Assembly: GCA_964187785.1 (NCBI GenBank)
Contig: OZ076415.1
Location: forward strand, 37,758,001-37,822,000
Source of the DNA: Amphiscolops sp. MND2022
Lineage: Eukaryota
DNA length: 64,000 nucleotides
Reading direction: 5' to 3'
In this document: positions 1-64,000 of the stretch, piece after piece
Layout: every line of letters begins with the position of its first letter
How positions within the stretch are numbered: the stretch's first letter is position 1
Program-made: the position numbers and the translations under genes
Notes under the pieces: model-generated
Database searches by the model: none
Told to the model about the DNA's origin: nothing
The model's input: only the letters and a program-made list of their open reading frames with translations

Positions 1-909
1 AGATCGAAATTCTATTTTCACGGTATGAGTGTACAAATACTAAAACAGTTCAGTAAAAATACTTCAGTAAAAATACTGAAGAAGTAAAAATACGTGCTCT
101 ATATATTTGTAAACTTTTGAATCATTAAGAAATTTTCAGAAATCTCGAAAAAACTCCATATGTGAACATTTCCGAAATCTTCGAATTCAATTGAAATGCT
201 GGTTAATTAGTATTAACACTAGTTGAAAGCGCTACTTGAAATTCATGCGTCACTGATTCTTCCGGTTTTTTTTTATGATTTTTATACATTTTGGCGTGTT
301 TTCAGAGCAACGCTGAAGAAGTTTGAGAAAACATCCCGTGAAAGTTTACATATTTTGGTGGGCAAAGCCTCAGTTTTTGTAAGTGCAAACAATCTTCGTG
401 ACGCAAACAATCTTCGTCTGCCAGTGAGACAAAAAATTAGTGAATTTGGTTTTTTCGCCAATGAAACTTTATATGCACGCAAACTGATGAAAAATTCGAT
501 ATTTATAACTCTGTGCTACTTTCCTGTTTGTAGGCTCTTGAATTTTGAAAAAAAACTAAACTTTGGTATTCTAATTTGTTTCAATATGAACCGTAGACTA
601 AGAGGAGATCTAAGATACTTTTTACCCACGGATTTTTGTTTTTGTGAAATTTTTGAAATTCGGATTTGAACTTTGCTGTTTTGAGCAATTGTGTTGTGAT
701 ATTTCGGAACGCTCCTGTGGAAATTTTGTAAACAATTACCTTTTTCTGAAGCAATTATTTACACTACTTAGGTGAAGTCACCTAAGTCAAAGAATCAACT
801 ACTAATTAATGAATAATTGAGTATTTAAACAATATTGAATATATTTTTCAAGTAAGTCCCTTAAAAGTCCCCTGGAAACGTTGGATTCAAGTTTGAAAAA
901 CTGCTTGCC

Positions 910-1103
910 TGTAAAAGAGTGATGAATTGAAGCAGTAAACATTTGCAAATAAGTACCAGTACAATTGTCTAAACTTAACATTTGCTACGCCTCATTGCGT
1001 TTAGCCTTAGTCAAAAAGACAGTACTTCAACATTCTAAATTTGTCATCAATTCACAATTATCCCCTTTACTGTTTTACTTCAATTCTAGAGTTCCACGTC
1101 ACA
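910..1103 (+). repeat. Gypsy 5' LTR
   Basis: TGTAAAAGAG...CCACGTCACA; about 90% identical to 5693-5888 by eye (~16 substitutions, 2 indels). Confidence 0.95.
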
Positions 1104-1900
1104 TGGCCCTGCGAGCTGAAAATTCTCCTTCAACATCTTCCTCATCATCACATCTCGTTGGACTGCCGGTGTTCTGGAGCGATGCGACCACGAACCCTAG
1201 GATGGATTGGGACAAGTGGTTCGATTTTTTCCAAGTAGCCTTGATGGCTAAATATTCCTTTTCGGTCTCCGAGCTGACACGAGAAACGACGCAGCAGAAT
1301 CACAGGGTTCGCCCGTTGCTGGGTGATCTCGACGAAGACCCTGCAAACAAGAAGGTTATCAGTATTCTGAACTTGTCACTGGGCGCAGCGGAGAGAAAAC
1401 AGTTTATGGACAAGTATCCGCACACCACCCTGTGTGACTTAAAAGCCCAAGAGTTCATTAATTTGTGTATCGAATGCTTTCGGAAAAAGAGAAAGAGAAC
1501 TCTGGATAGACAACGATATTTCTCATGACTTCAACAGCCCGGCGAAACTTTATTTCAATTCTGGCATGCTTTAAACGGACTTGCAGCAACGTGCGACTTC
1601 GGAAAAATGACCCCTACCCTAGATTCGGACATGTTTATATTACACAATAAGAAGTTGCAAAAAAAAAGTGTGCACAGAGCCTAAGGAGAAAGACCAGGCA
1701 CTGGAATTCGCCATCGCTTTTGAAAAAGGAGTGAAGCCAGGAAAAGCTCACGGCCACTAACCATCGTTGTAAACAATGTAAAATAGCGGGGAATGTAGAA
1801 AAGTGATGCAATAAGAAGTTTCTTCAGCGGCAGAAGGAAATCATGCAGCGACTGAATCGAGTTGCAAACCTTTCTACATGGAAGGGTAAAGTTGTGGCAA
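1103..1900 (+). pseudogene. gag: Gypsy gag remnant
   Basis: The frame opens at ATG 1103 (MALRAENSPST...LPVFWSDATTNPRMDWDKWFDFFQVALMAKY), directly after the LTR. It stops at 1528 and continues in broken frames up to the protease region. Assigned by position and general gag-like character; the 3' boundary is approximate. Confidence 0.65.
1104..1115 (+). other. Putative primer-binding site
   Basis: TGGCCCTGCGAG immediately 3' of the 5' LTR. It begins with TGG (complement of tRNA CCA) and is one mismatch from a tRNA-Ser-type PBS (TGGCGCTGCGA); the tRNA identity is inference. Confidence 0.55.
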
Positions 1901-1927
1901 TTATTTTAAGGCAATTGTTGATATTGG

Positions 1928-4900
1928 GTGACCTGTTTCCTTTTTTACAAAACGATATTTACAAAAAATCGTGGGCGAAAAAAAGTAGTGACCAAGGACA
2001 TGATAGAGGGAGACCGTTATGTTGACTATAACAAAAAACACCTGGAAGTACTTGGCTATCAATTTGTACAACTTGAGGTTGCAGGAGTAACAGTGTCAAA
2101 AGCCCGAGTTTTAGTAGCACGTAATTCAGGAAATTCAACCGTGGCCAGTTATTGGCAAGTTGCTCTCCTCTACAAAATTACGCAGCCAATAGAAAGAGGC
2201 GAGTGTGGAAAAAATAAACAAAATATAATTTATAAAGAATCGATCTGCGAGATTAGTCCCGAGGAAAAACAAAATCCTGAGATACAGCAATTACTGTGGG
2301 AATTTCCAAAATTGTTTAGACGGAAAGGTCGTGCGAAAAACTACGAAATTAAAAGTAAAATGAAAAATGATGCGAAAATTACTCAACAAAAGTGACGACC
2401 CTGAGTACAAATCCAGTTGCTAAATCAAGTAGATAAAGAAATTGACAAGTTGTTAAAGGAGGGGCAAATTGAGAAAGCTGACAAAGTTCAAGATGATGTT
2501 TCATTCAGTCAACGGTAATAACTGTCAAGAAGTATAAGTCGGTGAAAGTTACGTTGGATGCGAGAGCGCTAAATCAGTGTATAGCAATGGACAAATACCA
2601 AATACCTAATCTAGATTATTGACATGATCGCTGAGAAATTAGACGAAAAATAACGGGAGATGTGGTATTACTCGGTAGACATGACTTATGCGTACGGACA
2701 AATCCTTTTTTAAAGAATTAACAGAAAGACATTGCATTTTTCAAATTGTCGGGGGAAAATCCACAGGCACCTATCAATTTACAACGAGATTTTTTTGCTC
2801 TAAAGTAATGCCAACGGAACTTCAGAAATTGTTGGACATCACTTTGGCGATTGTAAATAGAGTATTTGTGTATATAGATGATATATTAATTGTAACTAAA
2901 GGAACCAAGCACGAACATTTGAACAAAGTGAGAGAAGTAATGAAACTTCTGGATGAAACGAATTTACAGTTGAAGGCAGAAAAAGGTATGATCGCACAGG
3001 AAAGCATAGAATGGTTGGGGTATAAATTAAAGCGGACAGGCATATCCCAATAAATGCAAAAACTCAGGGAATAGGCGATTTGTTGAGACCAACCACCTTG
3101 AAACAATTACGCTCACTCCTCGAAGTGGTCAATCATTTAAACTAATTCATTCCGAAATTACCAAGTATAAGTTTTCCAACTAAAACAATTTTCAAAAAAA
3201 ACGGGGACTGAATATAGAACTCTGAACATGAAAATGCATTTGTGAAAATTAATGATGAAACAAAAAGGGTGGTAGAACGGCCACATTTAAAAAGAAACCA
3301 AGAAGTTCGAATTCTTTCTGATGCAAGCAAACATGGCCTAGGTGCAGTTTTACAACAAAGTCATATCCATGGTGAGTGGAAACGAATTTGTTTTGCATCC
3401 GTGTTTTTACCAATTTTTGATGCAAAATTTTCTATTATTGAGTTAAAAATTTCAGCAATAATAGAATATATGCGTGGGTGTACAGTTTAAAATAATTTCT
3501 GATCATAAAGCACGAATGTCGGTAATGGAACCAAAAAGAGGAAATCAAACGTTTTCTGACAGGTTAACGAGATGGGTAGATAGATTACTCCTATTTGATT
3601 TCGAAGTCGTACATGTAGCGGGAAGAACGCTGGGAATGGCAGGCAGATTATCTGTAAAGACACCCCACAAAACTACAAGGATCAACAATCAAAGCAGAAA
3701 TCCTGTGGAAATAATGGTTCCAGGGAAATAGCGTAATTAGCCTGAATGATGTATTAGACAACAACGAAGGAAGCAGCAAAAAAAGCAGGCCGGCGGAAAG
3801 TGCGAATGAAGCTATCGCTGTCAACCGCATAAATCAAGCAAACCGACGACAGCCAATCAAAATGCAGGACGAACGTAATTCGCGGGAAACAAGTAAGAGT
3901 CCATGTAGTAATACTGCGCATGTTCGCAAGATGAGCCAAATTCCTTCAAAAAAACTACAGAACAAAAAGCTTTCGCCGGCTAATTACAACGTCGATAAGA
4001 TAAATCAACAAGTTATTCGCTTACTAAAAAATTACAACAAAACCGGAGTTACCCGTCTGCCGTCCCCGTGTTGAGAAAAATTTCAAGCCTTTTTGCTTGA
4101 AGATAGTTAATTCTTATATATGGATAACCAACTGGTCATACCGCAATCAATAAGGCCAGTGATAATGTGCTCACTTCATTATGGGCATCCGGGCCGACAC
4201 GCAATGCTCGCATTGATTGAGGACATCTGGTGGCCCCGCATTCACCGCGAGGTGATCGACCAGGCACATTTGTGCGAAGAGTGCCTTGAATTAGGTAGGA
4301 ACTTAAAATACCTGCTGAAACAAAAAATAATTAGGGAAAACACCGGAAGCGAAAGAACAGAACGAAGAGATGGCCCTAGATTTTGCAGGACCGTTTCAAA
4401 ATGCAAAAAAGGGGAAAACGTATTCATTAGTATCCGTAGACCATTTTTCGGGATGGTCGGATGCGAAAGTGTTACACCGCCCAACAACGAAAGAAGATAT
4501 CGAATTTTCAAAACAGTACATCGCACAGTACGAAGTACCGAAGAAAAAACGCAGGGATCCAGACACAGTATTTATAAATGAAGCATTTATCCAGTTTTTT
4601 GAACAACTTGGAATAAAACAAATAACCTATCCCGTTAGAGACCATAGGGTTAATGGAAAAATTGAGCAGCTGATTAGAACAATTAATGAGCAACTTCGAT
4701 TGAATAAGCAATTTATCCTGAGTAAGGATAAGTCCGGATTGTCTGCCATTTTGTACTCGCTGAGAATAAGTAAGAAAAGGGACGGGAAACTGCCGTTTGA
4801 AAGGCATATGGGGAAGGGGTCAAACACGGCAAAATCCAACTTAGTGGGAAAATTTCGGGATTTTTCAGCGCAAGATTCACACGTGGAATGTCAGCCCTCA

Positions 4901-5580
4901 GACTTCCAAGACGAGACTGACTCGGCAATACTGGTCCGTGAGAGAACCAAGGATTCAAAACTGGAAACAGCCTTCGCCAGAAAAACTAGGAAAGTGTTAC
5001 AGAAGACAGAGCACATAATCGCATTGATACAGGAAAAAGCGAAGCGGGCGAAAGTGTTCTCAAAAAGAGATTGCATGTGCTTCGAGAGAGCAAAAGGAGA
5101 CGTTTAAGAAAATGGGAAGAAGAGCCAGAATAGACGAGACTGCAGCTCGAGAGAAACAGAGCAACCACTTGCCGAGAAGAGAAGGGCGAAAAAGTGGAGA
5201 AAAGCAAAACCCCAGAATTGGCCTTCGAACTAGATGAAGAAGCGCACCCCTCCATAATTGACAATCTCGTCAAACACTACAGAAACGGAAACTGTACCTC
5301 AAGAAATTGCAGGACAGGGCGAGGATAACAAAGAAAAAGAAATCACGTGCAAAAACTGAAGAAAGTCCCCAAAAGCGAACAGCTACCCTGAGAATTCAAC
5401 TATCCCCGTCAAAGCTACATCATTGTGGTAAATAGAAAGAAGAGGACCTACCAGAGCGTCCGAAAGGAAACATGTTCCCCCAAAAAGATACGGAATTGAC
5501 CTGATCGCGAAAGATCTGCAAAGCCAGCAGGAGACTTTCAACGGGGGAAAACCTAATGGGAAAAACTGCTAAAGCCCAAA
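1928..5580 (+). pseudogene. pol: Gypsy pol remnant (PR-RT-RNase H-integrase)
   Basis: RT YIDD at 2871-2882. RNase H LSDASKHGLGAVLQQ at ~3314. Integrase Zn-finger HYGHPG...IWWPRI...CEEC in ORF 4120-4581. Core ALDFAGPF...VSVDHFSGW in ORF 4370-5107. C-terminal RASERKHVPPKRYG near 5455-5495. Split across frames. Confidence 0.92.
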
Positions 5581-5681
5581 ACATTCAAAACATTTTTAGT
5601 TGTGTGTGCTAGCTACTAACTAATAAGCTGATTTTAAATTGAGTTTGTATTATCAAGTGATAATTACTGTGCGTTATGCCC

Positions 5682-5692
5682 AAAAGGGGTAA
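5682..5692 (+). other. Polypurine tract of Gypsy element
   Basis: AAAAGGGGTAA abutting the TG start of the 3' LTR. Confidence 0.75.
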
Positions 5693-5888
5693 TGTAGTAG
5701 AGTGATGAAATGAAGCAGTGAACATTTGTAAATAAGTACCAGTACCAATTGCCTGAACTTAACATTTGCTACGCCTCATTGCGTTTAGCCTTAGTCAAAA
5801 AAACAGTACTTCAACATTCTAAGTTTATCATCACTTCACAATTATACCCTCTACTGTTTTACTTCAATTCGAGTGTTCCACGTCAACA
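5693..5888 (+). repeat. Gypsy 3' LTR
   Basis: TGTAGTAGAG...CCACGTCAACA, followed by the TSD TTGCC. Confidence 0.95.
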
Positions 5889-7831
5889 TTGCCTCAATCC
5901 TTATCGTTTTCAGTGATTTTCCGAAGAAAGTTACATTTTGTACTAGTACATTACAAGCTACTCTGAAAAAATACTTGAATTTGAAGATGACTATAAGCAT
6001 CAGTCATGATTTTGTTTGTTCAAAAAGGAAATTTCCTTCAAGTGATTTTTAATCCAACCTGCTGAAAAAAAGATTCCACAGTAACTTGACATAAAAATCT
6101 CTGCTGAGAATAATTCAACTTGTAGAGCTTTGTGAACTTTCGTTCGACCTTCAGCCAGAGTTTTATATTCGGAATAACACCACCTTTTGCAATGACGTCA
6201 TCTGACGAAATCGCTGTGACATCAACAATGTTCTCTGCATGTTCTGTCTGCAGGCTCTCCCCATTACATCACGGCCTGTTGTTTTACAACGTACCATGTC
6301 GTAATTCGGTGACGCCAACTGTTGAATTAATCGTTAACATTGCCAAATACCAGACGCCATATCATTCGATAGAAAAGTCTATTGCCGTTATTTAAAGAAT
6401 CTTTTTCAGAATAAAATTGAAGAAAATGTGAAGCAAAAGCCAAGACTGGATTAATTGGATTCAGATTCATACATTTATCAATGTATGTTAACTAATTGAA
6501 AATTACTTAGCATGTTTAAGCTCAAGTTTGGGAAAATTGTCATTGAAACTGTCTATTCGCAAGATGGCTTTCTGTCTCGTATGCTAATAAATAGCTTTTT
6601 CAAGATGTTTTATGGATAAACTTTTCCACCGACAGGAACACTAATGCAAGCATTTACTTGCAAGTCTTAGTTTGAAGATTTCTCCCATTAGTACAATTAG
6701 TTTCTTGGCTGCTTTTTAAAAACTTGACGTAAACGCATTGACGTCCAATGTGTTTCCTTCCATCTATACTATAGTTGGCAAATACATATTTGATCTTGGA
6801 TAGAAAAACAATTTCCTGAAAACAGTCAGCAAAAAAACACCAAAAAAAATTAGATCGAAGTATCAAACTTTAATGAGGAATATTTTTCCTAAGCTCTACA
6901 CTTTCGCAAAAAATTTTATTTAGCAAAACAATTCCTCAAATTAGAACATATAATTAAAACTGAGGACTCAGGTAGGGCTTTTCCAAGACATTTTGATTAC
7001 AGAAATTGTTACATCAGTTGACAAACACAGTGAAACAGAACAAATGTGCAAAAAAATAGAATAACCAATATGAGAAGCCATATGCCATTATAAAGTTTTA
7101 AACCAAGGAAAGTTAACGGAAGCTTTTTTGAAAAGTACGTTGTAACACTGTGCTTTTTTCTTTCGAGTGAGATTTGCGCCGCTTTCTTAAAAAAAAACTG
7201 TTAGTGGCCCAAGACTCCGCTTTGATAGAACACGCGTTTTTCAGAATTTTCAATTCTAATTTTTGAACAGTTAGATTTATGTTTCCGATACGTTTTTCTC
7301 GAAACCATTGCTAGTATTAACCGATAATTAGTGCGAAGAGTAGACTCTATATGTATTGAAAAATCTATGATTTCCATCAGAAAAGCCAAAGTGCGATAAA
7401 CATTTATCGAACGTAACTCCTGTCGGCAAAATTTCGCCTCTGATTAATTCAAGAACGAAATTTCTGGTAATCGGAACAAAGAAACCCTAGCTATGATCAT
7501 CGAAAATTTTGATAGCCTTGAAAAATATTGAAACAATCGTCCAATTTTGCATAATCATGACTGTCGCAAGGGTCACTAGTCTTTTTCATGGTATTTCAGC
7601 AAGCGATCCAGCTTTGAAACACTCGGTGTACAAAAACGTTCACAAAAAACAACTTTCATTCAAATTTAACCTTGCTGAGCAATTTCCGAACATTTTCCGA
7701 GCTTTTTGGTGTGTATGAATAATCAGAGCAATCGAAGACACAATCATCGCCCTTAAGGATTTTTTCAAAATGGGAAAGGTGGAGTTGATTCAATGACCCA
7801 AAATGTCCCATTAAGAGCCAAAAGATCTCCA

Positions 7832-8706
7832 TTTTTAGTCGGCGTTTTTATTAATAAAAGAGCCCGACTATTACAGGCACTTGTTTTTTTTTTAAGACAG
7901 ACTCGAAGCGTTGAACGTTAAAATTAACGTTCAACTACTAATTACAGTACTAAACTACTGGACCGGCAAACGGGGAGCGCACTTAGGATAGTGCAAAGGG
8001 TCCCCTCTTTCAGTTACTCCATTTTTATCGTAAGATACAAAACAGCACGAGACTATAGGGTCCCCCCTTTGAGTTTTTTTCGGGACTGTGCGACTTTTTT
8101 TCGAAATTTTTTTGTCTCCAAAGGGTCCCCCTTCAAGTTTTTTGATATTTTACAGCAAATTGAAGTTTCAAAAAGCACAAAGGGTCTCCCCTTTCAAGTT
8201 TTTCGGCACTATGAAACTGGCTCAAAATTCTTATTTTTCGATTTTTCGTTTTTTCTCGAATATTTTTTTAATGTCTCGAAAGGGTCCCCCTTCAACTTTT
8301 AAAATATTTTGTAACATAATAGATATTAAACAATCCCAAAGGGTCCCCTATTTTAGATTTTCGGCACTATGAGACTGTTCAAAATGGTCATTTTTCGTCT
8401 GAAGTTAGGTTTTTTCAGTATAATACCAAAACTATCCAAAACTTGGACGTAATATCCTGAGTAAAGCGCTATATCCGAATTTTTGACGTTGTATCCGAAT
8501 TAAATTTCGTTTTACCAAGGAGGAGGCGGAGGTTCAAAAAACGCTCCCATTTGGGGCAGCACGCTATATCCGAAGTTTGAGACGTTACACCCCGCAACAA
8601 GTTGGATTTTCAAAAAACCCAAAGGGTCCCCCCTTTTACAATTCCAAAAAGTTTGAGCTTTTTGAGCCTTAGATATGGCGCCGACTTTACACGTTCCTGT
8701 CTTGTT
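7832..8706 (+). mobile_element. Non-autonomous repeat family A, copy 1 (Helentron/HINE-like architecture)
   Basis: A T-run is followed by AGTCGGCG (7837-7844), whose inverted partner CGCCGACT lies at 8679-8686. The interior is an array of ~60-bp units anchored on AAGGGTCCCC, and the element ends GTCTTGTT. Homologous inverted copies lie at 20983-21480 and ~47803-48300. The superfamily call is inference from architecture. Confidence 0.8.
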
Positions 8707-9599
8707 GAACATTTCATGCTGTTTCGGATAATCTTCGAATGTATTGGTGGCAATGATTTACCATGAAGTCCAATTACCAAAAGTTTGGCTACTAAACACA
8801 CTTTAAGGAATGAAACAATCATTGAGTGTTTTCAAAGAAAGGCGTGAAATGAATTGAAACGTATAGAAAATATCACGCTGGGCATTTTTGTTTCTATCCT
8901 GAATTACCATAAATCTCAATCAATCAGAGGTTTTCATTGGGAAAATTCAATTATTGGAAAAAATATTTTCATGTTGTGATTATTTTCAATCAGAGCGTCT
9001 TTCAAACATTCTGTTGCTCGACAACCCAAGTTAAACACGTTGGGAAGTTTTACATAATGTTTTCATGCATGCAATGGGATTTTTTTCAAAACATGGACAT
9101 TTTCGACAGTTTTTTTGGAAAAACTTCGTAGGACTATGATGCAGCTTCTATGATTTCAATGAAACTGAAAATATTTTCAATTCTTCACTCCCTGGAGTAC
9201 TTTGTGGTCGCACCTCAGTATTTCAATAACCAAGGTATGCATTGCCCTTAGTGGAATTGCACGCTGATTACTTCGCTACTTTGATATCTATAAAGTGTAA
9301 AGTGACTAAAGTTCATTGACTAAGTGGTTGTAAAATTGATAAGGTCTCAGCTGCATTCCCAAATAAAACTTTTGCACGATAAACTTGTGTGGCGTTGATT
9401 TTCCGCCAAATTTAGGATGCATCTTTCAAGCAGCTTGATAAAATTCAAGTAAAACAGTTAAAGTTTGGTGCATGTGAATTTCTGTGAGAGTTAATTAAGA
9501 TCACGATAAATATGCTTGGCAACATACAAAAATTTGTGAATAGTTTGAGCAGTTTCAACCAAGGAAACTAAAGGCATTGATGTAATGAAAAATAAAAAA

Positions 9600-10200
9600 A
9601 GAATGAATTTTCTAACGATTGTATTGTAAGATGGCTGAAAGATAGTTTTTGAGAATTCAGAGCTATCAAGTAAACGAGTAAAACTTTTTGATAATGGATG
9701 TTTGAATGGAATATCATTTGATGCGGTAAAGTAATTTGTAATTGGGAATGCCACATGATAATTTTACAATACTCCGTACTCCCCGTTTGCAACAAATATG
9801 GAGAAGGATCAATGAAAGATAAAAATCAAAAATCAATAAAAGTCAATGAACAACGAAGTGTAAATACACTGCTTAACTGGGTGAAAGCGCTGAACTATGC
9901 ACCTTGCTTGGAAAATGATACAATCTCGTTCCCTAGACAAAAATGAGCCAAAAAAGAGGTGATTTTTTAACATGGAAGTTCATAATCAAGGCCGACCGAC
10001 TTTGGGAGCGGTGAAATGTAAAGGAAAGTATCTTTGTCTTTTTTGATTAATTTCCACGCTCCGTGTGCTCTGATTGCAATACAAAAAGCGAATAAATCGC
10101 AATCAAAATCTAAGCCCTTATCTTGCTTCTGTGAACCTTGAGCACCCTTACCAGTTCCACTTTCTGCTTTCTGATTCCCCAAGTTCCTTTTCCTTATATT
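9600..10200 (+). pseudogene. Possible degenerate Ulp1/C48-like protease remnant
   Basis: Broken frames give LFDNGCLN...LLNWVKALNY...ENDTISFP...(H)WKFII...SIFVF(F)D, in the order of Ulp1 motifs. Several corrections are needed and the catalytic Cys motif is not recovered. Confidence 0.25.
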
Positions 10201-12133
10201 TTCACCCATTTCGACAAAAAGTCTTCAACCCCCAACCCCCCCCACCACTCCCTCAAAAAATAACAGTCCTCGCCTTCTTTTCTGCATAACATTTACTTAC
10301 CCCGCTTCACTTTATTCACTCGCTTATCTTTGCCCTTACCCGCTTATGTTTGCTTTCTCTGTAACTCAAGATAAATGTAAATTAGTAGGTGGAAAGTCAG
10401 AAACACAACAATATTCTTCTCATGACGTGAAGTAAAAAAAAGTAGACGAAAATGCGGGATGCATTTGAATAAAAAATTTGATCACCATACACTTGACATA
10501 ATCAAGATAACAGGAGACAAAGGACACACCGATTCAAAAAGGTCATCATTTCAGAAAAATTGTGATGACAGAAAATGACAAAGACGTTAAACATTCATGG
10601 GACATCTAATCAGTTCTCTTTCACAAAAAACAAAGGTTTTTCAGATTTTATCGATACTTTGTATGCGGATATTCTTATCGAAAAGTTGAAAACGGTCATA
10701 TTCTTCTGAAGTATACTCCCAGTGGCGGCAAAAATAACAAGAAATAAACTCTGGAATGAAGCAAATACCTAAAAACAAAGAACCAATTTTTATTGTTTTT
10801 TACGTATAGTATTTTAACAATGATGCATGTTTTGCTTTTAACCATTGCCATTTTTTGGTGAAAAAGACGCCAATTTTTTTCTATATCTGTTTCCTGGATG
10901 TCAGTTTTTTATTATCCCGGAAAATTTCAACGAGCTGCTGTTTGTCGGAAGAAGACTATACATTATATAATGTATCCGGTGTTTGAAGGAAGATGTTACC
11001 TCCATCCTGTTTTGGCCTTCAAAATCCAGGTAGCCGCTGCGACACATGTAACCTCGTGTTTTTTGAGCAAACGGATTTGAATGCAAATCATGTTTTCATG
11101 TTAATGAGAGAATTTCGATATAGTAATCTTGACATAATAGAGCTTGTCATAATCTTACAAATATCAGTTAACTTGACCAAGTTCATTTCACATTAATCGT
11201 TATATCTCAATTTGGAAGAGGTCTCCGAATAATTATCTTGTCAATCTAAACAATGAAGAATGCCCAAAAGTTTCAATTTCTCAGAGTTTATAAGATCTCA
11301 AAATAATTCCCATTCGTTCTCTTATGTTTTGATTCGCGGGCAATTTTACACTTAGATTTTACATCTAAGGGATGAATAGACTTTGAAGTAAAATGGTACG
11401 AAATCAACAAAAAAAGAAAATTATGTTTACAGGCGCATTTAAGTTCCGGTAAGGGATAAGCTTTTAGAACTATTTTAGAATTTTTCCTTCACTTTTTCTT
11501 TATTTCCTTTGCTTCCTGCAAAAACTCCTTTTCTTCCCAATCAATACGTTTCGATCTTATTTCGAACAACTTTGAAGTTTACTTTCCCGAGCAAAAGCAA
11601 TTTCGCTGCATGTGAAAGCGCCCTCTATTTCGGAAATTCTTCACGCTTACTCAAACATGCAACTTCCGACGTGATCAATTGTACCTACATGAAACAACCT
11701 AGCCATCTTCTAATTTCCGGCACGGCAAGGAGTGAGGCCAATCAATCGATTCATTTCGCAGACAGGAACACCAGGTGAACTCTGTCAAAACCTTGCATAC
11801 TGCAAATTTTTTGTAGACTTCGATTTTTCTGTCAATCTAACGCAAGTGACTGGAAATTTTGAGGCAAAAAAGGGAAAAAGTGTTTGAAAAACATACACTC
11901 AGATCAGAAATCGATCAAATTTTGAACCAAAATTGGTATCGGTTTTAGTTTGGTCATTGCATCTAAATGAGTTCACATAGAACAACTTTGGGATCAATTG
12001 TTTTGTCTATAGGTATAATCATTAAACTTATCTTCACATCAGGCCATCTGAACGATTACACAAACAAAAAACTTGAAAACATCATTCACAAGAAATCGAA
12101 AGAAAAACCGCTGTGGTGTTTGGTTAATATCTA

Positions 12134-12170
12134 AACAAGACGCCCGCTGAGGAGCGGGATATTTTCCGCC
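12134..12170 (-). repeat. Repeat terminus with GC hairpin (shared with 37072-37110)
   Basis: AACAAGACG-CCCGCT-GAGG-AGCGGG-ATATTTTCC contains a 6-bp stem. A near-identical motif lies at 37072, and it has the same AACAAGACG end as family A. Confidence 0.55.
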
Positions 12171-12350
12171 CCGAACTGTTCTACAACTACATAAATTTGA
12201 GGCTCAAGAATAACTAATGCACTATAAAAACGCTGAGAAGTTCGAAGAAAAGAAAGCTTCGATTCATCTTGTCCATTTTTCTAATTCGCGGTGTCTCAAA
12301 AAATGGCAAAAATTGCATAAAAATGTTTAAAAATGAGAAATTTGGGAATT

Positions 12351-12429
12351 TTTGTCATTTTCGGGGTCATTTTGTCATTAAGGGGTCATTTTGTCATTAA
12401 GGGGTCATTTTCGTCATTTTCGTCATTTT
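12351..12429. repeat. Short tandem array (GGGGTCATTTTGTCATTAA unit with GTCATTTT subunits)
   Basis: Directly visible: two 19-bp units plus partial and degenerate units. Confidence 0.85.
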
Positions 12430-14338
12430 TTAAAAAAACTTCAAAAATCTCTACAAATACATATCGCACGAAGCTAAATTTATGTCGGTTGAATTCTATG
12501 GGTAACACCCTTAAATTTAAATATAAATAAAATCTTGGCAAATTTTGTAAAAAAAAAAACCCGTTTGATTTAAATATTTTCCTTTCCCATATGAAATATG
12601 GGCGGAAAATAATAAGCAAATCAGATGCATGAAAAAAACATCGATTTAAAGGTGTGTTGGCGCCAAGAAATTTGATAACCCTTGAATGATTACTGCGTAA
12701 ATCATCCGAATCTACAAACGAAATCTATCAACTGTATGAGGGGATACTGCTATATGAGTGCTACATAGAAATGAAATCATAACCAGCAAATGACTTTCAA
12801 AGTTAAAGGTCATAACCTTTAAGAATAGAAATTACTCAAAAGGTGCTAACTGATGATTTTCAAAGGCCTTTTTTAAATACCTACCAATGACCCTGGCGCC
12901 CAAAAAATGGCGGAGTCTTAACGGTAGCCCCTCTACCCGAGGATGATGTTTGTATTGAAATCTTGGGACAAAAAGTTTGCGAATAACCGTAGACGGCATG
13001 ACCCTATATTCCAGAAACTAGATGACCTTGAACCCTAAATTTTGTCTGTGAAGACATCTACCCATTAAATATTACCTACTCAAAAGCCAGACTCCTCCCA
13101 CCACTTCAAGTTGAATGTCACGCCCTTTGAATTTAGTATTTCTCATCACCCCATATTTCGACATGAGGAATAGAATAAACTTTGAAGATTTTATAAGTTT
13201 ATGTCATTCCAAAGGTTCTTACAAATGTCAAGTAACCCCTAGAAGTAAGCAAAGTGCTTCGCAGAGTTCAAAAAGCAACTTAAAGCTTCGAGGTTTTGCG
13301 AAATACTGCGTATTTCGACATTAAATAGATATATATCTAATTGCTTTTTCACATTTCATCATTTTCTATGTTTATTCTTTTGTTTCATGTAAAGAATGAT
13401 AATTCTCTCATTCAAACCCGTTGGGCGCTAGAAGTCTGATTGTTAATAATTGGTGTTTTTCATGTTCATTTTTTCAGAGTTGAATATTGAATGTAGATTT
13501 TAGTCAAGTTAGGACTATAATCGCAGTGTTGCCTATTCGAAGCAGAAATTGAAAAACAGGACTTCTCATCTTTGAGAAGTTCTTGACTTGTGTTTCTTGA
13601 AAAGATATCCGTGCTATTTTATTTTGCTCTCTGTTTCTTTTTCAGTGGGAAGCACCAAAGACTGACACGACTGGCACAAGCTTCAATCGCCCAGCGTAGA
13701 GATTCAAGTCAGCCGTTACATTTGCTTAGAAACGTCCTAAGTAAATTCTGGTATGTTTTGCGAAGATTAGTAACTTAAAGAAGACGTAAAACGATTGCAG
13801 ATTTTTTTGGTGAAATGTATGAGAAGAAAAACAAACTTGCTAGCAGAAAACAAAACTTTACCGTCAAAAAGTAGAGAGTAGGAGTAAGAAATGAAACGAG
13901 AAGTTTTTGGTACTTTTGTGTAGAATATGAAGTTGCGTTGAATTTCGATTTGGGCAAGTCATTTTCCAAATGTTTCTCCAGAAAAGTGTTCAGCCCAATC
14001 AATTTCGAAGCCTTTTTTCGGCTAACTGATAGCTTTCTCTGTTGCGAACTTAATAGTGTAATTGGTACCTGCGACTGTCTGATTTTCAATGAGGTTAGGC
14101 GACGGTTTTGGAGAAGGAAAAAAGTTGAACTTTGATTCTTAAAAATGCAGAACAGGTTTTGAAATGTAAAATATTCTGAGCAAATTTGAGAGTGCGGCCC
14201 ACCCTAAATGAAACCATGTCTATCGGAACTCTTTTTGATTTCGAAATATAAATCTTCAGATTATGAAAATATTGGTACGTCGCAGAAAACGAATTTGTTT
14301 TTGAGAAAATTGTTGTGCAAAGTTGTGTTAGAGAAAGT

Positions 14339-14490
14339 CACCCAGGTTGACACTATTACTAGCATATTGACTGCTTTGGCAAGATCTTGCCAAGATCTTA
14401 CCTCATCTCGGCGGCCATGAATCCCGTGGCAAGACTCTTATGGTCTAACCGAGATGTATCATTTTTCCAAGATCGAATCTTACTAAGATT
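14339..14490 (+). repeat. AGATCT-palindrome repeat family, left-end copy
   Basis: CCCAGGTTGACACTATTACTAGCAT...TTGGCAAGATCTTGCCAAGATCTTAC is the approximate reverse complement of 59150-59215. Confidence 0.7.
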
Positions 14491-15132
14491 TCGAAATTTC
14501 GCTTGAGAGTTCAAAAAATAGTTTCAACTAGAAAAATTAAATTGCCAGTCTTCACGGGAATTTTCCAGCCAAGACATTCATTTCCTATGAGAACTTCAAT
14601 TCCACCGTCGTACTGGAGGTTTTAAGATCTTATACCATTAATTTTTAGATCTTTTCAGTGATTTTGGGATAATCCAGTGGTTTTAGTTTTTGTTGCAGTG
14701 GTTGTAAGAAACCAATGGATTAATAACTAAAACAACTGGAAGAATTTTGACTCCAGTAGTTTTAGTTCTTACGTAGTAATTTGTAAATCTTGTCCAGTGA
14801 TATTCAGATATTTCAGTGGTTTCAGTTCTTATTCCAGTGGTTACAAAGAAGAAGAGAGTTAATTTCACCAATGCCGCGGGGTGGACGCCGAATAAGCAGT
14901 TCTGCTTTTCTAAGTTGGCGCCCTTTCGGATACTAGTAGTGGTTATAAATATTATCGTAATCCAGTAATTTCAAAGAATTCAGAGGAATTTCAGGTTATA
15001 TTGCATTTTACTATTCATAACTTTTAATTTAATTGCAGATGTTGCTTTTTGTGGAAGTATCACGCAGTTGTTAGCAAAGTTTTTCTTGCCATAGGAGCTT
15101 CCAAATAAGAGTTCTCGTGGAAACATACCTGC

Positions 15133-15229
15133 CTTGATAAGATCTTATCATGACAACATGCGTACCAAGATTATCATGGCAAGATCTTAGCCAAGATTGT
15201 TCAAAGATGCCGATGGAAGGCCAACCCTG
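15133..15229 (+). repeat. AGATCT-palindrome repeat family, right-end-like copy
   Basis: TGATAAGATCTTATCA and GGCAAGATCTTAGCCAAG units ending GGCCAACCCTG, similar to the family terminus GGTCAACCCGG. Confidence 0.55.
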
Positions 15230-18054
15230 ATATTCAAGAATTAGTCAATATTTGAGAGAAACAATCGGGTACCTATCATGAGTAAAAAATTCGAGTTCAA
15301 AATTTAAAAAACCACCAAAAAGTGTCACACAGACAAGACAAAAAGCAAAAAAGTGAAGTAAACGTCTTCTGAATGCTAAAAAAGTGAATAACAAGAAAAC
15401 GGCATGACGTAAATGACTTTTTGAGTAGAGGGCAATAGGAACATTTCTCTTTCTCCAACAGAGCGTTCGAAAATCTAAAGCTCATAGTGTATGTTATTCT
15501 AAAGCAAAAACTCCTGAAGCGAAAAAGTCCTAAAGCACTTGTGTTCTTTAGTCTCGAAGAATGCCCGACCACTTTGAATGTCTGAAAAAAGCTCTAATGA
15601 TTTTGCCACCAACAAATACTTGCACTCGAAATTAAAAGCAACAAATGAAAATATAAAGATTTGCAACAAAATACGTCTTTCGATTTCAAAAAATTGTATT
15701 TTTATTGTTTACATGCAGTGAAACGATCAAAATTATCTTACTTCTACGTCACCTGATAATACTACAAAGTGAATAAAGTGCTTTTGCTTCTGTATGATGT
15801 TCACATCTCAAGTATGGAGTTTGAAAAATTTGTTCTTTGCATTTAAAAAATAATTTTTCCACTTTTTTGCTGATCAACAACTTTTATTGCAGTTATTGTG
15901 TGAGTATGTCATATGGGTTCTTTATGGTTCTAGTTAATTGTTATGTTAGTTCATTCAAAATACCACTGATTTGATCTCCCTTCGTTCCTCGCTACCCCTA
16001 CTTTGATGACCTCTGTATTCGTTTAGCCGAACAGGGTCCATTTTCACACGACTTACGATTATCACTTCACTTTTTGCCCACTCCGCTAGTTGAGAAAAGA
16101 ATCCAAAAAATAATGCAAAGATCTGGTGAGGACTTCCATGCTTTGTTAGAATTCTGCGAGGGAAAGCAATCAATGTAAATCTTTCATACACACGTTTCCG
16201 TCTACGTTGTTGCAAGGAAATTCCTTGCAAGATAAATGCGCAAAATGAACTATTTGCAAGATCTTACGAGATTCTATCACCATTCTGATGGAATATCATT
16301 TACCTTGCAAAATCTTCGCAAAGAATTTTTCTAGTGAGGATTCAATCGCGGCCACTTAATTTTGGGAGCTACTTGGTCGGATCGACTTTGAAATTCAAAA
16401 GTAACTATTTTCAGATTCTTTCCGAAAGCGCTAAATAAGTACTTACTTGTTTTTCAGCATCTGAATTAAAGGGAAGCCATTTTCATGCTTAAACACACAG
16501 ATCGCCGAAAAATTCAAGAGTGAAATTTTGAGTTGTGAATTTTGGAATAAAGGAATGTGATTAGGAATAGATAAATTTCTAAACCTTGACAATCCTTCAA
16601 ATTTGGCTTTTTCAAAGTATGTTTTCCAAGGCAACCCTTCAAATTAAAAACTGACATTAGCTTATCGATGAACACATTTTACACGTTTTGCTAATGAAAA
16701 GCCCTATTCGCTACAAAATTTACTCAATCCTGTGATTTCAAGGTTGATATTTTGCTTAGATTATTCTCGAAAAAGCCTCAGAATATTTTTTGAATTTGGA
16801 TGAGGTAATGTATGCACTAACCTTAAAGGTACGGTTTGAATTGGCATGAGAGGGTGTAAAATATGAAAGAAGTGATGTGGGTAATTTTTTAAAAGCAAAA
16901 GCAATCTGAGATAATGAGAAAGATTGAGATTACCTTTCGGCAGAAGTGGTTTTTTGTATTAGGGGGAGGGGGGGGGGGGTGGTGCTTGGTTGTGTCGATA
17001 CCAGCGCCAATAAATTTTTCCTACTGACTTTTTTCACGCTTGGAACGCAACCATTTTCACGGTTTCCGTTTTTGTTTGCGTAAGAATTATGGTTTCACTT
17101 AGAATTTTAGATAAAGGCAAGCTAATTGAAAATTCCCGTTCGCTTGGGGATTACGGAACAAATTGAAGAAAGCCAGCGGAGCTTGAAAAACAAGAGGACA
17201 ATGCAACTTTTCAGGCCTGATCTTGTGCTTTTTAAATTGCGCTGCCGGGTAAGATCGACATTTTCTTTGGGGTGGTGGTTTTTCGAGACTCTTTTAAAGA
17301 CGCATTGTCAAGACCACAATTACTGCTCGTCCCGAGACACTGGGATAGGTAACAGGGGATAGGCAGGATGGTAAGAAAATGGCAAGTCGAACACCGCGAG
17401 ATGAGATTTAAACACAAATGGTGTCGTCCATCTAAGCGCAGAAACGGTAGTGTGCGAAACAGCGTTTAAGTGAAGCTTGCTTACTTTACTTTCCTCTCTG
17501 TACTACACTGAATGGATTGCAATGACGGCTAAAAACATCCTCATTTTCCTTCGAGACCGACCGGTCGGTGAAAATTTATTGGCTCCCTGACTACCTGCAG
17601 CAGAATTATCGTAGATAGAACCGGCTGCTTCGCTTTGTTGCGTTGACTGACTACCGAACTGCTACTGACGATCACGCGTTTCTGCTGTCTGATTTCACCG
17701 TCATTACCAACGCTCACTTCACCAATGGTCATATAAAATAATACCAATAACCGAACGGGCTCCGCGGGTTTGTTTCGCCATCACTGCAACTTGAGTTGCT
17801 AACTGACTGGAAATAGTTGTAACAGTTTCAAAATCAACTTGAACAAAACTTAAGAGGTCAAGATTATAGTGATCGTTGGCGTGTCTTTGCAGAAGACACC
17901 GTTTTATGAGTGGAGCTTCGTTTTTTTTTGCAAATGCCGCCACCGTCGTTACGGTTTAGAGATGTTTCAAGTTGGGAACAAACATGAAAAGTTGGGGAAA
18001 ATATTTTTAATCAGCTAATTAAGACTATTTTGAAGCGGACAACGTCAAACTTAC

Positions 18055-19280
18055 CTTCGCTTCTAATGCACTGATTCGCCTACTTACATCTTGTGCTTTT
18101 TTACTCTCAGGAACCATATAAATATTTTATAGGTAAATATATATTGGTCAGCGGTAAGAATTCACGTTCAAGCCACAATGTCTCTCTTGTAAATACTTTC
18201 TGAAGAATAAAACATTTCTCACTTCTAGAGCAGCAAATCTAATAAATAGAATGTACGAAAATTTGTGGTGAGAACTAAGTAAATCTTAATCCCGGTATTA
18301 GCGGGATATATACTTTAACATCCCAGTGACAAAAAAACCACGTTTTTTTACCCTGACGACAAGATTAGAAGCGATTTGTCTACCGCATTTGCTGCTCTAA
18401 TGTGCTTTTTTCTGTAATAAAAATGCATGCATAATTATGATAACGAGTTATACTGAGAAGAAGCACCCATTTTGAACAAGCTTAATAAATTTTTTTTCAA
18501 GGAAAAGTACTTTGGAGATGAAATTCATGTATTATGCACTTACCTTCTCGCAATGAGATTACGTAACACTGGTCTCTGTTTATAAATGACTTCTCAAAAT
18601 TTGGCAGTTGCCGGGTAGGCAGAATTCTCATTTTCTGACGCAATAGCTATTTCTCTAATTGGGGGAGATTTTTATTTTATTATAAACCATTCGCTGTTGG
18701 CTGCATAGGGAAATTAAGATAGTATCCATTCAAGAAAGAAAGGCCATTGTCAAAACCAAGGGAACCATAGATGTAGTATCATACCATGGTGCAAGGGCAA
18801 TAAGAAGGGGCAAACGGGGGAGCATGTTTCCACAATTTTGCCACAAACAGGCAAAGAAGGAAAAGCGGCTGTGTCGTGGAGCAGAAAATGGAAAGATGCA
18901 GGCTGCTGTCGAAAAAGAATCTCACTCAATTAGGTAAATGATTAATGGGTTCAAATGCAACCCATGCGACTATTAACTTTTTTGCGCACAGAAGAGAAGT
19001 TGTAGGCAACACAATAGCAATCTCGAAGCAGACATCAACCTCATATGTCCATCTAGACAAAAAACTTTCAGCCAAGATTGATTGACTTTTCTTCATATTT
19101 CAGTCTCATTTCCAAAAGTGACGAGACGCAAACAATTATTTTTGGGGAATGGTTTTTATACCCGCCGCACGTATGGACCGCAGGTGTACTTTCCTGATTT
19201 GTGGGCGTGGTTTCTGAGGGAGGGGTTGCGATAGAATATTCAACGAGGAGAATTAAATGGAAAATACTGAGCATCATTAT
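18055..19280 (-). pseudogene. Degenerate coding-like segment, possible multi-pass membrane protein
   Basis: Long hydrophobic reading stretches broken by stops (SRWTYEVDVCFEIAIVLP...RFFFDSSLHLSIFCSTTQPLFLLCLFV...GYYLN...RDQCYVI), and two AG|GTAAGT donor-like sites (~18543, ~18055). No intact frame. Confidence 0.22.
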
Positions 19281-20982
19281 TTAAACATGAGTAGCTGTTT
19301 TTGAAATTTATCAGCGTTTATGAAATGAATGGACAAGCGAAAAATTGGAATAATTCAGAATGTACCCGAGGGATATTAATGAATGGAAATTGGTAGCCCG
19401 AATGAACAAAAAGAAAAATTCAAAAGAACAGCGAATGAATTTAGAGAAAATCAAACAATAATAAAAAGTCGCGTTTCAAGCATTTACACCGTCGCTACAA
19501 AGAACCTCGTTATTCACAAAATAAAATTTCGTTAAGCTGTTTCAAGTCGATTTAGGATCGAAAAACCTTTTAATAATTCATGAAAATACTTTTTCATCAT
19601 TAAAAACTGCCCGTTCAATTTTAAAAACAGCCTCTCCTAGTTTCACTAGTAATATATGTCGACTTTCAAGCTACGTTGTTTTATCACGTGAGCAAAACGA
19701 CACGTCATTATTCGGACCTTTTGATGCGCACCTTTGAAAAATAATTCATATTGATTTTAGCTAATTAATTTTGTGATAGGTTGCGCTTGGTTCTGTAGAT
19801 GAAAGTCCCGTTGCAATACCCCGCCCCCCAATGGGAATTAGTTCACGCTGTAAGGCGTAAAAGAAGTGAATTTTTGAAATTAAGGAGAGACTTGCAAAAG
19901 AACTCATTAGCTCAGAGTGATCGCACCTGAGGTACTGAAAAAAATGATTGATTCCTAAATTTACCTTTAATTCAAATGTTTGACATCAAAAACCGCTTCT
20001 TTTCTCTTCCTCGCCTCCCACTACCAAATTTTAAAAAAATAGAGAAAATGTTAGAATAAAAAGAGTTGAAACTAAAATAAAAACTTTCAAATTCATTTTC
20101 AGGGTGACAGTTTAGGATACAGGTACAAACTTTGCTCACACTATTTGTCTATATGAAGTCACTCGTTCTTGATTGGAAAAGCAACAGCTTCAACTTTTAG
20201 GTCACAAAAAACAGTAAATTTGAACAAAATCACTGTCCAAATGTTTGAAAATTATTTTTCAACGGAAAAATTATTCCAATAGATGATAACTTCCTGCTAT
20301 GGTAAAAGATTTCACTATTAACTAGGTGAGCTTGGGGGGTTGCGAAAAAGCCCAAATACCAATCATGCATGTAACACTTTTCAATTTGAAAAAAAGTGGC
20401 ATTTGAAATCGAAAATTGTCTATTCTATCCCTCATTTGCTGGTAATACAGTCATTAAAGGTAGACAGTTTGCATCATGAAAACTCTTAACCGAGAATCAC
20501 TTGTAATTGTTATTTCTCAAATCTTTGTTTCGCTGAATTGGGACTTTGTCATGTAATTGGAAACTGAGGTAGTCTTTCATCAGTAAGAGGTCATTCAGGG
20601 TATAAACAAAAAAGTTCATTTCATAGAAAAGTTCATCTCAAATATTGGACGCAAAAAACTGTCGAAACCTCACAATACAATTTCCAAAATATTCGAAGGT
20701 ATTTCTCTTGTTTATTCTAACTATAGACAAACAAACACCACATCGAACGACCCTTCTGTGGAAAACTGTTAGAAAAAGTTACACAGTGCTAAAAAACAAA
20801 ATCTTTAAAAATAAAATGAAAAAGACAAAAAGATCGGGTGAATCTTTTTGCCTTCTCTAGATCTCAAGTTGGAAGTGGATCTTTTAGTAGGTTGTGAATG
20901 ATGACTACGAACGGATTGAGAAAAAAAACCGACGAGAAGCAATTACTAAAGTCGCGTCTTCTTTCACAAAGCGCCAACCAAC

Positions 20983-21480
20983 AACAAGACGGGAACGTCT
21001 AAAGTCGGCGCTCTATCTAAGGCTCAAAAAGCGCAAAAGACTTTTTTTAAAAAACCTTGAAATTTTTGATTTTTTTCAAAAAATGTCGCATAGTGCCAAA
21101 AAATGTAAAAGGGGGGACCCTTTGGGCTTTATTAACATACATTCTGTTGCAAAATAACAAAAAAACTCGAAAGGGGGACTCTTTTGAGACATTAAAAAAA
21201 TTTTCAAAAAAGTCGCACAATGCCGAAAAAAAATCGAAAGGGGGGAAACTTTAGTCTTGTCCGGTTTTATAGGTTACGTTAAAAAAGTAAAAAATGAAAG
21301 AGGGACCCTTTTGCACTAATTTCCGCTGACCGGACTTGGCCTTATGGTAGTAGTTTTAGCAGTTTCGATTGTAAGAAAAGTGGCCCAATCAGAGTGATAT
21401 TGTAGTCTGTCGAAAAAAAAGAAACAAAACTAGCCACTGTAATAGTCGGGCACTTTTCACTAGAAAAGCGCCGACTGAAA
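20983..21480 (-). mobile_element. Repeat family A, copy 2 (inverted)
   Basis: Starts AACAAGACGGGAACGTCT (5-bp stem AGACG/CGTCT). Inverted pair AGTCGGCGC (21003-21011) / GCGCCGACT (21468-21476). Internal GGGGACCCTT units. Homologous to 7832-8706. Confidence 0.85.
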
Positions 21481-22135
21481 AGACCATATTTCAAGTCGGT
21501 GCCCTGGCTGAGGCTGGGAAAACGAATGTCGGATTTAAGACTAGAAGCGCACTCCGTGGATATTCCCGAGGAAATCACAGTGTCAAAACACATGCCACAA
21601 TTATTGAGGACACTGTGAACATACAGATCCAAACGATTCTCAGTAGTACCACAATTGAATGAATAATTCCCCAGATACAGGTGTGATGACCTTCTTCCGG
21701 GTAGTTTCGGAGGGACGGAAAGGAACATATGCATTTTCTGAATCTATGTTTTCGTTATCTGATGCGTGAACTCCGTTAGCGTGAACCTTGAATGGGCTCA
21801 AGTCTCTTTCTGGTGAAGGACTCTCAGCTCTCCCAGACTTTCGGTTTCTCCTTTTCCACATCGTTTGTTGGGTGTAAAGTTGAATGGGGTCGAAGAAAAG
21901 TTTTATTGAGAATCTCGGTACTCTCTGTTCATTGAGAGTCAGTTATCAGGGGGAATTCCCACACAGCAGAAGTTTCAAACAGCAGAAAATGAAAATTCGG
22001 TCCCATTCAGCAGAATATTTCTTTATGCTGCAATCTGATTGGCTGAAATTTCAAATCGAATTGAATTCACTATGATGAAAACGCGTGTCAGAATTTGTCG
22101 GAATTATTATTATAACGTAGTCAGATATGTTCACA
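21480..22135 (-). mobile_element. Possible truncated LTR element: LTR-like segment (21866-22135) plus gag-like N-terminal remnant
   Basis: On the minus strand it reads TGTGAACA...AGCCAATCAG...CAATAAAAC...CCCAACA, followed by an Arg/Ser/Glu-rich frame (RRNRKSGRAESPSPERDLS). No PBS, TSD or partner LTR was found. Confidence 0.3.
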
Positions 22136-22823
22136 TACCCCTAGTGTCCTAAATGACGGAGCGAAGCGAAGCGGAGCGACGTGCCATATGGCCGTGCCTC
22201 AATGTTGCTACTTGGCGAAGGGAGCGAAGCGACCGAGCCATACAACAAATATGCAAACTTTTTCAAATGAATCAAGTTTCTACATACTGGCTGTAACAAC
22301 ACTAAAAGCTAGTAATTTGAATTCTGCTGCATGGAACCGAATTTTCATTTTCTGCTGTATGAATAGGCTCCGTTATCAGACTTATAGATTTGAAGAGAAA
22401 AGAATCAATGGAGGTGAAATGAAATAGATAGCGATCAGATCAGAATAGCATGACGTCAAATGACGTGTGTCTAATTTTGGAACATGGTCAGTTATAAGTG
22501 TACTCTACACGATTTCACATCAAGCTCAAGTGGTTGTAAACTTTCAACACCGTTCATTCGTTTGGTGACGTAAGCATAATTGAAATATCAATATGATTAC
22601 GTTTTCATATATAGGTCTGTTTACACACCACGCCAACATCATAATGTACTATTGCGCATACTTGTCATTCTGCAAATTGTATGATGACTCAAAGCAACCT
22701 TATCTATAAGTTGAAAGTACGAAACCAGCATAATACCTCATAAAGATACTTTTACTGAGATGCATCTTTATGCATATGCTAATTTAATACGTATACATGT
22801 ATTGCTTATGTGAAAAGCACGTA

Positions 22824-24112
22824 TAGCGTTGGACAAAAATAATGAGAAAAATTAATTTTTTTTTGAAAAGAACATATCATCAGTTAGCGAAACCAAATCA
22901 AAATTTCCTTTGGTAAAATTTTTCAATATGTTATGGTTTAACTTGAGGCATGTTCAAATTTTGTTTAACCGCGCTAAATTCAGTATAAACTTCCGTTTTG
23001 TTGAGTTCATTTCAAAAATGAAAAACGTTAACTGTGTACTTGAATTGCTCTATCAAAATGGTTAAAAAAATCCGCGAGAATTATGTGAAAGAACAGGCCT
23101 TTCATTAGCTACCGTATATCGAAAAATTTGAAGAACTCGCAATGGAGAAAGCTTGGAAATAAGAAAAGGAAGAGGTCGCCCTCAGAAACTTTCTGCATCC
23201 CAAAAAAGGCAATTACGCAAATTGCTTTGAGAAATCCTCTTTTCTCAGACGCAGACATTAAAAATTGCTTCGAAAAATCCCACAGACATTCGGTGTCCTC
23301 CCGGACATACCATCGGACACTCTTGAGATCCGGAATATCAAAAAAATGCCAAAGAAAGTTCCGAATATTTCTCAACAGCAAAAGATCAAACGACTGGACT
23401 TCTGCAAGCAATTCAATTTTCCAGGATTCTTCGATAATGTTTTCTTAACAGACGAGTCTACCTTCCAGTTGCATCGAAATACCATCAAAGTTTGGTCATC
23501 AAAGAACAGCTCGTATCCTAAGAAAAAGGCCCCGAAATTCTCCCAAAAAATTATGGTCTTGGGTGCTCTGTCAAAAAAAGATTTTCCATACATATCTACC
23601 AAAATAATGCGAATGTTAACTCTGAATTGTACCAGGACACCCTTGCCTACTTCATATCTTATGCCAACAAGCTTTATCCAGACGGTTGGATTCTTGAACA
23701 GGACTGCGCGACCCACATACAGCAGCCAGCACTCGAGATTACCTGTCAGGGCATGGCATTCAACTTTTGCAGTCGCCACCGAATTTACCCGATCTTTGGA
23801 CTATTGAGAATGTGTGGCAGATATTCAAGCATGAGATTGAGAAAAAAATCCGAAAAATCTTGACGAACTTAGACAATATGCTTGGGATTGTCGCACATTT
23901 CTGGATTTAAAGACGAGGAAGAAATTGATAGATGCAACTTACGAAAGATTTTCGAAATGTGTCAAAAATGAAGGAAAACTAGTAAAATATTGACTATGTT
24001 TTTATGATACCAATTGTTTCTTCTTAAAGTTGACATAATATATATTTCTTCAATATATTCAGTTTCCGAATAAAATGTGTTTATTCTATTCTCATTATTT
24101 TTGTCCTAACTA
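22824..24112 (+). mobile_element. Tc1/mariner DNA transposon (DD34E type), ~1.29 kb
   Basis: TIRs TAGCGTTGGACAAAAATAATGAGAA (22824-22848) and TTCTCATTATTTTTGTCCTAACTA (24089-24112), each flanked by TA, enclose a transposase remnant. Confidence 0.9.
23018..23993 (+). pseudogene. Tc1-family transposase, frameshifted
   Basis: HTH-like region (SVSSRTYHRTL), VFLTDES (first D), KIMVLGALS, ILEQD (second D), PPNLPDLWTIENVW (E) and C-terminal KNEGKLVKY*. D-to-E spacing is 34 if one lost base after QDCAT is restored. Confidence 0.9.
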
Positions 24113-24186
24113 TACACTATACATTAAAGGATATTTTCGGACAGTTTATTTTACTGCAACATATATTTCACCCAACTGTGACTCAC

Positions 24187-24405
24187 AGCCACCTTGATCA
24201 AAGCACTTAAAACGCATTAACTGGAATTTATTATTTCTTATTAAACAATGTAAACATTACCTATCATCATTATCCACCCATTCACAAATACTTTCGGAAA
24301 GTATTTGTGAATGGGTGGATAATGATGATAGGTAATGTTTACATTGTTTAATAAGAAATAATAAATTCCAGTTAATGCGTTTTAAGTGCTTTGATCAAGG
24401 TGGCT
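24187..24405. repeat. Perfect palindrome: 109-bp arms, 1-nt spacer (centre 24296)
   Basis: Base-by-base comparison shows that 24187-24295 is the exact reverse complement of 24297-24405. Confidence 0.98.
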
Positions 24406-25544
24406 ACCGTTGCTCTTCGTGATTCCACATAGCTGTGGGGTTGTGACAACAGGTAGCCGTGAGTGCGGCGTATTATACAAGAATTTTGACATGTGACGAG
24501 TTAATCATGCGCACCTCATCACAAATCTGGAGAGATTAGCGCTCGTGAAGACTCAAGGTACATTTCTTATGTAAAACAGTCAAACGCACATTGGCAATGT
24601 CAGAAGCCATGATGCCAGTCCTTACATTTATCACGTTGTTTCAAAACCGTTTTTGAAGTCCGCTTTTGAAAAACGTTTGGTGTCTCCTTCAATCTAAGAT
24701 GAATCTAAGAAGTTCATAATATTTTGACAAAGTTCAAAAAACGTTTTCAGTGTTATCACTCCTTCCGTCGTGAAAACTTGGTCCTTGGTCTCAAAATAGT
24801 TTTAGGCATCGTTTTGAGTTGGTTTCAACCTAGCGAAGCTAACTTCGTTTGTTTTGTTGTACACAAGTCAAAATCAATTGCCGCTTGAATTTGAAAACTC
24901 TCACCCCGAGCTAAATATCTGCTATTCAACGATAAAACTATCGTGACACATTTTTGCGCTATTTTGAAGATTTTGCTAAAACGTCTCGCGAACACAAAAT
25001 GTCACATATTATCCAATTATATGAGGTGCTGTAATGGAATGCTGCGAAACATGCAAACGATTGATGTTATATAACAATCGCGACAATTTTTTGAAGAAGA
25101 ACAAAAAATAGCGGGACGCGCAAAGTTAATAGGATGTGTTTCATATGATTGTTTCTGATTTCAAACAAACGCACACATTCAGCAATATTAGCTTCACAGA
25201 AAAATAAAACCGAAAATAACACCAACAAACGAACTCTTCAACGTCGTAGAATCAACTACATCAACCATAATAAACCCAAAAACAGGTTTCTTGAATATAT
25301 TAAAACAGGTTTCGTGAAATATTAACAAACCCTAAAAAGCCAACAAAAAAACCAACTTTTCTCCAATTTTACGCGTTTCAAGCAGTTTTCGGACTTTCGT
25401 TGGAAGTTTTTGGCGGGTATGTATTATCACAGCGTTCGAAGACACAATAATAGCTTCCTTACTTTTTTCAAAATGAGAAAGCCGGCTTTAATATTTTAGA
25501 TGACACAAAATTGATGTTTTTGTTTTACAACTTATTCATTCACT

Positions 25545-25707
25545 TGACACCCTTGATAAGACTCTTACCAAGAATACTATCAAGAATTTCAAGAGATTCG
25601 TGTGAAGCAAGAATAAACAAGATCTTATCAAGACTTTCAAGAGTAAACGGGAATATGTTAGAATATGCAAGATCTTGGCAAGAACTCCAAGAGTTTTTAT
25701 ACTGGGG
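25545..25707 (+). repeat. AGATCT-palindrome repeat family copy
   Basis: TTGACACCCTTGATAAGACTCTTACCAAG...CAAGATCTTATCAAG...GCAAGATCTTGGCAAGAA; same CAAGA-unit structure as the other copies. Confidence 0.6.
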
Positions 25708-27674
25708 TTCCATTGAAGATCAAGTTTGAAATATCCTCTGAGTAAAATGGTCAAGTGATTTTGATGGAATTCGTGATTTTCCGACTCAAATGAAATTCCA
25801 AGATTTCTTCATTCGTGATGTTCTCACAAGTCCAAAATTTGCGTGTTTAACTGTTGCACATAGCAGTTCCGCCGAGACAGATTGGTGAGCAAAAATGAAG
25901 GATTGTGAAAATTTGAATCGAAAAAGAATTGTAAAAAACTACTTACACAGAAGGTTTTTGTTAGTACAATAATTGAACTGTACCCTCTGTTCGTTTTGAG
26001 AACTCACAATCTGTTATATTTGAACGTTATCGCGTTCGTTCTTCAATTGTATTATATGGCGAGAGAAACCTTTTTTGAAAAAAGTTTTTTTTTCTGTGAT
26101 GTAAGGAATTTAATGGTGAAGTTTCAAGTTGATTTTTTTATACTTGAGGCAACTGAGCCAACACTTTGTTGTCAATAGAAGTTGGTTTTCATTCAAAATG
26201 ATACGTTTTTCCAATGAAAGTTTTTCCAAAAGTACAGTCGAGTTCCAAAAATCGAGTTTTTCAAGTGGCAGTGAGTCTGGGTTGACAATATTTGCAACAT
26301 TTGCCCGGGCCGAGGTCCCATGTAAGTCCATGCTTTAAAGTCACTTCTAATTATGGAGTTACATGTAACATCGTCAAGCACGGGAACGACGGGAGGCAGC
26401 TGTATTAGTTGGAACGCTTCAATATTAGGTTCTTCAATGCTGTTGAAACAGTGCATCCTGCCCGGGTTTCCACCTCAGAGATTTTTCATCCTGGGGCCAG
26501 ATCTGGCTTAAAGTCTGGAAGGGGAACACCCGTGACAAGATCTTGGTACCATCTATCTGGCCAAGACCGGACCTCGAAAAAACGTCTGATAACCAGGTTT
26601 TTCAGATAGCACTTGAAACTCTGCTTCTCTCAAAAACCTGACAGCTAATAAACTAGCTAGAATAATAGTTAGAAACGATCAAGTCCGCAGCAAATTAAAT
26701 TCCGCAGCTCGGGCCGGAAAGTTATCCCCATCACGTCTGTTTTGATGACTAGAGAATGTTCGGTACTGATTATACATGATACTTTATCCATTTATTCCCA
26801 ATAGTTTATTCCCAACTCTCCAAAAGTTGTTTGTGAACTTTGATTGGTTCGTTTGTCATATTGACTCCGTTTTGGCATGTGGCGACATAGGTGCTTCTGT
26901 GTTGGTAGACGTGTTGATGAAATGATGCTGCTGTAAAGTTACGGGAAAATGGTTTGCTGGAGTAGTTTTAGTAACTTCTAGAATACGGAATACGACAGAG
27001 TAATCTTTTGGCCAGTTAATTTTTCGGTTTTGAGGTGATATGGATACGAAATACAATCGAATAATAAAATTCCGTGTTAGTTGTTCAATGAACAGTTCCA
27101 ACTGCAATACATTTTTCAGAATTCGGAATTAGAAATCTCTGGGTCCTCTGGGCCAAGCTATGAAGTCTTCTTTACCTCTGGGCCCCATGTATGACAAACC
27201 TAAAAATCTCTGATTTACCTCAGGGGTGTCACAGAGGATAGCAGAAATTGATTAATGATAATGTACCTCCTAAGTAAATCGCTTTTTACCAGTTATTTTT
27301 TGTCAGTAAGTGTATAATTGCTCAAAAAACTTTCATTAAGAATTGCAATTGAGACTATATAAGAAAAACGAGAACAGATAAACGAGAAGTTAGCTCATGA
27401 AGAATTTTTATGCTGCATCTTAATTCCAAATAAGGTATAAGATTTAAAGAAATTGACAATCGGTTTCCAAGTACTGAACTGAACTTGTGAAAAAATGCTG
27501 TTCAGGATGAATTCATATGGCAAATGTGCACTGATACAAGCCGAATAAAAAAATGTCTCATAAAAAACGGCGGAATTCTCGTTTTTTAGTATTACCGGAC
27601 TGATCTAAAAAGCGTGAGTCAGATTTAACGAATGTGACAGTTTTGCACAAAAATCGTGCTTTTATTTGGCTGGA

Positions 27675-28228
27675 ATCCCTAGTTAGAACTGCTTGAACTT
27701 TTTACATGTTTTTGTAGGTTACCAAGCTAATTTTCCATGATTTTATAAAATTCTCAAAGAAATGTCCATGCATTAAATCTCCATTGATTCAATTTAATTT
27801 TATCAAGCTGCCTATAAAATGCATCCTGAATTTGGCGGCAATTTTGCACCGCAAAGTTTTGCAGGTTTCATAAAGGCGCTGTTCTAATTTTGAAAGCAGC
27901 TGAGACCTTCATCAATTTTACCGCGCTTTCTATGCAAATAAACTTCAGTCACATTATAAGTTTCAAAGTAGCGTCATATTCAGCGTGGTATTTGGCTAAC
28001 GGTGATTACATAAGGTACTTACATGAGAAACTTACGCGTGAAAACAAAGTGATCGCTGCGGTGAAGAAGTAGAAATGTTTTCAGTTTTAATTCAAATAGT
28101 GGAAGCTGCATTGTAATCCTACAAAATGTTTCCATGCACGGTCCCAGAATTTTTCATGTTTTATAAAAAAATTAGCCTGCATGTTTCCATGCAGCATGTA
28201 AAAAGTTCAAGCAATCTCGACTAGGGAT
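27675..28228. mobile_element. MITE family B, complete copy with ~35-bp TIRs
   Basis: Left ATCCCTAGTTAGAACTGCTTGAACTTTTTACATG and right CATGTAAAAAGTTCAAGCAATCTCGACTAGGGAT are inverted repeats. The body is homologous to 48335-48847 and has no coding capacity. No clear TSD. Confidence 0.85.
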
Positions 28229-30339
28229 ACGGACTTTGATGCGATCTTAAAGTTCATGGAAAAGGAGATTTACAAGATATGATCATAATCTATTTTCATT
28301 CATTTTGATGCTCTATAACCCTAAATGGACCATGATACGATTTCGTACCACTTAGTTACTGCAAACTTCTACACGCACCAGCTGACCGTATGGTAGAGAA
28401 AACTCTTGAATAGGATTTTCAGACGATATTGCATAGCATTACACGCACCACACGCCAGCGGAGGCCTTCTCGCAAAAGACGTTGCCCCAGCCCAGCAGTT
28501 CAAAAATTGATTTGAGAGCCCTGATTCTCTTTTTTCGAACGCAATATAAATCGTTTGTCCGACTTGAGTAGTTCAGGAGATATTGCGGTTCAAAGTTTAA
28601 GCACCAGATTTTTGGATGGATCAGCAAATTTTCGCACGCATAGGGCTCACTCAATCCACGCATTACTAATCATTATCCATGCATGTGATCTTAGAGTTAA
28701 CATGGTCTATGCAGGGTGTGATTCCGGAAGAAAATGTTAGTTTCTTATAATAGAACCCAGGAAAATCCATTATACATTTTGTTTATATGTTTAATAGATA
28801 AACTTTTATGAAACATTCCGAAGAATGTTATTAAATTTTCCTATGTGATCAAAAAAGATTCCTACACAAATTACTAAGGTCAATATATTGCCACGAAAGT
28901 TGGCGTTAGAGCGCTTTGTAAAAAACGCTTAATTGAATAATTCTCGAATTTCCATAGAAACGGCTTTAACCATCATTACTTAGCCAATTAGCAAGCAGTG
29001 GGGTAAACGCAGAAACTTGAGTTACTTTATCGTTTATAGCTTACTGTATGTCATTAAAGGGTTCTTGTGACTCCATGATTTTATTTTTTCTCGTCTAAAA
29101 ATAGAGCGCCTACGAAAACGAATTTCAATGATTTCATGTATCTCGGAGTTTAGACATTTCAAGATGCCTAATCCGGATCTCATCAAATTTTGTATGTTAC
29201 GTTGAAAAAGGAAAAAAATGAAAGGTGAACCTTGAAACTAATTTAAATGCGTTTCTGAAGTCACGGGGCCCGAGTTGGACAGTCCAGTAGTTTAGTAGTT
29301 TCTGTAAAATGTGTCCTACACGCATAAATTCCGTTATCAGAAAAAAAACGAAAAGACTTGCCACTGTAACAAATGCGCTCAATTTCTGCTAAAAAATGAA
29401 GGGTATTTTCGAAGAACTTTGAAGACTGGCTCCACAATCGTGTTTGATCGAGCGTTTGATCGAGACGTTGAGAATGAAGTTTAAAGCTCATTTTTAATAC
29501 TACAACTCCTAATCCTGAAGTTCGTGTCTGTGAAAAAACCAAACAACAAAAAACCGTCTTTTGGAACCAAAAACTCGCAAATCTTGAAAGAGTTGGCTCC
29601 ACGAGCGATTGAACGTCAGAAGCAACTTCTCACGAGAACTTAACTTTCAGCATTGGACTTGAACTTGAAAGCGTACAGACCAAAAACGAAAAAATCAAAT
29701 TACAAAAATACACAGGATCAATTGATGAAAACAGGGTAGATCAGAAAAGCCAAGTTTCACGGTGATTTTCTGTGACTAGCTTCAGAACTTTTTCCTGTAG
29801 CAAAGTGCTGGTTGTTTTGTTGGTATCAGCAATCGCGTTTAAATCAAATAAGCTTAAACACTCTTAATCTTCCCGTGAGAACTTCGTTTTGTATCAAGTA
29901 TCATTCAACAGCAGCCTTTTTTAACCAACATAATTTTATTGGTCCCAATATTCAATCATAGAGTTGTCATCATGATGGTTTGCGGGTTAAGCTTGAAAGT
30001 TTTTCAAAGAAGCCTAGAGTCACTAGCTGAACTGAAAAGGAATTTAATTGGTTGTTGACAAAAAACACTTCTATTGGAAGGCATTCCATTTTAATTTCAA
30101 GAAACAAGGCGTTGTAGGAATCAGATTCTGGAGGTTTCTCTGTGTTGAATTGAAAAAAAATCACATTATGTTTCTTTCTTGCTGTTAGATCAAAAAGTTA
30201 AGCTCATCTTTGCCGTAGAGAAAATCCGAATGGAGTAAAAACCGCAATCGATATTTCAATGTGTCGATATCTTCGCACCGGAATAGTTAACACATTACGA
30301 AAAAGGAACTGACTGGGTTACAAACATGTTGAAAAGCCA

Positions 30340-31170
30340 TGAGGAAACGCGATGACTTTTTCACAAATGGGTATCGGATTCTACTGATTTTAACTGGGAT
30401 TCCTATAAATAAACAGCCCCTTTATATTATCGCTCCAGTCAAACGAAGTGCCAAACGAGCGAATTTCAGAAATTGTCGAAAAATCCATCTATCAAGACGA
30501 TGTATAACACAATCAATTACCAAACGAGAGTTGATCAATCATGAGATTTGAAAGCATGTTTTGATGAATTGAATGAAGCTTTTCTTTTTTATAGACAACT
30601 GTTTTAAATGATTTTGGCACCGTAGGAATTGCACAAATTGATTGAAAAAAGAAAAAATTGATCTGGGTATCAAACATTAGCAAAGTAATGCTCAAATTCT
30701 GCTCACCAGTGGTAGGCGAACATCTCTCTAAAGCTTTCAATGAATGCCCCGGAATTGAATCTTTTCCAGAATGCTCTGAAACTGCTAAAGTAAATGCGCT
30801 ACACAAAAAAGGTGATTTTTGTGATCTCGAAACCTGCCGCCGAGTTAGTACACTATGTTCAATGAGTAAGGTTTTTAAAAACTGTCATACAACCGGGTCG
30901 CTCATTTTTTGTTAGGAATGATCTTTTCACTCCAGTATCTTTCTAACCATTCTCGTGTGTGTTCTAACCAGATGCAATCGAGAATCAATTTACGAGCCTG
31001 TCACAAAGGGTGACCCTGAGTTGAACGGTCACGAAATGTAAATCATCGAAAAACACTTTACGTAAGGGCTACTTTTGGTTGACTCGTTTGGATCTGCTTC
31101 CCTTTGACCAGTCTTACCGGTTTAACTGATGGTCAAACTGTCTCTAACTTGTACATCCAAGAACTTCAGG
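30340..31170 (+). mobile_element. Non-LTR retrotransposon (LINE) reverse transcriptase remnant
   Basis: ORF 30658-30915 (ISKVMLKFCSPVVGEHLSKAFNEC...FPEC..TAKVNALHKKGD..DLETCRRVSTLCSMSKVF) matches the conserved LINE RT N-terminal block (FP..WK.AKV.P.HKKG....NYRPISLL..LSKVFE). Flanks are degenerate. Confidence 0.8.
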
Positions 31171-34100
31171 ACTTGAAAAACTTGGTTTTTCATTTAATAG
31201 CTCGCTGGAACGTGTCTAGTTGTTTGTCATCCAGCTACTGAAACTACCTATTTTCAAATTATTTTGCCCGCTTGCCCGAGGTAAAGTACTATTGACGTTA
31301 TGACTATCAATAAAATAGCATATTAACTTGCATAATAAGTTATAACAATTGTCAGGGCAGAGATTTGTGTCAGCTCTTTCTCTGTCTTTTTAGATGCTAA
31401 GCTGTATCAATGTTCATATATGTGATGCTTGCATCCAAATAAAAAAACGTTCCTTTCCTCTTCCTCGTTGCTGTTATTGTTTGCAGTTTATACCCGGGCT
31501 TGATCAACCGACGAACACAGCTCGTGGAATAGATTTCACTGCTTGCCGAAGGTAAATTAAAAACAACAGTCAGAATGAGATACCAGTAACCAATTGTCGA
31601 CATCAAGTCATCAAAAGCGTTCAGAAAAAATACAGAAAACGAAAACAATTAGAGCTCGAATAAAATAAACAGTTCTTTTAGGCTCAAAATTTAATTGGTT
31701 TAACCTGCCGAAAGGTTGTCTGTCAGTAATAACAATCCAAATCATTTTGCGCATCGTGGACGAGGCATACATGGAGTTTACAACTGAATATTCAGCGTCA
31801 TGTATCAATCCTAAACTTCTATAAAACACTAAAGTCAACACTGAATTAGTTATGGCACAGATGTTCTGTGAATGTTTCGAGTCGATAGTGAAGTAAAATT
31901 CAACAAGAGGCGCAATGGCACTGCGGCATTTTTTGTATAAATGCACTGAAGGCCTTTGGAATAAAATCGGACACTTTCTAATCTCAATTGTTTGAAAGAG
32001 AAATCCAAAAAGCAACAGAGTATTTTCAACTAAAATTTCCTTGCAGATCTGGAAACTTGTTGATAAATATAGGCATGTAGAGTTCCGAAAGGGCACTTTT
32101 CATCGCTTCCCCTCAGCAAGACTTGATCCGGAAAATGTAATTGATTCGGATATACCGCGAATTTATCATCTACGTTATATCAGAAAAGTTTTTTCCCGAA
32201 ATTTCGCAGTTTCTCCATGTGAAACGGCCGTGTTAAAAAAAGTGTGTCAAAACAATTCTGATAGTTTTTCTTCCATTCTTCGTTTCGGCCCCTTGAAATT
32301 TTTACCATAGTTTTTTGGCCCCTAGTTTTCGCAACAGAAAGAGTCGAAAAGTATTAATTAAAAAAATATATGGCACAATGATTTCAAGCGTCCAAAAAGT
32401 GTCAAATGGCGTTCAGGTTTTGTTGTATTTCTACGGAATCTCATTGAACAAAATAAATATAAAGACAATGTGATTTTCCCTAAAGTTTTGGATATTTATA
32501 TCGAAACTTGTCATTTTTTGGACCCTAGCTGGAAGCAAGAAGGTCTAGTTTTGCTCAGGTTCTTCGTCTTCTAATTCCTTTTTATAGTTGTCGATCTGAT
32601 TGCTGCGTTCACAGCTAGATAAGAAGAAGTTCGTTTGTTTGGTAATTCCTATAGTCTATCTATTTTTCAGTATGCGAAAAGGTCTCATTGTGTTTTTCCA
32701 GAGAATTAATAAAGCAAACTTAAGCACAAAATATATTGAGTCTTTTTGATTCTTCATCGACTGTGTTCTAGAAACACAAGAATTCAGTGTACGAATTATG
32801 AAAAATCACATTGTTTGTAATTTTATCATCTTTGAATTACTTCTGCTCAATAATTTATCGTGTCTTAGATCTTAATTTAAGCTTAATCTAAGCTCTGAAA
32901 AGCCTATGTTGATTTGCACTGATATATGGTTCTTTGTTAACCTTTTAAGCAAAAGAACCAAAGAAAGTGACACTGATGTTTAATCTTGATTGATCCATCG
33001 AGCATATTATTCACCCAGACATGTCTATTCTCATTTTGTGAATGCTCTCTCGTCATACCTGGTATTGATGGTGTATGGTATAGTATGGCTCAAGCATGGT
33101 ATGGCACATGCGTGGCACGATGCATACATGACATGGTACATGCATATAGAGCGTCAATGAAAGTAAGTTGAGTCCATCTGAAAGTTTTTCGAATGGGATA
33201 AATTTAGGCATAAATAAAATTAGTTAGATGAAAGAGAAAAATAAAGCGCCTTCTGTTCATGGCGCGTCCCAATGGCGCTTGATTTTAACCTTGAGAGTTA
33301 CAATCAAGTGAACCAAGTCTTGTTTAGTACAATTACCACAATTGTTTCTCTACATAATTCAAGTGTGTCCCAATTTGGGTCTCAGCGCTTGTTTCTCTTT
33401 TGTATGTCGCTAATTTTTCATCATAACGTTGCAGCGTCTATTGATTTTTGGGCAACATAGAATAAGTAAGAGTGATTTTTGAAGAAACATAGAATCAATT
33501 TTATTTTTCTTTGGCCCATGGACTGCTAACGTTTTCCACGGTGTTTAGGAGAGTGGTAACCTCTTTTGATACCATCGCGACTCCTAGTTTTTGTCCCTAC
33601 AGGTTCCTGCTAAACGCTGTCATGCGTGTTCCTGTCCTTGTTTTTCTTAGTTCATCTAATCCGTCAACCGGCGTCTAGCTGACAACCCGTTAATACCGGC
33701 AAAAATGAAACAAAAATGAAGGGATTTGAGCAATTTCATATCATAAATCCTTAAATACAATAAACTTAGCAAAAGTCCTTTTCATGAAAAGTAATGAAAT
33801 CAAACGAAATATTCATCGTCAGACCGTCTCAGCTAAGACACGAGAGATTTAATGTCATTAGATTTCTTCTTGTATTTGAAATAATTAAAATGTCTGCATG
33901 GTTTTTTTGAAATATTCAGACATTTTAGCTTTGATGACCACGGCTGGGCAGCCATGCACGTGACTACAATGCATATGCTACCCACAGACTTCTTTCTGAA
34001 CCTTGGAGTCATACCACGGAGCATTAATATGAGAAGCATACAAGTTTTCGATGCTTCTTAGACTTTTAAAATGCTGAAATTCATGATAAACTTACAAAGT

Positions 34101-35940
34101 GCAAAATGGAGTTGCAAATGTGATTTCTATGACTGCTCTGGAAAACTCGAAAGGCCCTCTGGGAATGAATTTGAGAAAGTGAAAAGAAGAATCATCATTT
34201 ATCTATCAAAATTAGCAGCACCAACTTAACAAACCGACAAAATGTCAACTTTTCGTAAATGACTTTGCTTACCGTTTGAACGTGTTCTCAATTGGTGCAG
34301 TACATGTCTCAGAACATGTTCTTGCTGATAACTTAATGTTCAAAAAGTAACAAAACAACATTCCGACACTTTGAACGATTTTTTAGCTTTTTCCAACAAC
34401 TTTTAAAAAAGCATCTGAGTTTATATCTTCTTGGACCTGATTAAAAATTTGCCCCAATGACGCCTCCCAACTCACCAACCATTGGGAACAAATTGTTAAC
34501 AAGGTTTATGTTGGTGTAATATTTCTCTACAAAAGTCTGAAGATAAATAGAGATGATTTTTTTCTATTCCTTTCTAATCTATAAACAAAAAATACACTTC
34601 TTGAATTTTGAGAAAATCCTGTCTTTTTCTGGTATGATTCAGCTAGGTGTCGAAAAAAAATCAAATTAACGAAAGATTTACTAGAATGAAAGATATAAAC
34701 TTTGAAAACTGTAAATGATATTTAGAAGGACATAGCCTTGTTTCGTTGAAGAAGGATAAGATTTGACTGAAAAGAGTAATAATTGATTGGGACAACTCGT
34801 ATTTCCAAAACGAAAGTTTCAAACCACAACCACAAAATATTTTACTGAGTACATTCCCACTCCAAATTTTGGAATCAACATTTGTAGAAAGTCGATCACA
34901 CTTAAAAACGGAAGTAGCAACGACACAGCAATATTCTGTAGAACTCAAAAAAAAGAGATGAAAATAAACTTTGAAAAACTTTTTGAGTTTTCATATTTAT
35001 ACATACTCTTGAAATCAAAAACCTGGATTGAAAATTTTTTCTCACACAACCTGTAGTGATCTACACACAACCTGTAGTGTTTGACCTGTACCTCAAACAA
35101 AATTCTAAATTAAAGAGATGGGATGGAAATAAAAGACATTAAAATAGATATTTCATTTTTAAAAGCCGAGTTTAAAATGAAATAATTGCACTAAAATGGC
35201 TTTATCGGAGTCAGCATCATTTTCGTCCATAAGAGTATGTAAGTAACAGCTGTGCATTAGTGAAAAATGGCTCGGCAATATTTGAAGTGACAGGAATGTA
35301 GCTGATTTCATATATAGTCAATCATAAATAGGAGTAACTTTTTGAAACGTTGTTTTTGCGAGAGTCGTTTCTTCGTGTTGTTGAATCTGATAAAAGTAGG
35401 ACGACTATTTGGTGATAAATTAGTATTACGGTTTGTGGTTGGCTTTGTACGAAAATTAAACTCGAGTTCTCCCTCTGTTATCCAGTCAAGTCACGAACAA
35501 ATACAAGCTGTTTTCTTAGTTATAGCACTATTGGAAAAAGGAAGCGTTTGCTGGATAGAAACGTCAATTTTAGAGTTTGGATGTGCCATTTGAATTTGAG
35601 ACGTGAGGTTCAAAAATTCTGACTGGCGTGACACTTTTCCAAAGGTAGGTTTTGCTTCCATTTGGTTCAGTGCAAATTGGAGTGAAATATTACCTTTTAA
35701 TTTTTTCAAGACCATGGATGTTTCTAGACAGACCCCACGGACATAACCAGGAAGTAAATGAAAATGTTGCTGATCTGAAACCTTACAATGACCAATTCAC
35801 ATTGCCAAAAAAGTGATCTTGCAGCCAGTTTTTGCGACAAGATGCAAAAACTTGTGCAATCGACTCGAAAACTTGCGGGACACAATATGATCGCTCAACC
35901 GATTTTCGCTTCAACTTTTATTCTATCATGCATTTCCATC

Positions 35941-37043
35941 TGTTGGCGCCTCGAAAAATATTGAAAAACAGAATTCTGAAACGATCCCTAAAACAGCTCC
36001 TAAATGATGGCTGTAATAGATTGGGTTTTGAGAATCACACTCTAGGATGGTCGGCAACCGACGTGTTTTTGGCCATCTTAATCATCTCTTGAACTTCATG
36101 TCAAAAAACTGAAGTTCGAAGTCAAAAATTTTGAAAAAACGTTTTTTCTGGGGCAAAAACAGACTTTCCATCTAACAGAGTACAATATTGGTACTTTATC
36201 GTTCTGCTTTCGTATATAACTTTTCAACAAGGCCATGTTTGGTTATATCGAATCCAGGCGGAAGACGATAGACTTTCTGTTGTTGATATGCAAATATCTT
36301 TATGTATTCTATCGCCCTAAAGTTGAGCAGTTTGTTAACTTGATAAATATAAAAGTCTTTCTGGTGACAGTATAATTTCTGGTGTGGATAGTATAGTTGT
36401 AAACATAGCAGTTTATTTTTTTCCTGGAGTATAAAACAACCCAAGATAACCTACTTTTGCGAGAGATACCCAAAAAATGAGATCGAAAACGGTGGGTAAA
36501 TATTATTCAAGCAATCAAGAAAGTAATGGTTAGGAGCTTTACTGTTTGGGTAACCAAGTTAACTTGGGCTGTTATTGAGCTGTATCGAAAGTATTCTTGT
36601 TTCTTCACAGGATTCGAGATTCCAACAAATATATATTCGATCTATGGGTAAGGTTATTCGATTTCAATTCGTAACACCCCAACTTCAAAGAAGATTCAAT
36701 GGTGTAGTGACTTTTATAATGAAACTCTTCAAGTCAGTAGGTTTTATGTTTTCTAACCAAGACCAAAAGTGGTCACAGATGCAGTAATTGCTTCACAGTG
36801 CCTATTATCACTGTAGGAAGTAGATATCTTCTATTCAAAGTTTCAAAGACCAAAAACCTGCTATTGTCCGATAGTCAAGGAAAGGCTCTCGCTATTGCCA
36901 ACTTCACCATTATATCACTGCCTGTAGCTAAAGTAGAACACGTCTACAGTATTATTCCCAAGAAAGATGTTTTTGATAACATTGTCCCATTCATAGGATG
37001 TAAAAACCTTTCTGCAGTAACGTCAGACAAAATTGGTTCAACA
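35941..37043 (+). repeat. BEL element 1, 5' LTR
   Basis: Collinear shared blocks with the 3' LTR (ATCCAGGCGGAAG, GTATAAAACAACCCAAG, TTCGAGATTCCAACAA, AACTCTTCAAGTCAGTAG, CCAAAAGTGGTCACAGA), roughly 75% identity with several private indels. Ends ...GGTTCAACA. Confidence 0.75.
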
Positions 37044-37071
37044 GATATCTGACGTTGCAAATCTATTGTTG

Positions 37072-37495
37072 AACAAGACGCCCGCTAAGCACCGGGATAT
37101 TTTCCTCCCTTTTCGCCTTTATCACTTGAGCCATAGGTATTTTGGGAGAAGAATAGGATCTAAATAATAAGATCCAAAATTTAGTGATTTTAGATCTTAT
37201 TTCCTTTAGATCTTGTTCCCGTCCTGAAATTTTAAATCCTATTCCCTTTAGATCTTAATCCCATTTTTACTTTAGACATTATTCCCATCTCAGTATGAAG
37301 GATGAAGGCTGAGCAGGAAGACTGAGTAAGTGGAGTTGAGTTGTACAAAGTGAAGTTTTAGCAGAAATTGGAAAAAAACGCAACACAGATGATGATTTTC
37401 CTCCTCCATTGAAAATGTGGGTCGGAAAATAAAGAAAACGCAATACAGATGATGATTTTCCCCCTCCACTGAAAATGTGGGTCGGAAAATAATAA
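37072..37495. repeat. Secondary insertion between BEL1 LTR and gag: hairpin terminus, TAGATCTT micro-array and 60-bp tandem duplication
   Basis: AACAAGACGCCCGCT...GGGATATTTTCC terminus as at 12134, repeated TTTAGATCTT at 37190-37280, and two 60-bp units at 37376-37492. Confidence 0.6.
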
Positions 37496-38051
37496 GGCCA
37501 AAAAGGTTCAAAGAAAACAATGTGGCCAAAACGACTGAGAGCAATTTGTGGGACCTCACATATATGATCTCATCAAAAAACGGGCAAGGACGAATTGTCT
37601 TTTTGACAGACTGTCTAAAAAACTCTTTAACAATGAAAATTTTAAGTGAACATGAAAAACGCTTCTCAGAATTGATTTTGATTCTGAAAAAAAATTAGAC
37701 TCGGACTTCCAGGTTTTACCTACTAAAGATCCAACCATTTGGGTAGACGTTAGTAAGTTCTTTTTAACAGATTGAACATCAAACAATAAGTTGCTCTAAG
37801 AGTTCGAAAAAAAGATGAAAGATACTTTCCAAGGTAGCCATTTGGCGATCCTGTTCAATTTGGAGTACGAACTTGAAGAACGTTTTCAGAACTAGAGCGA
37901 AACTTCCGGGGATGATCTCGTGAGCGTCAGTAGGCTTCCATAGGGCCCGTATGATGAAATCGACCTATGGAAATACGACGCTGAACTAATAAGAACCGCA
38001 GACAAAACGACAATAGATAAGCAAACTGAGCAAGGCGCGAGGTCGAGTACA

Positions 38052-41000
38052 GTGAAATTCGCTTTTCAAGAACTTCAAGACAACAAAGCGATTTTCGATG
38101 AAAGTCACGAAGGTAGACGCATTCTTCTCAAATCTGATTCCTCGACCACTATGCCAAAGGCTGAAAGCATCGTCACAGAAATGAATCTCATTATACAACA
38201 GGCCATGACTGACGCTTTGAATTTTCTTGATAGTTGCAATGGACCGCTAAAAGTTACACAGAAACACCAGAAGTTTCTGGTACGGAAAGTTCAGAGTTAG
38301 CAAAAGATGATGAAAACCGTTCTCAATCTTCAAAAAATTCAAATGCGAATGAAACGATTGATAAAGGATTGAAGTTGCCTTGATTGAAAGAAGCAAATCA
38401 GTCAGCGCTATTCCTTAAAATTGAAGGTCGGTTAGATAACCATCTTTGTCAACAACATTCGGCCACATCAGGTTGTCGCAAAATATTTTCTTCAGACGAC
38501 TACTCTTCCACCATCACATCAGCCTTGGCGAGCCAGCGAAAAAAGCGGGTTCGTTCGAAAGTAGGATCCAAAGTTTCGAAAATGAGTGAAGGAAGACAAT
38601 TGGATATACAAATTGAACTGATGGATCAAAACTCACAAATGGAAATAGAAGAAAGCGAGCGTGATTTAAAACTGGAGACTATACATCGAGAGATTGAGTT
38701 GGAACATTAACAGATCGAAATGGAGATAAAACTCCAAGAGTTGCAAGGGTAATTGGAAAATGCTGAAGTGAAGCGTAAGAACGCTTTCGAAAAGCAGTAA
38801 ATGCGATTGCAAATAGAATTGGATGAAGGATCGATTCATGCGTCTTCAATATGTCTAAGCCTCTTGTCGCTCACTCTGAAGGAGGGCAAAAAAGCGACAT
38901 CAGAAATTGGTTAGAACTAGGTGACAAAACGTTGACAAACGCTTTTCGCAGCCAATAGAATCTAGCAGGGAAGTACAAAATGTAGGCCGTCTCAGAAGTT
39001 CCAAATGCCTTACTATCAAAAAAGTCTACAACCGCGAAATCCAGGCAGAGGCTTTAGTAAGTCAACTCAAAGAGGGAAGCTGGTTTTTCTATGTCAAAAT
39101 CCAAGAAATTATTTCATCAAAAATAATCAAGACTCGAAGCCAAATTTCCCAGTTCTCCAAGCCTACATTCAAAAAATTTTCTTCCTTTACACCAGCAGTA
39201 CCAGTGCAGCAACGTGTGCATTTTGTTCAAACAAGTTTACTGAAGTTGAAATAATCTGAAATTCATGCATTGGAATGGCCAAGTTGGTCTAACGTGTTCA
39301 CAGACACCATTCATACCGCACGAATTGATGATACTGCAATAATGAGTCAATTGAAAATACTCGGTAAAGGCAGAGTCAAGGCGGCTATTGCCGGTCTCGG
39401 ATAATCCGGAGTCCTGTATAGTTCAGCATGAAAATATTAGGCTACAAACAATTGTCAAGCTCAGATGAAGCAATTCCATTTGAGTCTGTTCATCAAGTCG
39501 CATGACTAGGCGACTATTTTAACGTACACTCAGTTAATCACTACATTTGTTTTTGCTTAGAAACAGTTTGGTGTCACAGTAGACTTTTATTCAGAGTCCG
39601 TTTCGAATTCAGCTTTGAACTGACCTGAAGTTACCCCCTGAACTGAAAACCAACTGGATTTTCCTTGCTGAGAACAAGGATGCTACCAAGCTGATCTTTG
39701 TAAGGTCAGCGAATTGCTCAACGAAGTTGCTTATGTTCACTATGAGATGACAGTGCGATTCCGATAACCTTCAGAATAAAAGAACGCTTCAAAAAAGGTG
39801 AAGACGATCAAAAATTGTATCAAACGATCGAAAGAAAACACGTTCAGAACCCAAAAACAATGTCTATTGAAGGATGGCGATCACAAAAATTGGATGTGTA
39901 CTCAGTTTAAACAACAAAGATTTAATGAAAAACATGAAACCTTGCAGAAATGGAAACCTTGCTTTCGGTGCTCGAACTCACATTTGACGAAAAACTGTAA
40001 ATCAAACAGAAATTGTGCAGTGAATGGATGCCCCAAAAACCATAACAAGCGTTTGCATTCAGACTCTCCCAAAATTGAAAACGACAAAAAATCCGAAAAA
40101 TCTGTTTGTTCAATGCTTCCAACGGGAGGCAGTAGTTTCTTACAGTTGTTACTAAATTCATTTGGAAATGGGAATAGAATCGTTGAGACAATAGTTCTTT
40201 GTGATATTGCTTCCACTGTATCGTTTATGGACCAAACATTGGTTGACTATTTCAAATTGAAAAGGAAAGAATATGTAATTTCATTAGCTGGAATTTTTGA
40301 ACTGTTTGATTTGAAAATCAAAGATGTTACAGCCAGAATTCGTTCTACCGAAAAAGCAAAAACTGCGGGAGAGGATTTGACATTATGCAGTCATCCAAAC
40401 TTATCGAAAACAAGTCAGGTGATAGGAATGATTCTTGAGAAGGCAAAACCTCCTTGGGGTGGACAGTCAATGGAGCATTACGCAAAACAGTAACAAATTG
40501 AATGGCAGCTTCTAGGAACGTTTCTGTGCCATCTGGTCCTTTAGCCCATCAGATGAAAAAATGGTGGGCATGGAGACTCACTCCTCTGTATCTGCTGTCT
40601 CAGGACGATCTAAGGAAAAGAAAAGAGCTCAGACGATCCTGGAAAACACTACACGGAGTACCAACGAATGTTATGAAGTGGGATTTTTCTGGGCCGACGA
40701 AAGTCCGACTCTGCTGAATAACTATTATTGTACTCACCAGCAGTCTCTGTCAATCAATAAAAGATTAGGCGAGGATCGAGAGTTGAAAAAAGCCTACAAA
40801 GCTACCATTGAGAAGGGCTTGGAAAATCATTTTGTTCGAAAACTGGAACACTAAGTTGTAAGTACGGAGAAAGATATGCAAAGGTATTTTTTAATCATCA
40901 TGTCAAGCACCCACACAAGCGAGGCAAAACCAGAAGACTTTGTAATGCAGCTTCAAAGTTCAAAGGTGTTCGCTGAATGACAAACTTCTCAGCGGACCTG

Positions 41001-42740
41001 ATTTGTTGGGTAACTTAGTGTTTTCAGATTTAGAGAAAATCGAATAGCGAGAACCGCCGATATTGAGTCAAAGTTTTTGGGAAGTAGCGGTTTCCGAAGA
41101 CGAATGCAAGGTACTTCGTTTTCTCTGGCCAGAAGATCCTGGCGACTGTATTGAAATATTTTTTGAGTAGAACAGGCACGTGTCCGGAACAAAAAGTTGT
41201 CCGATCCGTGCGAAGCACGATGTCAATAAGGAGGAAGAGATCACAAAGTTGATTTTCCCTCAGCTGCATCGACCATAGATAGAAATTTCTACATGGACAA
41301 TTTGGTGAAATGGGTTCGTAGTCTGCAGGCAGCTCTTACATGTTACCACGCCTTGGTAGAAAATCTCCAACTTAGTGCATATACATTGAAGAAATTAGCT
41401 AGCAATTGTCCGGAAGTTTCACAAACAATCCCTGTAGAAGATCGATTAGAAGCGAACAACATCACTCTTAACGCAAAATCATCTCCAATTCTAAGTCTGC
41501 ATTGGATAACCGATAAAGAGTGTCTGCAAGTATGTCGAGGACCTAGCAAACAATGTCCGCAAAACAGCACTCATTGAGTAGTTATATCTCTTGTTTCCTC
41601 AGTTTTTTATCCATGGAAGAGTTCACTATGCAATGAGAATGCTTTTGAAATTATTTGAAAATTATTTGGAAATTATTTGAGAGACTTGCATCATCAACAT
41701 AACCATGAAGGTGTAAAGTTTGTCAGAACTCCTGTACAACAAAACTTTTGGATACTACGTTTACTCAACGAGAGAAGTATTTCAAACACGTGTGTCTTTT
41801 GTCGAAAGTTACGCGGTTGAGTAAACGCTCCAATTTTGGCTGGTTTCGATTATCAGTCATCTCCATTTACAAACGTGGGAGTAGAATTTTTCGATACCTT
41901 TTGATGATAAAACAATACGAAGTACAATGGAACGCTGGTGTTGCCTTTTTCACTTGTTTAACAGCTCCAGCAGTCCACATGGACATGGCTAGAAGCTTTG
42001 ACACAGATTCTTGCTTAACAGTTATTAAAGAGTTTTTTCACGTCGTGGCAATCCAGCAACTGTCAATTGCGACAATGGGACAATTTTCTTAGGCTTAGCG
42101 AGAGAATGGGAAGAATACAATAACTCAAGGATTAAGAGCTCAAAATATACCAGAGCTAGCCAAAGACAAGTCGTGTGGAAACGTAAACAACCAGCGGCGC
42201 CTCATGTCTGAGGGGTATGTTATCGGTTAGTAAAGAGTTGCAAGAAGACAATGAAAGCCTTTTTTGTTAATCGAGCACTAACTGTAGGATCATTGACTAC
42301 AACAATGTAATTGGTTGAACAAACTTTGATTGCTCGACCAATTACGCCAGCAAGTGATGATCCTAATGACAAGGAAGCACTTACGCCCAATCAATTTATT
42401 CTAGGTCGATTAAACATTTGTATCCCCCTTTTCCTGAATGCCGAGTTCTATGCTAACCATCGAAAGATGTTTCCATCTTGACAAGCCTATGCAGACTTAA
42501 TTTGGAAAAGATGGGTTTAAGAATATCTACCACAGCACAATATAAGGTCTCAATGGAACAAATCGAACGCAAACGTTGAGATAGGAGACATGTATGGTTG
42601 ATAGAAGACAATGTGGAAGATCCCATCACAAGATGGCAGGAGTTCTTCGGACCACCCTGAAAAAATTGCGTTGTGAGATGAGTTCTCAATAAAACACATG
42701 AGAGTACACTGAAACGACCTGTGATAAAATTGCCGCCAGT
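38052..42740 (+). pseudogene. pol: BEL element 1 gag-pol remnant
   Basis: Coiled-coil N-terminus. Zn knuckles C..KDGDHK.W.C / CFRCSNSH.TK.C / CAVNGCPKNHN..LH and a protease-like LCDIAST in ORF 39798-40493. Degenerate RT blocks at ~40900-41600. Integrase HH..CC and CLTAPAVHMDMARSFDTDSC. Confidence 0.88.
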
Positions 42741-42782
42741 TTTGAACAGCGTTTTCATGCTGGAAACGGGGCCTGGCTGCAT

Positions 42783-43710
42783 TGTTGACGCCTCGAAAAA
42801 AGATTTGGGGCAAAGCCAACCTTTTCATCTTTTAGGGTACTTTAGCTTGGTACTTTTTTGTTCTGCTTTTGTATTTACCAGTTTATGAAGCCCATGTTTG
42901 TTTATATTTAATCCAGGCGGAAGTCGATGGAAACTTCGCGTGCAATGAGCAAAAATAATCAAGAACAACAAAATTATGTAAAGTTATGCTTCGGATGTTG
43001 ATATACAAATATCCTATTCTACATCTTGATATACAAGTATCTATTCTATCACCCTAAAGTTTAGCAGTTTGTTATACTTCAAAGTTCTTTCTGGTGCCAG
43101 TATATTTGTATGTAGACATAACAGTTTATGTAGTTTCCTGTAGTATAAAACAACCCAAGTTAACCCCTTTTTGGGAGAAAGACACAACAAGTGAGATGGA
43201 AACGGTTGATATACCTTATTCAAGCGCCCAAGAAATTATTGTTAGGAACTTTATTGTTTGTGTAATCAAATTAACTTGCGCTTTATAGAGCTTTTTCGAA
43301 GTTTTTGATGTTTCTTTACTGTCTTCGAGATTCCAACAATATTATACCAATATTGCATTTTTGTCGATTTTTCGCTTGAAATGGTTTTGATTCAGAAGGC
43401 TTCCGATATTTGAGTAAACTTTTTCATTTTCGATTTGGTACAGCCAAACTCCGTAAACGATTCAACGGTTCAGTGAGTTTTATGAGGAAACTCTTCAAGT
43501 CAGTAGTTTTTATGTTTTTAGACAAGTCCAAAAGTGGTCACAGAGAGATGCAGTACTTGTTTCACCGACCTCGGAAACTTTTTTAAAGTCACACTAGCTA
43601 TTATCAAGATTGAAACTAGATGCTATATCATCTATTCAAAGTTTCAAAACCAAAAACTTTTCATAGGAGGTAACAACCTTAATGCTGTAATGACCCAGTT
43701 TTGGGCAGGT
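42783..43710 (+). repeat. BEL element 1, 3' LTR
   Basis: Starts TGTTGACGCC directly after the integrase end and a G-rich PPT-like stretch (GGAAACGGGGCC). The 3' end is degenerate. Confidence 0.8.
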
Positions 43711-45404
43711 TTTCGAGTTTATTTTAAAAAATTTCTGTTCATAGGTTTCTGCAGGTTATCTAGAACGATATGTGTTTCGTTTCGAAAACATTCTAAATGA
43801 AAAAACAATCGCACTTTTTCACCACGAAACGTTCATTTCCTATCTTAATACATGTAAATTGACGAAGTTTTAACTTTCGAGCCTGATTTTTCAAAAATGG
43901 TTCGTTATTTTTGAAATCGAAATACATCCATGGTGTCAGTAGATTTGTGGTAATTCATTGAGCATAAAACATCCAATAAAACTGTGGATTAAACGGTCAA
44001 AAACTGGAAAAACGAAAAAGTCCCAAATTTGCTCATTATCAGCTATTCGTAACTTTCAATTTTTGTCTCACAAAAGTGTCAAAAACACTAATATAAACTA
44101 GATGAAATTTTCAGAAACTTCTATTCGTGAAAGTTTTCTAAATTCTCCAGAAATTTGGGCCTAAAATCGCCCGGGGACGATTTCCCAATCACAGTACTGT
44201 AGTTGGAGCTATCAAGGTTGAATTGTTGGGCTGTTAGAGGACCTCAAGAAGCCAAGAAACAAAAGTTGAAGGTTTTGCTGTTTTTCTCGGCAAAAACTAT
44301 CAATATATTCTGGGAGAAGGATGCCTTCAGTGAAAAAAATGCCAGAGGTCACAAATTCCGCAAAATAAGTGAAAAACACTTTGTCGCAATAAGACATCTC
44401 GCGAAGCTCTGACTTAATCTAAAAACCTAGATGTTAACAGTCTTCCCGAAAGAGGATTGAAGTATCGCTGATAACTGCAGATATCCAATGAATTCGGGAT
44501 TTAAAAGTCAAGTAAACCATCTGGATGAAAATAATGACAATTGATGCCCGAATCACGCCAAGGTTTTTGAGGAAAATCAGATGACGTGTGGGTAAAGTAA
44601 AACTCGTTTATTTGAAATTAAATTAGGAAGACAAAATTGATATTTAGAAGCCGAACTAACCACCTGGATGAAGAAACTGGAAATTCAGAATATGCGAAAA
44701 CTTCATCTCGATATTATAAGACATAAATCTGAAATATTTTTCATGACCGAAAAATTGATCTAACGAGATCAATAACACAAACCCACTTTACCTATCTAAC
44801 CGTTTTAGGAAACGCGCTGCCAAAAAGCGCGTTTTCACCAGGACCATCGAACTAACTCGAAAGGCCAAAGGACCGAGAAAACAATGAATTAGAGACAAGG
44901 CAAAGAAATATCAACCGAGTTTTCACTTACATGCGAAATTTTCAGACATGTCAGTTTTTCAAGACCATAAATGGGCCGTCGATCGAATGGTTTTCAGACT
45001 CCTAAAATTGATGGATGGTCATACGTGGGACCCCATGGGATCTCAGTAAAGCCTTTCTGTCAATTACCATAATCTCATCGCTCAAAGAGACATCAAAGTG
45101 ATACTCAGCTAATACGTCAAACACATCAAAATGGTAGTCAACCAATGGCTACAGAAGCTTCGCTGAGATTTGTAAAACCAATTTTGTTTCGCCAGAGAGA
45201 AAACCTCGTGAAAAATTTCGAATTTTAATAATTTGAATATCTGAAAAAAGCTTAAAAATTCAAATTTGCTGTCGGATACGTTTCTTCTATCCGACGTGTT
45301 TCTTTCATGGTAATGGAAGTACAAGCTTTCAAAACTCTTCCAAAGAGAAGCATTGGGCAATGAACGAGGTGTTTTAAATGATCTTTACTCAATAGACCAC
45401 TTAC

Positions 45405-45684
45405 CTGTCTAAAAGAATAACGAAATGCTCTTAAAAGGCGAGGTGAAAAAAATGATAGTGGTAAAGGTGTCAGAAATTTCCTTGCCACTGCGCACGTCGG
45501 AGGTTTTGAGGTCCATAAAAAGTGCTGTAATTACTGTCAGGTGATGTAAAAATGAACGATTTTTCATGTGTGCATACATGATAGACAGGATAGAGTGGAA
45601 GTAATGTATCTTGTAATATTTGAATCTATATTCACCTATTTTGTCCTCTTCATCCTTTTTATCATCTATTGGCTCCATTCCCAT
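45405..45684 (-). other. Candidate exon or pseudo-exon of a membrane protein
   Basis: Protein-like frame (DDKKDEEDKIGEYRFKYY...YFHSILSIMY...LTVITALFMD...GKEISDTFTTIIFF) that shifts frame into LLRAFRYSFRQ, ending at an AG|GTAAGT donor (45404-45399). Confidence 0.25.
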
Positions 45685-46653
45685 TCAGTCCCTTCTTCAC
45701 AACAAATCCCTCTCCAAAAAACCCCAGAGCAGTATTTTTTCTTTTTTCATTTCACTGCTGAAAACTGATTGAGCTTTTCACGTTGGCGGGAAATTAAAGC
45801 AACTAATGACATGATTTGTTTCCCTTGCGTCTTCTTCAAAGCCGCCATTGCTAATTCCACTGGACAAAATCGCAAAGAAATAATCTATCGGTCCTTTTCA
45901 TCTTTTATGACATCGAGATTAATTTCCGGATCCAACAATTCGATAGTGAATGAGCCAGAAAGATTAATCAAGTTGCAATCAAAAAAATGTGAAATTACTG
46001 GCTACGAATTTTTTCGAAGACAAGTAGGTTGCGAATGATAATTTGTTCAACTATTTTTGGTCAACTAAATTTCTCGATACTTTCGATATTCCCCAAAAAA
46101 GGATTTTGATACCTTTTCCAGCGAGCCATTAAATTCCTGGTTTTCAGAAATCACAAATTTTGCATAGATGGAATTCCGAAGTAAAATTCGACAAAAAATT
46201 CATTGATTTTGTCTTGCTATTTCATGAAACATCTTCATTTCTCCGAAATGCAAAACAAGCTTTTCTTTAACAGGATTACCTTAAAACCGAAAAAGACTCA
46301 GGTTGTTTTTGAACGTCAGAAGCCGCCAGAAAAACGTTCGGTCATTTCAGGTTCTCGTTTGCTTATGATGAGCTATACTGAAGTACAAAAACCACACAAT
46401 AAAGTATCATCAGTTGAAAACCCAGTCTTCAGCCTTGGAGTTGTTTGAACTTTTTCTTCGGTAAAGCATTTCTGTTCTTCGCTGTTCAGTAATACAATTC
46501 CAGAGCCACTTTAGATCTCAGACAAGATTTATGAATATTTCATGAGTTCAACAAAAATATGAACTTTTTTGCAAATTTATCTGTCTTCTCACTTTTTCAG
46601 AGAAAATTTGGGCCTTTTATATTGAGTTCAATTAGAGTGTTTTTTTCTGGGGT

Positions 46654-46703
46654 CTGGGGGACGTTCGGATAATTGGGGACGTTCGGACAATCTGGGGGAC
46701 GGT
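46654..46703. repeat. Short G-rich tandem repeat (TGGGGGACGTTCGGAyAAT, ~2.5 copies)
   Basis: Directly visible ~19-bp units; possibly a subterminal repeat of a DNA element. Confidence 0.7.
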
Positions 46704-47802
46704 TAAGTCAATTCAATCTTTTACCCTGTGACATGCATTTGATCACCAAATCACAAATACATACTTATATAAAAAGACCAGAAAGACTCTGCATCGTTGA
46801 TGATTATCAACTTTTCAAACTTTTTTTTCGAAGTGTCTCCGTATTCAATGCATCGATGTCTCGAAAAAGTGTGCCTTTTTAGTTGATTCTCCGGGGGTGA
46901 GAACTCGAAGAGCTACTAAGCTCCTTTTTCATCCTTATTGGATATTTTATATATAAAGTGATTAATTACTTGATATGTTTTGCTTTTAATATCCAATGAA
47001 ATTAAACTTTCAACTTTCAACTTTCAATTGTCAGAAAATGCGAATACAAAAAAGTATCAGAAATTATCCAAAAAAAGTGTTCGGAAAGTTAAATTGTTTT
47101 TGATTTATCGACATACAAGTCAGGCGAGGAATACCGGGTATCACAACAGGCCCTGTTGCCCTGTCTTCACTGTGAAACGACACATGAACGACAATGGAAA
47201 TTTTTTTTCAAATCTTTCTTCCCGTTTTTTGGGCGTTTTTGTAAAATGCGTAGACACTTTTTGTGACTTTTTGAAGACCATTCAAACTGAAGTCTTTGAA
47301 TAGGTTCATCATTTTGAGAATAAACTCGTTATTTTTTTTTCAAAATTCAACAAAATGTTTCATCAGAAAAAAAGACTCAAAGTGCCGAAAAACGAGCTTT
47401 AAGTTCGCCAAACGCTTTTTGCTGGCGGAAAACATTCATTGTGAAGAGGTACATTTTGATTAATTGAACACTCTATCGCACAGTGCCGGAAAAAGCCGTA
47501 GGTCGTTTCCACAATCATTGCGATACTTCATCAGTTCCACGGGATCAGAAAAGAATCAAAGAGGTCACTCTGAGGACTCGGAAAAATTATCTTTACAGAA
47601 ATCTCAGAAAACCAATTATTGCGGATACGTTTTCGACAACAATTCACAAATTGTTGAATTTTTAAAAGTTCGTCGGTAAGTCGCATAGTACCGAAAAAAC
47701 CTAAAGTTGCATTCTTTGCCTGGAATACTATGCCTTTATTTCTGCTAAAAATTAAGGAAGGGGGTATCGGTTTGAAAAATTCGGTAAAAAGTCGCATAAA
47801 TT

Positions 47803-48300
47803 AGGAATAAGCCGGGAATGGCCTAAGTTGGCGCCATATCTAAGGCTCAAAAATAGCAAAAGGACTTCAAAGTGTCAAGTATTCTCTTTTACAGTACCCG
47901 CACGAGGAAAGTTTTTTCTGAATTTTTTTCGAAATTTTTTTGAAGTCTCCAGGAAGTCGCATAGTGCCAAAAATTGTAAGAGGGGGGCCCTTGGGATTTT
48001 TGGAACATCCATTCTTTTGCAAAACAGAAAAAAAATGAAGGGGGACCCTTTGGGGACAATAAAAAATTTTGCGAAAAAAGTCGCACTAAGTCGAACTGAT
48101 ATATGCACAGAAAAATTTTGGTCAAGCGCGAGACTCGAACCCACGTCCTTCTGCATGGCAGACCTCAAAAACTCTAATAAAGCTCTATACCAAGTGGCAG
48201 TAGAAGTTACATTAGTGTGGTCGTTAGTGGAATCCAGCTTATAAAGCTTATAAAATCTGTCACTTCGTTGATCCTAGAAAAGTCATTACTATAGTCTGCG
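47803..48300 (-). mobile_element. Repeat family A, copy 3 (variant carrying a tRNA-like segment)
   Basis: AAGTTGGCGCCATATCTAAGGCTCAAAAA, AAGTCGCATAGTGCC and GGGGACCCTTTGGG units are homologous to copies 1 and 2. The distal part diverges into a tRNA-like sequence. Confidence 0.75.
48111..48200 (-). other. tRNA-derived (SINE-head-like) sequence, not a functional tRNA
   Basis: The minus strand carries a T-arm GTGGG-TTCGAGT-CTCGC (48144-48128) with a B-box (GGTTCGAGTC), an upstream hairpin TCTGC-CAT-GCAGA and a downstream T-run. No acceptor stem is recoverable. Confidence 0.45.
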
Positions 48301-48334
48301 TGATCATATCAGATGAATAGTTGGGAAAACAAAA

Positions 48335-48847
48335 TATAACTACTTGTAGAAATCTGATCGTGTTTATAACATTCTCAAGGAAACTACCATGCACTAACAC
48401 TTCACTGATTCAATTTAATTTTATCAAGCTGCCCATAAGATGCATCCTAAATTTGGCGGCAATTCTGAGCCGCGATGGGTTGCAGGTTTCATTAGAAAGA
48501 CATTCTAATTTTCAAGCAGCGGCGACCTCAATAACTTTACCGCGATTTCTATGCAAGGAAACTTCGTTCACCTTTTAAGTTTCAAAGTAGCGTCATAATC
48601 AGCGTGCTCTTTGACTAGCGGTGATTGCATAAAGTACCTACTTGAGATACTTACTCGTGAAAACAAAGTGATCGCGGCGGTGAAGAGGTGGACTTTTTTT
48701 CAGTTTCAATTGAAATAGTGGAAGCAGCATTGTAGTCCTACAAAATGTTTCCATGTATGATGCCTGGATTTTTCAGGTTTTGTAAAATTCTAGCCTGCCT
48801 TTTGTCATGCAGCATGTAAAAAGTTCAAGCAATCACGACTATGGTTA
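48335..48847. mobile_element. MITE family B, copy 2 (left TIR missing)
   Basis: Collinear, roughly 80% similar to 27700-28228, and includes the right TIR CATGTAAAAAGTTCAAGCAATCACGACTA. Confidence 0.85.
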
Positions 48848-49408
48848 CCCTGCATGCAGGCCTACAGCATGTTTTTTCCATCGAAGTCAATCATAATTAA
48901 CCCAGGTCCGTGGCGTTGTTTTTTATTGAAATAGACGAACGGAACGTCGAAAAAACCGAACCGTTGGAAAAGTGACGAAAATTCAGAAAAAATACTTTTG
49001 AGACGCACGTTTCCTGATACATCTTGGTCTATGAAACTCCTTCATTCTTTCAGAAACAATCTTTAGGAAACATTATACACTTTTGTCATAGTTCACTTTA
49101 ATCTTCTCTTGTTTTTGAGACGCAATACCAAGTTCCAAGATTTTCCACACAACTTTATTCTAGGCTACTAAACCAAAAATTATACTGCTTATTGGCTCAT
49201 TTTTTGTAGCAACTGATGACCGAAAAGGTCATTTGAGAACATAACTGAAAAGTTCCCAAAAGGACTATTTAGGTGATAAAAAGGACTATTCTAGCTCCTC
49301 AAGTTTTACTGGTCGTATTGGCATCATGTGCTTGTTTTACGATACACGGTTTTGTCCGAGCAGTTTGAGGATTGCGAAAGAGCGAAATACTCGGAAGTTT
49401 GTTTTTCT

Positions 49409-49672
49409 TGTTCGCAACTTTCAAAATTTGAATCATTCTTAACTTTCAAAATATGATTCAATATGACAAAACGTAAAGAGACGTGTCTTGTGTCTTCAAT
49501 TCCATTGACAAACGCTCTTATCTTCATTATTCTGCTGTTTCAACACATGAACAACTCAAATTATTGATTCTTTTTTGGTAACTATGATTTTTCTCCTGAA
49601 TGGGCAGTATGATCCGCTGAAATGAAGAAAGCAAGCGTCCGTGATTGTTACAACTGAGCATCGGCGAGACCA
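49409..49672 (+). repeat. BEL element 2, 5' LTR
   Basis: TGTTCGCAACTTTC...CATCGGCGAGACCA; ~26 substitutions and no indels versus the 3' LTR (manual count). Confidence 0.95.
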
Positions 49673-50041
49673 TTTTTTGATGCGCCGACCTACTTTGACA
49701 CTTAAAGGCTACAGTCACAAGATTTTTACCCGTCTTCAAAAACCTGATATTTCGTTCCAATAAAAACCTATTGACATACTGAAAGAGGGATTTTGAAATT
49801 CGAATTTATGATATCATAGGTTTGAACGATAGTGAAACTTCACAACTTTAATACGATAGGTTATTCCAGATGTAGATATTTTGCGGAATTAATTATAAAA
49901 CAGAGCTGAATTGCAAAATTATTTTGTGAAACTTGTTCAAGTAAAGTTGGCAATGTATCATTGATCAAATATCCAATATCCTTGTCCCAATGTGCATTTT
50001 GAAAGGTTTCTGAATGTCTGCACCAAGACAGTCACATTATC

Positions 50042-50699
50042 ATGTCTACAGAACATCATCCACGCTAACCCTTTTGATTGCCGACTCACAGGCAAGCAAT
50101 TTGGAAGCAGGGAACTTGAAATACTTTCTCTGCCTGGTGCTTGTGTCCAGCAGGTCTATAATTTTATTCACCTCTTAAAGATTTTTTTGATATCATCATT
50201 CATTTGTCGGGGAAACGACTTGAGTTTTTTCAAAAAACCAACTACGACACCTGCAAGTCAAGTGGCTCACGAGATTATAGATTTTGCAAATCTCTTGTGC
50301 CACCATGCCAAAGTAGTTTACGTTCTTGGGATACCTGAACGAAACGAAAGTAAAATACGTTCGAAGCAAGTAAACGATTTCTGGCAATCAGTAGGTGAGC
50401 GCAAGACCAAATACCAGCAACTTGGTACTTGGAGGTAACGAACTGTGGTCCGACATATCACCGGGGCCCGTTATTTGTATCCCAACGACGCCACACACCT
50501 AAACGAAGACGGTCTCAATAACCTTAGAAATCTTTTTGAAGAAAAAATCCTTTACAAAAACTACGAAAAGGAGCTGATTAAGCGTGGCAATGACGAGTTC
50601 TTTGAATGTGAAGTGAGTGCCAGTGTCCATGCAATGACTGGTGAATGTCTACACCACAACCTTTGTATGATAGAAATTTCAACTTTTGCCTTCACTTAA
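50042..50699 (+). pseudogene. SGNH/GDSL-type hydrolase (esterase) gene, frameshifted
   Basis: Block I LLIADSQ (Ser codon 50086-50088), block II SLPGA (Pro 50133), block III GNDL (50211-50222) and block V DATHLNEDG (50487-50513) occur in canonical order and spacing. There is one frameshift between blocks I and II and one in-frame TAA (50436-50438); the 50042 ATG needs a further frameshift. Confidence 0.8.
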
Positions 50700-50982
50700 A
50701 GGTTGCCTTGATGTTCCGTTTAAGGAATTCAAAGTTGAAGAAATTTTGCCTTTTTGTGTGTCTGAGTAGCTAAAAGTTACCTTGAGATTCCACCAGCTGT
50801 CTCAAATCACTTTCACAGTAGCTCTGCGCATCAAAACTACTTCAAAAAAGGCATCTCAAATACTGCTTGTGAAGTCTGATTACTTCATCAGCCTTTTCAC
50901 TGTCGAATTTTGTTTCCTGGAGGGCTTTTAGCTATAAAAGTCACTGTCTTAGTCCCCCTCTACAAGTTGATCATCTTCGATC

Positions 50983-53900
50983 ATGATGGATCCTATTCAT
51001 CTATCTAATCCTTTACCAGCTGACGAAAAACTACTATCACGAGTTAGGGGTGCGCACAAGGTTGCCTTTAAAAAGCTCGAAAAGAAACTCACTTCCTAAC
51101 CACGGTGATTGCAACGCCAAATCAACTGGTTGAAGCCGAAGCACTTCTGAAGACGCTTTAAGACAAGATCCAAGTCATCCATCGGTATGACGCTGAGATA
51201 GAACTACTTCTCGATGATAATGATCAACTGTCTCAAGACATGGAGCTTTCGACACAGTTCCATCACAACGCAAGTGTGACTGTTGCACGTTTGTCAGCAC
51301 TGATTGACAATTATAAATGGGCATCAGAAGCCACGGGTACTCTCCACGTACATCTATAAACGATGGGAGCCAGAATTCAAGCAAACTAAAACTCCTGAAA
51401 CTTCAATTTCTATCCTTTACGGGTTCTTATACGGACTGGATGGGCTTTGCCGATCTCTTCAGAGCATCTGTCGACTCCAACAACCCATTATCGAACTCTG
51501 AGAAGCTGAACTATTTGAAAGCTTGTGTCAAAGGAGAAACAACCAAGCTGATTAGCTCAGTTACGATCACTGATTAAAACTACGGAATCGCTTGGGAACT
51601 TCTGCACAAACGCTATGAAAACAAAAAAAGAGCATTGTACAATCCCATTCACAGACAATTTGGACTCAAGGCTCACTGAAGTGTGAATCCTCAACCGGTT
51701 TGAGGAAACTAATTGAAACAACAAACGAGAACCTCAGAGTCTTGACAGAGCTGGGACAACCAGTGGAGTACTGGGATGCAACTCTCGTTCATTCTCTGTC
51801 TGAGAAGATGGATCCGGAATCACGCAAGCAGTCGCAGCTGGGCCATCCCGGAACAGACCTCCTCACATGGAAACCGCTTTCCATGGATAAGCGAATCCAC
51901 TCATACTCAGTATCCAGCCCATCGTGCGAAAATTGCAGAATCACAAGTTGAATTGTTGTCCTCAGTTCAAAGCCATGCCAGGTGCCAATCGAAATCAATT
52001 CGTCAAAGAAAAAAGACTCTGTTTTAATTGTCATTATCCTGATCACTCTTCGAAAGATTGCCAGTCAAAGTTCTCTAGCCGCGAGTGTAAGATGACGCAC
52101 CACACGCTGCTCCATCGAACTCAAAGGCCTTCCAATCTACCTCAAGTCGGTGACAACGGGAGAAACACTCTTCAAGCTAGCGGTAGTTCGGCGCCTCACA
52201 AACACTGGAACTCTAAGTTCACAACAGGGCATTTGAACACTGATAATCAGAACATTACAGTACTACTCTCCACTGTAGTTGTCTCTATACGAAATAGGAG
52301 TGGCAAGCCAATCAGAGTGCGAGCACTCTTGGATTCCGGGTCCCAAGCCAGTTTTATCACTGCAAACATGGCGAAGGCCCGAATGCTTTCGACAAGAAGT
52401 AATCAAGCTACGATTACGACACTTGTTCCAACACAGACCCAAAAGACTTATGGAATCTTGTCGACCACAATCAATGATGCGGTAGGTGTTACTTTGCATC
52501 TGATCTCAAAAATTACCAATGTGATACCTTCTCGGGAGACTGATATCTCACAAATGAGACACATCAACCATCTGATTCTAGCAGACCGAGATCGAGCATT
52601 AACATTCCAAGCAAAGTAGATGTACTTCTAGGAGTCGATGTTGTTGAAGAAATCCTCCTAGAGAACAAAATCAAAGACAATGGACTCTATCTAAAAGACT
52701 CCACTCTTGGCTGGGTTGCATCCGGTCCAGTCGCGACCTCGCATGCAAACTCCATCACAACACATCTGGTAATTTCTTCTGAAGCAGACAGAGACCAGTT
52801 GTTGTCAAAAGTTTGGGAACTAGAAAGCTTCCCCGAGTAAAAACACTTGACTGCTGAAGATCGCAAGTGTGAAAAGCATTACAAAGCCACTACTCCACGA
52901 AATACCGAGTGAAGATTTGTGGTCCAAATGCCAATCAAGGAGGAATCACAAAGGCTTGGCTACAGCAAAGCAAATGCAATGAAGCGATTTCTTCGCTTGG
53001 AGCAGACACAGCATCGAGATGAGTCTCTCCTCAAGAAATACGGAGATTTCATTCAAGAATTTCGCGACCTTGGTCATCTCGAAAAAATTGAAAACCTAGA
53101 GTTGGATGTTTCCTAAACTATTACCTCCCACATCATTGTGTGCTGATGGAAGACAGCTCGACGACAAAATTGCGTGTTGTTTTTGACGCGAGCTCGAAAA
53201 CAACCACAGGCGTCCCTCTGAACGAATGTCTACTTGTCGGTCCGAAGGTTCAAGAAGACCTCCTCGATATTTTGGTCAGGTTTCGATTCTTCAAAGTTGC
53301 CATGTCAGCCGACATTGCAAAGCTGTATCGGCAAATGGAACTCTGCAAAAAGGATAAAGTCTATCATCGTATATTTTGGCGCTTCGACAGGCAGCAACCA
53401 ATCGATACCTACAGAGTGACACGCGTAACCTACGGTGTCGCAAGCAGTTCCTACCACGCTCGTTAAGTGCGCAAATCTTGAAAGAGTTTCGCCTGAAGCT
53501 CAAACCTCAAAAAACTTCTATATTGATGGCAAGTTCACTGGAGCCAGTTCTGTTGAAGAAGCCAAAAAATTACAGAATGATTTGATTCAGGCACTGAAGC
53601 AGGCTAAATTTGACTTTCGAAAATGGACATATAGTGAAGCCTAACTCGTTCTTTCTCTACCCCCGAGTATGGAGAAGCCAACGACAACTTAGAATTTCCC
53701 GAAAATGACCACACCATAAAAACACTGGGGATCGTTTGGAACCCTATTCAAGATGTTTTCCTCTTCAAAGTTGCTCATGTTGAAGAAGACACACAAGAAT
53801 AATGTCACAAAGCGACAACTGCTGAGTGACATTTCAAAGTTTTTGATCCGCTCGGTTGGCTTTCTCCTGTAAAAATCCAGCCGACCCTGCATCACGGGGC

Positions 53901-55670
53901 ATTGATACAGATGCAATCCAGGAACATTGTTGTGGAATGGGCCTGACTGGTTTATCACCGGAAATTCGCTGAACACTTTTTTCCCGACGAAGGTCTCGAA
54001 GGACAGAAAAACTCAACGATAATATTCTTTCACGCTTCCGCTGCTCTCGATCAAGATGCTCTCAATTTGTCAAAATACAATTCCTTTTACAAAGCTTTAC
54101 GAGTTCTTGCGAACATTAAACGTTTTGAATCGAAACTGAAGAAAGAGTTGAAAGACTTCCCTCGATACATGACAGCCACCGAACTTGCCGACTCGACGAT
54201 GATATTACTGCGGCAGGAACAACGCAAGGCATACAGTGAAGAAATCAAGACTCTGAAAATAGACCTGCATGTAAAAAAGGAAAGTAAAATCTTGAAACTT
54301 TATCCTTTCTCCGACGATGGCGTACTTTGTGTTGGCGGAAGATTAGCCCACGCTAACCTTCCTCTGACGAAAGCAAGTATCAGCGTTTGATTCTGCAAAG
54401 TAGTCATCTAACCAGACTGGTTGCGTCAAACGCTCATCTGTCGACAGTTCATGGAGGAACAACACAAGTGATGGCACACATCCGCACTCGTTTTTGGATC
54501 CCAAGCTGCCGTTCACTTCTATGAAAGTTAGTTCGGAATTGCGTCGGCTGCAATCGATTCAATATCAAGCCCTCTCAATGGGAGATCTACCTAAAGAACG
54601 TGTCGATGTCTCAACAAAGGCTTTCGAAAGTGTAGTAAATGTCTTTGCAGGCCCTTTCCTATGTCGAAAATTGGCACGGAATGTTCTCAAGTCATATATG
54701 GCACAGTTTGGCTGTTTTGAAAGTAAAGCAGTGCATATCGAGGCAGTGTCCGACAAGACAACACCAGCATGCTCCGCAGCCTTGAGAAGATTCGTTGCCA
54801 GAAGAGGGTGCCCGAAGTAATTTACAGCGACAAGCGAAGCAACTTTAATGGAACCCGAGCAGAGATCTCACAATTGCAAAAAATCTTGAAAGCAGTACAT
54901 AAAGATTCCTTACAAACCGTTGCAGCTGGCCTCCTATTCAATTGGAACTTCATGCATCTAAGAGCTCCGCATTTTGGAGGTCTGTGGGAGTCCGCAATCA
55001 AGCGATCAAAGCAACTTCTACGAAAAGTGATGGGCAACAAGGTACTTTCGTTCGAAAAACTAACCACACTCTTTTGCCAAATTGAGTTAATTCTGAACTC
55101 ACGCCCACTTTGCCCGCTACTAGAATCGACTGCAACGTAATAGCATTTGTTAGTGGATTACGCTGCACGCTTTCCAAAACTGCCGTCCAGCGAAATCCGC
55201 TGCAAAAATTCAAAATACCCACTTTTGGCACTGTAATGTATCTAAAGATCCCAATGATGACACAATTTTGACTCCTGCCCACTGTGTCTTGGTGGACGCT
55301 TGCATCCCTGCAGCTCAAGGAGAGTGATGGTGTTCTCAGATCCGAAACAATCGATGACGCCAGTGACGCAACGCCAGTAAAAATGGGCTCATTTGCAAAA
55401 TCTAATCAACCACTTCTGCAAAAAGTGGACAAAAGAGTACGTGACGACCCTCCAGGAACGCAATAAATGGAAACAAGAGACTTCCAGCCTAAAAGTGGGT
55501 GATGTCGTCTACGTGACTGACGATAACACACCTCGTCTTCAGTGGCCTGTAGCAAGGGTATTCTACGTCTACAGTGGCCATGACGAAGTTTGTTCGAGTG
55601 GTGAAGATCAACACCGCCAACGAGACATACAACAGATCAGTCCACAAACTGCGAGAACTCTTTGACGTCC
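50983..55670 (+). pseudogene. pol: BEL element 2 gag-pol remnant
   Basis: KLQFLSFTGSYTDWMGFADLF...EKLNYLK (gag); LCFNC..PDH.SKDC...C...HHTLLH; VRALLDSGSQASFIT (protease); LRVVFDASSK...LNECLLVGP...ADIAKLYRQ (RT); FAGPF...AVHIEAVSD...GGLWES (integrase); KWTKEYVTTLQERNKW (C-terminus). Confidence 0.95.
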
Positions 55671-55760
55671 CGCAAAAGGATAATCACTAAAAAAACTTTC
55701 ATCAACAAATTTGTAATTTTGATTTATCTTTGTTTCAAATGTTTCTCTTAATTTCCCCTA

Positions 55761-55780
55761 GGAAATCAAGGCGGGCAGTA
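55761..55780 (+). other. Polypurine-tract-like sequence of BEL element 2
   Basis: GGAAATCAAGGCGGGCAGTA directly before the 3' LTR. Confidence 0.6.
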
Positions 55781-56044
55781 TGTTCGCAACTTTCAAAATA
55801 TGACTCATTCTTAACTTTCAAAATATGATTCAAAATGTCAGAACGTATTGTGACGTGTTTTATGTCTTCAATCCCATTGACAAATGCTCTTATTTTCATT
55901 ATTCTGCTATTTCAACACATGAATGACTCAAATCAATGATTCTCTTTTTGTAACTATGGTTTTTCTCCGGAATGGGCAGGATGGTCCGCTGAAATGAAGA
56001 AATCAAGAGTCCGTGATTGTTACAACTGAGCATCGGCGAGACCA
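55781..56044 (+). repeat. BEL element 2, 3' LTR
   Basis: Same 264-bp sequence and termini as 49409-49672. Confidence 0.95.
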
Positions 56045-57086
56045 CTTATCGTTAGAAATTAACTTCTAATATTCAAATGCCGTCGAATATAATCCCATAC
56101 TAAAGTGACAATCAGTACCAAAAATAATTACTCAAAAATGTACCCAAATCTTTTTCATATGAATCTGTCAGTGCAAAGACAACCGCGAAATGAACAGTTT
56201 CCCTTTCGAAAAAAAATCTCTGCATCGTAAAATTATACAGTGCAGGTGATTAGTTTCCAGCTAGTTCTGAAGAAAGAGACGCAAGGATATTTAAGGAAAA
56301 ACCGTCAGATGTAATTTTGGAGTCTTTAAAGTTCTCAAACTACCATTCTAAATTCCCAGTCCCAGAAAAAAATACGAAACTGCTCAAGTTTTGAACAAAA
56401 TTTGGGTGTCTTTTTTGTTCTTCCAGAGCATTTCGTTTTTTCATACTTTCTGAAACTGACAAAAACAGACGATGAATTTTACCATTAAACATACTCACAG
56501 TCAAGTCACATTTGAGGGTAAAATGCGTGAACAATGCAAAACAAAATTACATAATCAATAATGTAATCAATTAAGAAATTTTCTAAATTTTCTAACAGCC
56601 AGCCAGTATAGCACCCGTAAAAAGCTTTCCCATTTTAGGGCTTCGTTGAGGTAAAAACAGGAACATTTTATATCTAAGTTGTTTGCGGTGGTTACATTAT
56701 TAGAGAATTTTTCTTACGTTTAAAGAAGCAAAAAATGTTGTCAGCATAATTAACGGAAATGACAACGAAAGAGACCACAAAAGACTTCTTCCCAAGCGAG
56801 GAAGAAATATAGAAGGACGTATAATTTTAACTGTAATTCAGATCAACTTGGAATAAAGGCACGAATTGGCTATACAACAGACGTCACTTTATTACATACA
56901 TGTGCAGAGTTGAACATTTTTTTACATTTTCCAATGTAATTTGAAAGCAATACAAACAGGAAGTCCTTTAGCAAGTATTGAAACGATAAAATAGGATCAG
57001 TGGAATGCGACACCGGCCGATTGGCAATAGGCCATCGCATCACTCAATTCACATCCCCATACCCCCTCCCATTCCATTTATATTAC

Positions 57087-57173
57087 CTACATAGACGCAC
57101 ATGAAGCACGCGAGAAAAGAAATGACAAAAAGATTCGTCAATTGGGCACCATTTAGTTGTCGAAGAAGGTCCT
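57087..57173 (-). CDS. Candidate internal host exon encoding a transmembrane helix
   Basis: 87 bp, bounded by a pyrimidine-rich ...GCAG acceptor and an AG|GTAAT donor, phase 1-1, with an open frame (E)DLLRQLNGAQLTNLFVISFLACFMCVYV(G). Confidence 0.33.
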
Positions 57174-58679
57174 CTGCACGTGGCAGAAACATGAATGAAC
57201 ATGAGGGAAACATAGTTTGTCGCCAATTTGTCGATTTTCTCCCACACTGATTTGGTCCGTACGTGAACAAATGTAGTAAAATGTTAAGTAGCAAAAAACA
57301 TTGAAGCATTAATTTTTATGAAGTGTGTGTTGATGACACGAATTGGTCTGTAGATGAGGAAAACATCATACCAAACTATAGATACTTTAATCATTGAACA
57401 TGTGGTAATGTCGACACCGTTTTAAACTCCAGAAACAGCGAATGGAAGGAAGAAGATTTTTGTGTCCAACAGGGTACCTAAAACTAATCAGTTCCACTTA
57501 ATTTTTATTGACAACACAAAAATGGTGATAAATTGGTAATAGCAATTACATCAATATATTCACGTCAGAAATATTGAATAAAGTCAAACGATCGTACGGA
57601 GAAAATTCATATCAAACGACAACTATATCAAGCGACAACTCATATAAAACAACAATTAATATAAATCGAAACTCATATCACAAAATTAAATCCTATATAA
57701 AAAAGTTTTAAAATTTCATTCCAAATATTTAAATGAAATAATTAGAGAAATTCAGTTGATTTATAAGCAATTATTAGAATATAGTAACAGAATTTTATCG
57801 TACTTATTAGTGCCATTGAATATCATACCTTCCTCCAAAGGGTCGCATAAAATAATTTTCTATGGAGAATTTTAAAAAAACACGAGTGTGCAGAAAAAAT
57901 AACACACACAATATTCTGTGTTACTGAATCTTCAACGTATTTCAAATAGTCAAATAAGGAGGGTATGAAAACAACTATTCAACCGCTTAAAAGCAGAGCC
58001 TTCGTGAATTAAAAAAGCATTATTGCTGCAAAACCGGTTAGTATTTTTGAAAAATGGATTACTTAACAAAAGATTTATACTTCAGAAGGCTGCATGGTTC
58101 TGGAAAAGGGAATCTTTCAAACCACATTCTGCAACTACAACGACAGGCATGCCTCTTTTTCTGCGAACACCTAGACTGTGAGACTTTTCAATGCAGCTTG
58201 AAAACCAGCCATTATCTCAGCCAATGTTAGAACGACAAGTATCCTCCAATTTCGTTGATTTTTTCGAATTAGAAAATGTTTGATTTTGTCGAACGCTTTC
58301 GCTTGAAAACCGACCAGTCAACGAAATAACTACTCTTCATGTAAATTAGTCCCTGGTTCAAAAAACCTCCACGGAAGAACAATAGGTTTCCATCAACTTA
58401 AAAAGTTAATACTAACTTTATGTTTTCATCAACTTTAATATTAACATATGTTTCCATCAACTTGCACTTCAACCAATGTAGTTAAAAAGTAACAACATTG
58501 CTTGAAGTGCAAAACGGTTATAACCTCGAAAACTCGAATTTATTTTATTCTTCCAAAGAGAAACTTTGATAATGAAATGGATAAAAGTACTTATAATGAG
58601 CCGCCCAAAAGTGCGAAACGGAAAGAGACGAATAAGAAAAGACTACAGCGTTGCTATTTTGCTCTCAACAGTAACAATT

Positions 58680-58910
58680 CAGAGGTTTGGGTTTTTATTC
58701 ACACTGCTCAAGGACGTATCAGGGGGTCTTTTCTCTGAGTAATATGGCAGTAAATGGCTTCGTCTACAAACGAAGCAGAGATATATTTGTGGCAGACAGA
58801 CCCCATCTCATGGCCCCTTCTTGGCTGACTTTCAGAAGCTGTCTAAATTTTTATGTAAGCTGAAGTACCACTTAGTCATTTGCGGATTTTTCAAAATTGA
58901 TTCTTTTCCT
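58680..58910 (+). pseudogene. Possible LINE apurinic-endonuclease remnant
   Basis: Broken frames give a GFFIH-like block and YHLVICGFFKID, which resembles the APE GDFNID motif. Short and degenerate. Confidence 0.25.
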
Positions 58911-59029
58911 TCGAGAGACAAAGCAAATTGCTAAAATGTTCTTTCAATATGCAATTTCAAAAGGCCACACAATGAAGCTGCAGAATAGACAACTGTTTCA
59001 CCACACATTTTGTAGTTGATAATTATAAA

Positions 59030-59215
59030 AAAATCTTTTTATTATCTTAGAATTTTGTCCATCGTGATAAGATACGATCTTGGAATAATGTATTATCTTA
59101 GTAAGATCTTAATAAGAATCTTGCCATGGGATCCATGGTTGCCAAGATGTAGTAAGAATTTGGCAAGATCTTGCCAAGACAGCCAAGATGCTAGTAAGAG
59201 GGTCAACCCGGGAAG
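59030..59215 (+). repeat. AGATCT-palindrome repeat family, right-end copy
   Basis: TAAGATCTTA, GCCATGGGATCCATGG and GGCAAGATCTTGCC palindromic units, ending GAGGGTCAACCCGGG. Confidence 0.7.
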
Positions 59216-60689
59216 TTACCGTAACGAACATGAACAAGCAGAAACTTCAGAAAATATTTTTCACTGTTTTGGTAGAAGTTTTTTTGGAAAATTAGAGAGC
59301 CAAAACGAGAAACGCTAGTGGATGAGCAATGCTCATTTCGAGACACATACCGATAAAACGGATTTCAGCCACGCAGCGTATTCTGTTCAAGACTTAAGTT
59401 TCAAACAACAACAACAGAACACAAGGTAATTTGTTGTTTTTTTTCTGATCGACAAGGGGAGAAATCCGGATGGAATAGCACCATAACAACCATGGAACCC
59501 AGTGCCTGGTTTGAACATGAAACTCAAAACTATAAGAGACACAGTGGCACTGTGGTATTTTCAGTATATTCTGCTAAAGGCGTCTATAGAAAACAAGACG
59601 ATATCGTATAAATTCGATGTCCCGCTTAAAATTCGAAAAGCGCAAAATCTAATAGAAATCCAATGGACTGCGGGATCTAAAAACGTTTTTCTTCCAATGA
59701 AAACATCAGAAGACATCAAATTTGATGAAAAAAAAATCGAGAAAAGATATGACCCTTCAGGTTTGGAAGTTCTATGACGGGGAAAGTGGACGCTACGCAT
59801 ACATTGTGGTTCGGCGAAAAAAATAGTCACTCTAAAAGTCGGGAACAGTTTCTTTGAAAAGTCAGACACTTACAGGTATTATTGCTTGTCGGAAACAGTA
59901 ACGGGTACCAAGTTGAAAAATACCGAGGTTTGGCAATGAAACGATCCAAGCGCTTGCCAAAATGAGGACTAATTAGTAAAAAAAAATTCAAAAAAATGTA
60001 CAATGCCTCTCGGGCTAAAAAAAACAACACCTCCAAAAAGTTTGAAAAAGTAAAAAACTGGACCGTCCGCGTGACGCCTTGTGCAATAATCTCATTTCCA
60101 TAAAAGATTGCATGGTGCCGGAATTGCCAAAAAAGGACACTATAGGCATGAAAAAATGCAATTTGCTATACGAAAGCAGAAAAGGATACTGTGTGGTGAA
60201 AAAAATCGATAAAAATTGTAAAGAGTTGGAAAAATCTTTGCCCGCTACAAAAAACAATTGCTTTCATTGACTTCAAATTTCTTAAAAGAGCCACAAAGTG
60301 CCGAAGTAGCTACATAACAGCATCTTTGGCTTGAAGAACTCTTTTCCCTAACAGAAAACAACCGGGGCACAGCTCAAGTGTGTGCCCCGCTAAGCGCTCA
60401 AATTGACTAAAGTCATTGAAGATGCTCAATAACAAACATTAGGAAGACTCGTCAATATCACACTGAATAACTGAAGAGATTATCCTCGAAAATGAAAAGT
60501 TTTTTTTTAAATATAAAAATATCAAAAAACCCAAATTTTTGGAAAAAACTTTTCTTCGAAATATTCATCTGCGAAAATTTTTTTTGGATAACATTTCATT
60601 CTTGGATAAAGTCGATGGGTTTCGAAAATCCAAAAAACAGCTAAGTTCGCAAACCGGTTTGGTTTCGCTAAAATCATTTTTCCGAAAAA

Positions 60690-61300
60690 AATCAATGATG
60701 ACTTTTTTGAAAGTTGGTCGGATTGTAATTGGAAGTTGCTTCAGAACTTTTGAAAGAAACATTCAAATTCAAACGAAAGTATTGAAAAGTTTTGCATCGA
60801 ACACTCACTTAGTGGAATATGTAACCAAAAACAAGTTGAGATAGATACTCAACCAAATGCTGACATGTTCTCCGACATTTTTATGTCGAATTTACCGATG
60901 CAAGAGATGCGGACCAACCTTCCCAGTTTGGAAGAAAAATATTGCACTCAAAATCACTTACCTTGGTTATGACGAATTGAGCAATGAAATAAAATTTTGT
61001 TCACTTGTTATTGAAAATCAGGTGACTGAAGCATTCAGTTGCATCATTGAGCAAAAAACACCTTCCTCAAGTACATAGTTCTTTAAATCAGACAAGATTG
61101 TTACGATTTTTTGAAGAAGCTAAGAAGTGTCTGGAAAAACGGAAGGCTAATGATAATGCTACGCTCGATGGGCAAAACCTCCTCAAAATTTCATTGTAAT
61201 CATTTTCTTAATTCGCTGTACTTTCATTATCAAAAAAAGACAGCTCACAAGAAAACCATTCAAATGCTGGAAAAAGCACTCTCTTGTAATTGCAGGTAGT
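60690..61300 (+). pseudogene. hAT transposase remnant (Charlie/Buster/ZBED5-like)
   Basis: One frame from 60859 gives ADMFSDIFMSNLPMQEMRTNLPSLEEK...RIEQ...SIQLHH*AKNTFLKY. This aligns nearly ungapped to the Charlie/Buster pattern ADIFS.LN..NL.MQG...K...I..HL..L...F.KYF as I recall it. Several stops; no TIRs identified. Confidence 0.6.
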
Positions 61301-61429
61301 ATTGTGACAGATTTCACACAATAAATTACTCCAAAAATTCCTGAGCAAGCATGACACATCGGTATGTTTGGAATTTGCGATTAACAGTAAAAATGTAGGT
61401 CTAGCGCATATTTTAATTTATATATTTTT

Positions 61430-63570
61430 TTCGCAACGATTTTTCTTCTAATATGCTTCTCCACAAAGCCTGTAAACTTTCCAGGCGAACACTTCGATGA
61501 AGCTCATATTAGGCTCTTCGCCGTACATCCTCATAAGGTGTTTTCTTGGTTGCTGAGTGCGAGAGCAGGCTTTTGATGTAAAAATGCATAGTTCAGTGAC
61601 CATGTCCGTTATTCTTTGTCCATTCTGGCTCGATCGATCACACAAAAAGTGAGTGCACAAATGGTTCCCCAGACTTTCCCAAGTTTGTAGCTTTTCTCCG
61701 GTGTATACGGTGCAGATGTTAATTATCTGATGCATTTGTTCCGAAGAAATTTCTTCATGTCTTAGCCCACAAACTCTTTCACACAGTCAGTTACAATTGG
61801 CTGACTTATATTCCTTGGTTGACTTATATTCCCAGTGCTGCTCATATTTAGCAGCCACATCGTTACGGCGTCTCAACTTACTGTACCGACTTTGACTATC
61901 TTGGAATCCAATGGTGTACTTTTAACCAGACACCGAAAAGGGTGGCATAGGGCATAGAACGTCGCAATGAACGCAACCCACTGTCTCTTTTGCCTAGGTA
62001 ATGCCGCCTCGGGATCCAGGTCTCGTTTTGACTTCGGTAAACCACTTCAAACAAAATTCTTCAAATACGATCGCGTCATTTTCACACAAATGCATCCCGT
62101 CTACATAATACTCCTGCCTTTTAAAACCAGTTATTATGACCCTGTTGGCCATGCAACTTACTAAGTTTACTAGGGAGGCACGTCAAACGCTTGATTGCCC
62201 TCAAATCGGGACAACAAATTGTTCTCTGCTCAATGTAAAATGGTTCAATGAGACGTTTTTGAAAAGTTATGAATCTCAACGTCCACTTTCTTCAATCGTG
62301 CTCCTGACAAAAGGTTTCTGTCGAACAAACGCACGTACAAAGCATCTCTAAACACGATTTTCCTCACGTTTTCTCCGTTATCCTTTGCACTGAAGACAGC
62401 ACTGAAGACGGCCTCTTCCGCACAGTCGTATCGCTGTCTTCTTAACAAATCTACGGATTCTATCTCCTCATTCAGTTAGGCAAACAGTTTCCTGTTTTTG
62501 ATCATGTGGTTCGTACAACCGCTTCCACCACCAAATCAATGTTTCTCATTTCATCATCTTCATTTGTAAGCAATGAACATTGTACTTTCTCAATTTCACC
62601 TGAATGATCCTATTGCACTGCTAACATGGCCTCGTCGGTCCGCTGGTTGCATTGGTTTCCTCTCATTTTGAAACAGATACGGAAGGAGTGTCCTCTTCTC
62701 TCAAAGTTGAGACAAAATCTCTTTCCGAATTTCGATGGTTACTATCGCTGAGAGTTATTTGCAAGCGACTATCCTTTGCTATATGTCCAGAATTACTGCA
62801 TTCGAAACAGACGCGCGAAGTTACCCAAAACGGTTGGCTTGTTCAGTCTGTTCCCGCGCTTTTTGTGTATCTCAAACTATTTGTGACCTGGTCCTCCACA
62901 GTATGAAACAAGGTGTTTATCCTTCGTTACGACGTTGTTTATCCTCTTGGTTTCATTCCGTCGGTGTAGAAATTAAACAGATCTTTCTTCACCTCACCGA
63001 AACACGCGATTTCCTTGGTAAGCTTTACGAGGCCACGAAAGTTCTCGAACTTCTTCCAACGACCTTTTAAAAAGATTGCAAGAAACATTTGCTTGCCCAG
63101 TGCGTCGTTCACTTGACTCAAATTAAACTGTAGATCTTCAGTTTTTGTAATGTAATCATTATTGGCTTCGTTTTGGTCCTTTTTGAATGAGGACAATCTC
63201 TCACTCAGCTGAAGCAACTGAGGACTTTCAAACGTCTCAAAACGGTCACATAAATGTTACCACGCAGCTGGACTATCACCTTTGTGACTTCTGACGGACG
63301 ACAGAGTTTTTGTTCAAGCGTTGTAACAATTCGCACCAGATGCTATACTTTTATCTTCAAAAACTTCCGCTGCTTTTTCATCAGGTTTTCTTTTAATGAA
63401 GCACTCTTTGCTTCTGTTCTGCAAAACTCAATACCTTCGCTGCCATTCAGTACACCAAACAACCTCAACAAATACACTGTAGCCTCGAACAGTTCACAAT
63501 ACAATACAAAGTCATACGCTCTCCCCAAAAATGTTAGACTTGCTCACTTCGTTTGCACATTCAGAGCCAT
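61430..63570 (-). mobile_element. Ty1/copia retrotransposon remnant (gag-protease-integrase; RT, RNase H and LTRs not found)
   Basis: Minus strand: gag from ATG 63570 (WCELLQ...HKGDSPAAW.HLCDRF...DYITKTEDLQ); protease VV(D)SGCTNHM at ~62520; IVFRDALYV..NLLS; integrase VHCDVLCPMP..SVSG.KY...DSQSRY, SAPYTPE and TPYE.MYGEEPNMSFIEVF. Integrase directly after protease is the copia order. Confidence 0.85.
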
Positions 63571-64000
63571 GACAATCAAACATGCAACATTTCTACTATC
63601 ACCCTGGCATCAAAATCTTATCGAACTTTTTCTATCGGTATATGAACAAAAAATTAGTCAATCATCATTTTTTCGATTGATCACAATTTTTTTGGTCCAC
63701 AGCAGTTCCTCTAACAAGACACACGTAAGCCTTTTTACAGCTATTTAATGAAACAGAATGGAAAACCCTATTTTCTGTTTGATTTTATTATGGGGAACTG
63801 AAGTACAAAAAAGTTTTTTGAGAACGTCTTTGTTTATTCAAAGGGGAATTGTTTATCTGAGAAGGAATCTAGCACTATTTATTGACAGAGTCTAATGTTT
63901 TTCGTAGTAGTCTAAATTTTTGGGGTTCAAAACGTCTTTGTAAGAGTGTAAAGTCCAATTGTATAACTTTCTCTTCGATTGTCCGCAGACTTTTGTTTTC

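What the first reader, a model, noticed from the sequence alone, without database searches (positions are those of the whole stretch)
49409..56044. BEL/Pao retrotransposon carrying an extra SGNH/GDSL hydrolase gene between the 5' LTR and gag
Seen in sequence: the 1.3-kb leader between the LTR end (49672) and the gag start (~50983) encodes, in sense orientation, all four SGNH blocks in order: LLIADSQ (catalytic Ser 50086), SLPGA, GNDL and DATHLNEDG. The ORF track misses this because a frameshift and one stop split the gene. Established knowledge: SGNH esterase domains occur in ORF1 of some LINEs (L2/CR1, RTEX) and as extra ORFs in some bdelloid rotifer Gypsy-type elements. I do not know of this as a standard part of BEL/Pao elements, and the position upstream of gag differs from the usual 3' env slot. 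Inference: a BEL lineage captured a lipid-modifying enzyme, perhaps for membrane interaction or particle egress in place of env. The gene looks about as decayed as gag-pol, consistent with being native cargo.
Basis: partly seen in the sequence, partly recalled or inferred. Interest (0 to 1): 0.82.

Follow-up and report, generated by a model that had tools for sequence, protein, structure and literature searches.

The report
BEL retrotransposons carrying an esterase gene
A family of jumping genes of the BEL/Pao type carries an extra, apparently working lipid-esterase gene in front of its capsid gene, a cargo known from other mobile elements but not found described for this group, which may help its particles deal with cell membranes without an envelope protein.

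Summary
Confirmed and extended. 49409-56044 is a decayed BEL/Pao element (264-nt LTRs, 90% identical). Other copies of the family are intact: eight 211-aa ORFs; a natural copy folds as an SGNH hydrolase (pLDDT 92, Z 16.5) with a full Ser-Asp-His triad. New beyond the finding: a second, distant BEL element in the window (35941-~43690) has a homologue in both terminal repeats, and the gene belongs to a large radiation (189 hits, 17 clusters of 9 or more members among the best 120) that keeps its catalytic residues. It is no LINE ORF1 fragment and has no transmembrane helix, so it is no env. Most likely a cytosolic, basic, membrane-surface acyl-esterase that aids particle trafficking; this function is inferred from the zebrafish LINE esterase, not shown. 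SGNH cargo is known from LINEs, Ngaro, Penelope, Helitrons and rotifer Gypsy-type elements; my searches found no BEL/Pao report.

The parts
49409..49672 (+). 5' LTR of element 1 (264 nt, TG...CA)
49678..49690 (+). PBS-like stretch 5 nt after the LTR (TGATGCGCCGACC); which tRNA it pairs with was not tested
   Evidence: sequence; ICTV profile names tRNA-Arg or tRNA-Gly for the family; no tRNA in window
49691..50013 (+). AT-rich leader before the SGNH gene; 49832-50013 also present in other copies; TATAAA at 49894 (chance not excluded)
50014..50644 (+). SGNH hydrolase gene, 211 codons in intact copies; here broken near 50120, 50170, 50201, 50614 (frameshifts) and at 50436 (stop); Ser 50086, Gly 50136, Asn 50214, Asp 50487, His 50496
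50645..50979 (+). spacer between SGNH stop and gag; 50645-50818 also present in other copies
   Evidence: read-through records P0022, P0172, P0208
50980..55690 (+). decayed BEL/Pao gag-pol (Gag DUF1759, zinc knuckles, protease, RT, integrase, DUF5641); about 180 codons of the RNase H region missing near 53880
55768..55780 (+). polypurine tract
   Evidence: sequence
55781..56044 (+). 3' LTR of element 1; no env or other ORF between pol and this LTR
35941..37512 (+). 5' terminal repeat of a second, older BEL element (element 2); its right end and PBS are lost
36819..37508 (+). N-terminal half of an SGNH homologue inside that repeat (36819-37077; 55 of 84 residues identical to P0180), cut by a 425-nt repeat insertion (37072-37496); four more codons follow the insertion
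37540..42741 (+). heavily decayed BEL/Pao gag-pol of element 2, about 22-30% identical to element 1 in the longer blocks (start approximate)
42783..43690 (+). 3' terminal repeat of element 2 (after a PPT; about 81% identical to the 5' repeat over aligned bases) ending in SGNH remnants 43598-43690, including the block III motif FIGGNNL

Best explanation
The SGNH gene is a native, selected accessory gene of BEL/Pao families in this host lineage (shown as far as these tools go; about 0.9 for this part alone). It is a stand-alone ORF in the sense orientation at the 5' end of the element's RNA: in the leader in family 1, inside the terminal repeat in element 2 and probably in some other families. 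It makes a soluble, basic (pI about 9.4), single-domain serine esterase with an intact Ser-Asp-His triad and oxyanion hole. Inferred mechanism: like the esterase of the zebrafish ZfL2-1 LINE, it binds negatively charged membranes by surface charge and removes an acyl chain from a membrane lipid, helping capsids assemble on, travel with or leave through membranes without an envelope protein. How gag is translated behind it (splicing, second promoter, reinitiation) is not known.
For: Intact 211-aa ORFs in 8 of 28 family-1 records other than the window's own, plus one read-through record. SGNH fold: pLDDT 92.3, pTM 0.90; Foldseek best PAF-acetylhydrolase E 1.8e-6, ZfL2-1 esterase 4c1b E 2.2e-4; Z 16.5, rmsd 2.3 over 159 residues. 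Ser, Gly, Asn, Asp and His all kept in 125 of 148 full-length homologues at about 30-100% identity. Linkage: 7 of 13 Gag-Pol contig lengths shared with family-1 SGNH records, 0 shared with 200 other-family SGNH lengths (144 of them 14 kb or more; Fisher p 1e-6); two shared contigs are only 36 and 45 kb. Equal within-family divergence. Both SGNH loci in the window sit in BEL elements; the Gypsy-type element at 910-5885 has none. pI 8.6-10.1 and no 19-residue hydrophobic stretch above 1.62 in 18 of 18 proteins checked. ZfL2-1 esterase is active and binds acidic lipids and liposomes by charge (PMC3905857, passages); the same idea was raised for rotifer elements (PMC5408684, passages).
Against: No activity, substrate, expression or localisation data. 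The closest folds include carbohydrate and sialic-acid esterases as well as lipid esterases, so the substrate is open. The LINE-specific His four residues before the block III Asn is Phe in 59 of 67 homologues, so the ZfL2-1 lipid-binding mode need not carry over. Linkage rests on equal contig lengths, not on DNA; 6 of 13 Gag-Pol contigs had no listed SGNH record (lists were partial: 15 of 30 and 15 of 17 members), and five sister Gag-Pol clusters at 40-50% identity shared no contig length with any SGNH record seen, so close relatives may lack the gene and still be mobile. Divergence of the 7 linked pairs did not correlate (rho -0.11, n 7; little power).
Confidence: 0.45

Rival explanations
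1. Native selected cargo, but the enzyme works against host defence or on a non-lipid ester: for example it de-acylates a protein or glycan, or uses the SGNH fold to reach germ-plasm or piRNA granules as the Oskar OSK domain does.
For: Same linkage and conservation evidence. Top structural matches include sialate O-acetylesterases and carbohydrate esterases; Oskar OSK at Z 13.1. The family has its own conserved His10, Cys199, Cys204, Cys206 (58-60 of 67), a possible zinc site unknown from lipid esterases (inference).
Against: Cytosolic protein without signal peptide is unlikely to meet cell-surface glycans (inference). Oskar's domain is described as non-catalytic (PMC3905857) whereas the triad is kept here. 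The only transposon esterase tested bound lipids and showed no peptide deacetylase activity.
Confidence: 0.3
2. The SGNH ORF is a separate selfish unit (for example a Helitron- or TIR-type element, or a cassette hopping between LTRs) that rides on BEL elements and serves itself, not them.
For: It sits at two different places in two distant BEL lineages; SGNH genes are moved by Helitrons in fish (PMC4021074, abstract and one section); sister BEL clusters show no linked SGNH record; the context of most of the 189 homologues is unknown.
Against: No ends of its own: the 24-nt inverted repeat around the ORF is matched by 15 of 200 shuffles, the 10-nt direct repeat by 362 of 500; no polyA, no transposase or helicase nearby; no DNA similarity upstream of the two window copies (98 of 200 shuffles reach the score); family-1 SGNH and Gag-Pol spread together.
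Confidence: 0.15
3. A one-off nested fragment of a LINE ORF1 or a captured host pseudogene, without function for the element.
For: SGNH domains are common in L2/CR1/RTEX ORF1 (PMC3905857); the window copy is broken.
Against: Intact multi-copy ORFs; linkage to Gag-Pol; stand-alone 190-220 aa proteins with their own start and stop and no coiled-coil leader; LINE-specific His absent; catalytic residues kept across deep splits.
Confidence: 0.03

Closest known systems
BEL/Pao retrotransposons (Belpaoviridae; ICTV profile PMC8742986, whole text read)
   Same: LTR size, PPT, gag-pol with PR-RT-RH-IN order, BEL-specific Pfam domains.
   Different: The profile lists only gag, pol and env; here an enzyme gene lies before gag (or in the terminal repeat) and there is no env.
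GDSL/SGNH ORF3 of bdelloid rotifer Vesta elements (PMC5408684, passages)
   Same: Stand-alone SGNH ORF with intact catalytic residues in an LTR retrotransposon, no TM or coiled coil, shared between unrelated element families.
   Different: ORF3 lies downstream of pol in non-BEL elements; here upstream of gag or inside the repeat in BEL/Pao. Relationship of the proteins not tested.
Esterase of LINE ORF1p, ZfL2-1 / CR1 / RTEX (PMC3905857, passages; PDB 4c1b)
   Same: SGNH fold, catalytic triad, basic surface, gene at the 5' end of the element's RNA.
   Different: No N-terminal coiled coil, no His at the transposon-specific position, extra His/Cys motif, and it comes in addition to a true Gag rather than instead of one; about 20% identity.
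sORF1/sORF2 of Drosophila MDG1-group elements (PMC11952523, passages)
   Same: Accessory ORFs in sense orientation upstream of gag in env-less LTR elements; sORF2 is tied to cell-to-cell transfer.
   Different: sORF2 is a small transmembrane fusogen-like protein; this is a soluble enzyme.
Ngaro 'Hydro' ORF (10.1101/2021.08.05.455354, passages) and Helitron-borne texim (PMC4021074)
   Same: SGNH hydrolase as extra gene of a mobile element, function unproven.
   Different: Tyrosine-recombinase or rolling-circle elements, other positions.

Membership tests
BEL/Pao (Belpaoviridae) | LTRs of 0.2-1.2 kb with TG...CA ends and a polypurine tract before the 3' LTR | tested here: met
   264 nt
BEL/Pao (Belpaoviridae) | Gag then PR-RT-RH-IN, with BEL-type domains | tested here: met
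   DUF1759, DUF5641 above cut-off; colinear with 1755-aa P0032 bearing PF05380
BEL/Pao (Belpaoviridae) | PBS complementary to tRNA-Arg or tRNA-Gly | tested here: inconclusive
   PBS-like 13-mer after the LTR; no host tRNA to compare
BEL/Pao (Belpaoviridae) | 5-nt target-site duplication | tested here: inconclusive
   3 of 5 match in an element with 10% LTR divergence
BEL/Pao (Belpaoviridae) | placement in a named sub-clade (BEL, Pao, Tas, Suzu, Sinbad) by RT tree | not tested
   no named reference elements fetched
SGNH hydrolase superfamily | Ser, Gly, Asn, (Asp)-His in four blocks in order | tested here: met
SGNH hydrolase superfamily | three-layer alpha/beta/alpha SGNH fold | tested here: met
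   (model of natural copy P0020)
SGNH hydrolase superfamily | ester hydrolysis | not testable with these tools
   needs an assay
Pfam Lipase_GDSL_2 (PF13472) | score above the curated cut-off | tested here: inconclusive
   P0001 23.2 bits vs 32.9; 20 of 39 homologues match at E<0.01, best 1.5e-8; some homologues carry the precomputed label
LINE ORF1 esterase (ZfL2-1/CR1/RTEX) | His four residues before the block III Asn (H191 in ZfL2-1) | tested here: not met
   Phe in 59 of 67, His not among the four commonest residues (feature)
LINE ORF1 esterase (ZfL2-1/CR1/RTEX) | N-terminal coiled coil, ORF followed by endonuclease-RT ORF2 | tested here: not met
   domain starts at residue 10; followed by BEL gag
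LINE ORF1 esterase (ZfL2-1/CR1/RTEX) | Ser228 partner residue | tested here: inconclusive
   no residue-level alignment to 4c1b obtained; Leu/Ile/Gly dominate the likely strand
Rotifer Vesta GDSL ORF3 | ORF downstream of pol in a Vesta-clade element | tested here: not met
   upstream of gag in BEL/Pao
Rotifer Vesta GDSL ORF3 | common ancestry of the esterases | not tested
   rotifer sequences not among the hits
env or sORF2/FAST-type fusogen | transmembrane helix | tested here: not met
   highest 19-residue hydropathy 0.81-1.62 in 18 proteins, all in core strands or helices
Helitron- or TIR-borne SGNH gene | own termini or TSD around the ORF | tested here: not met
   candidate repeats at chance level

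The most novel reading that the evidence does not exclude
In this host lineage an SGNH esterase gene is an exchangeable module that distant BEL/Pao lineages pass among themselves, placed either in the leader or inside the LTR, and it serves as an envelope-independent membrane factor that lets particles leave a cell or reach the germ line: an enzymatic counterpart of env and of sORF2.
Probability: 0.2. Interest if true: 0.87.

Novelty: new variant of a known kind. Interest (0 to 1): 0.66.

Why it matters
SGNH esterases turn up again and again as cargo of unrelated mobile elements, and why is an open question; only one has been assayed. This adds BEL/Pao, a new gene position, and a natural experiment: dozens of young families with intact, single-domain, soluble enzymes, in two layouts, beside close relatives that may lack the gene. 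That makes substrate, selection and the env-substitute idea directly testable, and warns that long BEL LTRs and leaders can be coding.

Tried and rejected
Pfam on the window's own pieces: no SGNH hit. PDB sequence searches: none for P0002; only weak GDSL rows among chance rows for profiles; neither ZfL2-1 nor Oskar reached by sequence. Viral fold library: only generic GDSL proteins, best a giant-virus GDSL protein at 18% identity; no donor identified. Atlas: GDSL-like eukaryotic clusters at 0.92-0.94 with 146-163 shared features, leads only. Inverted repeat 49675-49698/50813-50836, first suspected as transposon or Helentron ends or a leader stem: chance level and not formed in the predicted fold. 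Direct repeat CACTTAAAGG (49699, 50693) as TSD: chance level. Rfam: nothing near cut-off. Weak tblastn hits at 14033-14311 and 58101-58208: not supported by the profile. Co-variation of linked pairs: uninformative. Tree of 92 esterases finished only in quick mode; used for grouping only. Complex prediction of Gag 1-320 with the esterase gave no answer. Contig-length matching for sister BEL clusters P0032, P0033, P0035, P0036, P0038 found no SGNH partner (partial lists). Literature: searches found no paper reporting an SGNH/GDSL gene in BEL/Pao; PMC3118150 (passages) and PMC2774666 (passages) hold no 'esterase' or 'hydrolase'; PMC6431247 and PMC7599744 (passages) mention other elements only. 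Repbase, Dfam, GyDB, subscription journals and supplements were not searched and may hold an annotation.
Full report
Observation. The element is real. Two 264-nt direct repeats, 49409-49672 and 55781-56044, begin TG, end CA and are 238 of 264 identical. A PBS-like stretch follows the left one and a purine tract precedes the right one; the flanks match at only 3 of 5 bases, so the target-site duplication is inconclusive. The interior encodes BEL/Pao Gag-Pol in pieces: DUF1759, protease and DUF5641 hits, colinear with a 1755-aa relative except for about 180 missing codons near 53880. The window's pieces gave no SGNH hit in Pfam.

The gene. A homologue search found 15 proteins, one of them the window's own; a cluster look-up listed 15 of 17 members of the main cluster. 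Eight records are unbroken 211-aa ORFs and one is a read-through. Against one of them (P0020) the window gene spans 50014-50644, is 168 of 206 identical, and has four frameshifts and one stop. Gag-pol is about as damaged: 684 of 802 identical, 10-11 lesions in 2360 nt. Intact copies hit Lipase_GDSL_2 below the curated cut-off (E 1e-4; 20 of 39 homologues at E<0.01). The model of P0020 is confident (pLDDT 92.3) and matches SGNH hydrolases only at the top: PAF-acetylhydrolases, sialate esterases, and lower down the ZfL2-1 LINE esterase; Z 16.5 to a sialic-acid esterase and 13.1 to Oskar OSK. So the fold is settled and the substrate is not.

Is it cargo? DNA around other copies could not be fetched, so I used contig length as a handle. 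The same-family Gag-Pol cluster (83% identical to the window; 15 of 30 members listed, 13 distinct lengths) shares 7 lengths with the 28 lengths of family-1 SGNH records, and none with 200 lengths of other SGNH families, 144 of them 14 kb or longer (p about 1e-6). Two of the shared contigs are 36 and 45 kb. Six Gag-Pol contigs had no listed SGNH partner; the lists are partial, so this is neither absence nor presence. Mean divergence within the family is 4.0% for SGNH and 3.5% for Gag-Pol. Read-through records show that other copies share the window's DNA from 49832 to 50818, 160 bases short of gag. There is no polyA, and the repeats that might bound an insertion are at chance level. A one-off insertion is thus rejected. 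Against a universal role: five sister Gag-Pol clusters at 40-50% identity shared no contig length with any SGNH record seen.

Beyond the finding. The intact protein also hit 36819-37010 of the window. This lies in a second BEL element whose terminal repeats start at 35941 and, right after a purine tract behind integrase, at 42783; they are about 81% identical over aligned bases. The left repeat holds the first 86 codons of an SGNH gene, cut by a 425-nt repeat; the right repeat ends in remnants of the same gene, including block III. The simplest reading is a gene inside a long LTR; a tandem copy sharing a shorter LTR is not excluded, because neither LTR end survives. In line with an LTR position, two other SGNH clusters have near-identical same-contig sets that are each other's closest relatives (three pairs in P0317; a pair and a triplet in P0322), and two more same-contig pairs occur in the clade of element 2, while family 1, P0323 and P0190 have none. 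Gag-Pol of the two elements is about 22-30% identical in the longer blocks, their SGNH families 40-43%; since both copies are decayed this only suggests exchange of the module between lineages. A profile finds just these two loci in the window, none in the Gypsy-type element at 910-5885.

The family. A full scan gave 189 hits, a profile search 192 clusters; the best 120 stand for 558 sequences and 17 have nine or more members. All listed come from unnamed ENA or Logan records, nearly all stand-alone proteins of about 190-220 residues. Of 187 full-length proteins aligned, 148 end in frame; 125 of these keep Ser, Gly, Asn, Asp and His together. They also keep a His near the start and three Cys near the end, perhaps a zinc site (inference). 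They are basic and lack a hydrophobic helix. What elements carry most of these families is unknown.

How it most likely works. Shown: native stand-alone ORF, SGNH fold, catalytic residues under long-term constraint, no membrane anchor. Inferred: it is the first ORF on the element's RNA and yields a cytosolic esterase. The one transposon esterase studied, from ZfL2-1, is weakly active and binds acidic lipids and liposomes by surface charge (PMC3905857, passages); the basic charge here fits that, though the LINE-specific His is replaced by Phe in 59 of 67 homologues. I therefore favour a membrane-surface acyl-esterase that helps capsids assemble on, move with or cross membranes (0.45), ahead of a counter-defence or non-lipid role (0.3), a self-serving cassette (0.15) and a dead fragment (0.03). 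It cannot be a fusogen. Accessory ORFs upstream of gag that serve env-free transfer have a precedent in Drosophila MDG1-group elements (PMC11952523, passages), with an unrelated protein.

Comparison and novelty. SGNH genes are described in LINE ORF1 and Penelope elements (PMC3905857), Ngaro (10.1101/2021.08.05.455354, passages), fish Helitrons (PMC4021074, abstract and one section) and as ORF3 of rotifer Vesta elements (PMC5408684, passages). The ICTV profile of BEL/Pao lists gag, pol and env only (PMC8742986, whole text), and ten searches plus passages of two surveys showed no BEL/Pao case; repeat databases, subscription journals and supplements were not seen. The element is a BEL/Pao member; the protein is an SGNH hydrolase but not a member of the LINE ORF1 or Vesta ORF3 types by the features tested. 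Interest 0.66.

Noticed in passing
window 910-5885: A third LTR element, Gypsy-type by its integrase-like ORFs (not searched against Pfam): about 193-nt LTRs, matching TTGCC target-site duplication, PBS directly followed by the first ORF; no SGNH gene.
   Followed up: partly
window 37072-37496 and 12134-12616: A short repeat family with ends AACAAGACGCCCGCT...GGAAAATAATAA; one copy interrupts element 2's SGNH gene and holds a 60-nt tandem pair and an internal palindrome.
   Followed up: partly
window 37540-38300: Long near-open frame at the start of element 2's interior, taken as the Gag N-terminus but not matched to any fetched protein; it contains a PBS-like TGGCGATCCTG at about 37842 that may be chance or the true PBS.
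   Followed up: no
window 49879-50013: The SGNH frame is open for 45-60 codons upstream of the start in at least two other copies (P0240, P0255), and several other families share a similar stretch just upstream; could be a conserved leader signal or a longer N-terminus.
   Followed up: partly
records P0318, P0325, P0328 clusters: The nearest SGNH relatives from apparently other data sets lie on contigs of 0.8-1.6 kb, while sister Gag-Pol lies on 5.5-7.5 kb contigs; this could reflect a separate short transcript or separately assembled LTRs.
   Followed up: no
record P0397: N-terminal extension resembles a non-LTR reverse transcriptase fragment (recalled motif, untested) joined to an SGNH ORF; probably an insertion.
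   Followed up: no
window 23262-23807 and 24187-24405: A Tc1/mariner-like transposase fragment (by eye, not searched) and a perfect 109-nt inverted repeat with a 1-nt spacer.
   Followed up: no
window 7832-8707, 20982-21481, 47657-48079; 27675-28230, 48363-48848, 9160-9565: Several copies of two further interspersed repeat families, one with GGGGGACCC-rich internal repeats and one with terminal inverted repeats.
   Followed up: no
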